Below are positions 1 to 64,000 of a stretch of DNA of 64,000 nt, piece after piece. The DNA lies in assembly GCA_963755025.1 (NCBI GenBank), contig CAVWIH010000014.1, positions 288,001-352,000 on the forward strand, written 5' to 3'. Both the position numbers and the translations under genes were made by a program. The notes beneath the pieces are model-generated. The model had not been told where the DNA came from. It saw nothing but the letters and a program-made list of their open reading frames with translations, and made no database searches. Numbering within the stretch: position 1 is the stretch's first letter; every line of letters begins with the position of its first letter. This DNA comes from an uncultured Actinomycetes bacterium. GTDB lineage: Bacteria; Actinomycetota; Thermoleophilia; UBA2241.

Positions 1-144
1 GCCCGCGTCGTGGCGCAAAGCGGACGGACGGTGTCCGGTTTTGAGGGCTTTTCCCGGGGCCGTGCGCCCGAAAACCGCAGGCGGCCTGCGCCGCGGCCGG
101 CTCCGGCGCCGGCGGGCCGAGCCGCACCGCGGCGGCCCTCGGCC

Positions 145-762
145 CTAGTAGGCGAGCCGCGCCTCGGCGAGCATCTGCCCGATCAGCCGCGTGCCGTTGG
201 CTACCGCAGCGCTCGTGGTCGCGCTGCCGTTGGCCAGCTCGCCCGCCGGTATCGGCTCGCCGATGCGCGCCGTGATGCGCGCGAGCGAGGGCCACTTGTT
301 ATCGGGCGGCAGGGCCTTGCCGGTGCCCGTGAGGTACAGCGGCAGGAGCGCCGCGTTGGTCTTGAGCGCGAGGTACGCGGCGCCGCCCTGGATCTCGTCG
401 CGGTCGATCCCTCCCTGGGGGAAGATGGCCACCGTGCCGCCTTCGCCAAGGATCTCGATCGCCCGTCTGAAGCTCGCCACGTTGGCGTGCTCCTCTTCGA
501 CCGGCAGGGAGCCGATGGCGCGCAGGTAGCGCCCGATGCCGCGCTTCTGGAACAGGTGTGCGGCGGAGAGAAAGGTGAGGCGCCGGCCCCTGAAGACGGC
601 GATCAGCACGAAGCCGTCGAGGTTGCTCTCGTGGTTGGCCACGATCACGAGCGGCCCCTTGGTGGGGATCCGCTCGCGGTCTATCACTTTGAGCCGGAAG
701 GCGCTTCTGAAGACCGGTCCGACGGCCAGCGCGGTGGCCGTATAGGGCACGAGTCGCGGCAT
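145..762 (-). CDS. Lysophospholipid/1-acyl-sn-glycerol-3-phosphate acyltransferase (PlsC family)
   Basis: NHESNLD (HxxxxD) and IFPQG motifs; probable ATG at 762 (ORF track extends to 900). Confidence 0.85.
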   Translation of the reverse strand: MPRLVPYTATALAVGPVFRSAFRLKVIDRERIPTKGPLVIVANHESNLDGFVLIAVFRGRRLTFLSAAHLFQKRGIGRYLRAIGSLPVEEEHANVASFRRAIEILGEGGTVAIFPQGGIDRDEIQGGAAYLALKTNAALLPLYLTGTGKALPPDNKWPSLARITARIGEPIPAGELANGSATTSAAVANGTRLIGQMLAEARLAY

Positions 763-915
763 CTGGCCGCCTGGGCGATCGCGAACGGGGAGAATGCTGG
801 GCCTGACCTTTACTGGTGGGTCGATGACTCCATGATAGTGCCGAAGTGGGGTCACCGCGTGCTTTTCTTGCGCCGTCGCCTCGGAGGCGCCCTTGGGCAT
901 GGGTCCGGCGGACGG

Positions 916-1575
916 TCAGTGGAGCAGCGAGAGCAGGCCTTTCGTGCTGTAGACGGCGCCCACGACGGCAAACAGCACAAGGAGCACGGGGCGATTGTAG
1001 CGCGCCACCCAGGCCTTGGCGCGGTCGACGTCGACGGCCCGGCTCCTGTGCGCGCCGAGCACCGCGGCGACGATGGCGACGGGCAGCGCGCAGGCGAGCA
1101 CGACGAACAGCGCCAGCGCCGCGGCCGCCTGCGCCGCGGTCACGCCGGCAGCCAGGATGTCGAGCATGGCCGGAGTCTGCATCTCGTAGTTGACGAGCAG
1201 CACGCCGACGACGACCGCGCCCAGCGGCCCCATGCCGGCGACCAGGCTCATCCAGCGCGGCTGGGCGGCCCCGGCCCGCCGGGGCCGCCGCACGAGCAGC
1301 ACCGCGAAAGCTGCCAGAAAGGCCAGACCGATGAGCAGCCAGGCCCAGCGCACGAAGGGCGTGCTGGCGCCCGAACTGGTCACAAGCGAGCCGCCGAAGA
1401 CCACCAGCACGAGCGTGCCGAACAGCGCCATGCCGCCGACCAGCGTGACGACGTAGGCCAGGCCGCACACCTGCGGCCGGCGCGTGGTCGACACCACCAG
1501 CGCCGCCAGCATGGGCACCGGGTTGATGGTGATGATGATCGCGACCGGCAGGATCTGCAGGAGGAGCGACGTCAT
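916..1575 (-). CDS. GAP/Sap family (glycolipid-addressing, LysE-like) membrane protein
   Basis: About 6 TM helices, N-terminal 'INPVP' and C-terminal 'W...YNR' pattern; paralog at 52755. Confidence 0.7.
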   Translation of the reverse strand: MTSLLLQILPVAIIITINPVPMLAALVVSTTRRPQVCGLAYVVTLVGGMALFGTLVLVVFGGSLVTSSGASTPFVRWAWLLIGLAFLAAFAVLLVRRPRRAGAAQPRWMSLVAGMGPLGAVVVGVLLVNYEMQTPAMLDILAAGVTAAQAAAALALFVVLACALPVAIVAAVLGAHRSRAVDVDRAKAWVARYNRPVLLVLFAVVGAVYSTKGLLSLLH

Positions 1576-1627
1576 CGGCGGACCGCCCGCGGCCGCGGGC
1601 CCAAGCGCGCGCTCACACCGGCCGGCG

Positions 1628-2995
1628 CTACGCGCCGACGCGCAGCGCCGGCCCCTGGGGCCGCGGCGAGCCGGAGAGGCTGAAGGCCAGGATCTGCATG
1701 TCGTCGCTCCAGCGCCCCGCGTAGGCGAGCGCCGCGTCGCGCAGACGCACGGCCACCTCGTGAGGGCCTATGCCGGGGTGATCGCAGAGCGCCTCGGCGA
1801 GGCGGCACTCGCCGAACAGCGCCGTGCCCACGCGCGCCTCGGTGATGCCGTCGGTGAAGAGCGCCACGCAGTCACCCGGCGCCAGCGCGACGTGCCCTCC
1901 GGGGTAGTCACAGGGAAACGTGCCCAGCGGCACGCCGAAGGTGGTCTCCAGAAAGCCGCACGACTGCGGGCGCACGAGCAGCGGTGCGGGGTGACCGGCG
2001 CTGGCGTAGGCGGCTTCGCCGGTGCTCAGGTCGAGCGTCAGCAGAAAGGCCGTCACGAACTGGTCGTCGGGGCCGTTGCGACGCAGCAGCAGCAGCTCGT
2101 TGGTCTTGCGCAGGATGAAGCCGGGCTCGGCGTCGACGAGCGCGAAGCTGCTCACCGCGGTGCGCACGGTCTCGGTCATGCCGGCCGCGCGCACGCCCTT
2201 GCCCTCGACGTCGCCGAGCAGCACGATCACGCGGCCGTCGGGCACGGTGAAGACGTCGTGAAAGTCGCCGCCCACGAGCTCGGGAGCGTGCGCGGTCTCG
2301 GTGACCAGCGCGAGGTCGAGGCCCGCGATGTCGGGCAGGGGATGGATGAAGTTCTCCTGCAGGGTCACGGCGATATGGCGCTGGGCGTGCAGCAGGTCGC
2401 GTTGCGCGCGTTGCTCTGACTCGTGGCGCTCGGCGTTCCACACCGCGCTCGTCGCCTGCAGGGCGAGCAGGCGGAAGACGCGCAACAGATCGCCGGCGAC
2501 CGGCTCGCCGTGGCGGCGCCCCAGCCCGACCAGCAGCCCCTTGAGCCGCACCCCCGCCACCACCAGGGGCGCCGTCCAGGCCTCGTCGTAGCCGTGCCGG
2601 GCGCAAAGCGCTGCGAACTCGGGCGAGCCCAGCGACGCGACGGCCACGAGCCGCGGCCCAGTGCGCTCGAGGTCGAGCGCGGCGATGTCGATGGGGCGCA
2701 GGCGGACGCCCGCGGTGTCGTCGACGATGCCCTCGGTGGCCGCCGCGCGCAGCTCGCCGCCATCGTCGGCCATGACGAACAGGGCGAAGGCCGGCAACCC
2801 GGTGAGGATGCAGCCGTACTCGACCACCTGCGAGGCCGCGCCGTGCAACGACAGCGTCGACGCGAGCAGCGCGCCGAGGTGGATGAGGCCTTCGAGGGTG
2901 CGTGCGTCGGGCACGCCGCTGTTGCCGGGAAGGTCTGACCGGCGGCGCAGCGGACGGACCGGCTGCGGAGCGTCCGACGCGCGACTGTCGCTCAT
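1628..2995 (-). CDS. GAF + SpoIIE/PP2C serine phosphatase (RsbU-like)
   Basis: GGDFHD, LGDVEGKG, SAGHP, FTDGITE and DDMQIL motifs; N-terminal GAF-like region. Confidence 0.9.
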   Translation of the reverse strand: MSDSRASDAPQPVRPLRRRSDLPGNSGVPDARTLEGLIHLGALLASTLSLHGAASQVVEYGCILTGLPAFALFVMADDGGELRAAATEGIVDDTAGVRLRPIDIAALDLERTGPRLVAVASLGSPEFAALCARHGYDEAWTAPLVVAGVRLKGLLVGLGRRHGEPVAGDLLRVFRLLALQATSAVWNAERHESEQRAQRDLLHAQRHIAVTLQENFIHPLPDIAGLDLALVTETAHAPELVGGDFHDVFTVPDGRVIVLLGDVEGKGVRAAGMTETVRTAVSSFALVDAEPGFILRKTNELLLLRRNGPDDQFVTAFLLTLDLSTGEAAYASAGHPAPLLVRPQSCGFLETTFGVPLGTFPCDYPGGHVALAPGDCVALFTDGITEARVGTALFGECRLAEALCDHPGIGPHEVAVRLRDAALAYAGRWSDDMQILAFSLSGSPRPQGPALRVGA

Positions 2996-3011
2996 GCGAC
3001 CCGCGGTCCCT

Positions 3012-4421
3012 CTAGGACGAGCCGCGGCCGGTGAGTTCGGCGAAGGCCTCGCCGAGCACGAACCCGTCGGAGGTGATCGAGAACTGGCGGATCGACGGGT
3101 CGTGATCGCTCGCCCTGGTCTTGATCACCGAGATGGCGCGCCTGATCTGCGAGTCGGCGCGCACGTAGCTGAGCAGCAGCACGTTGTCGGACATGTGGCT
3201 GATGCCCTGACGGGAGAGCACGGTGGTGGCGAACAGGTCGCCGATCTCGTGGGTCATGAAGATCGAGACGCCGTTGACGGCCATGGCCTGGGTGAGCGAG
3301 TACATGAAGTCGCGAAAGCGGCCGCCGCTCGGCGAGGCGGCCTGCAGGTCGTTGACGCTGTCGATGAGCACGCGCTGGGAGCCCTCGTGCAGAGCCCGGC
3401 GCGACACCCGGCTCACGAACTCGTCGATGTAGATGTCGACCGGCGAGACGTACATGAGCGTGAGCATACCCGCGGCGATGGCCTCCTCGATATCCCAGCC
3501 GAAGCCCTTGGCGATGCGCTGCAGCTGGGTGGGGTTCTCCTGCATGGTGGCGATCAGGCCTCTCTCGCCCATCTCGATGCCCTTGAAGATGAAGTGCAGG
3601 CCGAGCAGCGTCTTGCCGCTGCCGGGAGGGCCGAAAGCCAGCGTCGAGCTGCCCTTCCAGAGGCCCGCTGAGAGCATGGCGTCGAGGGCCGGCACGCCGA
3701 TGGCGCTGCGCGCCCCGGCGAGCTCGTAGTCGACGGGCACGTCGGGCGTAGTGAGGCGCGGGAAGAGCTCGATGCCGTCGCTGCCTATGCGAAAGGCGTG
3801 CTCGCCGCCGAAGAAGGCGCTGCCGCGCAGCTTGGTCACGCGCAGATAGCGCACATCGCCCACCCCGACCTTGTCGAGGACGAGCTCGATGATGCTGTCG
3901 GTCACGGCGAACTCGGGCAGCGCGGGGATCTCGTCGGCGCCGTACTCGCCCACCCAGAACGAGGTGATGGCCAGCGACGACAGCACTGAGGTCAGCACCG
4001 AGAGGCTGGCGCGGAACTCCTGCTCGGAGTCGGTGAAGGAGTGCAGCGCCTTGAAGCTGTCGATCACCAGGAACGCCGGCTGGTAGCGTTTGATGAGCCC
4101 GACCATCTCGTCGATCGCGGCGACGAGACCGCGCGTGCGCAGGGGCTCGCTCAGCTCCTGATAGATGATCGCCTCGCCGATCTGGGCCGGATCGAAGTAC
4201 GCGAACTCCTGCACGTAGCGCAACATGCGGTCGAGCGGCTCGGAGACCGTGCTGATGTAAAGCACGGGGCGGGCGGCCGAGGCGTTGTGAAAGGCGATGC
4301 TCTGGGCGAGCACGGTCTTGCCGGTGCCCGGCATCCCCATGAGCAGGTTGGTGGAGTTCGCCGGGAACCCGCCGCCCAGGATCTGATCGAGGGCTTCGTT
4401 GCCGCTTTCGATGCGTCTCAT
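3012..4421 (-). CDS. kaiC: Double-domain KaiC-like ATPase
   Basis: Two RecA-like domains: GMPGTGKT..LVIDS..KLRGS and GPPGSGKT..VLIDS..KTRAS; 'ISHMSD' at the KaiC phosphosite position. KaiC-like, not necessarily a clock protein. Confidence 0.85.
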   Translation of the reverse strand: MRRIESGNEALDQILGGGFPANSTNLLMGMPGTGKTVLAQSIAFHNASAARPVLYISTVSEPLDRMLRYVQEFAYFDPAQIGEAIIYQELSEPLRTRGLVAAIDEMVGLIKRYQPAFLVIDSFKALHSFTDSEQEFRASLSVLTSVLSSLAITSFWVGEYGADEIPALPEFAVTDSIIELVLDKVGVGDVRYLRVTKLRGSAFFGGEHAFRIGSDGIELFPRLTTPDVPVDYELAGARSAIGVPALDAMLSAGLWKGSSTLAFGPPGSGKTLLGLHFIFKGIEMGERGLIATMQENPTQLQRIAKGFGWDIEEAIAAGMLTLMYVSPVDIYIDEFVSRVSRRALHEGSQRVLIDSVNDLQAASPSGGRFRDFMYSLTQAMAVNGVSIFMTHEIGDLFATTVLSRQGISHMSDNVLLLSYVRADSQIRRAISVIKTRASDHDPSIRQFSITSDGFVLGEAFAELTGRGSS

Positions 4422-4437
4422 GGACCGAGGGCTCCCT

Positions 4438-5097
4438 TCAGGTGGTCAGCGCGGCATGGTCGACGGCGAGCATGTTCTTGACGAGGTCGATCAGCGCCGG
4501 CTGTTCGAGCGGCTTGAGCAGGAAGGCGTCGGCCCCCGCCGCCAGGGCACGCTCGCGCACGTCGAGCACGCTGAAGACGAGCACGGGGATCGGCGCCGTC
4601 TCGGGGTCGGCCTTGAGGGCCTGGCAGACCTTGAGGCCGTTCACGCCGGGCAGGATGACGTCGACGATGACGAGATCGGGATGCAGGCGCTTGGCCTCGT
4701 CTAAGGCGCGCGTGCCATCGAGCACGACGAGCACGTCGTAGCCCTCGTTGCGCAGGAAGTACTGTTCGAGCTCGGCGGTGATGGGGTCGCGTTCGGCGAC
4801 CAGGATCATGATGGCGCCCCTGCGCGCTGCCTCGCGTGCGACCCCCTGGACGTTGTCGAGCTCGTGGGCGAGCAGGCGGTGCGCGGCGCCCGCCTGCAGT
4901 CCGTCGTCGATCTTGGCCTTGAGGAATCGCAAACGCTCGACGTCGAGCTGGCTATAAAGCCGATGCCCGCCGGCGGTGCGAAACGGCTTCACGACGGCGT
5001 AGCGGCGCTCCCAGTAGCGCAGGGTGGTGATGGGGATGTCGGTCATCTCGCTGACGGCGTTGATGGCGTAGATGCCGATCTGGGAGCCTGAGTCCAA
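4438..5097 (-). CDS. MerR-type HTH + receiver (REC) domain fusion regulator
   Basis: LRYWERRY..RTAGGHRLYS (MerR HTH) followed by REC (VDVILPG, LLKPL); TTG at 5097 follows GGAGG (ORF track start 5118). Confidence 0.85.
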   Translation of the reverse strand: MDSGSQIGIYAINAVSEMTDIPITTLRYWERRYAVVKPFRTAGGHRLYSQLDVERLRFLKAKIDDGLQAGAAHRLLAHELDNVQGVAREAARRGAIMILVAERDPITAELEQYFLRNEGYDVLVVLDGTRALDEAKRLHPDLVIVDVILPGVNGLKVCQALKADPETAPIPVLVFSVLDVRERALAAGADAFLLKPLEQPALIDLVKNMLAVDHAALTT

Positions 5098-5293
5098 CAG
5101 TACCTCCAGTGACGGCAAGCCGCGGCGGGGGGCCGGGCTTCACCTCGACGAAACTGGACAAATACTAAGACGAACCTCGACGACGCGCAAGGTTCCTCAA
5201 GGTTTTTGGCGCTGGCCCGAGCGGTCGTCTCGTCACGTGCGGGCAAGGGGGAGGCGAGGTCCAGGCCGCAGCCGGCGATGGGGCGGCGAGCGT

Positions 5294-5584
5294 TCAGGCC
5301 GCGGCCGGCGCCGACTCCACGTCGAGCAGCCCGATGCCGGTCAGCAGCAGGTACTCGCCGCCCGCCGTGGCGAACTCGGTCGTGACGTCGCCGACAAGGC
5401 GCAGGCCGGCCATGGTCTCGACGACCAGGTGGCCTTCGTTGCCGATCGCCCTGTAGGCGCGCGACGGCACCTGATAAAGAGCGACGTGCCAGCCCCGCCG
5501 GGCGTGGATCAGCACGCCGTGGCCGAACGACACCAGTCGTCCGTTCAGCGTCACTCTGGCCAGCTGGTCGGCGGTCTCGACCAT
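5294..5584 (-). CDS. Small hypothetical beta-rich protein (paralog of 39040-39330)
   Basis: GAGGGG RBS; shares H.VLI...RGWHV.L..VPS and Y.LLTG.G.L with the 39040 ORF. Confidence 0.75.
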   Translation of the reverse strand: MVETADQLARVTLNGRLVSFGHGVLIHARRGWHVALYQVPSRAYRAIGNEGHLVVETMAGLRLVGDVTTEFATAGGEYLLLTGIGLLDVESAPAAA

Positions 5585-5693
5585 TCGTCACCCCTCTGGA
5601 GAATCGACAGCAGGGGATAGCGTGCCCACCGGCTCTTCTACGAATACACTCGTCGACCGTTGGAACGCGCAAGAGTGCGCACGGCGCCCGCGC

Positions 5694-6605
5694 TCAGCGC
5701 GGCGGGCCGAGGGCGAGCTCGGCGGCCCCCTCGAGGGCGAGGGCGGCGGCTTTCTCGAGGTCGAGCGCGAGCGCCGGCGGGTCGCCGCGGCGCCCGGGGT
5801 CGGTCGCCGCGTCGAGCTCGAGGACGCGGCGCAGCGCGGCGCAGGCCAGTTCGAGATGCTCGTAGGCAGGCTCGCGGGTGGTCAGGCAGCGCTGCAGGGC
5901 CTTGCCGCCCGACAGGCACACGCGGCTGGCCAGCGAGCGCGGCCAGCGCGAGATCAGCCGAAAGAGCTCGAGGGCGAGGGCGACGGCCAGCACGGCGTAC
6001 GCGGCGCCGAGCAGGGCGCCCTGATCGCCGAGCAGCAGGCTGCCCAGCATGAGCACGAAGATGATGGCCACGAGGTTCGTGCCGCAGCGGTCGTGGATGC
6101 GACTGAAGCTCATGACCGCCTCGGCATCGCGCAGGTCGGCCCCGGCTTCGTAGGCGTTCACCGCCTTGTGTTCGGCGCCGTGGTAGCGCCACACCGCCTT
6201 GCCCATGCCCTGGCGCAGGGCGATCAGCGCCAGCGCAAAGCTCAAAGCCTGCACGACCACGTAGCCGGCGAGCTCACCGTGCACGACGTCGGGGACGATC
6301 GAGCTTACGGCGAAGCTCGCCAGCATCGCCAGGGCAAGCCAGACGAGGAGCGCGGCAGCGGGGCGCACCCCATTGCGGCGGTGCAGCCCGACGGCCATGG
6401 CGATCATCTCGGCAAAGACGACGAGCGAGCGCACGACCGGGAGCCGCAGCAGCCGGTGGCGGTCGAGCACGGTGAGCACGGGCCCGTCGACGACCGAACC
6501 GTCGTCGCGCGCCCAGGCCCACCAGCGCTGGCTGCGCATGAGCACGCCGTTGCCGAACGCCATGCCGCCGACCCGGGCCGGGACGCGGCTCGCGCGCATC
6601 ACCAC
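5694..6605 (-). CDS. DUF1385 (YqhQ-like) membrane protein
   Basis: GGMAFGNGVLM, YHGAEHK, HDRCGT and TTREP motifs. Confidence 0.85.
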   Translation of the reverse strand: MVMRASRVPARVGGMAFGNGVLMRSQRWWAWARDDGSVVDGPVLTVLDRHRLLRLPVVRSLVVFAEMIAMAVGLHRRNGVRPAAALLVWLALAMLASFAVSSIVPDVVHGELAGYVVVQALSFALALIALRQGMGKAVWRYHGAEHKAVNAYEAGADLRDAEAVMSFSRIHDRCGTNLVAIIFVLMLGSLLLGDQGALLGAAYAVLAVALALELFRLISRWPRSLASRVCLSGGKALQRCLTTREPAYEHLELACAALRRVLELDAATDPGRRGDPPALALDLEKAAALALEGAAELALGPPR

Positions 6606-6871
6606 GCCCCTGCCGGCGTGAGCACCCGATTTGCAGCAAGAAACCTCATCGCTCTTTCACTATACACAGGCCGTGCCCGAGCGCCACCGCGGCTCGGGCG
6701 CGCGCGACGGCGGTGGTTTGCCGACGCGGCGAGCCGGTAAGAAGCCCCGAAGAGTCCCGTACGGGCGGCCGGCGCGGGCGGCCGAAGGGCGCCCGCCAGC
6801 GGCGCCCGGACGGGAAGATGCAGGCGAACATCGAGCGGCGCGCATCTTTTTGAGAATCGCACCACGCCGAG

Positions 6872-6915
6872 ACGCACACGAGGGACGGGCCGTGAGGCCC
6901 GTCCCTCGTGTGCGT
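6872..6915. terminator. Perfect 20-bp stem hairpin (probable terminator after the 36-aa ORF)
   Basis: acgcacacgagggacgggcc-gtga-ggcccgtccctcgtgtgcgt. Confidence 0.75.
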
Positions 6916-6933
6916 GCAACGAGCGGCCGCGCC

Positions 6934-7044
6934 TCAGTGGCGATGCACGCGACGCTCGACCATGTAGTAACCCGCGCCGACCATGGCCGCCCTGACCATG
7001 GTCGGTGACTTCTTCCACACGCGATACCAGGTTCGCACCGTCAT
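6934..7044 (-). CDS. 36-aa small basic protein (not in ORF track)
   Basis: GGGAGGA RBS then ATG; MTVRTWYRVWKKSPTMVRAAMVGAGYYMVERRVHRH*; strong hairpin follows. Confidence 0.55.
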   Translation of the reverse strand: MTVRTWYRVWKKSPTMVRAAMVGAGYYMVERRVHRH

Positions 7045-7188
7045 CTCAGATCCTCCCACCACGCTGGTTTTGCAGGACGTTTGTCGCCCGAAGCCCGACA
7101 CCTCTCGTTAAGGAACTACCCAGATCGCCCGCGGACGCGTCGTCCGGCGCCCGGTGACGCCGCGCCGACGCGGCGCGCGCGCAAGGGC

Positions 7189-8134
7189 ATGATCGTCGCC
7201 CTGCTCAGCGGGGCGCTCTGGGGCGCCTCCGCCGTCGTGCTGGGTGAGGCCCTGACGCGCCGCCCGCTCCTCGCCGCCGGCGCCCTGTTCGCCGCGCCCC
7301 TCGCGGCGGCGGCGCTGCACGACACGTTCGCCTTTCTCTGGGTGAGCACCGTGAACGCGGCCGCCGGACGCCTGCGCGAAGCGACGGCGGCGCTGCGCAC
7401 GCGCGACGGGCTCGTCGTCTGCCTGGCGGCCCTGATCGGCGGGCCGCTCGCCATGTCGACCTACCTGCTGGCCATCGCCTTTCGCCGGCGCGCCGTCGGC
7501 CGTGGCCATCTCGGCCATCTACCCCGCGCTGGGCGCGTTGCTCGGCTACCTCGTGCTCGGCGACCGCCTGGGCAGCCGCGGCTGGGTGGGCCTCGTGCTG
7601 GCGGTGGCGGGCGCTACCCTCGCCAGCTACGCGCCGCCGGCGGGCGTCTCGTCGCACTACCTGCTCGGTGTGCTGTTCGCGCTCGCCTCGGCGGCGGGCT
7701 GGGCCGTCGAGGGCGTGCTCGTCGCGCGCAGCCTGCTGCGCATGCCGGCTCTGGCCGCCCTCAACATCCGCGAGGGCGTCTCGGCACTCGTCTTTCTGGC
7801 GCTCGTCCTGCCGCTGTCGGGCGCCGCCATCGTGGCGGCCCGCACGGTCGCCTCGCCGACGATAGCCATCCTCGTGGTCGCCAGCCTCTGCGGCGCGGGA
7901 GCCTACCTGTTGTACTACCGCTCCCTCGACCTGCTGGGGCCCGCGCGCGCCATGCCGGCCAACAGCACCTACGTGCTGTGGACCATCGCCCTCAGCCTGG
8001 TGGTCACCGGCGACCCGCCCGGCTGGAGGCTCGTGGCCGGCGGCATCGTGGTCGTGGCCGGCATCACCCTGGTGGCGGCCGACGGCCGCGAGCCCGCGGC
8101 TGCGGCGCTCTCCGCCGGCGGCGCGGCCCGCTAG
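7189..8134 (+). CDS. DMT/EamA transporter, LicB (choline permease)-like; +1 frameshift near 7480
   Basis: LLSGALWG, HD.F, GGPLAM, SAIYPA, W.VEGV and NSTYVLWT match LicB-type DMTs; removing one T from the run at 7480-7482 joins the two ORFs. Confidence 0.75.
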
Positions 8135-8528
8135 CGAGCGCCGCGGCCCCCAGGTAGCAGGCCACCGCCGCGGCCGCCCAGGCGACCAGCGCGACCAGGA
8201 GCGTGACGGCCGTGGTGAGCTCCACGATGAGGGTCGCGCAAAGCACCGCGAACACGATCAGGCCCAGCGCCCCGTAGGCGGCGCCGCGCTCGTCTTCGAG
8301 CGCCTGTCGCCGCCCCTCCTTGCGCTCGATCATCGTGAGGGCCGCCGGCAGGATCGCCGGAAAGGCGAGGAACATGCCCCCGGCTCTGGCACCCGCGGCC
8401 AGACCGACGAGACCGGCGACCAGCGAGATGGCGGCCCCAAACGCGAACCGCACGACGAGCTCACCCGCGCGCAGCTTCTTGAGCTTCGCGGGGTCGTCGC
8501 CGAAGGAGCGCCGCAGCAGGCCGCTCAT
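8064..8528 (-). CDS. DUF3147-like small membrane protein
   Basis: RFAFGAAIS..GGMFLAFPAILPA; about 4 TM helices. Confidence 0.7.
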   Translation of the reverse strand: MSGLLRRSFGDDPAKLKKLRAGELVVRFAFGAAISLVAGLVGLAAGARAGGMFLAFPAILPAALTMIERKEGRRQALEDERGAAYGALGLIVFAVLCATLIVELTTAVTLLVALVAWAAAAVACYLGAAALASGPRRRRRAPQPRARGRRPPPG

Positions 8529-8869
8529 CGCAACACCGCCACATACCCGGCAAGCGCCACCGCCAGCCAGACGCCGCAGAGCCAGAGCGAACCCTTGAAC
8601 GAGCCCAGCCGCGCTACGAGCCGGCGCCCGACCAGGGCGGCGACAAGAAAGGCGCACGCCCCGACGATCATGCCCTGCGCTTCGTGCAGGCCGTAGTGGT
8701 GGCCCTTGGTGGCCACGACGATGGCGAGGTTGGCGAGGGCGACCGAGGGGGCGGCCGACATGATGCCGGCGAAACGCTTGGGCACGAGCACCTCGCCGAG
8801 CACCGCGAAGGCCGTCACGAACAGGCCCCCGATCAGCGCGCGGACCGCCAGCGAGACGACTTCGCTCAT
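8525..8869 (-). CDS. DUF3147-like small membrane protein
   Basis: GGLFVTAF...PKRFAGIMSAAPSVALA; 4-nt overlap with the next gene. Confidence 0.75.
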   Translation of the reverse strand: MSEVVSLAVRALIGGLFVTAFAVLGEVLVPKRFAGIMSAAPSVALANLAIVVATKGHHYGLHEAQGMIVGACAFLVAALVGRRLVARLGSFKGSLWLCGVWLAVALAGYVAVLR

Positions 8870-8990
8870 CGTGATCGCCCCCTCGCGCTCTCAGCCGGCG
8901 CGTCCGGCGTGACCGCGCCCTGCTCGAGCGCGCCTGCTGGAGGAGCTGGCGCGCCCTGCCGGGCGCGCCCCCACGCTCCGGCGGCGCGCC

Positions 8991-9488
8991 TTACGCCGCC
9001 GCCTCGTCTGCCGCGTCGATGCCCTGATAGGCCTGTCGCAAGGCGGCGATGTCGAGCTTCTTCATGCCCATCATCGCCGCGAAGGCGTGCTGGGCGGCCG
9101 CTGCGTCGTCTGAGGTCAGCATCTGGTCCATGAAGGCGGGCACGATCTGCCACGACACGCCGTACCTGTCGGTCAACCAGCCGCATGCCACCTCCTGGCC
9201 TCCCTGCAGGAGCTTCTCCCAGAGGTCGTCGATCTCTTCCTGGGTGTCGCACCTCACGACGAGCGAGATGGCGGGCGTGAAGGCGAACTGCGAATCGCCG
9301 TTCAGCGCCAGGAACTCTTCGCCGTTGATCGTGAACTGCACGGTCATGACCGACCCCGCGACGCCCGGCCCGCCTTCGGGGTACCGCGCCGTGCTGACGA
9401 TGCGCGCGTTGTCGAAGACCGAGACGTAGAAGTGCGCCGCCTCCTCGGCCTGGTCGTTGAACCACAGACAGGAGCTCATCTTCTGCAT
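8991..9488 (-). CDS. VOC family PhnB-like (3-demethylubiquinone-9 3-methyltransferase-like) protein
   Basis: CLWFNDQAEEAA, ALNG, CGWLTDRYGVSWQIVP, MKKLD. Confidence 0.9.
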   Translation of the reverse strand: MQKMSSCLWFNDQAEEAAHFYVSVFDNARIVSTARYPEGGPGVAGSVMTVQFTINGEEFLALNGDSQFAFTPAISLVVRCDTQEEIDDLWEKLLQGGQEVACGWLTDRYGVSWQIVPAFMDQMLTSDDAAAAQHAFAAMMGMKKLDIAALRQAYQGIDAADEAAA

Positions 9489-9733
9489 GGGGGCCGTCCT
9501 TCGTGTCGCATGCCGTCGATCGTTGTGGCCGATCGCTTCTGTGGGTCGTTCGTCGGTGTCGACGACCACCTGCGTGGTCGTTGCAAGGCGACCTTCTCGC
9601 TAGAAACGTGCCCGTAACGGGCGCCGAAGAACCGGCGGCGGCCCTGCCCGGGTTCCCCAGTGGTGAGACGAGGCGGCCGTGGGGGAAACCCCTCTAGGTG
9701 ACGCTACTTCCGCTTCCCAAAGGAGGCTTTGAG

Positions 9734-9928
9734 ATGGTCGACAAGAGCACTCTCGATCAATGCCTGCAGGGCATCAGCTTTCCGGCCCGCCGGGACGAGA
9801 TCGCCCAGTGCGCCGCGGGCAATACCTGTCCGAGCGACGTCCTCTCGCAGCTAGAGGACCTTCAGGTGAGCACCTACCGCTCGGAGGGCGACGTGCTCTG
9901 CCACCTCGGCGATATCAGCTACTGCTGA
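9734..9928 (+). CDS. DUF2795 family small protein
   Basis: AGGAGG RBS; LQGISFPARRDE...Y.S..DV. Confidence 0.8.
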   Translation: MVDKSTLDQCLQGISFPARRDEIAQCAAGNTCPSDVLSQLEDLQVSTYRSEGDVLCHLGDISYC

Positions 9929-9938
9929 TCCGCCGGCG

Positions 9939-9987
9939 GGGCGCGGAAACCCCGGCGGCCGTGCCGGCCGCCGGGGTTTCCGCGCCC
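9939..9987. terminator. 23-bp perfect inverted repeat after the DUF2795 gene
   Basis: gggcgcggaaaccccggcggccg-tgc-cggccgccggggtttccgcgccc. Confidence 0.7.
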
Positions 9988-10040
9988 ACGGCAGCTACGA
10001 AGGCGAGCGGCTCCGGCGACGCAGGCGACTCCGGGCGGTT

Positions 10041-10095
10041 TGCGATACTTGTTTCCGATATGTATACTTTCGCTATATCTATTTCGGCTATGAGC
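10041..10095 (+). promoter_or_regulatory. AT-rich promoter/operator of the MarR-MFS operon
   Basis: Local AT island containing TATACT (-10) and repeated tttc(c/g)g-like units upstream of the MarR gene. Confidence 0.5.
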
Positions 10096-10117
10096 TTCAC
10101 CGCGAAGGAGACCACCT

Positions 10118-12366
<2,249 letters not shown>

Positions 12367-12535
12367 ACGCGCCAAGGGCGGGCAGGGCCGACGGCGCGAG
12401 CGCCCGACGGCGGGAGGAGTCGGCAGCGCGGGCGAAGCTTTGCGCTGATTGTCCGCGATCTGGCGCCGGCGCCTTCATCGTCACCGCAAGCGCCCCGCGA
12501 AAAACCCCGCCGGCGTCCGGGGCCACGGCGCCCGG

Positions 12536-12564
12536 TTCACAGCTGTATCACAGCCGTTTCTTGG
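12536..12564 (+). promoter_or_regulatory. OmpR-type direct-repeat box (11-bp period)
   Basis: TTCACAG-ctgt-ATCACAG-ccgt-TTCTTGG upstream of the 12644 gene. Confidence 0.5.
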
Positions 12565-12643
12565 TCGAAACTCACCGCCGCGGCCGACACTCACCAAGGT
12601 AGGCCGTCTTCGTGCGGCCGCAGGCGGCAACGAGAGGATCTCC

Positions 12644-13153
12644 ATGAGACGCATGAGCATCGTCATCTGGATCGTGGTGGGCGTGCTCGCAGCGGCCGTG
12701 CTGGCGGCCGTCGCCATCGTCTTCTACCACGTCGGCTTCGACCACGGGGCGACCACCGGAGCGGTCACTCGCGTGCGCCTGCCCCTGCGCAGCGGCATCG
12801 CCATCGGCTTTCCGCGGCGCTTCGGCGGCGGCGGCCTGGGCGGCGTCGGCGTCTTCCTCGCGCTACTGGCGGCCGGCGGCATCGGCGCGCTGATCGTCTA
12901 TCTCGTGACCTCCGGCCGCCAGGGAACGGCCGTTGCGAGCGTGCCGGCCCCGGCGGCGCAGGGTGGCCCCGACGACCCGCGCCGGCGGCAGTTCGAGCAG
13001 TGGCAGCAGTTCGAGGAATGGCACCGCCAGACGCACGGTGCGGCGGCGCCCGACGTGCCGGCGCCCAGAGAGGCGGCGCCCGACGAGGCGCCCGACATCG
13101 CGGCGCCCGACGCGCCTGCCGACGCGCCGGAGCCTCCGACGCACGGAGCCTGA
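12644..13153 (+). CDS. Two-TM membrane protein with a C-terminal FEEWHR motif (paralog of 32291-32821)
   Basis: GAGAGGA RBS; YHVGFDHG and FEEWHRQTH match YHAGYDHG and FDEWHRRAH. Confidence 0.7.
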   Translation: MRRMSIVIWIVVGVLAAAVLAAVAIVFYHVGFDHGATTGAVTRVRLPLRSGIAIGFPRRFGGGGLGGVGVFLALLAAGGIGALIVYLVTSGRQGTAVASVPAPAAQGGPDDPRRRQFEQWQQFEEWHRQTHGAAAPDVPAPREAAPDEAPDIAAPDAPADAPEPPTHGA

Positions 13154-13268
13154 GCTCGAAGACCAGCTCGCCGTCGACGACCCGCCCTGGGGGCGCGAAG
13201 CCGAGCTCCTCATTGACCCGCGGCGAACGAAGGTGGCCGGAGCGGCACCCCTGAGAGCAGCCGGCGAG

Positions 13269-15218
13269 CTACAGGGCGACCGGCTCCCCGATCGTCACGA
13301 CGCCGCTCTCGAGCACAGCCTTGCAGGCTGCGACGACCGCGGCGTCGTAGCGCACCCCGCTGCCCGCCTCGACCTCGGCCAGGGCCGCCTCGATACCGAG
13401 CGCGGCACGGTACGGCCGGTCTGAAGCCATGGCCTCGACCACATCGGCCACGGCGATGATGCGGGCTTCGAGCAAGATCTCGTCGCCGCTCAGGGACTGT
13501 GGATAGCCGGAACGGTCGAGACGCTCGTGGTGCTGGTGCGCGACCTCGGCCACCGGCCACGGAAAGTCGATGGCGCGCAGGATCTCAAAGCCGGTATGCG
13601 CGTGTTCCTTGATCAGCATGAACTCGGTGTCGGAGAGCCGTCCCGGTCTGTTCAGGATCTCGGCCGGCACGACGATCTTGCCCACGTCGTGCACCAGGCC
13701 GGCCACGCGCACGCCGGAAACGGCGTCGTCGTCGAGCCCAAGCTGCACGGCGATAGCCGCGCCGAGCTCGCTCACCCGCTGCTGATGACCCGCGGTGTAG
13801 GGGTCGCGGAACTCGACGATGCCGGCGATCGTCGCGATGATCTCCTCGCTCAACGACTTCACCTGCGCGAGGCTGGCGATGAGCCGCTGCTCGGCCGCCT
13901 TGAGCTCGCTGATGTCGCTCACCACGTGGATGCCGCCGGCGAAGCCGCCGGCGGTGTCGACGACCGGCTCGAAGGTGACCCGCAGCCAGCGGTCGCCCTG
14001 CCGCAGGACAGAAGATTCGCTGTGACCCGAGGCCAGGGAGCGCTGATGCGGGCAGTCGCGGCTGAAGCCGGCCGTGCCGTGGAAGGCCTCGAAACAGTGG
14101 GCGCCGATCACGCGATCGAAGCTCAGGGCGGCGAGCTCCGTGGTCGCCTTGTTGCAGCGCAGCACCACTCCCTGGGCGTCGAGCACGGCCACCGAGTCGT
14201 GCATCGCGTCGAAGGTCTGGCGCCACTCGCGGGCTGCGGCGGTGAGTCGCTCCTCGGCCTTGCGCTGGTCGGTGACGTCCTGGATGAAGCCCTCGAGCAT
14301 GCGGGCGCCCGCGACGGCTTTGCCGCGGTCGACCGCAGCGCCGCGCTCCCACACCCACCGGGTCTCGCCGGCGGCCGTGACGATGCGATACGTGCAGGTC
14401 CACGTCGCCCCCGCGGCGATGGCGGCCTCGATATCGGCGCGCAGCGCGGCGCGATCGTCGGCCCACACGAGGTCGGCGTAGGAGACCTTCGCGTTGCCGA
14501 GCAGCGCCTGCGGCGCGTAGCCGGTCAGGGCCTCGCAGCCCGCGCTCACAAAACGCATCGTCCACTGATCGTCGGCGACGCAGTTGTAGGCCATGCCCGG
14601 CAGGTTGCTCATGAGGGCGCCGAGCTCGGACTCGGCGCGACGCCAGTGCATCGTGACCCAGGCCACGCTCTCGCCGATGGCGACGCAGACGACGCCCACG
14701 AACACCAGGCTGGTCAGCGCCACGGCCGACGTCTGCTGGCTCGCCAGGAGCGGCGCGCCGTAGGCGACCACGAACAGCGGCAGCGCCCGCACCGACGTGC
14801 CCGGCTTCTGGCAGACGCCGATCCACACGAAGAGCAGCAGGAAGAACGGGCTCCAGTCCCAAGGGTCGCGTCCGCCGCTGACGTTTCCGCACGCGATGCA
14901 GGCAAGGGCGACAGGGATCAGCCACAGCGTGGCGCGGCTCGTCCAGCGCGCCCAGGGCAGGCGCCAGACGACCGCGGCGACGAGCATGCTGGCGACCCCC
15001 GTCGCGGCCAGCGCGGCGTCGCTCTCGCGCGGCACCAAGGGCTGCGCCACGAGCGCCAGGCACAGCAGGCCGCCGACGAACAGGAGGACCGCAGCCGAGC
15101 GCGCGGCAAAAGCGGAGGGGATCCCCGATCGGAGCGTGTTTCCATCCCAGACGGACTGGATCTTGCCCTGTGACCAGCGCACAAGGCCGGGGGTGAGCAC
15201 CTGTCCTTCTCTCCGCAT
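13269..15218 (-). CDS. Membrane-anchored PAS-PAS HD-GYP c-di-GMP phosphodiesterase
   Basis: TM region, two PAS domains, HDVGK, HHERLDRSGYP, DRPYR; start uncertain. Confidence 0.9.
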   Translation of the reverse strand: MRREGQVLTPGLVRWSQGKIQSVWDGNTLRSGIPSAFAARSAAVLLFVGGLLCLALVAQPLVPRESDAALAATGVASMLVAAVVWRLPWARWTSRATLWLIPVALACIACGNVSGGRDPWDWSPFFLLLFVWIGVCQKPGTSVRALPLFVVAYGAPLLASQQTSAVALTSLVFVGVVCVAIGESVAWVTMHWRRAESELGALMSNLPGMAYNCVADDQWTMRFVSAGCEALTGYAPQALLGNAKVSYADLVWADDRAALRADIEAAIAAGATWTCTYRIVTAAGETRWVWERGAAVDRGKAVAGARMLEGFIQDVTDQRKAEERLTAAAREWRQTFDAMHDSVAVLDAQGVVLRCNKATTELAALSFDRVIGAHCFEAFHGTAGFSRDCPHQRSLASGHSESSVLRQGDRWLRVTFEPVVDTAGGFAGGIHVVSDISELKAAEQRLIASLAQVKSLSEEIIATIAGIVEFRDPYTAGHQQRVSELGAAIAVQLGLDDDAVSGVRVAGLVHDVGKIVVPAEILNRPGRLSDTEFMLIKEHAHTGFEILRAIDFPWPVAEVAHQHHERLDRSGYPQSLSGDEILLEARIIAVADVVEAMASDRPYRAALGIEAALAEVEAGSGVRYDAAVVAACKAVLESGVVTIGEPVAL

Positions 15219-15443
15219 CGGGCGTGATTGGCCTGGAGCCGGCCCGCGCGGCGCCCGTGCCTCGCCGCGCGCGCTGTGGCCTTCGTGACTGCCGTTCAGT
15301 ATCGGCTCGTCTCGGCCGTGCCTGAAGGGGCGGCGCCGCGGGACCTTTTGCTCGACGACGACCCGCAGTGCTGGGTCGGTCTGCCCGCAGCCGCCGGGGA
15401 GCTCTTCGCCGACGCGCCTCGGGCTCGCTCGCCGCTGGTTCGG

Positions 15444-15494
15444 CTCAGCTCGTCGCGCGCTTCAGCTCTGCGCGCGCTTCAGCTCTGCGCGTCG
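15444..15494. repeat. 3 x 17-bp tandem repeat spanning the porB stop codon
   Basis: ctcagctcgtcgcgcgc / ttcagctctgcgcgcgc / ttcagctctgcgcgtcg. Confidence 0.7.
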
Positions 15495-16378
15495 CGCGCC
15501 AGAAAGCCTTCCCAGCGCTTGTCGACCCACGCCTGCGCGCCGGCGACGTCGTCGGCGCTCATGCCGCTGAAGCGGCCCTGCTCGGCGATGAGCTCGGCCA
15601 CCGGCTTGCGGCGGCCGCTGCGGGCCAGCGCCCGCGAGCCGCTCGTCAGGCGGAACTGCCCGTCTTCGACCTCGTACAGCACGGTCAGGCCGGTCTGCAC
15701 GGCGAGCTTGCCGAGGCGCACCGTGTCTTTGGGGTCGAAGCCCCAGCCCGGCGAGCACAACGTGCTCATGTGGATATAGCGCAGGCCTTTGATGCCGCGC
15801 GCCTTGGCCACCTTGTCGTACACGTCGTCGGGGTACACGGCCGAGGTCGAGGCGACGTAAGGAATGCCGTGGGCTTCCATGATGCGCGGCAGGTCTTTGG
15901 GGTTCTCGCGCTTGCCGGCCGTGGTCGTGGTCGTGCGGGCCCCGCGCGGCGTCTGGCTCGAGCGCTGCGTGCCGGTGTTCATGTAGGCCTCGTTGTCGTA
16001 GCACAGGTAGATGAAGTCTTCGTTGCGCTCGGCGGCGCCGGAGAGCGCCTGGATGCCGATGTCGCCGGTGCCGCCGTCGCCGGCAATGGCCAGCACGGTG
16101 AACTCGTCGGCGCGCCCCGTGGCGCGCAGGCCGGCGGCCACGCCGGTGGCGGCCGCCGCGGTCGACGCGAAGGCGACGTTGATCCAGGGCACGGTCACCG
16201 AGCTCACCGGGTACATGCCGCCGAGCACGGTCAGGCAGCTCGCCGGCACTGTCATGATCATGCGGCCGTCGAGCGCCTTGGTGATGGCGCGCAGGCCGAT
16301 CGCCAGGCTGCAGCCGGCGCAGGCCCGGTTGCCGGACAGCACGAACTCGGCTTCGGGCAGGTCGACGATCTTCGTCAT
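15479..16378 (-). CDS. porB: 2-oxoacid (pyruvate):ferredoxin oxidoreductase beta subunit
   Basis: ACAGC, GDGG..DIG and YDNEAYMNTG (TPP-binding) motifs. Confidence 0.9.
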   Translation of the reverse strand: MTKIVDLPEAEFVLSGNRACAGCSLAIGLRAITKALDGRMIMTVPASCLTVLGGMYPVSSVTVPWINVAFASTAAAATGVAAGLRATGRADEFTVLAIAGDGGTGDIGIQALSGAAERNEDFIYLCYDNEAYMNTGTQRSSQTPRGARTTTTTAGKRENPKDLPRIMEAHGIPYVASTSAVYPDDVYDKVAKARGIKGLRYIHMSTLCSPGWGFDPKDTVRLGKLAVQTGLTVLYEVEDGQFRLTSGSRALARSGRRKPVAELIAEQGRFSGMSADDVAGAQAWVDKRWEGFLARDAQS

Positions 16379-16391
16379 CAGGATGCTCCCG

Positions 16392-17618
16392 TCACAGCTT
16401 CAGGGTAAGCCAGTCGTCGGCGCGGTCGCGCACTCCGGCGGAGTGGTCGGCCAGGGCGCGGCGGGTGGCGTCGGCCAGGTCGTCGGGCGTGGTGTCGCGA
16501 CCCCCGAGGCCGGTGATGGCGCCGAACACCGCCGGCGCGTCGGCGCGGCCGCACAGGGCGGCCCGCAGGTCGTTGCAGATGGGGCCGCCGAAGCCGTACG
16601 ACAGCGCCTTGTCGAAGACGAGCGCGACCTTGCGGCCGGCCAGCGCGGCGCGCAGCGCCGCGGCCGGGAAGGGGCGGTAGGCGCGGATGCCCAGCACGCC
16701 GGCCTTGATGCCCTCGGCCCGCAATGCGTCGACCGCCACCGTGAGCTGGGTGGCCAGCGAGCCGGCCGCGACGAGGGCGATGTCGGCGTCGCCCAGGCGG
16801 TCTTCCCAGAAGAGGCCGCCCCACGAGCGACCCGTGACCTCGCCGTACTGCGCATCGACGGCGGGCACGACCTCGAGCGCCTGCAGCAGGGCGCGTTGAT
16901 GCAGGGCGCGCAGCTCCATGTAGCCGTGCGAGAGCGCGCCCTCGGCGTTCACGCGGGGGTCGGCGAGCGTCACCTGGCCGATGTTGCGCGGGTCGGCCAG
17001 GTCGACGACCTGCAGGGGCGAGGGGCGCGGCGGCAGGAAGGCGTCGACGGCGGCCTGCTCGGGCACGTCGACCGGCATGACGGTGTGCGACAGCAGGAAG
17101 CCGTCGTAGCAGACCATGACCGGCACGTTGACGGTCTCGGCTATGCGGAAGGCCTGGATGAAGGTGTCGAGCACCTCCTGGTTGTCGCGGCAGTAGAGCT
17201 GGATCCAGCCGGCGTCGCGCTCGGACATGGAGTCCTGCTGGTCGTTCAGCACGTTCCAGGGGGCGGCGAGCGAGCGATTGACCACGCCCATGACGATAGG
17301 CAGCCGGGCGCCGGCCGCCCACCAGACCTGCTCGTTCATGTAGGCGAGGCCGTTAGAGCTCGTGGCGGTGAACACCCGCGCGCCCACGGTCGACGAGGCG
17401 ATGCACACGGTGAGCGCCGAGTGCTCGGATTCGACGGCCACGAACTCGCTGTCGAGCTCGCCGCTCTCGACCCACTTCGAGAGATGCTCGACGACGGGCG
17501 ACTGCGGCGTGATGGGATAGGCGGCGACGACCTGCACGCGGGCCAGCCGGGCTGCCGTGGCGGCGGCCTCGTTGCCGGTGAGCAGCGACACGCGGGCAGA
17601 GGTGTTGCTCTCTTGCAT
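16392..17618 (-). CDS. porA: 2-oxoacid:ferredoxin oxidoreductase alpha subunit
   Basis: TGNEA, AYPITPQS, VESEHSA, TATSSNG, YRPFP, GLGGRD. Confidence 0.9.
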   Translation of the reverse strand: MQESNTSARVSLLTGNEAAATAARLARVQVVAAYPITPQSPVVEHLSKWVESGELDSEFVAVESEHSALTVCIASSTVGARVFTATSSNGLAYMNEQVWWAAGARLPIVMGVVNRSLAAPWNVLNDQQDSMSERDAGWIQLYCRDNQEVLDTFIQAFRIAETVNVPVMVCYDGFLLSHTVMPVDVPEQAAVDAFLPPRPSPLQVVDLADPRNIGQVTLADPRVNAEGALSHGYMELRALHQRALLQALEVVPAVDAQYGEVTGRSWGGLFWEDRLGDADIALVAAGSLATQLTVAVDALRAEGIKAGVLGIRAYRPFPAAALRAALAGRKVALVFDKALSYGFGGPICNDLRAALCGRADAPAVFGAITGLGGRDTTPDDLADATRRALADHSAGVRDRADDWLTLKL

Positions 17619-17650
17619 GGCTCTCGATTCCTGTCTTGTCGGCGGACGGC

Positions 17651-17959
17651 CTAGCGGCCGCAGGCGCCGGGCTCGTGTTCGGGCTGCATCTCGATGGCCT
17701 GCGCGGGGCACACCGCGGCGCAGATGCCGCACCCCTTGCAGTAGGTCAGGTCGATGACCGGACCTATGCTGCGCGACACGCAGGCGTCGGGGCAGTAGAC
17801 CCAGCACAGCTGGCAGCTGATCTTGTCGGCCTTGACCGCGAGGCAGGCCTCGGGCGCCACGAGCACCGGGCGCTCAGAGCGCCAGGCGCCGGTCGCGCCG
17901 GCCTCGCCGACCCTCGGCGTCGCCATGCTGATCTCGTGGCCGCACTCTGTGGTGCCCAT
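17651..17959 (-). CDS. porD: 2-oxoacid:ferredoxin oxidoreductase delta (2x[4Fe-4S]) subunit
   Basis: TGAWRSERP, CQLCWVYCP, CKGCGICAAVCP. Confidence 0.9.
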   Translation of the reverse strand: MGTTECGHEISMATPRVGEAGATGAWRSERPVLVAPEACLAVKADKISCQLCWVYCPDACVSRSIGPVIDLTYCKGCGICAAVCPAQAIEMQPEHEPGACGR

Positions 17960-17969
17960 CGTCGTGCTC

Positions 17970-18587
17970 CTACTCGCTCGTGCACTCGGCGGCGAAGGCG
18001 GCCGCCTCGAAGTTCTTCTTGGCGGCGCCCGGCGCGAACGCCTGGGCGATGGCCGCCTCGAGGGCATCCATGCCGATCAGCGCCGTCGCCGCGGCGACCG
18101 CACCGAGCATGGCGGTGTTGACCATGGGCGCACCGCCCACCATGAGGCCGGCGGCCAGCGCCGCGCCGGTCACGTCGGCGGTCACGAGGCGCGTGCCGGC
18201 GGGCAGCCCGGCCCTGTCGAAGGCCAGCTCGGCCGGCGGCTGCGCCGAGTTGACGAGCACGACCGCGCCCGGCTTGAGGCCGGCGACGATGTCGTCGCCG
18301 CCCAGCAGCGACTCGTCGAGCACGACCACGAGGTTCGGGGTGGTGACCTGCGAGAGCACGCGGATGGGAGAGTGGGAGAGCCGTGTCGAGGCGGTGATCG
18401 GCGCGCCGCGGCGCTCGGCGCCGAACGTCGGCGCGCTGGTGACGCCCACGAAGCCGCTGCGAAAGCCGGCGTCGGCCAGGATCTTGGCGCTGGTCACCGC
18501 GCCCTGCCCGCCGCGCCCGTGCCAGCGCACCTCGTACATCTCCTGGGCGTCCAGCGTGGGGGCGCTCACCGCCGTCGGGCTCGTCAT
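17970..18587 (-). CDS. porC: 2-oxoacid:ferredoxin oxidoreductase gamma subunit
   Basis: [27 protein letters not shown]. Confidence 0.9.
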
Positions 18588-20278
18588 GACGCACTTCCTT
18601 CGCTTGGGTCGCCGTCGGGCGCCACGGCGAGCACGCCGTCGCGAGCCGAGACGAGGCTCTGCGCGAGCTCGCGCAACTTGTACTTCTGCACCTTGCCCGA
18701 CGCCGTCAGCGGGAACTCGTCGACGAAGAAGACGTACTTGGGCGTCTTGTAGCGGGCCAGGCGGGCGCGCGCGAACTCTTGCACGTCGGATTCGCTCAAG
18801 TCGGCGGCGGCGGCGCGCCGCACGAAGGCGCCCACCACCTCGCCGTATTTGGCGTCGGGCACGCCCACGACCTGGGCGTCTTCGACGCCCGGCATGGTGT
18901 AGAGGAACTCCTCGATCTCGCGCGGGTAGATGTTCTCGCCGCCGCGGATGATGATGTCTTTGATGCGGCCGGTGATGCGGTAGTAGCCGTCGGCGTCGAT
19001 CGTGCCGAGGTCGCCGGAGTGCAGCCAGCCGTCGGCGTCGATCACCGCGGCCGTCGCCTCGGGCATGTTGTAGTAGCCCTTCATCACGTTGTAGCCGCGG
19101 CAGAGGAACTCGCCGGGCTCGTCGGGCGCGCAGTCCCTGCCGGTGCGCGGGTCGACGACCCGCACCTCGACCTCGAGGCTGGCGGTGCCGACGGTCTCGC
19201 ACTTGCGCTCGAGCGTGTCGTCGGCCGACGTCTGCATGAACACCGGCGACGCCTCGGTGAGGCCGTAGCAGATGGTGAGCTCGGCGGCGTGCATCTGGTC
19301 GATCACCTGGCGCATGGTCTCGATGGGGCACGGGCTGCCGGCCATGATGCCGGTGCGCAGGCTGGTGAGGTCGAACATCGAGAACATGGGGTGGGCCAGC
19401 TCGGCGATGAACATGGTGGGCACGCCGTAGAGCGCGGTGGCCCGCTCCTTCTGCACGGCGGCCAGCACGAGCAGCGGGTCGAAGGCCTCGATCATGACCA
19501 GCGTGGCGCCGTGCGTGAGGGTGGCCAGCACGCCGAGCACGCAGCCGAAGCAATGAAAGAGCGGCACGGGCAGGCAGACGCGGTCGGCCGGGCCCAGGTT
19601 CTGGCGGTCGCCGATGTAGTAGCCGTTGTTCAAGATGTTGCGGTGGGTGAGCATGACGCCTTTGGGGAATCCGGTCGTGCCCGAGGTGTACTGCATGTTC
19701 ACGACGTCGTCGTTGCCGACGACCGCCTTGGTGGCGACGAGCTCGGCGTCGTCGCTGTGACCGCCCAGCAGCAGCAGCTCGGGCACGGTGTACATGCCGC
19801 GATGCTTCTCGGGGCCCAGGTAGATGAGGCTCTTGAGCGCCGGGAATTCGGGCGAGTCGAGGCTGCCGCGGGCGTGCGAGAGCGACTCGGGCACGAGCTC
19901 GCGCACGATCTCGACGTAGTCGACGTCGCGGAAGGCGTCGATGATGCACAGCGCCTTCATGTCGGACTGCTTCATGACGTAGGCGAGCTCGTGGCTCTTG
20001 TAGACCGGGTTCACGGTCACCAGCACCACGCCGATCTTCGCCGTGGCGAACATGAAGGTGAGCCAGTCGGGCACGTTGCGCGCCCAGATGCCGAGGTGAT
20101 CGCCACGGCCTATGCCGATGGCGAGCAGGCCCTTGGCGAGGCTGTCGACGCGCTCGTCGAACTGGGCGTAGGTCCAGCGCAGGTCGCGGTCGGGGAACAC
20201 GACGAACTCGCGCTCGGGATCGGCCGCGACGATGCGCTCGAAATACGCGCCGATCGTGTCTTCAGTGTGCAGCGCCAC
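18584..20278 (-). CDS. AMP-forming acyl-CoA synthetase
   Basis: [44 protein letters not shown]. Confidence 0.92.
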
Positions 20279-20290
20279 GATCCGGGGCTC

Positions 20291-20866
20291 TCAGAAGGGG
20301 GCGTAGATGACGGCGAGGATCGTGGCTGCGGCTGTACCGGCCGCGCGCACCTGGTGCGGCACGATGGAGTCGTAGTAGATGCTGTCGCCGACACCGAGCA
20401 CGTGGAGGTCTTTGCCGTACTCGATCTCGATGCTGCCGTCGAGGACGTAGATGACCTCTTCGCCCTCGTGGCTCGACAACGCCCGCGCGGCGCCGGCCTG
20501 CACGACTATGCGAAACGGCTCCATGTGGCGCGCGCTCTTGCCGGCGGCCAGCGAGAAGAACTCGAGCTGGCCGCGGTCGGGGGTGCCGGTCTCGAGGCTG
20601 CGCAGGCGGGCGATCGACTCGCTCTCTGCGCCGCGCGTGACGACGGGGCCCATCTGGGTGTCGTCGTCGAGCAGGGTGCCCAGCCGGCAGCCGAGCGCCC
20701 GCGTGATCTTGATGAGCGGCGCCAGCGACGGGGCCAGCTCACCGGCCTCGAGCTGCTCGATGACGGCGACGTCGCAGCCGCTGCGCTCCGCGACCTGTTC
20801 GACGGTCAGCCCGAGCGAGTCGCGCAGCGTCGTCAGCTTCGCGCCCGTTCGTGTGTCGTGCGCCAT
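20291..20866 (-). CDS. XRE-HTH + cupin transcriptional regulator
   Basis: N-terminal HTH (PSLAPLIKI), then MEPF, HEGEE and YYDSIVPH cupin motifs. Confidence 0.9.
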   Translation of the reverse strand: MAHDTRTGAKLTTLRDSLGLTVEQVAERSGCDVAVIEQLEAGELAPSLAPLIKITRALGCRLGTLLDDDTQMGPVVTRGAESESIARLRSLETGTPDRGQLEFFSLAAGKSARHMEPFRIVVQAGAARALSSHEGEEVIYVLDGSIEIEYGKDLHVLGVGDSIYYDSIVPHQVRAAGTAAATILAVIYAPF

Positions 20867-21210
20867 GGGTCGGTCCCTTTGTTCCCGGGCCCGCGTGTCG
20901 TGACCACCCGGGCAGGTCGGTGCGCGCTCGTCGCAAGCCGCGCTCAAAACCGGCCCGCCGCGCTCGTACAGTCCTTAGGATACCTGACCACGCAAGCGGC
21001 CGCCGCCTCGGCTGAGCGGCCGCTCGGCCACGGTCGAAGGGGCGCGGCGCGAGCGAGCGTTTGCCGCGCCGATGAGGCGGCTGTACGATATACCCCTCAG
21101 GGTATTATGACGACGACAGGATGGGGTGTGTACGATGGCAGCGACCGTCTCCTTTGACGCGATGCCGGCGCGTGGCTTTCGGGCCGCGCTCGGCCGCAGG
21201 GGTTAGCGCC

Positions 21211-21564
21211 GTGTGGCCGTTCCGCCACGGCGCCTCCGCCCCCGCGTCGCCGCCGGCGATCGACGTCGCCGAAGCCGCGGCCCGGGCGCGCAAGGGCGCC
21301 CATCTGGTCGACGTGCGCTCGGGGCGCGAGTTCGCCGCCGGCCACCCGAAAGGCGCGCGCCACCTGCCGCCGGAGAGCATCAAGGCAGGTGAGACCGGCC
21401 TCGCCCGAGACGACGAGATCCTCGTGATCTGCCTGAGCGGGCACCGCAGCGCCGGCGAGGCCAAGCGGCTCGCGGCCATGGGGTTCACGAACGTGGCCAA
21501 CGTCACCGGCGGCCTGCTCGCCTGGCAGCGCGCCGGCCTGCCCGTCACGAAGCCGGGACGCTAG
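21211..21564 (+). CDS. Rhodanese-like domain protein
   Basis: LVDVR...GHPKGA, ICLSGHRS, GGLLAW; start uncertain. Confidence 0.85.
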   Translation: MWPFRHGASAPASPPAIDVAEAAARARKGAHLVDVRSGREFAAGHPKGARHLPPESIKAGETGLARDDEILVICLSGHRSAGEAKRLAAMGFTNVANVTGGLLAWQRAGLPVTKPGR

Positions 21565-21601
21565 CGGTGCGGCATAAGGCGGAACGTCCGGTGACGGCCC
21601 C

Positions 21602-22378
21602 GTGAACCCGCCCGTGCCCGCCGACCACGGCGAGCTCGCCGCGCTGCTCTCGCGCGCCGGCTTCATCGCCGCCGACGCTGAGGCCGCTGCGTTGCTGGCG
21701 CGCGCCGCCGGCGACGCCGCGCTCCTCGAGGCGCTCGTCGCACGCCGCCTCACCGGCGAACCCCTCGCCTGGGTCACCGGCCGTGTCAGGTTCTGCGACC
21801 TCGAAGTGCTCGTCGCGCCCGGCGTCTACGTGCCGCGCCCGCAGAGCGAGGCCCTCGCCCGGCGCGCCGCCGCCCGCCTGCCTGCCGCAGGCACGGCGAT
21901 CGACCTCTGCACGGGGACCGGCGCCATCGCCATGACCCTGCAGAGCACCCACCCCGCGGCCCGCGTCGTGGCTTCAGATGTCGACGAGCGCGCCGTCGCC
22001 TGCGCTGCCGCAAACGGCGTCGAGGTCTATCGCGGCGACCTCTTCGCCCCGTTGCCGACCGGTCTCGCGGGTAAGGTCGACGTAGTGGTCGGCGTCGTGC
22101 CTTACGTGCCGACGCCCGAGCTCTCCCTGCTGCAGCGCGACACCTTCGCCTTTGAGACCACTCTGTCGTACGACGGCGGTCCGGACGGCGCCGCCATACT
22201 GCGCCGCGTGGTGGCCGACGGCGCCCGCTTTCTGCGGCCCGGCGGCGCCCTGCTGCTCGAGCTCGGCGGGCGACAGGCCGACCTGCTCTCCGGCGACCTT
22301 GCGCGCCTGGGCTACGTCGCCGTCACGCTGCTGGTCGACGACGACGGCGACGCGCGCGGCATCGAGGCCCTGCGCTAG
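21602..22378 (+). CDS. HemK/PrmC-like SAM-dependent methyltransferase
   Basis: RRLTGEPLAW, VYVPRP, DLCTGTGA, VPYVP (NPPY variant), DGGPDG. Confidence 0.85.
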   Translation: MNPPVPADHGELAALLSRAGFIAADAEAAALLARAAGDAALLEALVARRLTGEPLAWVTGRVRFCDLEVLVAPGVYVPRPQSEALARRAAARLPAAGTAIDLCTGTGAIAMTLQSTHPAARVVASDVDERAVACAAANGVEVYRGDLFAPLPTGLAGKVDVVVGVVPYVPTPELSLLQRDTFAFETTLSYDGGPDGAAILRRVVADGARFLRPGGALLLELGGRQADLLSGDLARLGYVAVTLLVDDDGDARGIEALR

Positions 22379-22439
22379 AGTCCGGCCCGGGCGCAACGGC
22401 CGGTCGAAGCGCCCCGACAGGGGTGCGTATACTGCCTCC

Positions 22440-23852
22440 ATGGCCGCTCTCGACCTGCCAGTCGACCTTGCCCAGGAGACCCGGAGCCACCTGGCCAACG
22501 TCGTCGACAACCTGCAGCTGATCGCCGACCTGGGTTACGGCGACGTAGCCCTGGTCGTGCCCGACCAGACGGGCGCGCTCGTCGTGATCGCCGACTGCCG
22601 GCCGAGCACCGCCGCGACCCCGTTCGCCACGTCGCGCGTGGGCCGCGCGCTCACGGCGAGCGAGTCGCCCGAGGCCCTGGGAGCCCTGGAGCGGGGCGCG
22701 CCCGTCGAGGGCGAGCACGAGCGTCGCGCCCACGACATGCGCTACGCGACGCTGGCCTACCCGATCGGCGAGCCCGTCCCGTTCGCCGCCGTCGTGCGCA
22801 GCCTCGCGCGGCACGCCGAGTCGGCTCCCGGAGCCATGGAGAAGGCCTTCATGCGGGCCGCCGAGGCGCTCTTGCGAGCGCTCGCCGCCGGCCCCATCGT
22901 CGACCTGCGCACAGGCGGCGGCTTCGCCACGACACGCCACGCGGGCGACGGCGTCATGCAGGTCGCCCCCACCGGACGCATCGCCTACGCCTCGCCCAAC
23001 GCGGTCAGCATCATGCGGCTGGCCGGCGTCGAGGGCCGCGTCACCGGCATGAGGGCCTCGGCGCTGCCCGGCGGCGTGCTCGGCATCTCACCGACCTTCG
23101 GCGCGCGCGGCGCCATCGCGGTGCAGGCCGAGGTCGCCCAGCGCGTGCTCGACTACCGCTCCATCGCCCTCGACTACGGCACGCTCGTGCTGGTCGAAGA
23201 CCTGACCGAGGCGCGCCGCCGCGAGCGCGAGATCATGGTCAAGCAGGCCACCATCCGCGAGGTGCACCACCGCGTCAAGAACAACCTGCAGACGATCGCC
23301 TCGCTGCTGCGCGTGCACGCGCGACGCACCACGAGCGACGAAGCGCGCAAGGCCCTGGCCGACGCCACCGACCGCGTCACCTCGATGGCCGTCGTGCACG
23401 ACCTGCTGGCGGGCTCCGACGAGGAGCGCGTCGACTTCGCCCAGGCGGCGCGCACCGTCGTCGACCTCGTGCGCCGCGGTCTCGTGGGGGAGGAGTCGCG
23501 CGTCACCGTCTCGGTGAGCGGCGCGACCGGCCAGGTCGACGCGCGCACCGCCACCTCGCTCGCCCTGACGATCGCCGAGCTCGTGCACAACGCCCTCGAG
23601 CACGCCTACGCCCCGGGCGCCGCGGGCAGCGTCGCGCTCGTCCTGCAGCGCCTGCCGCACGAGCTCGAGCTCACCGTGAGCGACGACGGCAGCGGCCTGC
23701 CGGCCGGCTTCGACCCCGCCCGCTCGAGCAACCTCGGCCTCGCCATCGTGCGCGCCCTGGTCGAAGACGACCTGCAGGGCACGCTGCACATGCGCGGCGG
23801 CCCGGGCGGCACGGTCGTCACCGTACGCGTGCCTCTCGCCGGCCCCGAGTAG
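22440..23852 (+). CDS. PdtaS/EutW-like cytoplasmic sensor histidine kinase (HisKA_2)
   Basis: LQLIADLGYGD N-terminal domain, PAS, REVHHRVKNNLQ, ELVHNALEH, DDGSG; TATACT lies 6 nt before the ATG (leaderless-type start). Confidence 0.9.
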   Translation: MAALDLPVDLAQETRSHLANVVDNLQLIADLGYGDVALVVPDQTGALVVIADCRPSTAATPFATSRVGRALTASESPEALGALERGAPVEGEHERRAHDMRYATLAYPIGEPVPFAAVVRSLARHAESAPGAMEKAFMRAAEALLRALAAGPIVDLRTGGGFATTRHAGDGVMQVAPTGRIAYASPNAVSIMRLAGVEGRVTGMRASALPGGVLGISPTFGARGAIAVQAEVAQRVLDYRSIALDYGTLVLVEDLTEARRREREIMVKQATIREVHHRVKNNLQTIASLLRVHARRTTSDEARKALADATDRVTSMAVVHDLLAGSDEERVDFAQAARTVVDLVRRGLVGEESRVTVSVSGATGQVDARTATSLALTIAELVHNALEHAYAPGAAGSVALVLQRLPHELELTVSDDGSGLPAGFDPARSSNLGLAIVRALVEDDLQGTLHMRGGPGGTVVTVRVPLAGPE

Positions 23853-23883
23853 CGGTACGCTGGCACGGGCCGCCGGCGGGTGG

Positions 23884-23978
23884 TATCCTGCCGGCACGGC
23901 ACAGTGACGTGCCGCACCAGCCATATCGGTGAGCAACGATGCTCGTCCAGCCCTTGCGGGGCCGGGCGGGCGTTTTTT
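23884..23978 (+). ncRNA. ANTAR-target twin-hairpin leader with overlapping intrinsic terminator
   Basis: -10 TATCCT; P1 CGGCAC-AGTGAC-GTGCCG (23897-23914); P2 GAGC-AACGAT-GCTC (23931-23944), close to AGCAANGRRGCUY; terminator 23941-23978 ending in T6. Confidence 0.85.
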
Positions 23979-23998
23979 CGTTGGGAGGCACCCAGGCC

Positions 23999-25450
23999 AT
24001 GACGTACGACCCGCTGCTCGACCGCATGCCCACGACGCGGACGCCCGGTCGCGGCGCCCGCGCCGACGAGCGGCCCGCGTACCGCGAAGAGGCATCGTTC
24101 AAGATCCCCGGCGGCTGCGGCCTCATGGGCGTCTGCGACGAGTCGGGCGCCGCGCTGCCCGCCGAGCTCGCCGTGCGCGCCATGGCCGTGCAGCGCGACC
24201 GCGGCAACGGCCTGGGCGGCGGTTTTGCCGGCTACGGCATCTACCCCGAGCTCGCCGAGCTCTTCTGCTTTCACCTCATGTTCCACGACACGAAGGCCAA
24301 GGACGAGGTCGAGGCCTTCCTCGCACAGGGCTTCGAGGTCGAGCGCGCCGAGCCCATCCCCACGCGCCCCGTGGCCGGCATCGACGACCCGCCGCTGCTG
24401 TGGCGCTACTTCGTGAGCCCGCGCGCGGCGTCGCTCGAGGGCGGCGCGCTGACCGCCGACGACGTCGTGGTCGCGGCCGTCATGCACGTCAACGCGGCCG
24501 TCGACGGCGCCTTCGTGGCCTCGTCGGGCAAGAACATGGGGGCCTTCAAGGGCGTCGGCTTTCCCGAGGAGATCGCCCACTTCTACAGGCTCGAGGAGTA
24601 CGCCGGCCACACCTGGCTCGGGCACAGCCGGTTTCCCACCAACACCCCCGGCTGGTGGGGCGGCGCGCACCCCTTCACGCTGCTCGACTGGTCGGTCGTG
24701 CACAACGGCGAGATCTCGAGCTACGGCATCAACCGGCGCTACCTCGAACAGTTCGGCTACCGCTGCACGCTGGGCACCGACACCGAGGTGGCGGCCTACC
24801 TGTTCGACCTGCTGCTGCGCCGCCACGGACTGCCGCTGGAGCTCGCCTGCAAGGCGCTCGCCAGCCCGCTGTGGAGCGAGATCGACCGTCTGGGCAAGAG
24901 CGACCAGGCGCTGCTGCGCGCCCTGCGCTGCGTGTACGGTTCGGCCATGCTGAACGGCCCGTTCGCCATCGTGCTGGGCTTCGCCGGCGGCATGATGGCC
25001 CTGAACGACCGCATCAAGCTGCGCCCGCTGGTGGCCGCCCGTCGCGGCTCGATCGTCATGGTGGCCTCAGAGGAGAGCGCCATCTGCGAGGTGCTCGAGG
25101 CGCCCGACGCGATCTGGTCGCCGCGCGCCGGCGAGCCCGTGATCGCTCGCGTAGCGAGCTCCGCCGGCGCGCCGGCCGCCACCCCCACCGTCGCGGCGCC
25201 CGCGAGCGGCGCGGCGCCCGCGAGCGGCGTGGCGCCCGCGAGCGGCGCGGTGGCAGCGGCGCGGCCGCCGTCGCCGCGGTGGGCTAGATGCCGCCGAGCA
25301 TGGTGCAGCCCGAGTTCACGGTCGCCATCGACGACCGGCGCTGCAGCCGCTGCGGAGGCTGCGTGGCGCAGTGCGGGTGGGGCGTCGTTGCCTTCGACGA
25401 GCGCCCCGTGCCCGACGACGCCAGGTGTCGCGCCTGCCACCGCTGCGTGA
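23999..25450 (+). CDS. Class II glutamine amidotransferase (GltB1-like subunit of a split glutamate synthase)
   Basis: CG, RGNGLGGG, SSGKN, HSRFPTN, HPF, VHNGEI, TDTEV and DRIKLRP motifs; the domain ends near 25150, and the true stop may be the TAG at 25285-25287 if the Ala-rich tail contains an indel. Confidence 0.85.
   Translation: MTYDPLLDRMPTTRTPGRGARADERPAYREEASFKIPGGCGLMGVCDESGAALPAELAVRAMAVQRDRGNGLGGGFAGYGIYPELAELFCFHLMFHDTKAKDEVEAFLAQGFEVERAEPIPTRPVAGIDDPPLLWRYFVSPRAASLEGGALTADDVVVAAVMHVNAAVDGAFVASSGKNMGAFKGVGFPEEIAHFYRLEEYAGHTWLGHSRFPTNTPGWWGGAHPFTLLDWSVVHNGEISSYGINRRYLEQFGYRCTLGTDTEVAAYLFDLLLRRHGLPLELACKALASPLWSEIDRLGKSDQALLRALRCVYGSAMLNGPFAIVLGFAGGMMALNDRIKLRPLVAARRGSIVMVASEESAICEVLEAPDAIWSPRAGEPVIARVASSAGAPAATPTVAAPASGAAPASGVAPASGAVAAARPPSPRWARCRRAWCSPSSRSPSTTGAAAAAEAAWRSAGGASLPSTSAPCPTTPGVAPATAA
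25193..25246. repeat. 3 x 18-bp tandem repeat in the GATase tail
   Basis: g(c/t)ggcgcccgcgagcggc x3. Confidence 0.8.
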
Positions 25451-26811
25451 CGTACTGCCCAAGCCACGCGATCACGATCAAGAGGAGCGAGCTTGCCTAC
25501 GGCGGCAACCAGTTCTGGGCGGCGCCGCTGCGGCGCGCGATCTGGCGCCAGGCAGAGACCGGCGGCGTCATGCTCGCCAGCACCGGCAACGACGGACCCT
25601 ACCCGAGCATCTTCGACCACCTCGTGCTCGATGCCTGTCAGATCACCAACCCGTCGATCGACCCGCTGCGCGAGCCCATGGAGCTGCGCACCTACCTGGG
25701 CGGCCAGCCCGAAGCGGTGGCCGTGGAGCCCGACGACGCGGGCGGCTACCGCCTGAAGGCCGGCGCCGCGGCGAACGTGGGCGCGGGCCACGCCATCAAA
25801 CTCGACACGCCGATCATCTTCTCGGCCATGAGCTACGGCTCGGTCTCGCTCAACGTGCACAAGTCGCTGGCCATGGCGGCCGAGCGCTGCGGCATCGTGA
25901 TGAACTGTGGCGAGGGCGGCCTGCACGCCGACCTGCACCCCCTCAAGGACCGCGTGATCGTGCAGGTGGCGTCGGGGCGCTTCGGCGTCGACCTCGACTA
26001 CCTGAAGCGCGGCGTCGCGGTCGAGATCAAAGTCGGCCAGGGCGCCAAGCCCGGAGTCGGCGGCCACCTGCCCGGCGAGAAGACCGGCGGCGACGTGGCC
26101 ACCACGCGCATGATCCCGCAGGGCTCCGACGCCCTCTCGCCGGCCCCGCACCACGACGTCTACTCCATCGAGGACCTGCGGCAGCTCATCTACTCGATCA
26201 AGGAGACCACGGGCTACAAGCCGGTCGGCGTGAAGATCGCCGCCGTGCACAACGTGGCCGCCATCGCGTCGGGCGTGGTGCGCGCCGGCGCCGACTACGT
26301 CTTTCTCGACGGCTTTCGCGGGGGCACCGGCGCGGCGCCGATGGTGATCCGCGATCACGTCGGCATTCCCCTCGAGATCGCCATCGCCGTGGTCGACCAG
26401 CGCCTGCGCGACGAGGGCATCCGCCAGCGCGCCTCGATCATCGCCGCCGGCTCGATACGCTCCGCGGCCGACATGGCCAAAGCCATCGCCCTGGGCGCCG
26501 ACGTCGTGGCCATCGGCTCGGCGGCCCTGGTGGCGCTGGGCTGCCACCTGTGCGGCGGCTGCCACACGAGCGGCTGCAGCTGGGGCCTGACCACCCACAA
26601 GCCCGAGCTCGCCAGGCGGCTCGACCCCGAGTGGGGCGCCGAGCGCCTCACCAACCTGATCGACGCCTGGAGCCACGAGCTGAAGGAGGTCCTCGGCGCC
26701 CTGGGGGTCAACGCCATCGAGTCGCTGCGCGGCAGCCGCGAACGCCTGCGCGGCGTGGGGCTCGACGCCCAGACCCTCGAGATCCTCGGCGTCAAGCCGG
26801 CCGGACTCTAG
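25288..26811 (+). CDS. Ferredoxin-fused FMN-binding glutamate synthase subunit (archaeal GltB2 type)
   Basis: CxxCxxCxxxC x2, MSYGS, GEGG, QVASGRFGV, GQGAKPG.GGHLPGEK, SPAPHHD, CHLCGGCHTSGC. Confidence 0.92.
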   Translation: MPPSMVQPEFTVAIDDRRCSRCGGCVAQCGWGVVAFDERPVPDDARCRACHRCVTYCPSHAITIKRSELAYGGNQFWAAPLRRAIWRQAETGGVMLASTGNDGPYPSIFDHLVLDACQITNPSIDPLREPMELRTYLGGQPEAVAVEPDDAGGYRLKAGAAANVGAGHAIKLDTPIIFSAMSYGSVSLNVHKSLAMAAERCGIVMNCGEGGLHADLHPLKDRVIVQVASGRFGVDLDYLKRGVAVEIKVGQGAKPGVGGHLPGEKTGGDVATTRMIPQGSDALSPAPHHDVYSIEDLRQLIYSIKETTGYKPVGVKIAAVHNVAAIASGVVRAGADYVFLDGFRGGTGAAPMVIRDHVGIPLEIAIAVVDQRLRDEGIRQRASIIAAGSIRSAADMAKAIALGADVVAIGSAALVALGCHLCGGCHTSGCSWGLTTHKPELARRLDPEWGAERLTNLIDAWSHELKEVLGALGVNAIESLRGSRERLRGVGLDAQTLEILGVKPAGL

Positions 26812-26825
26812 GAGAGGCGGGCACG

Positions 26826-27653
26826 ATGGCGTCGGATCCCGTTCCCGCTCCGGTCACCCAGGTCGTCGGCCACCTGCGCACGGCGCCGACGCTGAAGATG
26901 GCCGGCGACACGGCGACCGTCGACTGCCGCGGCGTCTACTACCGCTACGTCAACGAAGCGGTGCGCGGGGCGTTCGAGCAGGGCGCCCGCACCGTGAAGC
27001 TCGCAAACGTCATGGGCCAGCGCTACATCGGGACCGGCCTCCAGGGCGCCGACAAGCGCATCGAGGTGCACGGCACGCCGGGTCAGGACGCGGCCATGTT
27101 CATGGACGGCCCCACCCTCGAGGTCTTCGGCAACGCCCAGGACGGCCTGGGCAACACGATGAGCGCCGGGCGGGTCGTGGTGCACGGCAGCGCCGGCGAC
27201 GTGCTGGGTTACGGCATGCGCGGCGGCCGGGTGTTCGTCGCCGGTGACGTGGGCTACCGGGTGGGCATCCACATGAAGGCCCGCGAGGAGCTGCGGCCGA
27301 TCGTGGTCTGCGGCGGCAAGGCCCGCGACTTCTTCGGCGAGTACATGGCGGGAGGCCTGCTCGTGCTGCTCGGCCTGGACTCGGCCTTCGAGGGGCCGCT
27401 CGCCGGCGGCTACCTGGGCGCCGGCATGCACGGCGGCGAGATCTACCTGCGTGGCGAGGTCGAGCCCTGGAGCTGCGGCGCCGACGTCACGAGCGCCCCG
27501 GCGAGCGACGACGAGATGGGCGCCCTCGCGCCCGTGCTGGCCGACTTCTGCGCCGCCGTGGGGCGCGACGTCGCCGGCGTGCTCTCGGCGCGCTTCACGC
27601 GCATCGCGCCGGCCAGCAGCCGCCCCTACAGCGGGCGCTACGTGGGGCTGTAG
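26826..27653 (+). CDS. GXGXG beta-helix glutamate synthase subunit (GltB3/FwdC-like)
   Basis: GQRYIG, GNAQDG.GNTM, GYGMRGG, GEYMAGG, GMHGG. Confidence 0.9.
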   Translation: MASDPVPAPVTQVVGHLRTAPTLKMAGDTATVDCRGVYYRYVNEAVRGAFEQGARTVKLANVMGQRYIGTGLQGADKRIEVHGTPGQDAAMFMDGPTLEVFGNAQDGLGNTMSAGRVVVHGSAGDVLGYGMRGGRVFVAGDVGYRVGIHMKAREELRPIVVCGGKARDFFGEYMAGGLLVLLGLDSAFEGPLAGGYLGAGMHGGEIYLRGEVEPWSCGADVTSAPASDDEMGALAPVLADFCAAVGRDVAGVLSARFTRIAPASSRPYSGRYVGL

Positions 27654-27687
27654 GCCGGCCCGCGGGCCGTCGCCGGCCGCGGTTCGC

Positions 27688-28917
27688 TTACCTGCCGGGC
27701 TCCTCCCGCCCGCCCGGCGACCTCGACGCGACGGCCGCGATCGCCTCGGCGAGCGCCGCCAGCCCCTGGGCCAGCTCCGCCGCCGTGATGGTGAGCGCCG
27801 GGAACACGCGCACCCCGACGCCCTGTGTCTGGCGCACGAAGGTCTTGCGCGCCAGGCACTCGGCGGCCACCGCGCCGGCGGCGGACTCGTCGCGAAACTC
27901 CACGAGCAGCAGCAGGCCGGCGCCGCGTACGTCGGTGACGAGGTCGGGCCAGGCCGCGCGCCAGCGCTCCATCTCGGCGAGCGCCTCGCGGCCGCGCGCC
28001 GCCACCAGCGCCGGCGCGTCGATCTCGATCAGGTGCGAGATCACCGCGCAGGCCACCGCGCAGGCGAGCGGGTTGCCGCAGTAGGTGCCGCCGTGGTCGC
28101 CGAGCTCGAGCCTGCGCGAGACGGCTTCGGTCATGGCGAAGGCGCCCAGGGGGAACCCGCCGGCGATGCCCTTGGCCATGGTGAGCAGGTCCGGCGCGGC
28201 GCCGGGTGGGGTCGCAAAGAACGGGCCCGTGCGACAGAAGCCCGTCTGCACCTCGTCGACGATCAGCAAGGCGCCGCTCGCATGGCAGAGCTCGGCCACG
28301 CCGCGCAGGTAGCCGTCGGGCGGACGGCGCACGCCGCCCTCGCCCTGGACGGGCTCGACGATGACCGCTGCCACTGCCGGGTCGAGCGCGCCGGCGAGGG
28401 CGTCGAGGTCGCCGTAGGGCACGAACCGGTAGCCCGGCATCTGCGGCGCGAACTTGTCGCGGTGGCGCGCCTGCCCGGTCGCCGAGACCATGCTGATCGT
28501 GCGCCCGTGAAAGCTGCCCTCGCACGCCACCACGTCGCGCCGGCCGGTGGCCTTGCGGGCGAGCTTCACGGCGGCGTCGTTGGCCTCGGCGCCGCTGTTG
28601 GTGAAGAAGATGCGCTCGAGGCCCGCCGGCAGCAGGCCGCAGAGCAGCGTCAGCAGCCGCGCCCGCGCCGGCGAGTAGGTGAGGCCGGAGTCGGGGTTCT
28701 GCAGGATGAGCGCGCCCTGCTCGGCGAGCGCCGCCGCGATGGCGGGGTGCGCGTGGCCGATCGACGTGACGCCCCAGCCCGCGGTGAGGTCGAGGTAGCG
28801 CTCGCCCTCTTCGTCCCACACGACGACGCCCTCGCCGCGCACTATGGAGATCGGCGTCTTGGCGAAGAAGGGCGGCATGTGGGCGTTCTCTACGGCGATC
28901 GTCTGCTGGCTGGCCAT
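27688..28917 (-). CDS. argD: Acetylornithine/class III aminotransferase
   Basis: NSGAEAN, SFHGRT, EPVQGEGG, DEVQTG, AKGIAGG, HGGTYCGNP. Confidence 0.85.
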   Translation of the reverse strand: MASQQTIAVENAHMPPFFAKTPISIVRGEGVVVWDEEGERYLDLTAGWGVTSIGHAHPAIAAALAEQGALILQNPDSGLTYSPARARLLTLLCGLLPAGLERIFFTNSGAEANDAAVKLARKATGRRDVVACEGSFHGRTISMVSATGQARHRDKFAPQMPGYRFVPYGDLDALAGALDPAVAAVIVEPVQGEGGVRRPPDGYLRGVAELCHASGALLIVDEVQTGFCRTGPFFATPPGAAPDLLTMAKGIAGGFPLGAFAMTEAVSRRLELGDHGGTYCGNPLACAVACAVISHLIEIDAPALVAARGREALAEMERWRAAWPDLVTDVRGAGLLLLVEFRDESAAGAVAAECLARKTFVRQTQGVGVRVFPALTITAAELAQGLAALAEAIAAVASRSPGGREEPGR

Positions 28918-29013
28918 CGGTTCCCTCTCGATTCGTGTCCGGTCTGCCGGCCGGCCTTGTCGTGGCGATCGCCCGCCGCCAGGTCTGCCGCCCGCCGGCA
29001 GCCGCGGGCGCGC

Positions 29014-29061
29014 CGGCGTACCCGGATATCGGCGTACCTGGTCACCGGCGTACCTGGTTAC
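29014..29061. repeat. 3 x 16-bp tandem repeat spanning the ANTAR gene stop codon
   Basis: cggcgtacccggatat / cggcgtacctggtcac / cggcgtacctggttac. Confidence 0.75.
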
Positions 29062-29624
29062 AGGGCGTCGCCGGCCGTGATGATCGCCTCGGCCACCTCG
29101 CGCAGGGTCTTGCGCCGGTCCATGGCGACCTTCTGCAGCCGGCGAAAGGCGTCGGCCTCGGTGAGCCCGCGCGCCATGAGCAGGCCCTTGGCCTGGTCGA
29201 CGACCTTGCGGGTCTCGAGACGCTCGGTCAGGTCGCCCACCTCGCGCGCCAGCAGGGCGGCCTCGGCGAAGCGCGCGACCGCCACCTCCATGGCCGGCAC
29301 GATGTCGTTGCGCGAGAAGGGCTTGACGACGTAGCCCATGGCGCCGGCGCGTGTGGCTTGCTCGACCTGCGCGGGCTGCGAGAACGCCGTGAGGATCACC
29401 ACGGGCGCGATCGCTTCGGCGCTGATGGCGGCCGTCGCCTCGATGCCGTTCACGCCCGGCATGTTGATGTCCATGAAGACCACGTCGGGCCGGCACGAGC
29501 GCGCCAAGGCGATCGCCTCGGCGCCGTCGCGCGCCTCGGCCACCACCTCGTGGCCGCCGTCTATGAGCATCTCGCGCAGGTCCATGCGGATCAGCGCCTC
29601 GTCTTCGGCGATCAGCACTCGCAA
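29058..29624 (-). CDS. REC-ANTAR response regulator (PdtaR/EutV-like antiterminator)
   Basis: VLIAEDEALIRMDL, MDINMP, YVVKP, ETRKVVDQAKGLLM...AMDRRK; TTG at 29624 follows AGAGGA. Confidence 0.93.
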   Translation of the reverse strand: MRVLIAEDEALIRMDLREMLIDGGHEVVAEARDGAEAIALARSCRPDVVFMDINMPGVNGIEATAAISAEAIAPVVILTAFSQPAQVEQATRAGAMGYVVKPFSRNDIVPAMEVAVARFAEAALLAREVGDLTERLETRKVVDQAKGLLMARGLTEADAFRRLQKVAMDRRKTLREVAEAIITAGDAL

Positions 29625-29742
29625 GGCCGGGGTCCTCTTCGTCGTCTCCGTGTCGTCGCGCCCCGGTCGTCGCTCGCCGGCGACCGGGGCCCGGCACGCT
29701 TGTAGCTTACCGACGCGCGTGGCGTCGCGCCTGCGTTTTCGC

Positions 29743-30078
29743 CTACATCTCGAAACCGAGGGAGCTGAGGCTGCAGAACACGTGGGCCGTCTTGGCATGC
29801 CCGCGGCGCTGCGGGGCTATGCGGAAGGTCGACCAGTGCGGCAGGGCGACGATGTCGGCTCCGCCGCCGTCGCGCAGGTCGAGCGCGCCCGACTCGAGCA
29901 CGCCGTTGTCGAACACACCGGCGAATTCCTGATGATGGATCTCCACCATCTCGAGCTCGCCGAGGATGTCGGTGAACCAGAGTTGGATGCGCTTCACGTC
30001 GTGTTCGGCGACCTGAAGGCGGATGCTGGCCAGGAGCTCATTCTTCCTGTGTCTTCCTGGTGGCCATGGTCCGCGCAC
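29743..30078 (-). CDS. Stand-alone glutamine synthetase N-terminal (beta-grasp) domain protein, or glnA remnant
   Basis: HDVKRIQLWFTDILGEL..VEI, P.WSTF.I.P and A.VFC match the GS-I N-domain; ends at TAG 29743 with no catalytic domain; start is GTG 30078 or a frameshifted ATG 30067. Confidence 0.7.
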   Translation of the reverse strand: MRGPWPPGRHRKNELLASIRLQVAEHDVKRIQLWFTDILGELEMVEIHHQEFAGVFDNGVLESGALDLRDGGGADIVALPHWSTFRIAPQRRGHAKTAHVFCSLSSLGFEM

Positions 30079-30148
30079 GTGGCGCGCTGGCAGATGAGCG
30101 AGGAGGGTTCGGGGCCCGGGGTCTCCTTTCTGCGCCGCGCCGGAAACG

Positions 30149-30233
30149 AAAAAACTCCCCGGGCCGCGAGGGCCAGGGGAGCGTCGTTGCTCCGGCAGGT
30201 GGCGGCACGCCGTTGTGCCGATGCCGCATGCTA
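30149..30233 (-). ncRNA. Second ANTAR-target twin-hairpin leader with terminator
   Basis: Minus strand: -10 TAGCAT; P1 CGGCAC-AACGGC-GTGCCG (30220-30203); P2 GAGC-AACGAC-GCTC (30192-30179); terminator CTCCCC..GGGGAG-T6. Confidence 0.85.
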
Positions 30234-30264
30234 GCACGCCGGTTCGGGGGCGCGCAATCGTGAG

Positions 30265-30362
30265 CCTGGGCCGGCACGCGCATGGGCCGGCACGCGCCCG
30301 CCTAGGCCGGCACGCGCCCGCATGGACCGGTACGCGCCTGGGCCGGCACGCGCCTACGCCGG
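30265..30362. repeat. Imperfect tandem repeat (ggccggcacgcgc core, about 5 copies) after the kinase stop codon
   Basis: Visible 16-20 bp units. Confidence 0.7.
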
Positions 30363-31505
30363 CCGCACCGGGTCGGCGCCACCGGACTGCCGGGACTGCT
30401 GCGGCGCGCGGCCGGGCGCGAGCGGGATACTGAACGTGATGGTCGTGCCCGCGCCGTCGTTGCTTGCGGCGGCGATCCGCCCGCCGTGGCTTTCGACCAG
30501 GCTCCTGGCGATCGCCAGCCCCAAGCCGCTGCCCTTGGAATCGGCCGACTTTGAGAAGCGGTCGAACAGCCCGGAGAGCTCCTCGGCGGCGATGCCGCGG
30601 CCGTTGTCGCTCACCGTGAACACCGCGTCGCCGCCCGAGAGCGCCACGGCCACGACCACGGCGCCGCCGGCCGGCGTGTAGCGCACGGCGTTGGCCACCA
30701 GGTTGTCGAGCACCTGGCGCAGCCGCACCGGGTCGACGTCGAGCTCGGGCACACCCTCGACGCCGGCCGTCAGCGTCACCCCACGGGCGGCTGCCGTCGC
30801 CTGAAAGGCGCGCAGGGTCTCGTCGACGAGGCGCCGCGGATCGGTGGCCTCGCGGTGCAGCCGCAAGGCGCCCGCCTGGGCCAGGGAAAGGGTCTGCAGG
30901 TCCTCGAGCAGGCGAGCCATGAGCTACGTCTCGGCCAGCACGGGGGTGAGGTGGTCGTCGTCCCGTGGGTAGAGGCCGTCGAGCATGCCCTCGACGTCGC
31001 CGCGGATGACCGACAGCGGTGTGCGCAGCTCGTGGGCGATCTCGGCCAGCAACGCGCGCCGCTGCTCCTCGTTCTCCTGCAGCCGCTGGGCCATCTCGTT
31101 GAATGCCCCGGCGAGCTGCCGGACCTCGCTCGAGCCGCGCGCCTCGACCCGCGCGCCGTAGTCGCCCCCGGCCACCCTGCTGGCGGCGTCCATGACGTCG
31201 CCGATGGGCGCCGCCGTGCGGCGCAACACGCGGCCGATCACCAGGGCGCCCACCACGACGAGGGCCACTACGGGGAACAGCAGGAAGAACGGGTGCGGGC
31301 CGCCGCGCCAGCCGCCGCCGCGCGGCCGCAAAGTCATCGCGTTCCAGATGACGCCCAGAGCGATCAGCAGCGCAAAGAAGGCGAGCAGCAGCAAGACGAC
31401 GCGCCGCACGAAGCGGCGGCGCAGGCGGTGCCAGTCGCCGCCGCTCGGCGGCCAAGGCTCGCCTTCGGGCCACCAGGGCGGAGAGCGCCGGCCGGCCGGA
31501 CTCAT
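30354..31505 (-). CDS. BaeS-like HAMP sensor histidine kinase with an in-frame TAG at 30924-30926
   Basis: 2 TM helices, HAMP, AHELRTPL, NLVANA, DNGRGI, GSGLGL; the frame continues across the TAG (LAET*LMARLLEDL). Confidence 0.85.
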
Positions 31506-32185
31506 CGCTCTTCGGCGAACCGGTAGCCGACGCCGTAGACCGTCTCGATGTACGAGGGCGCGCCCTCGCGAGCCTCGAGCTTGCGGCGGATGTTCTTCAC
31601 GTGGGCGTCGATCGCCCGCTCGTAGGAGTCGAACGCGACGCCGCGCACCGCTTCGAGAAGCTGGCCGCGGGTCAGCACGCGCCCGGGCCGTCGCGCCAGG
31701 GCGACGAGCAGCTGGAACTCGGTCGGCGTCAGGTCGACCCGCTGCCCGGCGGCGCTCACGCGCATGGCGGGCACGTCGATGACCAAATCGGCGGCACGCA
31801 CGACGTCGGGCGCCTGCTGGGTGCCGTCGGTGCGGCGCAGCACGGCGCGCACCCGGGCGACGAGCTCCTTGGGGCTGAACGGCTTCACCATGTAGTCGTC
31901 GGCGCCCAGCTCGAGGCCGACGATACGGTCGGCTTCGTCGCCGCGCGCCGTGAGGACGATGATCGGCATGGCCGAGAACGCCCGCACCGTGCGCGTCACG
32001 TCGAGGCCGTCGAGGCCGGGCAGCCCGAGGTCGAGCACCATGAGGTCGGGCTTGGCGGCGCGCACCTGGTGCAGGGCGGCTTCGCCGTCGCCGGCGACGA
32101 GCGCGGCGAAGCCCGCGTGCTCGAGGTAGTCGCGCACGAGGCGGGCGATCTGCGGTTCGTCCTCGACGATCAGGATCGTTCTCAA
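31502..32185 (-). CDS. OmpR-family response regulator (BaeR-like)
   Basis: ILIVEDE, LDLGLPG, GADDYMVKPF, LTPTEF, ETVYGVGY. Confidence 0.93.
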   Translation of the reverse strand: MRTILIVEDEPQIARLVRDYLEHAGFAALVAGDGEAALHQVRAAKPDLMVLDLGLPGLDGLDVTRTVRAFSAMPIIVLTARGDEADRIVGLELGADDYMVKPFSPKELVARVRAVLRRTDGTQQAPDVVRAADLVIDVPAMRVSAAGQRVDLTPTEFQLLVALARRPGRVLTRGQLLEAVRGVAFDSYERAIDAHVKNIRRKLEAREGAPSYIETVYGVGYRFAEER

Positions 32186-32251
32186 GGGGCCACCCTACCC
32201 GAGGTCCGTCGTGTCGGCCGTCACGGCGGCGTTCACGACGGCTAGCATTCC

Positions 32252-32285
32252 CGGGCGGGGGCGGGCTTGCGCCCGCCCCCGCCCG
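32252..32285 (-). terminator. 15-bp stem hairpin (GCAA loop on the minus strand) between the membrane gene and the regulator
   Basis: cgggcgggggcgggc-ttgc-gcccgcccccgcccg. Confidence 0.6.
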
Positions 32286-32290
32286 CTCGG

Positions 32291-32821
32291 TCACGCCGCC
32301 GGGCCGTCGGCGGGACCGCCCTCCTGCGTCTCGGCCGGCGGCGGGTCGGCGGGCGCGCCGCCCGGGGGCGCCTCGTGCGCCCGGCGGTGCCACTCGTCGA
32401 AGGCCGGCGGCGGATCGCCCGGCGACCATCCGCCCGACCCTCCCGCGGCCGCGTCAGAGCCGGGACCCGGACTCGAGCCGTAGCCGGGACCGGGGCCAGG
32501 GCCGTACCCGGTACCAGGGCCGTACCCGTAGCCAGGACCCGAGCCGTAGCCGTGCATCCAGTGCCGATGCCACGGCCGCCGCCACGCGATCAGCGCGATC
32601 ACCGCCAGCACGACCACCGGGAAGAGCAGGAAGCCCGGGAAGAACCCGAACCCGCGGCCGTACCCGGGGTACCAGAGCGCGCCCGGTCCGACCCGGGTGA
32701 TGACGTGTGCGCCGCTTCCGATGCCGTGGTCGTAGCCCGCGTGGTAGGCGCCGGCGATGCCGAACACAAGCACCAGCGCCGCGAGCACGATCGCGATCAC
32801 GACGGCGATCTTTCGTCCCAC
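32291..32821 (-). CDS. Two-TM membrane protein with GYGPG repeats and FDEWHR motif
   Basis: AAGGGAG RBS then GTG; directly upstream of the two-component pair; paralog at 12644. Confidence 0.75.
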   Translation of the reverse strand: MGRKIAVVIAIVLAALVLVFGIAGAYHAGYDHGIGSGAHVITRVGPGALWYPGYGRGFGFFPGFLLFPVVVLAVIALIAWRRPWHRHWMHGYGSGPGYGYGPGTGYGPGPGPGYGSSPGPGSDAAAGGSGGWSPGDPPPAFDEWHRRAHEAPPGGAPADPPPAETQEGGPADGPAA

Positions 32822-32889
32822 GATGTCTCCCTTTCCTTCGAGGAACTCCGCGGCACTCGTGGCCGCCTGTCTCTAAGGATGTCCCGGGA

Positions 32890-32918
32890 TTGTGGAGCGA
32901 CTGTGAACGCGCTGGGGA
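32890..32918 (-). promoter_or_regulatory. OmpR-type direct-repeat box
   Basis: Minus strand: TCCCCAG-cgcg-TTCACAG-tcgc-TCCACAA, 11-bp period. Confidence 0.5.
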
Positions 32919-33053
32919 GATGTGGCCGGGCGGCGAGCCGGTGGAGACTGCCGACGCACGACCTACGGCGGCGCACGTTTCCGCGCGCCTGCCATCGTCA
33001 ACGTTTTCGTGTACTAGAGTCGGCGCCAAAAGGACACAGGGAGGCGGGCGATC

Positions 33054-33338
33054 ATGGCAGAGGCGGAGGAGTGGAGCGCCGACGAACGGCGCCTGTTCGA
33101 CGAGTACCGGCACGCCGGCAAGGAGCACGTGGCGCACGAGAACGACCGCATCCGGGTCGGTGACCGCGTGGCTACGCCCGGGGGCGCGGCCTGGGCTGTA
33201 GAGGAGCGCCTGGGCGGCTTTCTGATCAAGCTCGAGCCCGGCCCGCCCGACGACGGCTCGACCATCGTCGGCGACACGCTCAGCGGCCGCGAAGAGGTCT
33301 TTTACCTGCCCGCCGGGCTGCTGCGCAGACTCAACTGA
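33054..33338 (+). CDS. Hypothetical protein (94 aa)
   Basis: GGAGG RBS and GC3-biased codons; IRVGDRV suggests an SH3/KOW-like fold. Confidence 0.6.
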   Translation: MAEAEEWSADERRLFDEYRHAGKEHVAHENDRIRVGDRVATPGGAAWAVEERLGGFLIKLEPGPPDDGSTIVGDTLSGREEVFYLPAGLLRRLN

Positions 33339-33399
33339 GGAGGGCGACCGACGGACAGGGCGGCGGGGCCGCCCGTTCAGCGCCGCCGCTCGCGCGCGC

Positions 33400-34863
33400 C
33401 TAAGGCCGCCGGTGGTGCAGTTCGAGGCCCACGGCCGACCACTCCGGAAACCCTTTCCAGATACCGGCCGGGTAGCCCGCGTTGTTGTAGTCGTTGCTGT
33501 CGTTGGAGCTCACGTCGTCGACGTTCAGGTAGTCGGCGTAGGCGGCTCCCTTGAGCTGCAGCCCCAGGAACGCCGTGAGAAAGTGCTGGTTGACGTTGTT
33601 GGTGCGCGTGTTGTCGAGCGCCGGCTCCTGGTAGTGCGCGTAGTCGCGCCGGCGCGTGAAGGCGACGGGCGGCGCGGGGTTCACGGCGACCTCGTGGTCG
33701 CCGCTCTGATGCACCAGCAGGTAGCGGTCGGAGCTGGTCGCGTTGTCGAAGATGAACCGGACGCCGTCGTAGGGCGCGGTCTGGTCCTGGTCGCCGGCCA
33801 CGAACAACGCCGGTACCTTGATGCCCGCAAGACCGGCCGCGTCCCACGCCCCGTAGGTGCCGCCCCAGGGCGCGATCGGCACGATCGCCTTGATCCGCGA
33901 GTCGAGCAGGGCGGCGTGCTGCGGCGTGCCCGCCTCGAGGAACCGCAGCGTGTCGCCGGCCGCCCAGTACGGCGCCGAGGCAAAGGCCGGCGTGATGCCG
34001 GCGCCGGCGCAGATGAGCACCCCGTAGCCGCCCATCGAGTAGCCGATCAGCGCCGTGTTGTCGGCGTCGACGATGCCCGACAGGAAGCTGGGCGAGCCGC
34101 TGCCGCCCAGCCGCGCCATGGTCGCCAGCACGAACCCGATGTCGAGCGCGCGGTTGCGCAGCGTGCTGGCGAAGACCGTGGCGTCGGCGTGTGTGGAGTC
34201 GGTGTGGCTGATGGCGACCACCACGTAGCCCTTTGAGGCCAGGTTCTCGGTCAGGTTCGTGAGCAGCACGTCGGAGCCCGGGTAGCCGTGCGAGACGATG
34301 AGCAGCGGGTAGGGGCCCTGGCTCGGGTCGGGTCGCGCGTCGCGCAGGGCGCGGCCCGGGAACGTGAACGGCACGACCGGCCGGGTGGGATCGCCAGGAC
34401 CGCTGCCCAGGCTGTCGGCGTAGGTCGTGAGCTCGCGCTCGCGCCCGGGGATGACGGCCGGATACCACACCTGCAGGGGCAGGGGCCGGTCGTAGCGCGG
34501 ATCGGTGTCGGCGGCGCTGTAGCGCGCCATGTCGAGCTGATCGGGGTTGGTAATCGTCCATCCCCGCACGCCGACCTTGAAGGGCCCGCGCCGGGCCAGC
34601 TCGGGCGCGTCGGGGCGCAGGTCGCCAGGCATGGGGTAGCCGAGCCACGGGTCGTGGGTCGTCTCCGGCGAGCCGCTCTGTGCCGCGCCGTTCTGCGCTC
34701 CCGCCGAGCCCGCCGCACAGCCTGCCAGCAGGGAGACGCCGGCGGCCGCGGAGATGCCCAGCGCCGAGGCGCCGATCATGAGCTGACGGCGCGTCACCCG
34801 GCGGGCGCCGGCCTGGTCGGACTCGACGGTCTCGGCGTCGACGAGGCGCTGATCATCGACCAT
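33400..34863 (-). CDS. Tat-exported alpha/beta hydrolase (dienelactone hydrolase/PAF-acetylhydrolase-like), possibly a lipoprotein
   Basis: TRRQLM twin-Arg signal, LLAGC lipobox, SHGYPG, GYSMGG nucleophile elbow, GDQD, H. Confidence 0.85.
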   Translation of the reverse strand: MVDDQRLVDAETVESDQAGARRVTRRQLMIGASALGISAAAGVSLLAGCAAGSAGAQNGAAQSGSPETTHDPWLGYPMPGDLRPDAPELARRGPFKVGVRGWTITNPDQLDMARYSAADTDPRYDRPLPLQVWYPAVIPGRERELTTYADSLGSGPGDPTRPVVPFTFPGRALRDARPDPSQGPYPLLIVSHGYPGSDVLLTNLTENLASKGYVVVAISHTDSTHADATVFASTLRNRALDIGFVLATMARLGGSGSPSFLSGIVDADNTALIGYSMGGYGVLICAGAGITPAFASAPYWAAGDTLRFLEAGTPQHAALLDSRIKAIVPIAPWGGTYGAWDAAGLAGIKVPALFVAGDQDQTAPYDGVRFIFDNATSSDRYLLVHQSGDHEVAVNPAPPVAFTRRRDYAHYQEPALDNTRTNNVNQHFLTAFLGLQLKGAAYADYLNVDDVSSNDSNDYNNAGYPAGIWKGFPEWSAVGLELHHRRP

Positions 34864-35007
34864 GGTTCCCCCTGACCTGCCGCTTGCCGATGTCCCGAGC
34901 CTACAGCGGCCGCACCGCGCGCGAAAGAGCGCGCCGGGCCGCCGGCACGACTCAGGGCGGGCGACGCGCCGCTGCTCGCGCACAGTGGCACGGTCGCGCA
35001 GCCCCGA

Positions 35008-35961
35008 TCAGCGACCGTCGCGCGCCGCCGCCTCTTTGTGCACCGTCACACCGATCAGGTTGGTGAGCAGGCGCGTGACGGTGAGCGCGGTCAGGCCGTT
35101 CAGGTCGAGGCGCGGCACGAACTCGCAGAGATCGATGCCCGCCACGTCGGCGACGCGCGCCACAGCGCGCACGATGGCCGCGGCCTGCTCGAACCGCAGC
35201 CCGCCCGGGTACGGCCAGCCGGCGCCGGGCGCGCACCCCGGGTCGAGGCCGTCGAGGTCGATGGTGATGTAGTAGCGCGCGCCGGCGCGCAAGCGGTCGA
35301 GGACGACCGCCACGCCGGCTTCGTGCACCTGGTCGGCGGTGATCAGCACGTTGCCGGCGGCCAGTGCGGCCTCGACGTCGGCGGCCCGGGCGCTGCCCGG
35401 GCCGCGCAGCCCGACCTGCACGATGTCGGCCACGAAGGGCAGCTCACGCAGGCGACGGATCGGGCTCGAGTAGCCGTCCCTGACGCCGTCCACCTCGTCG
35501 CGAAAGTCGAGATGGGCGTCGATCTGCAGGATGTTGAGCTCGCGGGTCTGGTCGAGTCCGGCGACCACGAGCGGCGGGATGGCGTGGTCGCCGCCCACCA
35601 CGAGCGGCATGGCGCCACCGGCGACCAGGTCTTTGACACAGTCGGTCGACCCGCGCGCCGTGCCCGCCAGGTCTCGCGGGTCGCCGGCTACGTCGCCGCA
35701 GTCGACCAAGTCGAGGCGCCCGTCGGCCGCCAGCGGAGCCCCCAGGTCGAAGTCGTAGTGGTCGTGCTCACCGATGAACTGCCGCGAAGCGGCGCGCACC
35801 GCTTCGGCGGCGCCGGCGGACGGCGGGCAAACGCCGGCCATGTCGTAGGGCACGCCGAACGGCATGCCGAGAAAGGCAAAGCGCGCCCGGGCGGCGGCCG
35901 GGTCGGGAACCACCGGCGCTCCGAGAAAGCTGGTGGCCGATGGCACGGTAGTCCTGGGCAT
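35008..35961 (-). CDS. Ureohydrolase (agmatinase/arginase family)
   Basis: GGDHA, IDAHLD and IDLDGLDP metal-ligand motifs; AGGAGG RBS. Confidence 0.9.
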   Translation of the reverse strand: MPRTTVPSATSFLGAPVVPDPAAARARFAFLGMPFGVPYDMAGVCPPSAGAAEAVRAASRQFIGEHDHYDFDLGAPLAADGRLDLVDCGDVAGDPRDLAGTARGSTDCVKDLVAGGAMPLVVGGDHAIPPLVVAGLDQTRELNILQIDAHLDFRDEVDGVRDGYSSPIRRLRELPFVADIVQVGLRGPGSARAADVEAALAAGNVLITADQVHEAGVAVVLDRLRAGARYYITIDLDGLDPGCAPGAGWPYPGGLRFEQAAAIVRAVARVADVAGIDLCEFVPRLDLNGLTALTVTRLLTNLIGVTVHKEAAARDGR

Positions 35962-36060
35962 GGTCCTCCTTGAGTCGCGACGCTGCCGAACAACTGACAG
36001 ACTGTTCGGGCACCTGCCCGTGACACCCTCCCCCACGGCCACCCGGCGCGGCTTCTCCGG

Positions 36061-36155
36061 CCGGCGGCTCGTGAGACAGAGACACCGGCCGGCGGCCCGT
36101 GGGGCAGAGACACCGCCCGGCGGACCGTGAGGCAGAGACACCGCCCGGCGGACCG
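36061..36155. repeat. About 3.4 x 28-bp tandem repeat in a divergent intergenic region
   Basis: ccggcggNyCGTGrgrcagagacaccgs units at 36061, 36089 and 36117, plus a partial unit at 36145. Confidence 0.8.
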
Positions 36156-36196
36156 GCGGCGGACCGCCCGCGCGAAGGGCGCGAAGGGGGCGACAG

Positions 36197-36964
36197 TTGA
36201 CGACCACCGGCGTCGCGCGGCACTCTGGGGCGGTGACCGACTCACCCAAACCCGGCTCCGACTGCTCCGCGACACGTCCGGGGGGGCTCACACTGATCGC
36301 TTGCCCCGCCGTGCTCGGCGAGCTCGCGCCCGGCGCCACCGACGGCGTCGAGTGCGTGACGCTCGACGCGCAGCTCCACTTGAGCCCAGAGAAGCTCAAG
36401 GAAGGGCTCCGCGTCGCCGTCGCCGCCGCCGACCGGCCCGGGGCCACCATCGTGCTGGGCTACGGCATGTGCTCCAACGCGGTGCTCGGCTTGCGCACGC
36501 AGCACGCGACCCTGGTCGCGCCGCGGGTCGACGACTGCATCGCCATGATGCTCGGCTCCAACGCCGCGTTCGCGGCGCAGTCCGAGAAGGTGCGCGGCTC
36601 CTATTACCTCACGAAGTCGTATCTCGAGGACTGCGACACCATCCTCACCGAGTACGACAAGCTCGTCGAAAAGCGCGGCGCCGAGCGCGCCGAGCAGCTC
36701 ATGGGTCTTATGCTCAACCACTACACGCGCCTCGTGCTGATCGACACCGGGCGCCACGACCTCGCCCCCTACCGCGAGCGGGTCGAGGACTTCGCGGCGC
36801 GCTTCGGCATGACAGTCGAGGACGTGCCCGGCACGACCGAGCTGGTCGACGCGCTCGTGGTGGCCGGGTGGGGCGACGATTTCGTCGTCGCCCCACCCGG
36901 CCACGAGCTCACCCTCGACGATTTTCGGGCAGAGCCGAGCCCGTCCGAGCCGGCCGCATCGTAA
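36197..36964 (+). CDS. DUF1638 family protein
   Basis: LIAC, LH..PEKL, LGYGMCSN, PRVDDCI..LGS, YYLT, Y.R..LIDTG; start uncertain. Confidence 0.85.
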   Translation: MTTTGVARHSGAVTDSPKPGSDCSATRPGGLTLIACPAVLGELAPGATDGVECVTLDAQLHLSPEKLKEGLRVAVAAADRPGATIVLGYGMCSNAVLGLRTQHATLVAPRVDDCIAMMLGSNAAFAAQSEKVRGSYYLTKSYLEDCDTILTEYDKLVEKRGAERAEQLMGLMLNHYTRLVLIDTGRHDLAPYRERVEDFAARFGMTVEDVPGTTELVDALVVAGWGDDFVVAPPGHELTLDDFRAEPSPSEPAAS

Positions 36965-36974
36965 GCGTCCGTCG

Positions 36975-37472
36975 TCAGCTCAGGCCGGCCAGCAGGCGGT
37001 CGAGCGCCGCGTAGCTTTCGTTCAGGCCGCCCTCCATGCCCGACTGCAGCATGCCGTCGCGCTCCTCGCCCGTGTGGAACAGCGAGGTCGTGACGAGCTT
37101 CGTGCGGCCGTCGCCCAGGTCTTCGAACGTCAACGTGTTCACCACCACGTGGCCCGGCATGCCGTCCCACTCGAAGGTCTGCACGATGCGTTCCTCAGGG
37201 GTCACCTCGCGATAGCGGCCCTCGAACCCCACAAGGCCCTCGGGGCCGTGCTCGACGTAGCGCCAGTGGCCGCCGCGCTCGACCTGCATGCGCACGACGT
37301 CGAGCTTGTTGCCGCGGCCCCACCACTCGGCGACGAGCGCCGGGTCGGTGCAGGCGCGCCACACCCGCTCGCGGGGCGCGTCGAAGACTCGTTCTACGCG
37401 GATCTCGCGTTCGGCCGGGGTGGTCACCTGGGCCGGGGCCGAGGGCTCGGGCTGCCGGAGGGGAGTACTCAT
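36975..37472 (-). CDS. SRPBCC/AHSA1-like ligand-binding protein
   Basis: RVFDAPRERVW..TDP..WWG, GG.WRY, SGMEGG. Confidence 0.9.
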   Translation of the reverse strand: MSTPLRQPEPSAPAQVTTPAEREIRVERVFDAPRERVWRACTDPALVAEWWGRGNKLDVVRMQVERGGHWRYVEHGPEGLVGFEGRYREVTPEERIVQTFEWDGMPGHVVVNTLTFEDLGDGRTKLVTTSLFHTGEERDGMLQSGMEGGLNESYAALDRLLAGLS

Positions 37473-37807
37473 GACGAAAGTCCTTTCTCACGATCGAGGA
37501 ACTCGCCCAGCCGGTCGAGGCGCGCTTCGAGCGTCTGCCGGTACAGGGCGATCCAGTCGGTTTCGTCGTCGAGGCGCCGCGGACCCAGTCTGCAGGAACG
37601 CACCCGGCCGACCTTCTCGGTGGTCAGGAGCCCCGCCTGTTCGAGGATCCGCACGTGCTTCTTGACGCCGGTGAGCGACATGTCGAAGGCGTCGGCGAGC
37701 TCGCTGAGCGAGCGATCGCCCTCGCCGAGACGCTCGAGGATGCCGCGGCGAGTCGGGTCGGACAGGGCCGCGAAGGTGGCATCGAGCTGAGGAGAATACT
37801 GAACCAT
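37469..37807 (-). CDS. ArsR family transcriptional regulator
   Basis: FAALSDPTRRGIL, KHVRILE.AGL, GRVR. Confidence 0.92.
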   Translation of the reverse strand: MVQYSPQLDATFAALSDPTRRGILERLGEGDRSLSELADAFDMSLTGVKKHVRILEQAGLLTTEKVGRVRSCRLGPRRLDDETDWIALYRQTLEARLDRLGEFLDREKGLSS

Positions 37808-37820
37808 ATGGTTCAGTATT
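37795..37820. promoter_or_regulatory. Perfect 26-bp palindromic operator overlapping the ArsR start codon
   Basis: aatactgaaccatatggttcagtatt. Confidence 0.8.
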
Positions 37821-37858
37821 GTCGTCTTAACGACTCGCCAAACATCAGCTGCGCGGCG

Positions 37859-38311
37859 TCACGCAGGAGCGGCGTCGCCGGCGAGGCCCTTGGCGCGCAG
37901 CTCGTCGAGGGCGTCGCTCGTCTTCGCCAGGGCGTCGAGGCCCATGCCGTGCAGCACTCCCGGCGCCTTCGAGAACTGGATCTCGCGGTAGTCGACCACC
38001 TGCACGTGGTTGCCCCAGGGGTCGCTGAAATCGACCGAGCCGGAGCGCTGCACCTCCACGCCCGCCTCGCGCAGCAGCGCCCGCACCGCCTCTTTGTCGT
38101 CGACCACGAGCCCGAAGTGCCGCGTGCTGTCCGGTGGCTGTGAGCGCCCCGCCATGAGGGCGAGGAACTGGTCGCCCATGTCGACGAACGCCGCCTTGCC
38201 GCCCGCTCGCCCGCGCAGGCGCACGTCGAAGAAGCGTCCGTACCAGGCCAAGGCTTCGTCGATATCGCCTACCTCGAGCGCCACATGGTTGATGCCGACC
38301 AGACGTGCCAT
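37859..38311 (-). CDS. VOC/glyoxalase family protein
   Basis: GINHVALEV, HFGLVV, DPWGN. Confidence 0.88.
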   Translation of the reverse strand: MARLVGINHVALEVGDIDEALAWYGRFFDVRLRGRAGGKAAFVDMGDQFLALMAGRSQPPDSTRHFGLVVDDKEAVRALLREAGVEVQRSGSVDFSDPWGNHVQVVDYREIQFSKAPGVLHGMGLDALAKTSDALDELRAKGLAGDAAPA

Positions 38312-38500
38312 GAGGGCCTCCTCAGCCGTTTATCCGCCTGTGTTCCCGTGGTTCGGCGAGACGTGTCCATCGGCGCGATGGCCAGGGCGATCGGCCGGGC
38401 GAGACCTGCCGGTGGTCTGGCGACTCAGTGGCAGGCCGTCTTGCGAGGCCGCGGGTGGTCTTTGGCGGCTAAAGCGGCAGGCGGCGTGTGGGAGCTGCGC

Positions 38501-38809
38501 CTAGGCCGTCGGGCGCCCGCAGCAGCCGCGACTCTCGGCGGCGCTGCCCGACTCCTGCTTGTGAGGCGCGCAGAAGCGACAGGTGCAGCCGTCGAGGTGG
38601 TGCCAGCCGTCGTCGAGGAGGTGCTCCGTGCCGCGCAGGCTGCTCGGCCTGACGGACATGGGAGCGGACTCGGGGGCGCCAGCCTGCGCCGCAAGGCCGA
38701 CCGGCATGACTATCCGCAACAGGGTGTCGTTGGCAAAGATGTAGTGCAGTCCGTGCCACGCGAACACCCTGGCCTTCTTGACCTGCTCGAACGTCAGGCC
38801 TACCGCCAT
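38501..38809 (-). CDS. Hypothetical protein with a C-terminal WHHLDGCTCRFC motif
   Basis: AAAGGGG RBS; His/Cys cluster. Confidence 0.6.
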   Translation of the reverse strand: MAVGLTFEQVKKARVFAWHGLHYIFANDTLLRIVMPVGLAAQAGAPESAPMSVRPSSLRGTEHLLDDGWHHLDGCTCRFCAPHKQESGSAAESRGCCGRPTA

Positions 38810-39039
38810 GCCAATCGCCCCCTTTGCCGCACTAAACGTCGGGAAGCGTACGTGCTGGGCGAAGTTCCTGCAACCGGCCGTCGGGACTCAGGAGTGACGG
38901 CGAGGGCTGCCAGGGGGCTCCGCCATCCCGCGCCCCGACGAGCCCTGCACGCCCGGCGAAGTCGCCAACGACCCCGAGGACTCACATCGACGAGAGGCGG
39001 GTAGTCAGGTCTCGAACACCCGAGTTGTGGAGGACAGCC

Positions 39040-39330
39040 ATGACCAAGAGTAGCGAGGAACTGACTTTCGTGGCCATCGAGGGCAGCAGCCTGCCCCACT
39101 CGCACGCCGTGCTCATCGAGACCTCGCGCGGCTGGCACGTCGAGCTTGAAGACGTCCCCTCCGACAGCTGCCCGCTCGTCAGGGCGGAGTGTGAGATCAC
39201 CTTCGACACGTGGGAAGGCGACCGCTACGCGGGCACCGTCGCGGCGACCTACGTCACCGACAACGCCGGCTATGTGCTGTTGACCGGCGTCGGCGAGCTG
39301 CAACACAGCGCCGCCGCCGACGTGGCCTAG
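39040..39330 (+). CDS. Small hypothetical beta-rich protein (paralog of 5294-5584)
   Basis: GGAGG RBS; shared motifs with the 5294 ORF. Confidence 0.75.
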   Translation: MTKSSEELTFVAIEGSSLPHSHAVLIETSRGWHVELEDVPSDSCPLVRAECEITFDTWEGDRYAGTVAATYVTDNAGYVLLTGVGELQHSAAADVA

Positions 39331-39439
39331 CCGACGCGGCGGCCGCGCGAGGGGCCGACTCGCTGCGGCGTGCCCGCGACCTGGTCCGGGCGCGCGCGGT
39401 CGCGCCGCGCGGGCGCGCTTCGGCGGGCGGCGCCGCGGG

Positions 39440-40078
39440 TCAGGCCAGCGCCCTGCGCACCGCCTCGGCGAGAGCGGCCGGGGGCTGCGCGCCGCTCACC
39501 AGGTAGCGGTCGGCGATCACGAAGCCGGGCACGGCGCGGATGCCCAAGTCGGCGGCCAGCCGCTGTTCGGCACGCACGGCGACCGCGTAGTCGTCGCCGT
39601 CGAGGACGGCCGCTATGCGCTCGGCCGACAGGCCGGCCGTCGCCGCGGCGTTCGCCAGCACGTCGCGCAGGCCCACGTTCTCGCCCCGCGCCCAATAGGC
39701 CGCGAACAGCTCATCGCCGAGCGCCTGGTGCGCGGCCGCGCCGTCGTGCAGAGCCGCGGCCAGCAGGCGGTGAGCGGCGAAGGTGTTCGGTCGGACCGAG
39801 GGCGCGCTCAGGTCGCGCATGGGCAGGCCCTCGTCGCGCGCGATGCCCGCCAGGCGCTCGTTCATCTCGGCGACCAGGTCGGGCGGGTACTTGCCCTTCA
39901 TGTGCTCCTGCGCGTCGATCCCTTCGGCCGGCACGGTCGGGTCGAGCTCGAAGGCGCCGTAGCGCCAGTCCACCTGCGCGGCGTCCTCGCCGAGCATCTG
40001 CAGTGCCACTCGCCAGCGCTCCACGCCGACATAGCACCATGGTCACACCACATCTGACCAGATCACGACGTCGATCAT
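39440..40078 (-). CDS. DsbA/FrnE-family oxidoreductase, selenoprotein (Sec at TGA 40043-40045)
   Basis: AAGGAG RBS; MIDVVIWSDVV-TGA-PWCYVG gives UPWC in place of CPWC; FELDP, PNTFAAHRL, GIRAVP and SGAQP motifs; SECIS-like hairpin downstream. Confidence 0.85.
40004..40036 (-). promoter_or_regulatory. Bacterial SECIS-like stem-loop
   Basis: Minus strand: TGCTAT-GTCGGCG-TGGAG-CGCTGGC-GA-GTGGCA; apical loop starts 19 nt after the UGA, with G at loop position 2. Confidence 0.65.
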
Positions 40079-40242
40079 GGCGACTCCTTTGCTTCGTGCG
40101 ACCGGGTCGGCGCCGCCCACGGAAGACGTGGCGACGGCGGGCCGGCAGCCTTGACTGCGGGGTCGGGAGGCGCGCCGGCCCTCAGCCTTGTAGTCTAAGC
40201 GTTCACGAGGCATGAGCGACGCGTTGTTCGACGAAGCAGGAG

Positions 40243-41343
<1,101 letters not shown>

Positions 41344-41345
41344 GA

Positions 41346-42047
41346 ATGAGTCCGGCCGCTCACAGACGGGGCGGCGGCGCGCGGCGCCGGCCGCCGCAGC
41401 CCGGTGTGCCGGCCCTGCCGCCCGGACTCGCGCCCTTGGACGCGGCCGATCTCGGCGCCGACGCCGAGCTCTCCGACGTCGAACTGCTCGACCTCGACCT
41501 GCGCGACGGGCGGCTCAGCGCCCTGTCGCTCGAGACGGCCCGCGTGAAGGACTGCCGGTTCGACGGCGCCGAGCTGCGCCGCCTGCGCTGCCGCCAGGTC
41601 GTCTTTGAGACCTGCGACTTCGCCAACACGCGCTGGTTCGACTGCGAGCTCTCCGACGTCGCCTTTCTCGACTGCCGCTTCATCGGCGCCAGCATCACCG
41701 GGGGTGGCCTGTCGGCCGTGTTCCTGCGCGACTGCCTTGCGCAGCTCGCCAAGCTCTCTCACCTGGGGCGCCCGCACGCGCTGCTCGAGGGCTGCGACCT
41801 GCGCGGCGCGCTGGTCCTCGAGAGTGACCTGGGCGAGCTGCGCTTCTCGGGCTGCGACCTCGAGGGCCTCGAGTTCGCCGGCGTCAGCCTCGCCGGCGCC
41901 GACCTGCGCGGCAACGAGCTCGCCGGCCTCAAGGGCGTCGCCTGCCTGCGCGGCGCCACGATCGACGGCCTGCAGCTGCTCGCGCTCGCGCCGGCCCTGG
42001 CGGCGCAGCTCGGTGTCGTCGTCGAGCAGGCCGGCATAGACGCCTAG
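41346..42047 (+). CDS. Pentapeptide-repeat protein
   Basis: Repeated (C/A)(D/R)(F/L)xx units. Confidence 0.8.
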   Translation: MSPAAHRRGGGARRRPPQPGVPALPPGLAPLDAADLGADAELSDVELLDLDLRDGRLSALSLETARVKDCRFDGAELRRLRCRQVVFETCDFANTRWFDCELSDVAFLDCRFIGASITGGGLSAVFLRDCLAQLAKLSHLGRPHALLEGCDLRGALVLESDLGELRFSGCDLEGLEFAGVSLAGADLRGNELAGLKGVACLRGATIDGLQLLALAPALAAQLGVVVEQAGIDA

Positions 42048-43462
42048 CCCAGCGGCCCCCGGCAGGGCGAGCCCGTCAGGGCTTCGGGGCTCAGGACCTC
42101 GTCGAGCCGCTCGCGGGTCAGCAGTCCGTGCGCCAGCACGACCTCTTGCACGGTGCGGCCCGTCGCGGCCGCTTCCTTGGCGACGGCCGTGGCCTGCGCG
42201 TAGCCGATGATCGGGTTGAGCGCGGTGGCCAGGCCGATCGAGTTCTCGACCTGGGCCCTGAGGTGGTCGACGTTCGCCGTGATGCCGCCCACGCAGCGCT
42301 CGGCGAGCGTGCGGCAGCCCATCTCGAGGTGCGTGATGCTCTCGAACAGGGCGTGGGCGATGATCGGCTCGAAGGCGTTCAGCTGCAGCTGGCCGGCCTC
42401 GGCGGCCATGCTCACCGTGACGTCGTTGCCGATCACCTCGAAGGCGATCTGGTTGACGACCTCGGGGATGACCGGGTTGATCTTGCCGGGCATGATGCTC
42501 GAGCCGGCCTGCACCGGCGGCAGGTTGATCTCGCCGAGACCCGCCCGCGGACCCGACGACAGCAGCCGCAGGTCGTTGCAGATCTTGGAGACCTTGACGG
42601 CGATGCGCTTGAGCACGCCCGAGACCTGCACGTACGAGCCCGGGTCCTGGGTGGCCTCGATCAGGTTCGGCGAGATCGAGAGGGCGATGCCGGTGAGCTC
42701 GCTCAGATAGCGCAGCGCGACCTCGGAGTAGCCGGGCGGCGCGTTCAGCTTGGTGCCGATGGCGGTGCCCCCCAGGTTCACCTCTTCGATGAGCCGGCAG
42801 GCTTCGGACAGGCGGTGCTCATCTTCGCCGATCATGACCGCGTACGTGGTGAACTCCTGCCCGAGCGTCATGGGCACGGCGTCCTGGAGCTGCGTGCGCC
42901 CCATCTTCACGGCGTCGGTCAGCGTGGCGGCCTTGGCGGCAAAGGCGGTGCGCAGCACGCTCATGGCGTCGAGCAGGCGGTCGGCGGCCCAGCGCAGCGC
43001 CACCTTCACCGCGGTCGGATAGACGTCGTTGGTGCTCTGCCCCTGGTTGACGTCGTCGTTGGGGTGCAGGTACTGGTACTCGCCGCGCTGGTGGCCGAGG
43101 TGCTCCAGGGCGCGGTTGGCGATGACCTCGTTGGCGTTCATGTTGGCCGAGGTGCCGGCCCCACCCTGGATGACGTCGACCACGAACTGCTCGTGCAACC
43201 GCCCCGAGCGCACCTCGTCGCAAGCCTTGATGATGGCGGCCGCCTTCTCGGCGCTGAGCAAGCCGAGGTCGCGGTTGGCGGCGGCGGCGGCGTGCTTGAC
43301 CGCGGCCAGCGCGTTTACCAGGTCGGGGTAGGCCGACATGGCGATGCCGCTGATGGGAAAGTTCTCGCGCGCGCGCAACGTGTGGATGCCGTAGTAGGCG
43401 TCGGCCGGCACCAGGCGGTCGCCCAGAAGGTCGTGTTCGACGCGGGTCTCGGCTGCGGGCAT
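42044..43462 (-). CDS. aspA: Aspartate ammonia-lyase
   Basis: QGGAGTS.NMN, STND.YP, GRTQLQDA, GSSIMPGKINP. Confidence 0.93.
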   Translation of the reverse strand: MPAAETRVEHDLLGDRLVPADAYYGIHTLRARENFPISGIAMSAYPDLVNALAAVKHAAAAANRDLGLLSAEKAAAIIKACDEVRSGRLHEQFVVDVIQGGAGTSANMNANEVIANRALEHLGHQRGEYQYLHPNDDVNQGQSTNDVYPTAVKVALRWAADRLLDAMSVLRTAFAAKAATLTDAVKMGRTQLQDAVPMTLGQEFTTYAVMIGEDEHRLSEACRLIEEVNLGGTAIGTKLNAPPGYSEVALRYLSELTGIALSISPNLIEATQDPGSYVQVSGVLKRIAVKVSKICNDLRLLSSGPRAGLGEINLPPVQAGSSIMPGKINPVIPEVVNQIAFEVIGNDVTVSMAAEAGQLQLNAFEPIIAHALFESITHLEMGCRTLAERCVGGITANVDHLRAQVENSIGLATALNPIIGYAQATAVAKEAAATGRTVQEVVLAHGLLTRERLDEVLSPEALTGSPCRGPLG

Positions 43463-43695
43463 GGGGCGCCTCCGGCGGTTGCGTTTGACCGGCGGTCCCG
43501 CAGGAGTCGGGTCTTCGCGACCGGGCCGCCGGATGCCCAGTGTGCCGCCGAATCGCGCGGCCCACAACCCTGTGGAAACCTGTGGACTGGTGTACGCGCG
43601 CCGCAAACCGAGCAAAGTCGAGACACAACTTATTGCGTTGCAACCACTAAAGTGCTTAGACTTCCACAAACTTCCTCGCGGAGAAAGGTTGCGAC

Positions 43696-44538
43696 GTGGG
43701 CGACGCGATACCCGAAGAGCGACGTCTTGTCATCATGGAGCGTGTGCGCAGCCGCTCGCTGGTCAAGCCCGCCGAGCTCGCCGGCGAGCTCGGCGTCTCG
43801 ATCGAGACCATCCGTCGCGACCTGGTGGCCCTCGAAGAAGACGGCCTGGTGCGACGCGTCTACGGCGGCGCCACGCGCACCACGGGGCGCGCCTTCGAGC
43901 CCACCTTCGAAAAGCGCCGCATGCGCCACCGCGAGCGCAAGATCGCCATCGCCCGGCTGGCGGCGAGCCTCATCAAGCCCGGCGACACGCTCATTCTCGA
44001 CATCGGCACGAGCGTCGCCGAGCTGGCCGCCGAGCTGCCCCGCAGCCATCGCGGCATCGTGCTCACCAACTCGCTGCTCGTGGCCAACGCGCTGGCCGAC
44101 CGCGAGGGCATCGAGGTGACCACGTCGGGCGGCCGGGTGCGACCCGGCGACCTCGCCTGTTTCGGGCCCGTGAGCGAAGCCTTCTTTCGCGACTACTTCG
44201 CCGACAAGGCGTTCCTGGGCTCCGGCGGCGTGCACCCTGAGATGGGCCTCACCGACTACTACCCCGACGAGATCGCCTCGCGCCGCGTCATCTTGCAACA
44301 CGCCGCCGAAAGCTTCGTGCTGGCCGATTCGTCAAAGCTCGGCAAGGTGGCCTTGCGCAAGGTCGCGGCCGTCGACGCCCTGACCGCGGTGATCACCGAC
44401 GACGGCGCCAACGAGCAAGACGTCGAGCGCCTCGAGGCGGCCGGCGTGACCGTGCTGGTCGCCCCTGTCGAACGGGCCGGGTCAGACGAGCTCGCCGAGA
44501 CTCTCGTGCACCAAGGAGGGCCCCTGAACGAGCACTGA
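43696..44538 (+). CDS. DeoR/GlpR family transcriptional regulator
   Basis: VSIETIRRDL..LE, YGGA, LDIGTS, LTNS, LADSSK. Confidence 0.92.
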   Translation: MGDAIPEERRLVIMERVRSRSLVKPAELAGELGVSIETIRRDLVALEEDGLVRRVYGGATRTTGRAFEPTFEKRRMRHRERKIAIARLAASLIKPGDTLILDIGTSVAELAAELPRSHRGIVLTNSLLVANALADREGIEVTTSGGRVRPGDLACFGPVSEAFFRDYFADKAFLGSGGVHPEMGLTDYYPDEIASRRVILQHAAESFVLADSSKLGKVALRKVAAVDALTAVITDDGANEQDVERLEAAGVTVLVAPVERAGSDELAETLVHQGGPLNEH

Positions 44539-44614
44539 CACCGGCCTTTTTTCGTGACGCAGGCGGTCCTTGGGGGGCCGCCGACAGCTACAAAGGCAAG
44601 AGAGGGGGAGTCCC

Positions 44615-46102
44615 GTGGAAACAACAACTGCTCCCGAAAGGGAGCTCAGCAAGTTCGGTTACGAGCAAGACTTCGACCGCACGTTGCACCGCTTCGCGTC
44701 GTTTGCGATCGGGTTTTCGTTCATCTCCATCACCACCGGCATCTTCACCACCTACGGCGCCGTCCTCAACTCGTCGGGGCCGCTCGGCATCTGGACCTGG
44801 CCGATCGTCATCGTCGGGCAGCTCATGGTGGCCCTGGTGTTCGGCTCGCTCGCCAGCCGCATGCCGCTGGCCGGCTACACCTACCAATGGATGTCGCGCC
44901 TGGCCAACCCGCTGATCGGCTGGCTGGTGGGCTGGTTCATGTTCGCCTTCCTCATCGTCGACGTCGTGGCAGTCGACTACGCCGTCGCGTCGGCGGTGGC
45001 GCCGGTGCTGTTCGGCTACACCGGCACGACGGCCAACACCTGGATCGTCACCGCCCTCGTGATCGCCGTGCAGTGCCTCCTGATCATGTTCTCGACGCTC
45101 TGGTCGGAACGCGTCAACAACGTGGCCGTGGGCACCGAGCTGATCGGCATCGGCGGCCTGACCATCCTCATCGTGGTCGTGGGCGCCATCACCAACAAGC
45201 TCTACTGGGGGCACCTCTTCAACCGCGGCGCGGCAGCCGCCACCCACCCCTACTTCGGCCTGGGCACCATCAGCCACGACAGTCCCTGGGTGCTGGCTTT
45301 CCTGCTCGGCGCCTTCACCATCGTGGGCTTCGAGGCCTGCGGCAACCTGGCCGAGGAGACCAACGAGCCCGAAAAGGTCGTGCCGCGCGCCATGTGGATG
45401 TCGGTGCTGCTCTCCGGCGTGCTCGGCTTTCTCTTCCTGCTCGCCATCACCATCGCCACCTGGAACATCCCCGCGCTGACCTCGTCGGGCACGCCGGTGG
45501 CCGACATCGTCGACCACGTGCTGGGCTCTGTCGTCGGCAAGATCTTCCTCGTCATGGTGTTCTTCTCGATCTTCGCCTGCGGCCTCGTGATCTACATCAC
45601 GGCCAGCCGCGTGGCCTGGGCCATGTCGCGCGACGAGCGCTTCCCGGGCTGGAAGGCCATGCGCCGCGTCAGCAAGTCGTACCGCACGCCGCTCATCGCG
45701 ACGGTCGTCGTGGGCGTCGTGCTCGAGGTCGTGCTGGCCGCCTTCGCGCAGAGCACCGGCGCGCTGTTCAAGCTGTTCAGCGCCGCCACGCTCATGCCGG
45801 CGATCATCTACTTCATCACCGTGATCCTCTTCATGTTCGCGCGCAAAAAGCTGCCGCACGTGCCGGGCGGCTTCGACCTCGGCGCCTGGGAGTGGCCCGT
45901 CATCATCGTCTCGCTGGTGTGGCTCGTCTTCGAGCTGTCGATCTTCCGTGACTCGTCGTTCAAGGATCCCTGGATCTACGTCGTCATCATGGTCGCCATC
46001 GGCCTGATCTACTTCGTCTACATGCTGGCGACCGGGCGCTCCCTGACCATGCCCGGCGAGGCCATCGACCCCGAGAAGGTCTCCGCAGACTCGGAGCGCT
46101 GA
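44615..46102 (+). CDS. APC family amino acid/amine permease
   Basis: GYEQ, FASFAIGFS, GFEA..NLAEET, SR..WAMSRD; about 12 TM helices. Confidence 0.9.
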   Translation: METTTAPERELSKFGYEQDFDRTLHRFASFAIGFSFISITTGIFTTYGAVLNSSGPLGIWTWPIVIVGQLMVALVFGSLASRMPLAGYTYQWMSRLANPLIGWLVGWFMFAFLIVDVVAVDYAVASAVAPVLFGYTGTTANTWIVTALVIAVQCLLIMFSTLWSERVNNVAVGTELIGIGGLTILIVVVGAITNKLYWGHLFNRGAAAATHPYFGLGTISHDSPWVLAFLLGAFTIVGFEACGNLAEETNEPEKVVPRAMWMSVLLSGVLGFLFLLAITIATWNIPALTSSGTPVADIVDHVLGSVVGKIFLVMVFFSIFACGLVIYITASRVAWAMSRDERFPGWKAMRRVSKSYRTPLIATVVVGVVLEVVLAAFAQSTGALFKLFSAATLMPAIIYFITVILFMFARKKLPHVPGGFDLGAWEWPVIIVSLVWLVFELSIFRDSSFKDPWIYVVIMVAIGLIYFVYMLATGRSLTMPGEAIDPEKVSADSER

Positions 46103-46232
46103 CGGCGACTCCGCTACCCTGCCGCCCGCCCGCGGGCGGCGCGAGCGGCGCGACGGCCCGCCCCCATGTGGCCGTCGCGCCGCCTTCACCCCAGGTCGTC
46201 GAGGCACCCTCATCGCGGAAAGGCGAACGCGC

Positions 46233-47765
46233 ATGGCGAAGAAGTACATACTGGCCCACGACACGGGCACCGGCGGCGACAAGGCGGTCCTGACCGACCT
46301 CGAAGGCCGCATCGTCGAGTCGGCCTACCAGCCCTACGAGATCTACACGCCGCGCCCCGACTGGGCCGAGCAAGACCCCGACGAGCTCTGGAGCGCCGTC
46401 GCGGCCACCACCCGCGAGGTGCTCGCCAAGTCCCAGATCGACCCCGCCGAGGTCCTCGGCGTGGGCGTCTCGGCGCAGATGTTCAACCTGCTGCCGGTCG
46501 ACGAGCAGTGCCGTCCGGTGACGCCCATGCTGAGCTGGCTCGACGTGCGCAGCGTGGCGCAGGCCGACCGCCTGCTCACCGACGACATGCAGGCCTTCCT
46601 CTACGAGCACACCGGCAACATGCCGACCGCCAAAGACGTGGTGCCCAAGATCCTCTGGCTCAAAGAGGAGCGTCCCGACCTGTGGGAGCGCACCCGCTGG
46701 CTGCTCGACTGCAAGGAGTACATCCTCTTCAAACTCACCGGCGAGGTGGCCATCGACTGGCACGGCGCCAGCGTCTTCTTCTTGTTCAACCCGCACACCA
46801 AGACCTGGGACCAGGAGGTCTGCGACCGCCTCGGCATTCCCGTCGACAAGCTGCCGCCGGCGTTCCCGTGCACCAAAGTGATCGGCGAGGTGACCGCCGC
46901 GGCGGCCGCGCAGACCGGCCTGCCGGCGGGCACGCCGGTCGTGCTGTGCGCCGGCGACGTGGCGGTGGCCCAGTCGGGCTCGGGCGCCAACCGCGAGGGC
47001 AAGGCCCACCTCTGCATCGGCACGGCCACCTGGGTGGGCGTGTCGAGCACCGCCCTGCGCAACGACCCCGACAAGCCGTTCTGGGCGCTCAACCACATCG
47101 ACCCCGCCAAGTTCGTCATCGCCGGCGAGATGGAGACCGGCGGCGGCGCGCTGCAGTGGTACCGCAACCTGCTGGGCGGCGAAGAAGCGCGCGCCGCCAA
47201 GGAGCGCGGCGTGTCGACCTACCAGGTCTTCGACGAGCTCGCCGCCACGGCCCCGGCGGGCAGCGACGGCCTGTTCTTCACGCCCTGGCTGTCGGGCGAG
47301 CGCGCCCCGGTGCTCGACCACTACGCGCGCGGCGGCTTTCTGGGGCTCTCCATGGGCCACACCCGCGCCCACCTCACGCGCTCGGTCATGGAGGGCATCG
47401 CCTTCCACATCCGCTGGATCATCGAGGCCATGGAGATGGTCGGCTTTGAGATCGACGAGATGCAGGCCATCGGTGGCGGTAGCGTGAGCGCGCTCTGGAC
47501 TCAGATCATCGCCGACGTCACGGCGCGCCGCCTGAACGTGGTCGAGAACCCGCTCGAGGCCGGCGCCATGGGCGCCGCGCTCACCGTAGCGGTCGGCCTC
47601 GGCGTCTACCCGAGCATGGACGCGGTCGACGACCTGATCAAGGTCAAGGCCGTCTTCGAGCCGCAGCCCGCCAACCACGACGTCTACGAGCGCATGTACG
47701 ACACCTACCGGCAGTTCTATGCGGCGCTGGCCCCGATCTACAGGGCCAGCGCGACGCACGCCTAG
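46233..47765 (+). CDS. FGGY family carbohydrate kinase (xylulokinase-like)
   Basis: HDTGTGG.K, EQDP, W.D.RS, GERAP, GGGS.S..W.QI.ADV. Confidence 0.9.
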   Translation: MAKKYILAHDTGTGGDKAVLTDLEGRIVESAYQPYEIYTPRPDWAEQDPDELWSAVAATTREVLAKSQIDPAEVLGVGVSAQMFNLLPVDEQCRPVTPMLSWLDVRSVAQADRLLTDDMQAFLYEHTGNMPTAKDVVPKILWLKEERPDLWERTRWLLDCKEYILFKLTGEVAIDWHGASVFFLFNPHTKTWDQEVCDRLGIPVDKLPPAFPCTKVIGEVTAAAAAQTGLPAGTPVVLCAGDVAVAQSGSGANREGKAHLCIGTATWVGVSSTALRNDPDKPFWALNHIDPAKFVIAGEMETGGGALQWYRNLLGGEEARAAKERGVSTYQVFDELAATAPAGSDGLFFTPWLSGERAPVLDHYARGGFLGLSMGHTRAHLTRSVMEGIAFHIRWIIEAMEMVGFEIDEMQAIGGGSVSALWTQIIADVTARRLNVVENPLEAGAMGAALTVAVGLGVYPSMDAVDDLIKVKAVFEPQPANHDVYERMYDTYRQFYAALAPIYRASATHA

Positions 47766-47860
47766 GCGGCCTGCGCAACGCTGCGGCGGCCTACGCAAGG
47801 CTGGGCGGCCTACGCAAGACTGGGCGGCCTGCGCAGGTCTCGGCGGCCCGCGCACGCGTA
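47762..47860. repeat. About 5 x 19-20-bp imperfect tandem repeat after the kinase stop codon
   Basis: ggcggcct(a/g)cgca core units. Confidence 0.75.
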
Positions 47861-47879
47861 GGCCGCCCAGACCTGCCTG

Positions 47880-48536
47880 TCAGTTGCTGATCGCCGGCAG
47901 CGCCCTGAGGTAGGTCGTGTCGTCGAGCTGACCGACCAGGAACGCGGCGATGTCGGCGCGCGTCATCGCCCAGCCCATCTGGTCACGCCCCAGAAACCCG
48001 ACGCGCAGGGTGCCCTTGGCGGGACCGTCGGTGGGGTTGGTGATGCGCACGATCGTCCAGTCGAGGCCGGAGCCGGTGACGGCCGCGGTCATGCCGCCCA
48101 GCTCGATCAGCGCGTTGGGGAACATGAACCCGGCCAGCACCGGCAGCAGCCTGGCCTTCAGCGTGGGAAGGTCGCGGGGGTCGGCGACGCTCGGCGTCGC
48201 CAGGCCGATGAACCGCCGCACGCCGCCCTCGCGCATGGCCGCCACGATGGCGCTCGTGCCGGCGGCGACCGGCGTGCCCAGGGCCCCGAGCTTGAGCGAA
48301 GGTCCCAGGGCGCTGATGACGGCGTCGCTGCCGCCTACCACCTCGCCCACCGCAGCAGCGTCGGAGAGCTGCCCGGCGCGCACGATGAGCCGTGGGTGAA
48401 CGGCGGTAAGCTTGGCGGGGTCGCGGGCCAGCACGACGACGTCGTGGCCGCCGTCGAGGAGCCGCGCGACCACCAGACGCCCGATCTTGCCGGTGGCCCC
48501 GAAGACGGCGACGCGCCCGGGCGTGGCCGCGCTCAC
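47880..48536 (-). CDS. NAD(P)H-binding atypical SDR (flavin reductase/BVR-B-like)
   Basis: FGATGKIG, DAVISALG, LDWTIVR, RADIA. Confidence 0.88.
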   Translation of the reverse strand: MSAATPGRVAVFGATGKIGRLVVARLLDGGHDVVVLARDPAKLTAVHPRLIVRAGQLSDAAAVGEVVGGSDAVISALGPSLKLGALGTPVAAGTSAIVAAMREGGVRRFIGLATPSVADPRDLPTLKARLLPVLAGFMFPNALIELGGMTAAVTGSGLDWTIVRITNPTDGPAKGTLRVGFLGRDQMGWAMTRADIAAFLVGQLDDTTYLRALPAISN

Positions 48537-49453
48537 GAGACGCTCAGGGCGAGCTTGCCGATGTGCGGTGCGACGAAATCGGCAAGGGCCTGCGGGGCCT
48601 GGCCGAGCCCGTAGGTGTGAGCGATCGGCACGCGCAGCGCCCCACTCGCCACGTCGGCGGCCAGCTGGTCGAGGGTGCCCGCCTCGGGGCTCGCCATGAC
48701 GGCTAGGGCCGGCGGGTCGCCGTCTGCGCCGTAGCCCAGGGTCGACACCAGGCGTCCGCCTTCGGCGAGCAGGCCGGCGAGCTCTCCGCCGTCGCCGGCC
48801 AGGTGGACGACGGCGGGTACGCCCGCCGGCGCGATCGCACGCACCTGCGCACCCAGGTCGCCGGTGTAGTCGACGACGTGGCTTGCCCCCAGGCCGCGCA
48901 CGAACTCATCCTCGCCGCCGGCTCGCGCGGTGGCGACCACCACGGCGCCGGCGGCGACCGCGTACTGCACGGCGAGCGCGCCCACGCCACCGGTGGCGCC
49001 GCTGATCAGAACGAGCTCGCCGGCCGCCGGGGCCAGCGCGTCGATCGCGTTACGCGCGGCGGTGCCCGCCAGGCCAAGCGCGCCGGCTACCTGCGGGTCG
49101 AAGCCGCCGGGCACCAGAGCGATGCCGAACTGCTCGTCGGTCGCGAGGTACTCACCCCAGCCGCCATCGCCCAGGAACGGCTTCATGACGACGCCGAACA
49201 CTTCGTCGCCCACGGCGAACCGCTCGGCGCCCGCTCCCAGCGCCTCTACCGTGCCGGCGAAATCCTTGCCGAGCACGACCGGAAAGCGATGTTCCATCAT
49301 GCCTTTGAGCATGCCGGCCGCGACGGCGGCGTCGAAGCCGTTGACTGAGGAGGCGCGCACGCGCACCAGCACCTCGCCCGGCCCGGGCTGCGGCTGGGGC
49401 ACGTCGGTGAGAGCGGGCGGCGCTCCATACTCGGTGACGGCGATGGCGCGCAT
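48533..49453 (-). CDS. NADP-dependent MDR oxidoreductase (quinone reductase-like)
   Basis: SVN..D, G.DFAG, GATGGVG, GKL. Confidence 0.88.
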   Translation of the reverse strand: MRAIAVTEYGAPPALTDVPQPQPGPGEVLVRVRASSVNGFDAAVAAGMLKGMMEHRFPVVLGKDFAGTVEALGAGAERFAVGDEVFGVVMKPFLGDGGWGEYLATDEQFGIALVPGGFDPQVAGALGLAGTAARNAIDALAPAAGELVLISGATGGVGALAVQYAVAAGAVVVATARAGGEDEFVRGLGASHVVDYTGDLGAQVRAIAPAGVPAVVHLAGDGGELAGLLAEGGRLVSTLGYGADGDPPALAVMASPEAGTLDQLAADVASGALRVPIAHTYGLGQAPQALADFVAPHIGKLALSVS

Positions 49454-49476
49454 GGCGATCCTTTCGTTGGGGAAAC

Positions 49477-49500
49477 TAAGTGGAGTAGCTATTCCACTTA
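49477..49500. promoter_or_regulatory. TetR operator palindrome
   Basis: taagtgga-gtagctat-tccactta between the divergent genes. Confidence 0.75.
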
Positions 49501-49507
49501 AGCTAGG

Positions 49508-50287
49508 GTGAGAAACGTGAGCTCTTCCGCCGACAAAAGCCAGACAGGCCCGGGCCCGCTCGACCCGGGGGCAGGCGACACGATCGCAACCCCGCCCGGC
49601 GGGGCCGACCGCCCCCCGCTGCGCGCCGACGCGCAGCGCAACCGGCAGCGCATCGTGGGGGCGGCTCGCGGGGTGTTCGCCGAGCAGGGGCTCGAGGCGC
49701 CCCTGAACGAGGTCGCACGCCGCGCCGGAGTGGGCATCGCCACGCTGTATCGCCGCTTCCCCACCCGCGAGGCGCTCATCGCCGAGGTCTTCGCCGAGAA
49801 GATGAGCACCTACGCCAAAGCCATCGCCGTGGCGCTCGCCGACCCCGACCCCTGGCGCGGCTTTTGCGCCTTCATCGAGCAGGCCTGCGCCATGCAGGCC
49901 GACGACCACGGCTTCACGGACGTGCTGACCTTGACCTTCCCCACCGCTGCGGCCTTCGAGGCCAAGCGCGTCGCCGCCTATCGCGGGTTCGCCGAGCTGA
50001 TCGCGCGGGCCAAGGCCGCGGGGCGGTTGCGCGCCGATTTTTCGCCCGAGGACCTCGTCTTGCTGCTCATGGCTAACGCCGGCGTCGTCGCCGCTACGGC
50101 CGACGCCGCCCCCGACGCCTGGCGCCGCCTGGTCGCCTACATGACGCAGGCCTTCGCCGCCGGTCACACCGATCCGCTGCCGCCTGCTCCCACGCCGGCC
50201 GCCCTCTACCGCGCCATGCTGCGGCTCAGCCTGCGCGGCTCCGGCTCCGGCGCCGGCGAACCGCCCGAGCGAGGCGGGAGCGCCTGA
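49508..50287 (+). CDS. TetR family transcriptional regulator
   Basis: LRADAQRNR, AGVGIATLYRRFP. Confidence 0.9.
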   Translation: MRNVSSSADKSQTGPGPLDPGAGDTIATPPGGADRPPLRADAQRNRQRIVGAARGVFAEQGLEAPLNEVARRAGVGIATLYRRFPTREALIAEVFAEKMSTYAKAIAVALADPDPWRGFCAFIEQACAMQADDHGFTDVLTLTFPTAAAFEAKRVAAYRGFAELIARAKAAGRLRADFSPEDLVLLLMANAGVVAATADAAPDAWRRLVAYMTQAFAAGHTDPLPPAPTPAALYRAMLRLSLRGSGSGAGEPPERGGSA

Positions 50288-50772
50288 CCGTGCAGTCCGC
50301 CGAACAGCGGCGGGGACTGGTCGTCGGGGCCGCCCGCCAGGCGCTGCAGAGCAGCGCGCAGCGAGTCGACGCACGAGCGGCCGAACCGCGCGCGCCAGCG
50401 CGTCTCGACGTCGCCGAGCAGGCGGCGCGCCGTGTCTCGAGCTTCGAACGGCTGCAGCGCCGCCTGGAGGGCGTCGACCTGGGGCGCACCGAAGCGCTGC
50501 CTCCAGCGCTCGAGCCCCTTCAGCAAATCCCTTGCCGTGCGCGCCCGGGCGTGCAGCTCGGCCACACTGACGCCGTCGGCGTCGACGAATGCCACGACGT
50601 TCGCCCAAATGACCTCGGAGACCAGCCAGGGGGCGCCCCGCGGCGCGCCCGCCCTGCCCGTCGCGCTCGTACGGTGGGGCATGCGGTGCTCGAACTCGTT
50701 GTCGAACTCGATGGTGAAGGCGACCAGCGCCTGCGAGAGCAGCGCGGAGAGCCCCGGAAGGTCGGTCGTCAC
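50206..50772 (-). CDS. Hypothetical protein, possibly internally deleted
   Basis: LSALLSQALVAFTIEFDNEFE N-terminus and two W..RFG units; 3' end overlaps the TetR gene. Confidence 0.45.
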   Translation of the reverse strand: MTTDLPGLSALLSQALVAFTIEFDNEFEHRMPHRTSATGRAGAPRGAPWLVSEVIWANVVAFVDADGVSVAELHARARTARDLLKGLERWRQRFGAPQVDALQAALQPFEARDTARRLLGDVETRWRARFGRSCVDSLRAALQRLAGGPDDQSPPLFGGLHGQALPPRSGGSPAPEPEPRRLSRSMAR

Positions 50773-50927
50773 AGTCCGCTAGACTAGCTCGGTCCGCCAG
50801 ACACCACCGGCGTCCCAGGCCCGCCACCCATCGCATCCTCCCAGCCGACGACCCTCCCGCGAAAGAGCGGGACTTTGCTAGAGGTGTCGCCGTCTGGCGA
50901 CCGTTCTAGTCGTCGGCCGAAGCGGCC

Positions 50928-52343
50928 TTACCTGACCGCGACCCTGATCACCGACGTGTAGGCGCGGTAGTACCAGCCGTCGCCGGGGTAGCGCACCACA
51001 TACCAGGTGGTGTGCCGCGGGTGCAGGACGGGGCCGGTGTACGCGCCGTAGCCGTTCGCGCGGACGGTCGCGACCTTGCGCCAGCCCTTTGCTCCCGGGT
51101 TCCACGCGCTCGGCGGCCCGGCCGCCTTGGTGCGCTGGTAGACGGTCACGAACTTGATCTTGCCCACCTCGCTGCCCAGGTGACCCTGCGTGGGGATGAC
51201 GCCGCTCAGGCGCACCGCGCCGCCGGCGTGCACCGTGGCGTGCGACGCTTTCAGCGAGGCCACCTGGAAGTACGTGGTGAGATCGAGCGCGCTCGACTCG
51301 TCGTCGTAGCGCCAGATGTGGAGCTCGTAGTCGTAGCCGGGCGTCGATTTCGGCAGGGTCATCTTGCGGAGGAAGTCCTTGCCCTGACATGTCACGAAGA
51401 AGTTCCAGTCCTTCGTGGGGGCTGTAGCGGGCCACTGTGAGTAGCCGTAGAAAGCCGCCTCATAGCCTTTAGGCCAGTTGTTGAAGTAAAGCCACACAGT
51501 GCTGCCCGCCTTGCCCGACTGCCAGTAGGGAGACTCGATCCAGGCGGTCCGGCCGTTGGCCTCGTCGAAGGTCATGGTCTGCCCGTCAGACGTTCCGGGC
51601 GTGACAGGCAGGGTCTCGGGGGCGTTCCACTCGATGCCCTGGTTGGCATAGGGGTACGCTACGGCGTAATCGTAGTCGGGCGCCATGACGAGCGCGTGCG
51701 TCGTGACAGTCGCGTTGCTGCTGTCGGTGACCCAGGTCGTGCCGCCGCCGTCGGTCCCATAGGTGTCGATGCGCGCTTCGCTCCAGCCCCAGCCGTCGTA
51801 GCTGTCTGTGCGCAGCACCTCGGCCGTGGTGGCGCCGGGCCGCAGCGTAAAGTTGTTCGGTCCGTTCTGCGTGAAGGTGTCGTTCCAGCTCTGGCAGCCG
51901 TTGTCGTCGGTGAAGTAGGCGTCGATCTCACCCTGCGTCGTGGCGGGCGCGCCGGTGTAGGTGAAGTCGCCCTGGGCGTCGGTGGTGGTGGTGCCGATGT
52001 ACTGGTCGTTGTCGGCCGCGTCGGTGTACCAGAGGTCGACCTCGGCGCCCGCCTCGGCGCTGCCGTCGAGGGCGAGGACCTGCCCGGTCACGGTGCAGGG
52101 ACCGGTGGTCATGGGCACCGCCAGCACGCTGGCCCGCGCGTGCAGGGCCGCTCTGCCGTGCGCCCGGGAGCGCGGCGTGAGGGCCGCCCGCAGCCCGGCC
52201 GGCAACGAGAACACGGTGTGCGCGCCGCGCGACGGCGCCGCGGTGACCGGTTGCGGCGCCCGCGGGGTGAGCGCCAGGCTTGCGGCCGGCCAGAGCAGGG
52301 CGGCGGCGAACACGGCGAACAGGTAGAGCGGCAGCTTCTTCAT
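50928..52343 (-). CDS. Secreted multi-beta-sandwich protein (carboxypeptidase-regulatory/Ig-like)
   Basis: Sec signal peptide MKKLPL...ASLA; TTTDAQGDF; Tyr/Trp/Thr-rich. Confidence 0.7.
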   Translation of the reverse strand: MKKLPLYLFAVFAAALLWPAASLALTPRAPQPVTAAPSRGAHTVFSLPAGLRAALTPRSRAHGRAALHARASVLAVPMTTGPCTVTGQVLALDGSAEAGAEVDLWYTDAADNDQYIGTTTTDAQGDFTYTGAPATTQGEIDAYFTDDNGCQSWNDTFTQNGPNNFTLRPGATTAEVLRTDSYDGWGWSEARIDTYGTDGGGTTWVTDSSNATVTTHALVMAPDYDYAVAYPYANQGIEWNAPETLPVTPGTSDGQTMTFDEANGRTAWIESPYWQSGKAGSTVWLYFNNWPKGYEAAFYGYSQWPATAPTKDWNFFVTCQGKDFLRKMTLPKSTPGYDYELHIWRYDDESSALDLTTYFQVASLKASHATVHAGGAVRLSGVIPTQGHLGSEVGKIKFVTVYQRTKAAGPPSAWNPGAKGWRKVATVRANGYGAYTGPVLHPRHTTWYVVRYPGDGWYYRAYTSVIRVAVR

Positions 52344-52522
52344 GGTCCCCCCGGTACGTTCGACTCCTCAAGTCCCACCGATTCTACTCCTTTGGTAAGA
52401 CGGCGAAAGCACGCAGCCCTCACTCGGCCACGCGGGCGGGACTGCCTGCTGGGCCACGCCTGCGCGACACCGCCCACGGTGATACGCTCAGCCGTCCGAC
52501 CACCCCGCCGAAGCGAGGCCCG

Positions 52523-52696
52523 ATGGAGCCGCTCACCATCACCCTGACGATGGCCAGGGAGACCAAGAACACGGTGCGTTACGAGGAACCCGAGACAGAC
52601 CAGCCGATGGTGATCGGCACGCTCTACGTTCACAAATGGGCGGTCAAGCGCCTCGCAGACCCGCAGACCATCACCGTCACGATCGCACCGGCCTGA
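52523..52696 (+). CDS. 57-aa small hypothetical protein
   Basis: GAGG RBS; MEPLTITLTMARETKNTVRYEE...IGTLYVHK; GC3-biased codons. Confidence 0.65.
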   Translation: MEPLTITLTMARETKNTVRYEEPETDQPMVIGTLYVHKWAVKRLADPQTITVTIAPA

Positions 52697-52754
52697 AGGC
52701 CGCACCCGATACGAGCCCGCGTACGCCGGCCGCGTTCGCGCTGCGCCGACGCTC

Positions 52755-53405
52755 GTGAACAGCCTGCTCGCCGGCCTTCTCGTGCCGGCTCTCGCCATCG
52801 CCGTGAACCCGGTGCCGATCGTCGCCGTCGTGACGCTGCTCTCCGGCGACCACGGGCGCCGCAACGCCTTCACCTTTCTCGCCGCGATGGTGGTCGTCAT
52901 GCTCACGCTCGGCGTCCTGACCATCTTCGTGCTGGGCAGCGAGTCGGCGCGCAGCTCCGCGACTACCGCGCAGGCCGCCGCCCAGACGTTGTTCGGCCTT
53001 GTCTTTCTGGCGCTCTTCGTGGCGCAGTGGCGGGCCCGGCCCAGGCGCACCGAAGAACCTCCGGGCTGGATGCGCCTGATCGACAAGGCGGGCCTGGGCG
53101 CGGCCGTCGTGCTGGCCTTCGCCCTCACCAACTACGCGCTGCTCTCCGCGGGCGCCGGCGAGATCCGTACGTCCGGGGCGAGCGCTCCCGAGCAAGCCAC
53201 GGCGCTCGCCTTCTTCATCGCCGTCGCCGTGTCGACCGTCGCCACGCCGCTGGTCCTCTACCTCGTGCGCCCCGTTTGGGCGCGCGAGCAGCTCGGCCGG
53301 CTGCAGGATTGGCTCACCCGGTACGACCGCGTCATCCTGATGATCGTCTTCGGGGTGATGGGCGTGCTCTTCACCGCGCAGGGCGCGGCCGGCCTGCTGC
53401 ACTGA
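52755..53405 (+). CDS. GAP/Sap family membrane protein (paralog of 916-1575)
   Basis: AVNPVP, PGWM, W..RYDR; both paralogs end in ...LLH. Confidence 0.75.
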   Translation: MNSLLAGLLVPALAIAVNPVPIVAVVTLLSGDHGRRNAFTFLAAMVVVMLTLGVLTIFVLGSESARSSATTAQAAAQTLFGLVFLALFVAQWRARPRRTEEPPGWMRLIDKAGLGAAVVLAFALTNYALLSAGAGEIRTSGASAPEQATALAFFIAVAVSTVATPLVLYLVRPVWAREQLGRLQDWLTRYDRVILMIVFGVMGVLFTAQGAAGLLH

Positions 53406-53485
53406 GAACGGAGCGGCAGCCGGCGCCGCGGCCCGCGCCGGCGCCGGATCGCGGCACCCGCCCTCGGCGCCGCAACGCCTGCTCT

Positions 53486-54928
53486 TCAGTCGCGCAGCAG
53501 CTTGAGGTCGCCCTCGAGGATCTCGCGCATCGCCTCGCGACGCTCGGAGACGAGCTCGTCGACCGCGGCGGCAAAGGTCGACCAGGGCGGCTCGCCGGGC
53601 TTGATCACGCTCCGCACGTGGGCGGCGAAGGCCTCGCCGCCGGGCGTCGGCTTGACCGCCTCGACCGCGATCGACCACGCGGAAGGCGTGGCCAGCTGCT
53701 GACAGATGCGCAGCGAGACGACGTCGAGCTCGTCGCTCACCAGCACGACGGCGCCGCCCATGAGGGGCTGAGGCACCACGTGGTCGACCACCCAGCCGCC
53801 GGTGTTGACGACGCGCATGCCGCCCGCCGGCCAGCCGGGATCGCTCCACCACTGGCTGAACGGCTTGTGCGTGTGGCCCACCACCATGGTCACGTCGCCG
53901 GGCAGGGGGCGGTCCCACTCCCGGGCGAAGCTGTGGCGCACGGCGGACAGGTAACCCGCCAGGCCGTGGCGCGAGCCGGCGGTGATGACCTCATCGGTGC
54001 GGTCGCGCTCGCGCTCGTGCAAGCGCGCCGCCACGATGTGGCCGGCGGCCCGGCGTATGCCCCAGCCCTCCAGTCTGGCAAGCAGCGGGTTCTGCCGTTT
54101 GGTGACGGTCACGGCCAGGCCGCCGAGCATGGTCTGCACGGCGCGCGGGTCCTGCATGGAGTCATAGAGCTTCTCGATCAGGGCGCCGGCGCGCGACGAG
54201 CGGCCCATCGAACCCCAGAAGAAATCGACCCAGGCCCAGTTCTCGCGCTCGATCTCGTCGACGTCGGCGAGCGGCGGAGTCGACGGCTCAGCCACGCGCG
54301 CCATGGCCGAGAAGAGCGTGCCCACGCGTTCCATGTAGTGACCGTGCGTGATCAGCACGGCGCGCCCGCCGTCGGGCGACGTCAGGGCCAGCACCGGGTA
54401 CACGACGCGGATCCTTGCGGGCGTCGACGTGCGCAGGTAGTCGAGCGCCGCTTCGAGCAGGGGCGCCTCGTAGTGGGGCGGCCGCTCGAGGAACATCGAC
54501 GAGGTGTGCCACGACGTCGGGCCCTCCTCGATGGGCATGCCCGAACGCAGGTAGTCGACCGCGAGGCGCTCGCGGCTGAGCTCCCAGAGATGATGGTCGT
54601 GGTTACCCGGAATGAAGATGGCGTCGTGGGCCACGACCGGCGCTCCGTCGCCGGCGAGCGCGTCGACGAACTGCGCCACCACGGGCAGGCTCAGCGACGG
54701 CGAGGCCAGCGACAGCTCGACGAGGTCGCCGGCGGCGATCAAGGTGGGCAGCTCGCCGCCTTCGTTGCCCGACACGATGCTCCGCAGACAGTCGACCAGC
54801 GCGGTCATGACGGGGCTCGAACGGCGCGCGTCGGCCAGCGTCGTGCCCTGCTGCAGGCGGGTGAGGATGCTGTTCTCGGCCCCGAAATGCAGGTCTGAAA
54901 GGACGATGTAGCGCACCTGGCCGGCCAA
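53486..54928 (-). CDS. Calcineurin-like metallophosphoesterase
   Basis: SDLH, GDLVE, PGNHDH, THGH, GHTH, NTGGW; TTG start after GGAGG. Confidence 0.8.
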   Translation of the reverse strand: MAGQVRYIVLSDLHFGAENSILTRLQQGTTLADARRSSPVMTALVDCLRSIVSGNEGGELPTLIAAGDLVELSLASPSLSLPVVAQFVDALAGDGAPVVAHDAIFIPGNHDHHLWELSRERLAVDYLRSGMPIEEGPTSWHTSSMFLERPPHYEAPLLEAALDYLRTSTPARIRVVYPVLALTSPDGGRAVLITHGHYMERVGTLFSAMARVAEPSTPPLADVDEIERENWAWVDFFWGSMGRSSRAGALIEKLYDSMQDPRAVQTMLGGLAVTVTKRQNPLLARLEGWGIRRAAGHIVAARLHERERDRTDEVITAGSRHGLAGYLSAVRHSFAREWDRPLPGDVTMVVGHTHKPFSQWWSDPGWPAGGMRVVNTGGWVVDHVVPQPLMGGAVVLVSDELDVVSLRICQQLATPSAWSIAVEAVKPTPGGEAFAAHVRSVIKPGEPPWSTFAAAVDELVSERREAMREILEGDLKLLRD

Positions 54929-55076
54929 TTGCTCGCGCCTCCCTCGAAACGACCCCACGCGCGCTCGGCCCCGGTCACGGGCAGGGCGCGCACTCGCGAA
55001 GCGCGCGCCACTCGATCGGTGCGCGCTCCTCACACGTGAACGCTACATCGAACGAACGGCGCGACTCAAAGGAGAA

Positions 55077-55105
55077 GCACAGGAAACGCTCAGGGACTCT
55101 TCAGT
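55077..55105 (+). promoter_or_regulatory. MprA/OmpR-type direct-repeat box upstream of the htrA-like gene
   Basis: GCACAGG-aaac-GCTCAGG-gact-CTTCAGT, 11-bp period. Confidence 0.5.
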
Positions 55106-55219
55106 GCGGCCGGTTACAACCGTAGCGAGGCAGAAGAGCACACCGGGCCGAGGGCCGCGCGGGCGATCGCACGACGCGGTGCTCCTTGCGGTGATCAACA
55201 TCGAAGCTACGGAGGCACC

Positions 55220-56890
55220 ATGTCAGATCGATCGTCGCCGGGCGGGCCGTACGACAGGCTCGATCCCGACGAAGCGCGCACGACACGAATAGACTTCGGT
55301 CAAACGCCGGCGGGCGCGCCCAACACCCCCTGGAGCGCCCCGCAAGGCGACTGGGGCTCCCCGATACCCGAGGCGCCCACGCCGGGCGGCCGGGCCGCCG
55401 TGCCCACGTCGGGCGCCGTCGGCTGGGGCGCACCGTCGCCCGAGGCCGGCTGGACGCCGCTGCCGGGCGGCGGCTGGCGGCCGCCGCAGGGCAGCGACGC
55501 GACCTTCATCGCGCCGCCGCGTCAGGGCTTCGACCCTCCGCGGCCGCCCGACGACGGCGTGGCGGCCCCCTACTACCCAGAGGGTGGCGCGCCGCGCCGT
55601 AAGCATCGCCTGGCGCGTGTCGGAGCGACCGCGCTGCTGGTCGTCGCGGGCACGTTCCTGGGCGTCGCCATCAGCCACGACTTCTGGCAGTCCCACCCCA
55701 CCACGACGGCGCAGGCGCAACCCGCCGGCGGCTCCGGTTCGAGCTCCACGGGCGGCTCGACCATCGGCAACGGCAGCTCCGGATCGAGCGGCTCGTCGTT
55801 CGGCAACGGCTCCGGTTCCGGTTCCGGTAGCTCCCCGTTCGGCAGCGGCGACGGCTCGTCGTCGGGCGGCTCGTCGTCGGGCGGTTCGTCGAGCTCGGCC
55901 GCCGGCGCACCGAGCAACCAGAGCGCGATCGCCGCGGCGGTCGACCCCGCCCTGGTCGACATCAACGTCACGCTGGGCTACCAGTCCGGTCAGGCGGCGG
56001 CTACGGGCATCGTCCTCAACTCGTCCGGCCTCGTGCTCACCAACAACCACGTGGTCGACGGCGCGACCGCCATCACCGCTACCGACGTGGGTAACGGCAA
56101 GACCTACACGGCCACGGTGCTGGGCTACGATCGCAGCCACGACATCGCCCTCATCCAACTGCAGAACGCCTCTGGCCTGAAGTCGGCGCAGCTCGGCGAC
56201 TCCTCCAAGATCTCGGTCGGCGACGCGGTCGTCGCCCTGGGTAACGCCGGCGGCGTGGGCGGCACGCCCAGCGCAGCGGGTGGTTCCCTGGTCGCCCTGA
56301 ACCAGCAGATCACGGCGGGCGACGAGACGTCGGGCAGCTCCGAGCAGCTGAGCGGCATGATCCAGACCAACGCCGCGATCGAGCCCGGAGACTCCGGCGG
56401 ACCGCTGGTCAACGCCTCCGGACAGGTGATCGGCATCGACTCGGCCGGCGGCTCGAGCAGCGACGGCTTCGGCACCTCGCAGACCACCCAGGGCTTCGCC
56501 GTGCCGGTGAACACGGCGATGGCGATCGTCAACGAGATCCAGACGAACACGACGTCGGCCACGGTGCACATCGGCGCGACGGCCTTCCTGGGCGTCGGTC
56601 TCGAGTCGGCGAGCGACCAGAGCGGCTTCGGTTTCGGCGGCGGTTCCGGCTCGTCGACCTCGGGCGCGCTCATCGCCAGCGTGGTCTCCGGGGCGCCGGC
56701 GGCGCAGGCCGGCCTGGCAGCGGGCGACACCATCGTCTCGCTCGACGGCCACGCCGTCGATTCGCCGACGACGCTGAGCACGCTGATGGGCAGCCTCCAC
56801 CCCGGCGACAAGGTGTCGATCGGCTGGACCGACACGTCGGGCGCCCAGCACACGACCACCGTGACTCTGGCCAGCGGACCGGCCGCCTGA
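55220..56890 (+). CDS. Membrane-anchored HtrA/PepD-like serine protease with PDZ domain
   Basis: LTNNHV, DIAL, GDSGGPL; Pro-rich N-terminus, TM helix, Gly/Ser linker, PDZ. Confidence 0.92.
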   Translation: MSDRSSPGGPYDRLDPDEARTTRIDFGQTPAGAPNTPWSAPQGDWGSPIPEAPTPGGRAAVPTSGAVGWGAPSPEAGWTPLPGGGWRPPQGSDATFIAPPRQGFDPPRPPDDGVAAPYYPEGGAPRRKHRLARVGATALLVVAGTFLGVAISHDFWQSHPTTTAQAQPAGGSGSSSTGGSTIGNGSSGSSGSSFGNGSGSGSGSSPFGSGDGSSSGGSSSGGSSSSAAGAPSNQSAIAAAVDPALVDINVTLGYQSGQAAATGIVLNSSGLVLTNNHVVDGATAITATDVGNGKTYTATVLGYDRSHDIALIQLQNASGLKSAQLGDSSKISVGDAVVALGNAGGVGGTPSAAGGSLVALNQQITAGDETSGSSEQLSGMIQTNAAIEPGDSGGPLVNASGQVIGIDSAGGSSSDGFGTSQTTQGFAVPVNTAMAIVNEIQTNTTSATVHIGATAFLGVGLESASDQSGFGFGGGSGSSTSGALIASVVSGAPAAQAGLAAGDTIVSLDGHAVDSPTTLSTLMGSLHPGDKVSIGWTDTSGAQHTTTVTLASGPAA

Positions 56891-57045
56891 GGCCAGCGAC
56901 CACCCGGCCCGAGCCGGCTGCAGATCAGGCAAACCGGCGCCCCCGTCGCACCATGCGGCGGGGGCGCCGGCGCGTGAGCCGGGGCCCGTCCCAAAGGGTG
57001 CTGGGTGGCTCAGGAGCGCGGAGGGCCGCTGCGTGAGGTCTCGCC

Positions 57046-57995
57046 CTACTCCTCGCCGTCCCAGTAGGCGGCCCGCTCGAAGCGGCCCACGACACCGAGG
57101 CTCAGGAGGGCGATCTTGCCCGAACGCGGGTACCACGTGACGTCGTCTGTGTCGCGGTTGCCGTAGGCGAGGTAGGTCAGGCCGTCCGGGCCGCCGCGCA
57201 AGGCGTGGGCGATGCCGGTGCCGGCCGCCACGCTCAAGACATCGCCCTGCTTGACGGCGTGTTCCTGAGGCTGCCAGCCGGCGACCCCGGCCGCCTGGTC
57301 GAGGTACGCGCCGCTACCGGCGAGCACGACGAACAGCTCTTCGCAGCCGCTGTGGCAGTGTGGCGGCGGGCCCGTCTTGCCGTCGGGGAGCTCGAAGAGC
57401 CGCAGGTTCGTGCGCTGCGCCCCGGCCGCGAGACCGAGCTCGCGGCGAGAGCACACGGAGTCGCCGTGCTCCCAGCGAGTGAGCTCCACGTCGGCGGCGC
57501 GCACGATCGAGTCGGGCCGCGACGACGGCTCCGGCATCTCGAGGTCGCCCACGGCGGCCTCCTGGGCGAAGGGGTGATCGGTCTCGCCGGCCTTGACCCA
57601 GCTGGCGCCCAGCCACGCCACCCGGGCGCGCGGCAGGTAACAGGCTTCCGAGGCCGTACGCTCGCCGAAGGCCAGTACATCGAGCCCGTCGGGCCCGGCG
57701 ATGAGGGTGTGGGCCGGCCCGTCGATGCGGTGCACGAGGCAGTCGCCGACCTCTATGCGATGCGTCGCGCTGGCCTGCCAGCTCAGTCCCGAGCCGGCCA
57801 GCACGTAGAAGATCTCCTCTTCGCCGCTGTGGGTATGGGCCGGCGTCGAGCGCTTGCCCGGCTCTATCTCGAACCGCCGCAGGCCCACCTTGCGCGTGCC
57901 GGCGGCCAAGCCGAGGTCGCGACACGTGGAGTCGAGGGGCCCCACCGTGATCCGTCTGCCCTGCACGTCGTCCCAGTTGACCGCAACTACCTCAT
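57046..57995 (-). CDS. Bicupin protein (probable -1 indel just after the ATG)
   Basis: Two H.H...EE...V..G / H.L cupin motifs; the strong RBS + ATG at 57995 is out of frame by one base. Confidence 0.8.
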
Positions 57996-58118
57996 AGTCT
58001 CCCCTTCCCGAGACCGGCGTCGGCCTCGCTCGGACGCCGGCGGCCCGCGGCGACGCTCTCACCGCCGCGCGATTGTACGTCGTCGCCGCGACGGCCGCGC
58101 CTGCAGTACGATAGCCGC

Positions 58119-58940
58119 GTGGACGACCCGACGGGCGCATACGAGGAGCTGCGGTTCGCCTACGCACGCACGGCCACCACCGACACGCTGCGCATGGCCG
58201 CGACGCGGCACCACATTCCGGTGCTTGCCGAGATCGACGTCACCGCGGCTCGCGAAGCCCTCGGCCGCCACGATCGACAGGGCGACGACTTCTCGTTCAC
58301 GGCCTGGGCCGTGAAGTGCATCGCCCAGGCGGCCTGCGAACACGGTCGCATCCACGCCGTGCGCCACGGGCGCCGCAAGCTGGTGGTCTTCGCCGACGTC
58401 GATGTCGCGCTCGCGGTGTACCGGCGCCTCGACGGCGACGGCGCCGACGAGCGGCTGCCCATGCCCTACGTGGTGCGGCGCGCCCAAGCCAAAGACGTCG
58501 GCGAGCTCAGCCGCGAGATCCGCAACGCCCAGACGCGGCCGCTGGCCCCCGGCAAGCAGTGGCTCGATGGCATGACGCCGCCGCCGTGGCTGCTGCGTCT
58601 CGGCTTCGCCGCGCCGTTTCACCTGCGCAAGTGGCTTTATTGGGATCGCCTGCTACGCGACCCCTGGAGAATGAAGCGCACGATGGGCACGGTCATGGTC
58701 ACCTCGGTGCCTCTCGCGAGCCGCTCGGGCGGCGGCGCCTGGGCGATCCCGGCCGGCGTGCACCCGCTCACCGTGGCCCTCGGCGCGGTGGGCCGCCGCC
58801 CGCCGTCGGCGGAGGGCGGCGCCGCCCGCGAGCTGCTCAGCGTGACCGTGCTCTTCGACCACGACGTGGTCGATGGCCTGCCGGTCGCGCTCTTCCTGCG
58901 GCGCCTGAGTGCACTGATGGAGAGCGCATCCGCGCTCTGA
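58119..58940 (+). CDS. Stand-alone 2-oxoacid dehydrogenase E2-type acyltransferase catalytic domain
   Basis: EIDVT, SFTAW.VK, GT.MVT, FDHDVVDG; no lipoyl domain. Confidence 0.8.
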   Translation: MDDPTGAYEELRFAYARTATTDTLRMAATRHHIPVLAEIDVTAAREALGRHDRQGDDFSFTAWAVKCIAQAACEHGRIHAVRHGRRKLVVFADVDVALAVYRRLDGDGADERLPMPYVVRRAQAKDVGELSREIRNAQTRPLAPGKQWLDGMTPPPWLLRLGFAAPFHLRKWLYWDRLLRDPWRMKRTMGTVMVTSVPLASRSGGGAWAIPAGVHPLTVALGAVGRRPPSAEGGAARELLSVTVLFDHDVVDGLPVALFLRRLSALMESASAL

Positions 58941-59006
58941 CCGGGCGCCGTCGATGGCCCAGGCGTCCCGTGCCATCGGGTTCCCGCAGGGCGCGAACAC
59001 GTTGCG

Positions 59007-59348
59007 CTACGCGCTGCGCCCCAGGCCCTGCTCCTCCTCGATCGTCAGCTCGGCCAGGGGGTCTGCCTGCAGCCGTCCGTCGGGGATGGGGCGTCCGCTC
59101 TCGATCGAGCGGCCGTAGGTGCCCGCCGCGAGCCGCTCTTCGGCGCGCTCGAGTGCCGCGAGGCGCTCGTCCAAGTCGTCCTGCGACCCCTCCGCGTACT
59201 CGAGCTCGGTCAGGTCCGACGCCTGGTCGGGCGGCTGGTCCTCGTTAGAGAGCTCGCGCCCGCGTTCGGCCTCGCGCGAGTCGGCCAGAGCCTGCTCGAT
59301 GCGCCGCCGTTCGGCGGCCAGGAGCTCTCGTGCGCGCTGTGCGTCCAT
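59007..59348 (-). CDS. DksA/TraR-like protein lacking zinc-finger cysteines
   Basis: Coiled coil with DQASD, then GTYGRSIESGRPIPDGRL.A.P.A.LTIEE. Confidence 0.8.
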   Translation of the reverse strand: MDAQRARELLAAERRRIEQALADSREAERGRELSNEDQPPDQASDLTELEYAEGSQDDLDERLAALERAEERLAAGTYGRSIESGRPIPDGRLQADPLAELTIEEEQGLGRSA

Positions 59349-59550
59349 GGTCCTCCCTTCAGATAAGCCGCTTGCGTCACTCCCGCTGCTGGCGAGGTTC
59401 CCGGGACGGCAGACTCCCAAGCGGCCCGCCACCTCAAGCGGCGCGCTACCCTGGGCGACGCGTTGCCCGGGCGGCGTCATGCATTACGCCTGCGGCATAC
59501 GGCCGCGCCGGTACCGTTTTTGAAGACGTTTCCCGCGAAAGGGCACCGCA

Positions 59551-61239
59551 TTGCCGGCAGCACCCCCCACACCGTCACCGCAAGCGCCGCTGATCGTCGT
59601 CGTCGACGACAGCAGCGAAGATCTGCGGTCACTGCGTGACGAGCTCGCGCGGCGCTTCGGCCCAGACTTTGAGGTCGTCGCCCGGCGCAGCGCCGGGGCG
59701 GCCGTCGCGGCGCTCGAAAAATCGCTCACCAGAGGGCGCGAGGTCGCCCTGGTCATCGCCGACATGTGGATGGACGAGATGACCGGCGTCGAGTTCCTGG
59801 CGCGGTCGCGCCATATCTACCCCGACGCCAGGAGGGCTCTCATCTGGTCGTACGGCGACATGCGCGCCCTCGAGCCCCTCTACCGGTCGATGGCCCTGGG
59901 CGGCATAGACGACTACCTCACGAGGCCCTGGATACCGGTGGAGCACGGGCTGTACCGACCCGTCGGAGAGCTGCTCGGCGACTGGACCAGGGCCAACCGG
60001 CCGCGCTTTGAAGCCATCCGCATGGTGGGCGACGAGAGCTCGCGCCGCTGTCACGAGATCAGGGACCGCCTGGCGCCGTTCAACCTCACCGTGGGGTTCG
60101 TCGCCGCCGACTCAGACGACGGACGGCGGCTGCTCGATACAGCCGGCGTCGCCGCCGGGCGGCTGCCGGTGTTGTTCCTGTACGACGGCAGGGTCCTGGT
60201 CGACCCGAGCGACGTCGAGATCGCCAACGCTCTCGGCGGCACGACCCGCGCCCGCGCGGGAGTCTGCGACGTGGCGGTGGTCGGCGCCGGACCGGCGGGC
60301 CTGGCCGCAGCCGTCTACGGCGCCACCGAGGGCCTCGACACCATCGTGATCGAACGCGAGGCGCTCGGCGGCCAGGCCGGGTCGACGTCGATGATCCGCA
60401 ACTACCTGGGCTTTCCGCGCGGCGTCACCGGGGCCGACCTGACCGCACGCGCCTACGACCAGTCGCTGCTTTTCGGGGCGGAGTTCATCTTCGGCAACGA
60501 GGTCGTGGACCTGCGCCCGCGTGACGGCCACTTCGCGCTGTCGCTCAGCGAGGGCGGCGAGCTTGCCGCCCGCGCGGTCGTGCTCGCCACCGGCGTGGCC
60601 TACCGGCGGCTCGGCATTGCCGCGCTCGAGTCGCTCGTGGGGGCCGGAGTGTTCTACGGGGCCGCCGTGACCGAGGCCAGCGCCCTGCGCGGCCAGCACG
60701 TGTTCGTCGTAGGCGGCGCCAACTCCGCCGGTCAGGCCGCGGTCTACCTGGCGCGCTTTGCCGAACGGGTCACCGTCCTGGTGCGTGGCAACGCCCTGGC
60801 CGACACCATGTCGGCGTACCTCATACGTCAGGTCGAGATCGCCCCCAACATCTACGTGCGCTGCAACGCCGAGGTCGTGGACGGGCACGGGCACGGCCGG
60901 CTCGAGTCGCTCACGGTGCGGGACCGTCGCTCGGGACGGACGACCGAAGAGCCCGCCGTCGCCCTGTTCGTGCTGATCGGCGCCGAGCCCCACACTGAGT
61001 GGCTGCCGGCCGAGATCGCTCGCGACGAGTGGGGCTTTGTGCTGACCGGCCGTGACCTGGCCGGCGACGGCCTCTCGCCGCGGTGGGCGACCGCCCGGGC
61101 GCCCCTGTTCCTCGAGAGCAGCATGCCCGGCGTCTTTGCCACCGGCGACGTGCGGCACCGTTCGGTCAAACGAGTGTCGTCGGCGGTGGGCGACGGGGCC
61201 ATCGCCATCGCCCTGGTCCACGAGTACCTGGCCGCCTGA
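59551..61239 (+). CDS. REC-fused thioredoxin-reductase-like FAD oxidoreductase
   Basis: VVDD/ADMWM REC domain; GAGPAG, GGQAG, NYLGFP, ATG, GGANSAGQ, GDVR; no CxxC. Confidence 0.88.
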   Translation: MPAAPPTPSPQAPLIVVVDDSSEDLRSLRDELARRFGPDFEVVARRSAGAAVAALEKSLTRGREVALVIADMWMDEMTGVEFLARSRHIYPDARRALIWSYGDMRALEPLYRSMALGGIDDYLTRPWIPVEHGLYRPVGELLGDWTRANRPRFEAIRMVGDESSRRCHEIRDRLAPFNLTVGFVAADSDDGRRLLDTAGVAAGRLPVLFLYDGRVLVDPSDVEIANALGGTTRARAGVCDVAVVGAGPAGLAAAVYGATEGLDTIVIEREALGGQAGSTSMIRNYLGFPRGVTGADLTARAYDQSLLFGAEFIFGNEVVDLRPRDGHFALSLSEGGELAARAVVLATGVAYRRLGIAALESLVGAGVFYGAAVTEASALRGQHVFVVGGANSAGQAAVYLARFAERVTVLVRGNALADTMSAYLIRQVEIAPNIYVRCNAEVVDGHGHGRLESLTVRDRRSGRTTEEPAVALFVLIGAEPHTEWLPAEIARDEWGFVLTGRDLAGDGLSPRWATARAPLFLESSMPGVFATGDVRHRSVKRVSSAVGDGAIAIALVHEYLAA

Positions 61240-61261
61240 CGCAGGGCCGGCGCCGCGGCTC

Positions 61262-61996
61262 TCAGGAGTAGAGGCGTGTCGCCCGCCAGGGCCGTTCGTC
61301 GCGAAAGTCGAGGTAGCTGGTGCGCTCGATGAGCAGCGCACCGGTGCCCAGGAACGGCCCCGGTATGTGGCCCCGGTGAAGCCGGATCGACTCGTAATGC
61401 AGCGGCGCGACGGCGACCGCCTGGCGGTGCGCCGAGTTGGCGTGCCACAGCTCAGGGCCGTCGGGCCGCGAGAACAGGACGAGGTTGCCGAAGCGCCCAT
61501 GCTCGGCGCCGAGGTCGTAATAGCTGAGCAGGCCGAGCGCGGCGTAGTCGGCGAACGTCTCGGCCAGCCTGGCTTCGAGATCGAACAGGATGGTGTGATC
61601 GACCCCCTGACGGAGCTGGCCGAAGAAGCCGACCGCGGTGACGTCGCGCGCCTCGACCAGGGCGACCGAGTCGGGCGCCACGAGCAGCTGCCGGCGGTCG
61701 TCGTCGGCGCGTTCGCTCACCCGGGGGCCGGTCGCGTTCTCGACGACCCAGGTCCGGGCGGCAGCGCGCTCGCGGGCCAGCATGTCGGCCATGAGCGGTA
61801 TATCGGAACGGCTCGCCGCCAGACGCGCGAACTCGTGCCCGCCGCGAGGTTCGCGGGGTCCCAGCCCCGGGGTGGGCTCGTACGCCGAAGTCGGCGCCGG
61901 CGGGGGGCCCGGAACGACCCGGCGGGAACCGGCCACCGTGGCGTCCTGCTCGGGCGCGGGGCGATGTCTCCTGGACACCTGCGACCTCCTCTTCAC
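61262..61996 (-). CDS. Hypothetical protein (possible dimeric alpha-beta barrel/monooxygenase-like C-terminus)
   Basis: VGFFGQ, GNLVLF and W....H..A......Y..IRLH motifs; start uncertain (may be near 61793). Confidence 0.55.
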   Translation of the reverse strand: MKRRSQVSRRHRPAPEQDATVAGSRRVVPGPPPAPTSAYEPTPGLGPREPRGGHEFARLAASRSDIPLMADMLARERAAARTWVVENATGPRVSERADDDRRQLLVAPDSVALVEARDVTAVGFFGQLRQGVDHTILFDLEARLAETFADYAALGLLSYYDLGAEHGRFGNLVLFSRPDGPELWHANSAHRQAVAVAPLHYESIRLHRGHIPGPFLGTGALLIERTSYLDFRDERPWRATRLYS

Positions 61997-62145
61997 CGCG
62001 CAGCCATCGGCTGCGCACTAGGAGTATCCCACCACCGGCCCGTGACCCAGACTGATGGGAACGCCGAAAAGACCGGGCGCCGTCGCCGCGCGCGGTACCA
62101 TGCGCGTAGCGACTCCGCCGTGCGTCCGCGACCGCGAAGGAGCTT

Positions 62146-62943
62146 ATGGACCGACTGCGTTTCGCCACGTTTCTCGCCCCCGCCCTGTTGCCGGTCTACC
62201 AGGCCTTGAGCGACGAGGTCGGCCGCCGGCTCGGGGTCGCGACGGAGCTCGTGGTCGAGACCGACGCCGCGGCTTGGACGACCGACAGAAACGACGTCTG
62301 CTTCATCTGCAGCCTGCCGTACGTCTGGTACGAGCGCCGCGGCGTCGCGCCGGCCGTGCCCGTCGCCGCGCCGGTGCTCGAAGGCGCCCGCTACGCCGGC
62401 AAGCCGATCTACTACTCCGACGTCATCGTCCCCAGCGCCAGCGCGGCCACGTCGTTCCTCGACCTGCGCGACCGTACCTGGGCGTGCAGCGAACCACTCT
62501 CGCACTCGGGCTACGGCATCACGCGCTACCACCTGGTCGCGATCGCCCAGACCGCCGGCTTCTTTGGCCGGGTCGTCGAGACGGGCTCGCATGCCGAGTC
62601 GCTGCGCCTGGTCGCCGAAGGCGCGGTGGACGGCGCGGCCATCGACTCGCAGGTGCTCGCCGTGGCGACGCGCGACGACCCGGCGCTGGGCCGCTCCCTG
62701 CGCGTGGTCGACGCGCTCGGACCATCGACCAGCCAGCCGGTGACCGTCTCCAAACGGCTGCCGCCGGCGCTGCGCGACGAGATCGGCCGGGCCCTGACGT
62801 CGGCGCACGAGGAGCCGCTCGTGCGCGCGCGACTGGAGATGGGTCTGGTCAGGCGCTTCGTGGCCGCCGGACCGTCGTCTTACGACGACATCCGCCGGAT
62901 GCTGTCCGCCTGCGAGGCGGCCGGGTTCCTGCGGCTCAGGTGA
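62146..62943 (+). CDS. PhnD/SsuA-type substrate-binding-fold protein without a signal peptide
   Basis: CSLPY, YYSDVIV, S.SG, TGSH..S...V..G..D.AAIDS; AAGGAG RBS. Confidence 0.8.
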   Translation: MDRLRFATFLAPALLPVYQALSDEVGRRLGVATELVVETDAAAWTTDRNDVCFICSLPYVWYERRGVAPAVPVAAPVLEGARYAGKPIYYSDVIVPSASAATSFLDLRDRTWACSEPLSHSGYGITRYHLVAIAQTAGFFGRVVETGSHAESLRLVAEGAVDGAAIDSQVLAVATRDDPALGRSLRVVDALGPSTSQPVTVSKRLPPALRDEIGRALTSAHEEPLVRARLEMGLVRRFVAAGPSSYDDIRRMLSACEAAGFLRLR

Positions 62944-64000
62944 TGGCCGCCCCGGCGAAGGGCACGCGCTGGTCGTGCGTGCTGGCCACGATCACGCGAT
63001 CGCGACCGCCCTCTTTGGCGACGTAGAGCGCGCGGTCGGCCGCGTCGAGCAGCTCGCCGAACCTGTCGTCGAGACGGCTGCGCGAGGCCGTGACCATGCC
63101 GATGCTCACCGTGCAGCGCCACGGCGCCGCCTGACCCCAGGGCGAGCACTGCGGAGTGGAGCTGCGCAGCCGCTCGGCGATGGGCCGCGCCTCGTCGGAG
63201 TCGGTCGCCGGCAGCAGCACGCAGAACTCGTCGCCTCCCAGGCGACCCATGATGTCGCCCTCGCGCAGCTGGCTCTGCCAGCCCGCGGCCACCGCACCGA
63301 GCAGGCGGTCGCCGGCGACGTGGCCGTGCGTGTCGTTGACCACCTTGAGGCGGTCGAGGTCGAGGAGCACGACGGTGAGCGGCTCCCCACGCGCGGCGGC
63401 GCGCGCGACCTCGAGCTCGGCGAGCTCAGTGAAGCGACGCCGGGTCAGGACCCCGGTGAGCCCGTCGGTGGTCGCCAGGCGCAGCGCGTCGTCGAGCAGC
63501 GCTACGCGCTCGGTCACGTCGCACACCACGACGGCCAGGCCGAGCACGGTGCCCGTGCCGCTGATCACCGTGGTCGCCCGCAGGTTCAGGACGTGCGGTG
63601 CGCGCACGGGCGGCGCGGCGTGGTCGAGGGCGGCGTCATCTGAGGCGACGGCATGAGATCCCGCCCCATGAGCGTCGGCGTCGTGAGTGGGCGGAGCGGC
63701 GCTCTCGACGTCCCAGCTGCGGCCCAGGAGACGCTTGCTGTGGCCCGTCTCCGTCAGTCCCCGCGCCGCCTCGTGCAGAACGGCGCCGACGTCGGGCCGC
63801 GCCGCGAAAAGCTCCGCGATGGGCTTGCCGATGCTGTCCGTCGCGAGCTCAGGGAACGAGAGCGCGGCGGCCGGGTTGAAGTCGCGCAGGCGCCCTTGCA
63901 CGTCGAGCACCATGACCCCGTCGGCCAGGTGCTCGATCACCGCGTCGCGCGCCAGCGGCGCCAGGTCGAAGAGCCGGCACGAGAACAGGGCGTAGGCCAT
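62936..64000 (-). CDS. PAS-GGDEF diguanylate cyclase (5'-truncated by the window)
   Basis: TDGLTG, DLDRLK.VND.HGH..GD, RLGGDEF, AD.ALY.AK.GG. Confidence 0.9.
   Translation of the reverse strand: MAYALFSCRLFDLAPLARDAVIEHLADGVMVLDVQGRLRDFNPAAALSFPELATDSIGKPIAELFAARPDVGAVLHEAARGLTETGHSKRLLGRSWDVESAAPPTHDADAHGAGSHAVASDDAALDHAAPPVRAPHVLNLRATTVISGTGTVLGLAVVVCDVTERVALLDDALRLATTDGLTGVLTRRRFTELAELEVARAAARGEPLTVVLLDLDRLKVVNDTHGHVAGDRLLGAVAAGWQSQLREGDIMGRLGGDEFCVLLPATDSDEARPIAERLRSSTPQCSPWGQAAPWRCTVSIGMVTASRSRLDDRFGELLDAADRALYVAKEGGRDRVIVASTHDQRVPFAGAAIT

Follow-up and report, generated by a model that had tools for sequence, protein, structure and literature searches.

A CarH-type autorepressor and a KaiC-like ATPase ring, encoded side by side in the window (the whole 64-kb stretch of DNA analyzed here), may together act as a transcriptional switch made of two proteins, with an exchangeable third gene as its cargo, a reading that has about an even chance of being right. 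Comparison across genomes supports the conservation of a KaiC module that has no kinase and is paired with a MerR-REC protein of DNA-binding type. As we picture the switch, the MerR-REC protein would bind cooperatively, in the manner of CarH, to the four tandem 11-bp repeats that overlie its promoter, and the operon would be repressed. The REC domain would, independently of phosphorylation, be the docking site of the KaiC-like ring encoded beside it. The ring would bind ATP, probably with slow turnover and probably with no autokinase activity, and its nucleotide state would set whether repressors gather into a DNA-binding-competent oligomer. A role for KaiC as a co-repressor scaffold, like that of glutamine synthetase for GlnR, seems to us likelier than one as an anti-repressor. 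We infer both the KaiC-REC contact and the existence of a KaiC signal, for which the ATP/ADP ratio is a guess. Relief of repression would yield the cargo, which would be a GAF-gated RsbU-type phosphatase in this operon and an RsbV-like STAS protein in those of other Actinomycetota; going by what is known of these families, either cargo would raise the level of active anti-anti-sigma factor and free a SigB/SigF-type sigma factor encoded elsewhere. The roles are probably the reverse of those in the first-pass annotation of this DNA, with MerR-REC and KaiC as the controller and the PP2C phosphatase as the regulated cargo.

The operon and its conservation

Three co-oriented genes on the minus strand make up the operon, as first annotated: a MerR_1+Response_reg gene (5097-4438, 219 aa) with a TTG start and GGAGG 6 nt upstream, a double-domain KaiC-like ATPase gene (4421-3012, 469 aa) and a SpoIIE/PP2C gene (2995-1628, 455 aa), with both intergenic gaps exactly 16 nt. 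The annotation had further described the operon as free of KaiA, KaiB, a histidine kinase and any adjacent anti-sigma or anti-anti-sigma gene, and this was borne out. A Pfam scan of the 79 window ORFs revealed no KaiA or KaiB family and neither an anti-sigma nor a STAS family, and the two histidine kinases of the window lie 17-28 kb off (22152-23852 and 30354-32429), with ANTAR-type and OmpR-type regulators in the window that fit them. An HMM built from the STAS proteins of six related loci had zero matches in the six frames of the window, an anti-sigma HMM matched nothing but the ATPase domains of these same two kinases, and RsbV, RsbW and a stress sigma factor were not seen within the 64 kb.

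Among the matches listed, MerR-REC is found directly upstream of KaiC in eight of 35 GTDB loci, and these eight are the loci with the highest KaiC identity (43-90%). No histidine kinase lies beside the core in any of the eight listed loci, nor does KaiA or KaiB occur among their scanned neighbors. The triplet proposed earlier is thus conserved in part: the MerR-REC/KaiC pair recurs (8/35 of the listed loci) but the PP2C is not its fixed partner, the same order being found in two of the eight listed loci and any order in three, with a STAS gene in third place in the other five. The upstream ORF at 5294-5584 and the downstream GAP/SfLAP and acyltransferase genes were rejected as parts of the operon, their counterparts being found only in L003 among the eight close loci. 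In the sister KaiC clade a stand-alone sister REC lies upstream of KaiC in all three listed loci (L005-L007), which adds to the evidence for linkage. In L013 (Kutzneria), which belongs to the same KaiC clade as the window protein, ANTAR genes lie upstream, with no adjacent MerR-REC and no array. The KaiC tree was a quick version with SH-aLRT support only, from which the frameshifted L017 and the single-domain and partial loci were left out.

Pairing clusters by the size of their longest contig provides an indirect proxy for linkage, and by this measure 39 of 86 close KaiC clusters have a longest contig of the same size as that of a MerR-REC cluster, compared with a chance mean of 0.9 and maximum of 6 over 20,000 jitters. 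KaiC matches in a plasmid collection reach at most 34% identity, the best being a KaiC-HWE kinase-receiver locus, and no full MerR-REC homolog is found among the best 15 matches there. Most of the carriers seen are bins from uncultured organisms, a limit on genetic work.

The MerR-REC protein and its predicted operator

The MerR-REC protein (4438..5097, minus strand) is a CarH/LitR-type MerR winged HTH (MerR_1, E 2e-15) fused to a pseudo-receiver (Response_reg, E 3e-20). Among solved structures the HTH is closest to 3whp (E 4.5e-15) and CarH 5c8d (E 7.6e-15), with GlnR at 6e-8; residues W29, E30, R40 and G43-G44-H45-R46 are kept in 118-121 of 121 close members, and the domain is of the winged type found in the CarH/CarA/LitR repressors. 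The match to the CarH model is confined to residues 6-79 (67.5 vs a cut-off of 400), and no B12-binding family was found in Pfam at E<=0.01, the C-terminal domain being Response_reg. A profile search for the family returned mostly multi-receiver kinases, and the 15 full-length members among its best 150 matches were chosen by length and span.

Of the receiver residues E102, R103, D146, S176 and K195, R103 sits where VVDD of PleD has its second Asp, the metal-binding position in the beta1-alpha1 loop. This position is R, K or H in 121/121 close REC domains and acidic in 0/23 distant ones, and hence in none of the 144 members. The phospho-Asp, Ser/Thr switch and Lys of canonical response regulators are retained (D146 in 119/121, S176 in 121/121 and K195 in 119/121 close domains), and the acidic triad with its metal-binding Asp is lacking. 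By these residues the domain is a pseudo-receiver, one that may still be phosphorylated in the window protein given that D146, S176 and K195 are kept. It is not an aspartate-less receiver, D146 being present, whereas 16 of the 23 distant relatives have Glu at the phospho-Asp position and would qualify as such; the Glu/non-acidic pattern fits aspartate-less receivers (PMC4395418). Neither the Arg at the metal-binding position nor the 11-bp repeat array at 5140-5183 appeared in the first-pass annotation.

The array is a predicted operator of four tandem ~11-bp direct repeats (5140..5183, minus strand) with the family consensus TGTCGAAGTTT, the reverse complement of which contains TnnACA, the CarH/CarA repeat core. 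We infer that MerR-REC binds it. In a de novo comparison of nine upstream regions, period 11 scored 226 bits, compared with 128-154 bits at periods 9, 10, 12 and 13. Twelve shuffles, run with less search effort (6 x 25 restarts and iterations, as against 10 x 35 for the real data), scored 114-130 bits; the period comparison and the held-out tests are free of this mismatch. A matrix trained on neither the window nor its close kin gives the array the highest score in all 64 kb (10.1 vs 8.9 for the next site). At period 11 the array outranked every other site of its locus in 9/9 held-out tests, compared with 1/9, 5/9, 1/9 and 0/9 at periods 9, 10, 12 and 13. Held-out scores range from 7.9 to 24.6, the low end overlapping the best upstream scores of 14 loci without MerR-REC (-3.3 to 8.5), and base composition contributes, since in 4-45 of 100 trials per locus a matrix with permuted columns still gave the upstream region the top rank.

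A tandem 11-bp array lies upstream in all nine MerR-REC/KaiC operons among the matches listed, and in all nine regions it is of the TnnACA type and placed at the predicted promoter, as in CarH/CarA/LitR systems. The units are degenerate, with 12 exact TnnAC[AG] over the nine arrays and zero in L001 and L002, a count not independent of how the arrays were selected. In L008 and L025, where the STAS and MerR-REC genes diverge, the array occupies the region between the two; in L009, L011 and L017 it comes ahead of the STAS gene. A putative sigma-70-type promoter, TTGCGC-17-TAGTAT (5162..5190, minus strand), has its spacer and -10 box inside the array, and similarly placed matches are found in L002, L003, L009 and L017; it fits a loose pattern and we grade it weak because a stricter scan of window positions 1-7000 gave 0 sites. 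The operator of CarH consists of 11-bp nnnnTnnACAn units, three or four in tandem, that overlap the -35/-10 region (PMC9304148). The palindrome AACCT-N-AGGTT upstream of the operon was set aside as an operator, being found in the window only (1/13 regions). The DNA-binding role that the first-pass annotation assigned to MerR-REC is supported, as a conserved partner of KaiC (8/35 of the listed loci) with a matching predicted operator, but the wiring around it is probably different.

The same core could work with the opposite sign or through an indirect link, KaiC being an anti-repressor that sequesters the repressor, or a scaffold with the REC domain phosphorylated by a distant kinase as in the Pseudomonas KaiC-HK-RR systems; we consider this rather unlikely. 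The sign of regulation is not derivable from sequence alone, and D146, S176 and K195 are kept in the close family. Moreover, a histidine kinase lies directly downstream of KaiC in all three listed loci of the sister clade, whose REC-KaiC-HK order recalls the modules of KaiC, kinase and receiver in Pseudomonas, where KaiC is reported to bind its kinase (bioRxiv 2022.01.26.477890). However, in these sister RECs, which do have a linked kinase, the acceptor position is Glu and the metal site Arg in 3/3 cases, which makes them unlikely kinase substrates, and a kinase lies beside none of the eight listed MerR-REC loci.

The KaiC-like ATPase and the putative cargo gene

The KaiC-like ATPase (3012..4421, minus strand; Pfam ATPase (KaiC), E 8e-67) shares with clock KaiC two RecA-like domains, Walker and finger motifs and a Ser at the S431 position, but it is not a clock KaiC. 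It falls far below the curated cut-offs of circ_KaiC (NCBIfam TIGR02655, 156.6 vs 546) and PRK09302 (223 vs 408), has E77->Ser, E318->Gln and T432->His replacements and a KaiB-loop deletion, and lacks both the long C-terminal tail, its own C-terminus being short, and accompanying kaiA and kaiB genes. Both Walker motif sets are kept, as had been annotated (Walker A GMPGTGKT and GPPGSGKT; Walker B VIDS, found two times), along with the two K-x-R finger motifs. Across 120 KaiC proteins, K35, D121, K197/R199, K270, D354 and K434/R436 are each retained in 118-120. The annotated ISHMSD is also real and aligns with ISTITD of KaiC, placing S408 and H409 at the S431 and T432 positions. Alignment to solved KaiC further places S60/E61 at E77/E78 and Q294/E295 at E318/E319; Gln294 and Ser60 were absent from the earlier annotation.

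The window protein thus has Q294, S408 and H409 where clock KaiC has the catalytic Glu318 and the S431/T432 pair, and E318Q inactivates the kinase and CII ATPase of S. elongatus KaiC (PMC9171630). The window ring is probably not an autokinase. The E318 position is Gln in 93 and Glu in 26 of 120 close KaiCs and, with S408 kept in 118/120, some members of the family may autophosphorylate. A gap of about 5 residues (in a protein of 469 vs 519 aa) falls at the DPEGQEVV loop, which we take to be the KaiB-binding loop (B-loop) of clock KaiC. Prediction of a complex of KaiC with the REC domain gave a median score of 0.27 vs a mark of 0.32, with the controls not folded, and so weighs neither for nor against the contact.

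The third gene (1628..2995, minus strand) encodes a GAF domain, a long helix and an RsbU/SpoIIE-type PP2C (SpoIIE, E 2.5e-41). Its metal-binding Asp motifs are intact (GGDF 242, GDVEGKG 261, TDG 381, DD 431), and its model (mean pLDDT 86.6) has a PPM fold, the closest folds of the phosphatase domain being of the RsbU/SiaA/SpoIIE/RsbX type and the best match being the RsbU domain of Rv1364c (Z 27.2, rmsd 2.4, 220 aligned). The GAF domain of the earlier annotation, to which Pfam is blind, was confirmed in the AlphaFold model, where residues 27-194 match the PtsP GAF domain 3trc (Z 16.1, rmsd 3.0, 162 aligned). For the PP2C family, 345 of 8000 scored sequences pass E<=1e-20, and full-length matches number about 7. 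Phosphatases of the RsbU/SpoIIE class dephosphorylate STAS proteins (PMC8256260).

The core is flanked by a PP2C gene in three and by an RsbV-like STAS gene in five of the eight listed loci, and one or the other directly adjoins it in the window and in all eight; the two occur together in none of the eight listed loci within the DNA examined. The phospho-site Ser is found in only 3/5 adjoining STAS proteins (Ala in L011, Cys in L025), and within 7 kb no locus has a full RsbU/RsbV/RsbW set or any sigma gene. Array control would not reach the PP2C gene of L002, which is located upstream of the array. In view of this 3/8 and 5/8 distribution and of an RsbW-like fusion described below, the PP2C is best read as exchangeable cargo predicted to act on RsbV-type proteins.

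The first-pass annotation had proposed a self-contained switch or timer, in which the GAF-PP2C dephosphorylates KaiC or its target and MerR-REC is the output; in the form weighed here, KaiC autophosphorylates S408, the GAF-PP2C resets it and the MerR-REC reads the phospho-state. The genes, gaps and ISHMSD are real but the proposed wiring as a whole found no support, and we now regard such a timer as improbable. The S408 and Glu counts given above and an S/T at the T426 position in 114/120 KaiCs speak for it, as does a PP2C that is catalytically intact by its motifs and operonic in the window, L001 and L003, and Pseudomonas KaiC-like proteins with SY/TY or SS sites are reported to be phosphorylated in vivo (bioRxiv 2022.01.26.477890). 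Resetting by the PP2C in a fixed three-gene unit nevertheless does not fit the Q294 of the window KaiC, the RsbU-type fold of the phosphatase, or the five of eight listed cores with STAS in place of PP2C. Furthermore, only three of 32 pair-bearing contigs of at least 5 kb (a lower bound) are size-matched to one of the best 120 PP2C matches, and the KaiC sites, at the subunit interface near ATP, would be poorly placed for an outside phosphatase.

It is very improbable that the PP2C and STAS neighbors are coincidental members of a stress island and that the core is functionally unconnected to partner switching. The PP2C family is large, with many sensor types, its position in L002 is unlike that in L001 and L003, and neighbors within each KaiC subclade may be inherited rather than independent. 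Against coincidence stand the immediate adjacency of PP2C or STAS in the window and all eight listed loci, the array upstream of STAS in 5/5 listed STAS loci, and the homologs P0396, with an RsbW-like HATPase domain fused to MerR-REC, and P0467, with a decayed one.

That KaiC replaces the missing histidine kinase, His409 being phosphorylated and the phosphate passed to REC Asp146, is hardly credible: His409 is kept in 115/120 KaiCs, Asp146 is as widely kept as noted above and 8/8 listed loci have no adjacent kinase gene, but we rejected His409 as a novel phospho-His site since it lines up with the histidine in LEHCID of E. coli RadA and so is an ordinary RecA-family residue, it is kept in L008, L009 and L025, whose REC acceptor is Glu, and the REC metal-binding position is acidic in 0/144.

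Known systems and significance

Like the Pseudomonas KaiC modules (bioRxiv 10.1101/2022.01.26.477890), the module has a non-clock double-domain KaiC, no KaiA/B, a co-encoded receiver and a proposed link to stress. The P. putida KaiC interacts with a neighboring single-domain receiver in a two-hybrid assay (bioRxiv 2022.01.26.477890), a precedent for the contact proposed here, which like the rest of the mechanism is deduced from sequence. In the Pseudomonas modules the kinase is almost always adjacent, the receiver is without a DNA-binding domain and KaiC is phosphorylated; in contrast, there is no histidine kinase next to kaiC in the window or the eight MerR-REC loci, the receiver is atypical and HTH-fused with its own predicted operator, and Gln is found at the catalytic-base position.

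With CarH/CarA/LitR the operon shares the winged-HTH type and a promoter region covered by three or four 11-bp repeats of the TnnACA type in tandem, and the oligomerization-dependent repression of those proteins would extend to MerR-REC (PMC9304148). Unlike CarH, it has a pseudo-receiver in place of the B12-binding domain, no carotenoid genes and a KaiC ring partner. The operator of GlnR is palindromic. GlnR (and TnrA) with glutamine synthetase, a MerR-like repressor activated by docking on a ring enzyme of the same operon, would be a functional analog of the proposed KaiC mechanism, differing in that its ring protein is unrelated, the docking element is a C-terminal tail instead of a REC domain and the signal is nitrogen (PMC9249791). 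Components of the RsbU-RsbV-RsbW/SigB pathway (PMC8256260) adjoin or are fused to the core across genomes (RsbU-type PP2C, RsbV-like STAS, RsbW-like domain), and we found no description in the literature of that pathway under transcriptional control of a KaiC-coupled repressor. Archaeal KaiC-REC fusions and KaiC signaling hubs (Makarova 2017, as cited in PMC5847659) likewise tie KaiC-like ATPases, some inactivated, to REC domains, and any HTH-linked neighborhoods described there could be closer to the switch.

We found no description in the literature of a MerR-REC/KaiC switch of this architecture, and no report of KaiC-like ATPases linked to RsbU/RsbV/RsbW stress signaling, to which the switch would tie them. 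The Pseudomonas study names two open questions, the route of non-clock KaiC to transcription and the signal sensed (bioRxiv 2022.01.26.477890). The switch would offer a minimal, testable answer to both, consisting of a single ring, its DNA-binding partner and a predicted operator of 44 bp, a set that could be rebuilt in vitro or as an E. coli reporter, and it would be a case of the CarH DNA-binding unit and operator type being reused with a different switch. It is possible, if less than probable, that KaiC-like rings of Actinomycetota control transcription in one step, a kinase-dead ring docking the pseudo-receivers of CarH-type repressors, its nucleotide state assembling or releasing the array and so gating a stress-sigma partner switch. 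If true, one-step control by KaiC would replace both the B12 photoswitch of CarH and a phosphorelay of the SasA/RpaA type.

Operon and its conserved core

The three co-oriented minus-strand genes reported by the first-pass annotation are all intact and separated by 16-nt gaps. They encode MerR-REC, a CarH/LitR-type MerR winged helix-turn-helix joined to a receiver (5097-4438), a 469-residue double-domain KaiC-like ATPase (4421-3012) and a SpoIIE-type PP2C phosphatase (2995-1628). The phosphatase's GAF domain, also claimed earlier, is missed by Pfam and clear in the predicted fold (versus 3trc: Z 16.1, rmsd 3.0, 162 aligned). Likewise, we found no KaiA, KaiB, STAS or anti-sigma gene among the 79 window ORFs (Pfam) or in six-frame HMM scans, in agreement with the reported absence of KaiA, KaiB and adjacent anti-sigma or anti-anti-sigma genes.

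The window (71% G+C) has its nearest named relative in L003, a Thermoleophilia genome bin whose KaiC is 90% identical and whose DNA is about 90% identical across 5 kb. A 96-residue ORF upstream of the operon (5294-5584, minus strand), with no Pfam match, is conserved in L003; there, an inserted PAP2 gene separates it from the operon. Two GAP/SfLAP-family membrane genes are present, at 52755-53405 (plus strand) and at 916-1575 (minus strand). The latter follows the PP2C gene at a distance of 52 nt, may be co-transcribed with it and, among the eight closest loci described below, has a counterpart in L003 only. Three genes look broken and are either assembly errors or pseudogenes: in an MFS transporter (10480-12366, plus strand) whose L003 counterpart is intact, a short local frame slip produces an in-frame TGA; a sensor kinase (30354-32429, minus strand) is interrupted by an in-frame TAG; and an EamA gene (7081-8134, plus strand) is split across two frames. 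Genes for a PdtaS-like GAF/HisKA_2 kinase (22152-23852, plus strand) and a PdtaR-like REC-ANTAR regulator (29058-29798, minus strand) flank glutamate synthase and aminotransferase genes.

A GTDB scan gave at least 35 kaiC loci among the matches listed, and in eight of these 35 (L001, L002, L003, L008, L009, L011, L017 and L025, with apparent frameshifts in L011 and L017) the gene immediately upstream of kaiC encodes MerR-REC. All eight are from Actinomycetota, and they are exactly the top eight of the 35 by KaiC identity (43-90%). A wider, indirect proxy for linkage, identical size of the longest contig between KaiC and MerR-REC clusters, found a partner among the 120 best MerR-REC clusters for 39 of the 86 close KaiC clusters (chance mean 0.9). 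None of 34 more distant KaiC clusters was paired with these 120, as expected because the MerR-REC list goes no lower than about 59% identity. The locus tags of one named pair, CVT60_05125 and CVT60_05130, are neighbours.

Of the triplet described earlier, the MerR-REC/KaiC pair is conserved and the third member varies. Only three of the eight loci have the PP2C gene next to the core: L001 and L003 on its downstream side, L002 on its upstream side. The remaining five carry a stand-alone STAS gene immediately before MerR-REC, and no locus combines the two within the DNA compared. The contig-size proxy links at least three of the 32 pair-bearing contigs that reach 5 kb to a PP2C among the 120 best hits, a lower bound. 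A quick tree places the PP2C loci and the STAS loci in separate subclades that are sisters (SH-aLRT 99 for each, 93 for the two together); the exception is L013, which falls in the STAS subclade and has no MerR-REC. In their sister group, L005-L007, kaiC is preceded by a stand-alone related REC and followed by a histidine kinase. From these neighbourhoods and the tree, we infer that REC and KaiC are an old core, to which the helix-turn-helix was added in Actinomycetota, and that the third gene is exchangeable.

Several further neighbourhoods were seen. L013 (5133-8374), from the cultured Kutzneria buriramensis, has a KaiC of the same clade in which the E318 position is Glu; two ANTAR proteins are encoded ahead of it in place of MerR-REC. 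In three outgroup loci, each with a histidine kinase downstream, an ORF of 120-140 residues takes the receiver's place directly upstream of kaiC (L004, 6555-6974; L010, 6603-6974; L037, 3538-3954); it has no Pfam family in L004 and L010, is annotated 'hypothetical' in L037, and is possibly another KaiC-docking partner. MerR helix-turn-helix and REC domains are linked to KaiC in two further ways: L016 (6644-8479), from an actinomycete, is a REC-KaiC fusion, and in L018 (5332-6915), from Chloroflexota, a MerR-PAS-histidine kinase is encoded immediately before a distant kaiC.

An 11-bp repeat array upstream of MerR-REC

Overlooked in the first-pass annotation is an array of 11-bp repeats upstream of MerR-REC, a predicted operator of four tandem units (5140-5183, minus strand; family consensus TGTCGAAGTTT, other strand AAACTTCGACA). 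It covers the spacer and -10 of a putative promoter, TTGCGC-17-TAGTAT. A loose pattern finds a similar overlap in five of nine upstream regions, and a strict promoter scan of positions 1-7000 of the window found no sites. In a de novo search of these nine regions for four-unit arrays, period 11 scored 226 bits versus 128-154 at other periods and 114-130 in shuffle controls (n=12; lighter runs than the real data). When each locus was scored after training without it and its close kin, the array ranked first across the entire locus in 9/9, narrowly so in the 64-kb window (10.1 versus 8.9); the corresponding figures were 1, 5, 1 and 0 of nine at other periods and 4-45 of 100 per locus for column-permuted matrices. 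Held-out arrays scored 7.9-24.6, versus -3.3 to 8.5 upstream of 14 kaiC loci without MerR-REC. All five STAS loci have the array upstream of STAS, and in L002 it sits between the PP2C gene and MerR-REC.

CarH and LitR are the best solved relatives of the MerR-REC helix-turn-helix, by seven orders of magnitude, and CarH sites are described as three or four tandem nnnnTnnACAn repeats overlapping the -35 or -10 (PMC9304148). The second-best array score in the window (9.8 versus 19.1) falls at 43593-43636 (minus strand), by the start of a fumarase-like lyase gene, and is also upstream of a DeoR gene that runs divergently; it may reflect chance, a site for some other regulator or a second target.

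KaiC, receiver and phosphatase

Each Walker and finger residue is conserved in 118-120 of the 120 KaiC proteins. The first Glu of both catalytic pairs is lost, with Ser at the E77 position (S60; 116/120) and Gln at the E318 position (Q294; Q 93, E 26, R 1). E318 is reported to serve as the base, activating first T432 and later S431, and the E318Q change has been used for inactivating the kinase and CII ATPase of KaiC (PMC9171630; bioRxiv 2024.03.21.584037). Slow ATP turnover by the window-type KaiC is nonetheless plausible, by analogy, since E77Q/E78Q KaiC is reported to retain residual CI activity (PMC9171630). Alignment bears out the ISHMSD noted at the S431/T432-equivalent site. S408 is conserved in 118/120, and members with Glu at the E318 position may therefore autophosphorylate. 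H409, conserved in 115/120, corresponds in alignment to the LEHCID His of E. coli RadA and calls for no special explanation. The window KaiC differs from clock KaiC in score, sites, loop and neighbours.

The receiver is also atypical. The second acidic residue of its beta1-alpha1 loop (PleD VVDD alignment) is R, K or H in 121/121 close members and acidic in 0/23 distant ones; the phospho-Asp is kept in 119/121 close receivers and is Glu in 16/23 distant ones, among them 3/3 kinase-linked sister RECs. Retention of acid-1 and Lys with loss of acid-2 is described as the pattern of phosphorylation-independent receivers (PMC4395418), a pattern that would account for the missing kinase gene at MerR-REC loci. 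Helix alpha1 is unusually conserved (TAELExYFL, surface T107-L115), as would be expected of a docking face.

The window PP2C has intact metal-binding motifs (4/4), and its best predicted-fold matches, the Rv1364c RsbU domain, SiaA, SpoIIE and RsbX, rank above general PstP/Stp enzymes. Substrates of the RsbU/SpoIIE class are reported to be phosphorylated STAS anti-anti-sigma factors (PMC8256260). The family is large with varied sensors, and only about seven of the best 120 hits match the window PP2C over its full length. Among MerR-REC homologues, P0396 carries a fused RsbW-like HATPase_c_2 domain and P0467 a decayed copy of one. The self-contained timer first proposed, in which KaiC autophosphorylates, the PP2C resets it and MerR-REC is the output, can draw on the conserved S408, and is set against Q294 and the STAS substrates of this phosphatase class; we consider it very improbable.

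Proposed mechanism and its meaning

Sequence comparison shows the core linkage, exchangeable cargo (the variable PP2C or STAS gene), atypical receiver, Q294 and array. MerR-REC probably represses its own operon via the array. The cargo would, with good likelihood, raise active RsbV and free a stress sigma factor encoded elsewhere. Somewhat less securely, REC may dock on the KaiC ring, whose nucleotide state would set repressor assembly, with uncertain sign. The proposed docking resembles that of P. putida KaiC, reported to interact with a receiver (bioRxiv 2022.01.26.477890), and the proposed assembly of a repressor by another protein resembles that of GlnR by glutamine synthetase (PMC9249791). 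For the whole mechanism, a KaiC-coupled repressor switching cargo, we put the chances at about even.

The components all belong to known families and KaiC-receiver modules are already known; a full-text search, with thin coverage of subscription journals, found no paper on KaiC with a MerR-REC partner or RsbU/STAS genes. The system is unusually testable because of its CarH-type operator and its loss of the kinase step.

Follow-up and report, generated by a model that had tools for sequence, protein, structure and literature searches.

We found that the window, the whole 64,000-nucleotide stretch of Thermoleophilia DNA analysed here, encodes a PdtaS-type histidine kinase and a REC-ANTAR response regulator beside two RNA leaders whose second hairpins overlap intrinsic terminators. 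A third leader on another contig of the genome (C39) heads an ORF of 52 residues. Taken together, we favor, at a probability of roughly 70%, a pathway running from the kinase to the regulator, from the regulator to the three leaders, and from these to glutamate synthase (glt) genes, a fragment of glutamine synthetase (GS), and a small feedback protein. Directly in hand are the sequence anatomy of the locus, the mutually exclusive in silico folds of the leaders, the co-occurrence of the small ORF with the regulator, purifying selection on the small ORF, and the loss of residues from the GS fragment. By analogy with EutV/EutW, the kinase likely phosphorylates the regulator, and a regulator dimer would hold the two hairpins (P1 and P2) of each leader, likely blocking the overlapping terminators by antitermination. 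Read-through is predicted to extend into the genes for glutamate synthase, into the GS fragment, which is catalytically dead, and into the ORF of the 52-residue protein on contig C39; this protein, the most conserved target, would likely feed back on the kinase-regulator pair via a short binding motif.

Table 1. Coordinates and assignments of features in the window; -10-like hexamers are candidates.
Feature	Position	Strand	Details
-10-like hexamer TATACT	22428..22433	+	6 nt upstream of kinase ATG
PdtaS-type cytoplasmic histidine kinase, 470 aa	22440..23852	+	Pfam GAF_PdtaS, HisKA_2, HATPase_c
Leader 1	23884..23978	+	-10 box, P1, P2, terminator, T6
Leader 1 -10-like TATCCT	23884-23889	+	then 7 nt to P1
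Leader 1 P1	23897-23914	+	loop AGTGAC; then 16-nt linker
Leader 1 P2	23931-23944	+	loop AACGAT
Leader 1 T6	23973-23978	+	
Split glutamate synthase, amidotransferase subunit	23999..25450	+	GATase_2/6
Split glutamate synthase, FMN subunit, N-terminal 4Fe-4S dicluster	25288..26811	+	Glu_synthase E 1e-127, Fer4_7
Split glutamate synthase, GXGXG subunit	26826..27653	+	PF01493
ArgD-like class III aminotransferase	27688..28917	-	domain match, below curated cut-offs
REC-ANTAR response regulator, 188 aa	29058..29624	-	Pfam domains; Rv1626/PdtaR match
-10-like hexamer TAAGCT	29704..29709	-	candidate regulator promoter
Stand-alone GS beta-grasp ORF, 101 codons	29743..30048	-	PF03951; catalytic loop lost
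Leader 2	30149..30233	-	-10 box, P1, P2, terminator, T6
Leader 2 -10-like TAGCAT	30233-30228	-	then 7 nt to P1
Leader 2 P1	30220-30203	-	loop AACGGC; then 10-nt linker
Leader 2 P2	30192-30179	-	loop AACGAC
Leader 2 T6	30154-30149	-	

A preliminary description of this DNA had named a PdtaS/EutW-like kinase and a REC-ANTAR regulator, and domain matches bear out both. The kinase matches the PdtaS structure 2ykf (E 2e-23) and its phospho-accepting His276 is present in 26/26 kinases compared, while the regulator, whose gene is the sole ANTAR gene identified in the assembly, matches Rv1626/PdtaR (E 8e-60) and EutV (E 2e-39) and has an invariant Asp52 (n=31). The regulator likely starts at TTG 29624 instead of the ATG at 29798 given by the ORF finder. 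The closest solved structures for both proteins are those of mycobacterial PdtaS/PdtaR (Rv3220c/Rv1626), with identical domain order: a GAF_PdtaS, HisKA_2, and HATPase kinase with an Rv1626-like regulator. The pair also has the EutV-type composition, a REC-ANTAR protein with a phospho-Asp and a kinase with a phospho-His. Unlike in PdtaS, the two-cysteine GAF motif associated with Cu/NO sensing is complete in none of the 26 kinases (first Cys in 0/26, second in 2/26).

The two leaders had been described as sharing one design (-10 box, 7 nt, P1, P2, and T6), and every element is present in both. In the lowest-energy fold the 3' arm of P2 lies inside the terminator, at -41.2 kcal/mol for leader 1 and -35.2 for leader 2 versus -34.2 and -28.6 kcal/mol for the respective two-hairpin forms. 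P2 thus overlaps an intrinsic terminator such that the two folds are mutually exclusive in silico, and the terminator captures the 3' arm of P2 in all 37 leaders folded. Both leaders follow the EutV-type hairpin rule (two stems of >=3 bp with 6-nt loops carrying A1 and G4), have AC/GU closing pairs in P1, and agree with the eut consensus of P2 at 12/13 nt. In the leader alignment, compensatory change occurs at three pairs in P1 and three in the terminator, each reached in 0-4/500 shuffles, and slid controls gave far less pairing than either element. P2 is near-invariant across the aligned leaders and shows no compensatory change, so its pairing rests on conservation. The alignment (A7) omits 3 of the 37 leaders, whose P1 was mis-assigned by the script, and two further leaders have no P1 under the rule used for the folding set. 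A generic promoter scan reported neither leader's -10 box; these boxes rest on conserved spacing, the gap to P1 being 7-8 nt in 33/35 pattern matches. Linkers between P1 and P2 span 7-17 nt across family leaders. Those of Enterococcus faecalis eut leaders are described as 5-12 nt, with 14 nt cutting induction (PMC3369931), and the linker of leader 1 exceeds this range. A loose descriptor was modestly enriched, with T5 downstream of 4/275 dual A..G hairpins versus 56/13164 (about 0.4%) when the remaining 15 loop-letter pairs were used; the specific leader pattern was present in 27/89 family genomes and, reversed as a control, in none. An Rfam search of the leaders returned no family and five chance-level matches, and RNA run X20 yielded contigs only, of mostly diverged sequence. 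As far as sequence can tell, our data support reading these elements as antitermination leaders of the EutV type that share a locus with the kinase and regulator.

The EutW/EutV system of E. faecalis, as described in PMC3369931, is alike in its HisKA_2 kinase and REC-ANTAR regulator, its A1/G4 dual hexaloops, and a P2 overlapping an intrinsic terminator. It differs from the present system in host (here Thermoleophilia), in the PdtaS-type GAF input of the kinase, in the 16-nt linker of one leader, and in targets, the conserved one here being a small protein and the second a GS fragment that is catalytically dead. Mycobacterial ANTAR targets are described as mostly overlapping the ribosome site and being repressed (PMC8131098, PMC8164766), whereas here the hairpins lie upstream of the terminator, the T tract precedes the start codon, and the overlap of all 37 folded leaders is with a terminator. 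Few actinobacterial ANTAR RNAs are described with terminators (PMC8164766); the present leaders add clear-cut ANTAR targets coupled to terminators in a phylum where such cases are scarce. The preliminary description had contrasted RNA-level switching with the classical GlnR/AmtR nitrogen control of actinobacteria; RNA-level control of GS/GOGAT genes is not itself novel. PMC3369931 (Ramesh 2012) had already predicted such leaders ahead of genes for glutamate synthase, GS, PII, and ammonium transporters, and NitR of Clostridium saccharobutylicum is reported to be an ANTAR protein that, when nitrogen is limiting, switches on the GS/GOGAT genes through antitermination (PMC6316151). Unlike in the NitR system described there, full-length glnA here lacks a leader, the regulator has a cognate kinase, and GOGAT is in three pieces. 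ANTAR antitermination of glutamate synthase is of an already known kind and the switch itself is ordinary; what is new is the leader-linked small protein as a near-constant target and a clade of GS fragments under leaders. The interest lies in this target set: the kinase-regulator pair is almost always accompanied by a conserved small protein, which offers a concrete handle on the role of PdtaS-type systems outside mycobacteria.

Leader 1 likely controls the split glutamate synthase genes, as had been proposed, since a leader lies directly upstream in 9/10 family glt operons. In the window, the low-complexity tail of the amidotransferase subunit overlaps the next gene by 54 codons. A covariance model of the leaders found three sites only in the genome, and leader scans placed none at the glnA, gdhA, PII gene, or amt loci; the model's sole match outside the family (G059), a terminator without P1, was rejected. 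The hits foreseen at glnA and amtB are therefore absent, the picture of an RNA switch governing nitrogen assimilation as a whole does not hold, and the RNA targets are not confined to one locus, the most conserved one sitting on contig C39. The enzyme-like targets found, glt and the GS-derived fragment, are all related to nitrogen, and the signal carried by the pair is probably nitrogen-linked. The link is indirect because we found no glt target in 22 of the 31 regulator-bearing family genomes and because glnA, gdhA, and amt have no leaders. A different cue, such as redox state, amino-acid starvation, or c-di-GMP, with the small protein as ancestral output and glt recruited in some lineages, seems rather unlikely to us. 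It would fit the restriction of glt operons behind leaders to 9/31 genomes, in 8 of which an HdrB-HdrC iron-sulfur protein is the first gene after the leader, and it would fit mycobacterial PdtaS, described as binding c-di-GMP and sensing Cu and NO (bioRxiv 10.1101/615575; PMC8131098, PMC8164766). The nitrogen-related targets, the usual presence of an ArgD-like neighbour, and the incomplete two-cysteine motif argue against it.

We found promoter-like hexamers at the kinase and the regulator themselves. TATACT also directly precedes the kinase start in G001, G008, G009, G097, and G103, suggesting a likely basal, leaderless kinase transcript. TAAGCT (29709-29704) is probably the promoter of the regulator gene itself: the hexamer and roughly 60 nt around it are kept in the closest relative, G004, with no leader upstream there, and the peptide leader of G090 carries the same hexamer in its -10 position. 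With a likely basal promoter at each gene, leader 2 read-through would do no more than supplement the regulator. These observations bear on the proposal of a self-amplifying master switch acting on RNA, which would govern nitrogen assimilation and induce the regulator and argD by way of leader 2, a model that we consider improbable. Leader 2, the GS fragment, the regulator, and the aminotransferase do lie head to tail with no T-tract terminator seen between them, and a same-strand leader precedes the kinase or regulator in 5/31 genomes (G000, G003, G008, G097, G103) and in metagenome locus L169. This layout is nevertheless absent from 26/31 genomes, G004 has no leader near its main copy of the pair, and the central nitrogen loci named above have no leader; positive feedback, which the layout would still allow here, is not supported as a design feature. 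The gene called argD is ArgD-like, its best matches being argD models, and at 339-346 bits against cut-offs of 372-457 (e.g. 344 vs 410) it falls short of the curated scores for acetylornithine aminotransferase ArgD. It is a usual, conserved neighbour of the pair and not a conserved leader target, as no related locus read has a leader directly before an argD-like gene.

The regulator is present in 31/89 family genomes, and the small ORF (homologs about 40-65 residues) in 30 of these 31, each time directly after a leader. Among the 58 family genomes without the regulator there was one weak partial match (G073, E 3e-4), which we did not count as real. Of the genomes counted, 16 had supplied sequences for the peptide profile, and G003, G004, G083, and G102 were found afresh; P0186 was treated as a false match among 29. 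The family genomes are related to one another and many are <90% complete; the co-occurrence is patchy inside two genera and so is not simple clade membership. The small-ORF family is under purifying selection, with a dN/dS of about 0.2 (0.21 in 16 sequences, against 1.6 and 2.2 in other frames; 0.23 in a second set of 5). A P-x-x-M-P motif is invariant across 47 sequences, occurs twice in one homolog, and is fused to a longer protein in two. Searches of Pfam-like and NCBIfam libraries gave no family match, and an ESM Atlas search gave only unnamed clusters with recognition under the useful mark. We tentatively place the small protein's partner in the two-component pair, with feedback through a short binding motif; GS or another enzyme is a somewhat weaker candidate. 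MgrB-PhoQ and Sda-KinA are small-protein feedback regulators of kinases. IF7/IF17 are described as GS inactivation factors (PMC6316151). The likeness to these short, signalling-induced, enzyme-binding proteins is by analogy only. Decoy RNAs that titrate ANTAR regulators are established, as described for Rli55, EutX, and PPE1-5', and the leader with its small ORF has a promoter-like box of its own and usually adjoins the regulator gene. That this transcript is such a decoy and its peptide incidental is nonetheless very unlikely, given selection on the amino acids (pN 0.023 vs pS 0.30, codons 2-24) and hairpins that overlap the terminator ahead of the ribosome site, a true-attenuator arrangement.

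The GS fragment resembles the N-terminal beta-grasp of type I GS (PF03951) in sequence and in predicted fold, the latter for ortholog P0077. Stand-alone fragments form one clade (n=38, support 100/99) nested within the family's own GlnA, which overturns the notion of a one-off relic drawn from 60 relatives with no stand-alone copy. From the set, 10/47 proteins were dropped, 7 as parts of full GS and 3 because they were partial or frameshifted. A GTDB-wide scan with the fragment returned one full-length GS and nothing else, and of the 80 matches kept from 524 in a metagenome scan, 78 were not stand-alone. K33, F52, and E65 are kept in 0/38 fragments and D53, which by alignment and GS residue numbering we take to be the catalytic Asp of the D50 loop, in 1/38; position 33 is E or D in all 38. 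The core residues W24, D27, G30, D67, P72, and C94 are kept in 38/38. Unlike type I GS, the fragment thus has a degenerate D50 loop without its catalytic Asp, ends in a new shared C-terminal motif, and has no catalytic C-terminal domain (stop after 101 codons; TIGR00653 23 bits vs cut-off 429). Judged by these residues, it is catalytically dead. All 7 fragments with DNA context, among the 38, lie downstream of a leader. We tentatively suggest that the fragment is a non-catalytic binder of GS subunits; if so, a stand-alone GS domain that lacks catalysis and is governed by this switch would be a new mode of GS regulation. Both the fragment and the small protein are small and predicted soluble. 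It is conceivable, if doubtful, that this family's system mainly yields two post-translational regulators, a P-x-x-M-P feedback peptide and a dead beta-grasp that caps or tunes GS rings. If true, nitrogen control would run through RNA-switched microproteins, one of them derived from part of the very enzyme under its control.

A GS N-domain gene does lie behind leader 2, as previously described, with AGG at the position where its relatives have a start ATG (Met in P0077). We rejected an assembly error since AGG also appears in contigs from runs X1, X2, and X4 (three studies), although the best of the runs may derive from the sample behind the window itself. A decaying pseudogene, with leader 2 left to the regulator and aminotransferase alone or to no gene, comes close to an even chance for this copy. 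The AGG is consistent with decay, as are the presence of the fragment in just 5/89 family genomes and the lack of both fragment and leader 2 in G004. Against decay stand an intact leader 2, in-frame GTG codons at 30078 and 29997, and an intact frame in which all three strain differences, a small number, are silent.

Our data indicate that the PdtaS-type kinase, the REC-ANTAR regulator and their leaders form a real switch of known type, with a role narrower than first proposed and with two conserved small-protein targets for which we found no match among described families. The genes named in the preliminary description (kinase, split glutamate synthase or glt, ArgD-like aminotransferase, regulator and stand-alone GS beta-grasp ORF) are all present in the window, and leaders 1 (ahead of glt) and 2 (ahead of the GS fragment) both contain the described -10-like box, 7-nt gap, P1, P2 and T6. 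In silico folding of both leaders recruits the P2 3' arm into the terminator, a structure favoured by 6-7 kcal/mol over the two-hairpin alternative. By analogy with EutW/EutV, as set out in the accessible text of PMC3369931, the kinase likely phosphorylates Asp52 of the regulator, whose dimer would bind the P1 and P2 loops so that the terminator would be unable to form. Unlike PdtaS, the kinases here lack the Cu/NO cysteine pair. The targets point to a nitrogen-linked signal.

Features of the switch and its targets
Feature	Position	Strand	Location
PdtaS-type kinase	22440-23852	+	window
Split glutamate synthase, three genes	23999-27653	+	window
ArgD-like aminotransferase	28917-27688	-	window
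REC-ANTAR regulator	29624-29058	-	window
GS beta-grasp ORF (GS fragment), 101 codons	30048-29743	-	window
Third leader + 52-codon ORF	G000:C39:15116-15401 (L039:7116-7402)	-	outside window; system's most conserved target

Parts of this picture are known. In the accessible portions of the sources, ANTAR leaders ahead of glutamate synthase were already predicted in 2012 (PMC3369931), a review assigns control of GS/GOGAT to NitR (PMC6316151), and terminator-coupled ANTAR RNAs are few in actinobacteria (PMC8164766). A literature search with little reach into subscription papers found no publication on ANTAR in Thermoleophilia. Contigs from other sequencing runs (X2 piece 2) extend from the kinase through leader 1 into the first glt gene, and source labels on the relatives' proteins read Thermoleophilia.

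A loose leader descriptor gave only modest enrichment over controls. The specific pattern matched 27 of the 89 family genomes, against none (0/89) for its reversed control. In an alignment of 34 leaders, 97.5% of cells are paired in P1, where 3 compensatory changes occur, and 93% in the terminator, with 3 compensatory pairs; P2 pairing is 100%, yet with almost no sequence variation. Shuffle counts for this pairing are too favourable because the aligned sequences are kin. Across a class-wide sample of 151 genomes, true matches were confined to the Thermoleophilia family of the window. Two tandem leader-terminator units precede hdrBC-glt (L074:15735-15823 in G093; L080:15115-15202 in G090), and in several genomes the second unit carries G rather than A at the first position of the P1 loop, or has an indistinct P1. 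Short GC-rich direct repeats lie upstream of the leader 2 promoter (about five copies, 30270-30365) and just past the regulator stop codon (three copies, 29010-29058).

Leader matches had been predicted at glnA and amtB. The 84%-complete assembly of the window's genome (G000) contains one ANTAR gene and three leaders, of which two are those of the window and the third is at G000:C39:15322-15401; no leader was found at glnA (full-length, C14:1412), any amt locus, gdhA or a PII gene. The third leader, with its 52-codon ORF on contig C39, also removes the claim that all RNA targets share one locus. Two of the four amt genes seem split by frameshifts (C37:65221-68534 and C14:378813-380001), and the spacer flanked by the C37 pair is AT-rich, unlike the remaining genome; assembly errors or foreign DNA are possible. 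Family f3 (L034-L038) has a different kinase, with a longer input, paired with a REC-ANTAR gene; glnA is 3-5 kb away in 4 of 5 genomes, with amtB and a PII gene close by in one, and no leader of this type was found at these loci.

Glutamate synthase is a target in some genomes only. Its operon occurs in 9 of 89 genomes at a strict cut-off, plus a frameshifted copy in G090, and a leader lies immediately upstream in 9 of these 10 (in G065 the contig begins inside the operon). The first operon gene is an HdrB-HdrC fusion in all 8 leader-headed cases outside this genome; the fusion is missing from the window (23979-23999, between leader 1 and glt), and the HdrB homologs that G000 does have are distant (27-33%). 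The arrangement hdrBC-glt-glnA, without a leader of this type, is present in two genomes of another family. In G004, the nearest relative, whose regulator is 97% identical, kinase and aminotransferase are convergent, and the glt genes, leader 2 and the GS fragment are all absent. The first glt gene has three 18-bp repeats in its tail (25198-25450), and its frame extends 54 codons into the second gene, although a TAG in a different frame directly precedes the second gene's ATG; a small indel is possible.

As to positive feedback, transcription past leader 2 could continue into the regulator, but regulator and kinase have -10-like boxes of their own (TAAGCT ahead of the regulator, conserved in G004; TATACT immediately before the kinase start in 6 genomes inspected), and a same-strand leader lies upstream of either in just 5 of 31 regulator-bearing genomes. 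The ArgD-like aminotransferase, proposed as a target, is a common neighbour, never immediately behind a leader in the related loci read, and is on the opposite strand in 15 genus g10 genomes.

Of the 89 family genomes, 31 have the regulator, and 30 of those 31 also have the small ORF, each time immediately after a leader; the exception is G069 (76% complete, 1070 contigs). G073, where the regulator is absent, has a weak partial match, and none was found in 321 genomes that belong to the class but to other families. The unit is usually no more than about 1 kb away from the kinase and regulator genes; it is on a separate contig in G000, G102 and the main G004 copy. Judged by substitution patterns, the small ORF is protein-coding: its dN/dS is 0.21 for 16 sequences of one genus, whose alternative frames give 1.6 and 2.2, and 0.23 across 5 sequences of the window's type. 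Its homologs form 61 clusters at 90% identity, with 28 credible representatives at 50%. In a different cluster listing, clusters 4 and 7 put kinases together with the GS fragment and 930-aa receptors together with the peptide, in both cases without a common segment, so that member counts there are unreliable. Homology is limited to an N-terminal motif, with P-x-x-M-P invariant and E three residues on in at least 90%. Among P0173, P0178 and P0181, one has the motif in duplicate and the other two have it fused ahead of a longer unknown domain; a short binding motif would be expected to behave in this way. An NCBIfam search gave no family match, and no ANTAR/PdtaS feedback peptide of this kind appeared by title among the literature matches listed. 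Because the peptide tracks the pair (30/31) and not glt (9/31), we tentatively place feedback on the kinase-regulator pair first and an effect on some universal enzyme, for example GS, second. Co-occurrence fails to separate the two, since whatever the pair controls would show the same tracking.

By homology, the GS fragment belongs to a protein family and is no isolated case. Copies occur in 5 of the 89 genomes, each of them regulator-positive (G000, G092, G097, G103 and the frameshifted G104), and homologs comprise 37 protein clusters of 101-138 aa; among the papers listed by a literature search, none dealt with stand-alone GS beta-grasp proteins, judged by titles and abstract openings. With the window copy, these form a single clade of 38 (support 100/99; 105 columns) within the bacterial family's own GlnA. 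Each of the 7 fragments for which DNA context is available follows a leader, immediately so in G000, G097, G103, L168 and L169, and at the glt operon end in G092 and G104. The window copy may be decaying: AGG replaces the orthologs' ATG start, likewise in contigs from runs X1, X2 and X4. Its three strain differences, all silent, count against decay. Fold-core residues are kept and the D50 loop is lost, which in Gram-positive GS bears catalytic and feedback residues (PMC9249791, accessible portion), and the predicted model of P0077 (pLDDT 78) resembles GS N-domains in structure comparison. The simplest guess is that the fragment binds GS subunits through its retained surface.
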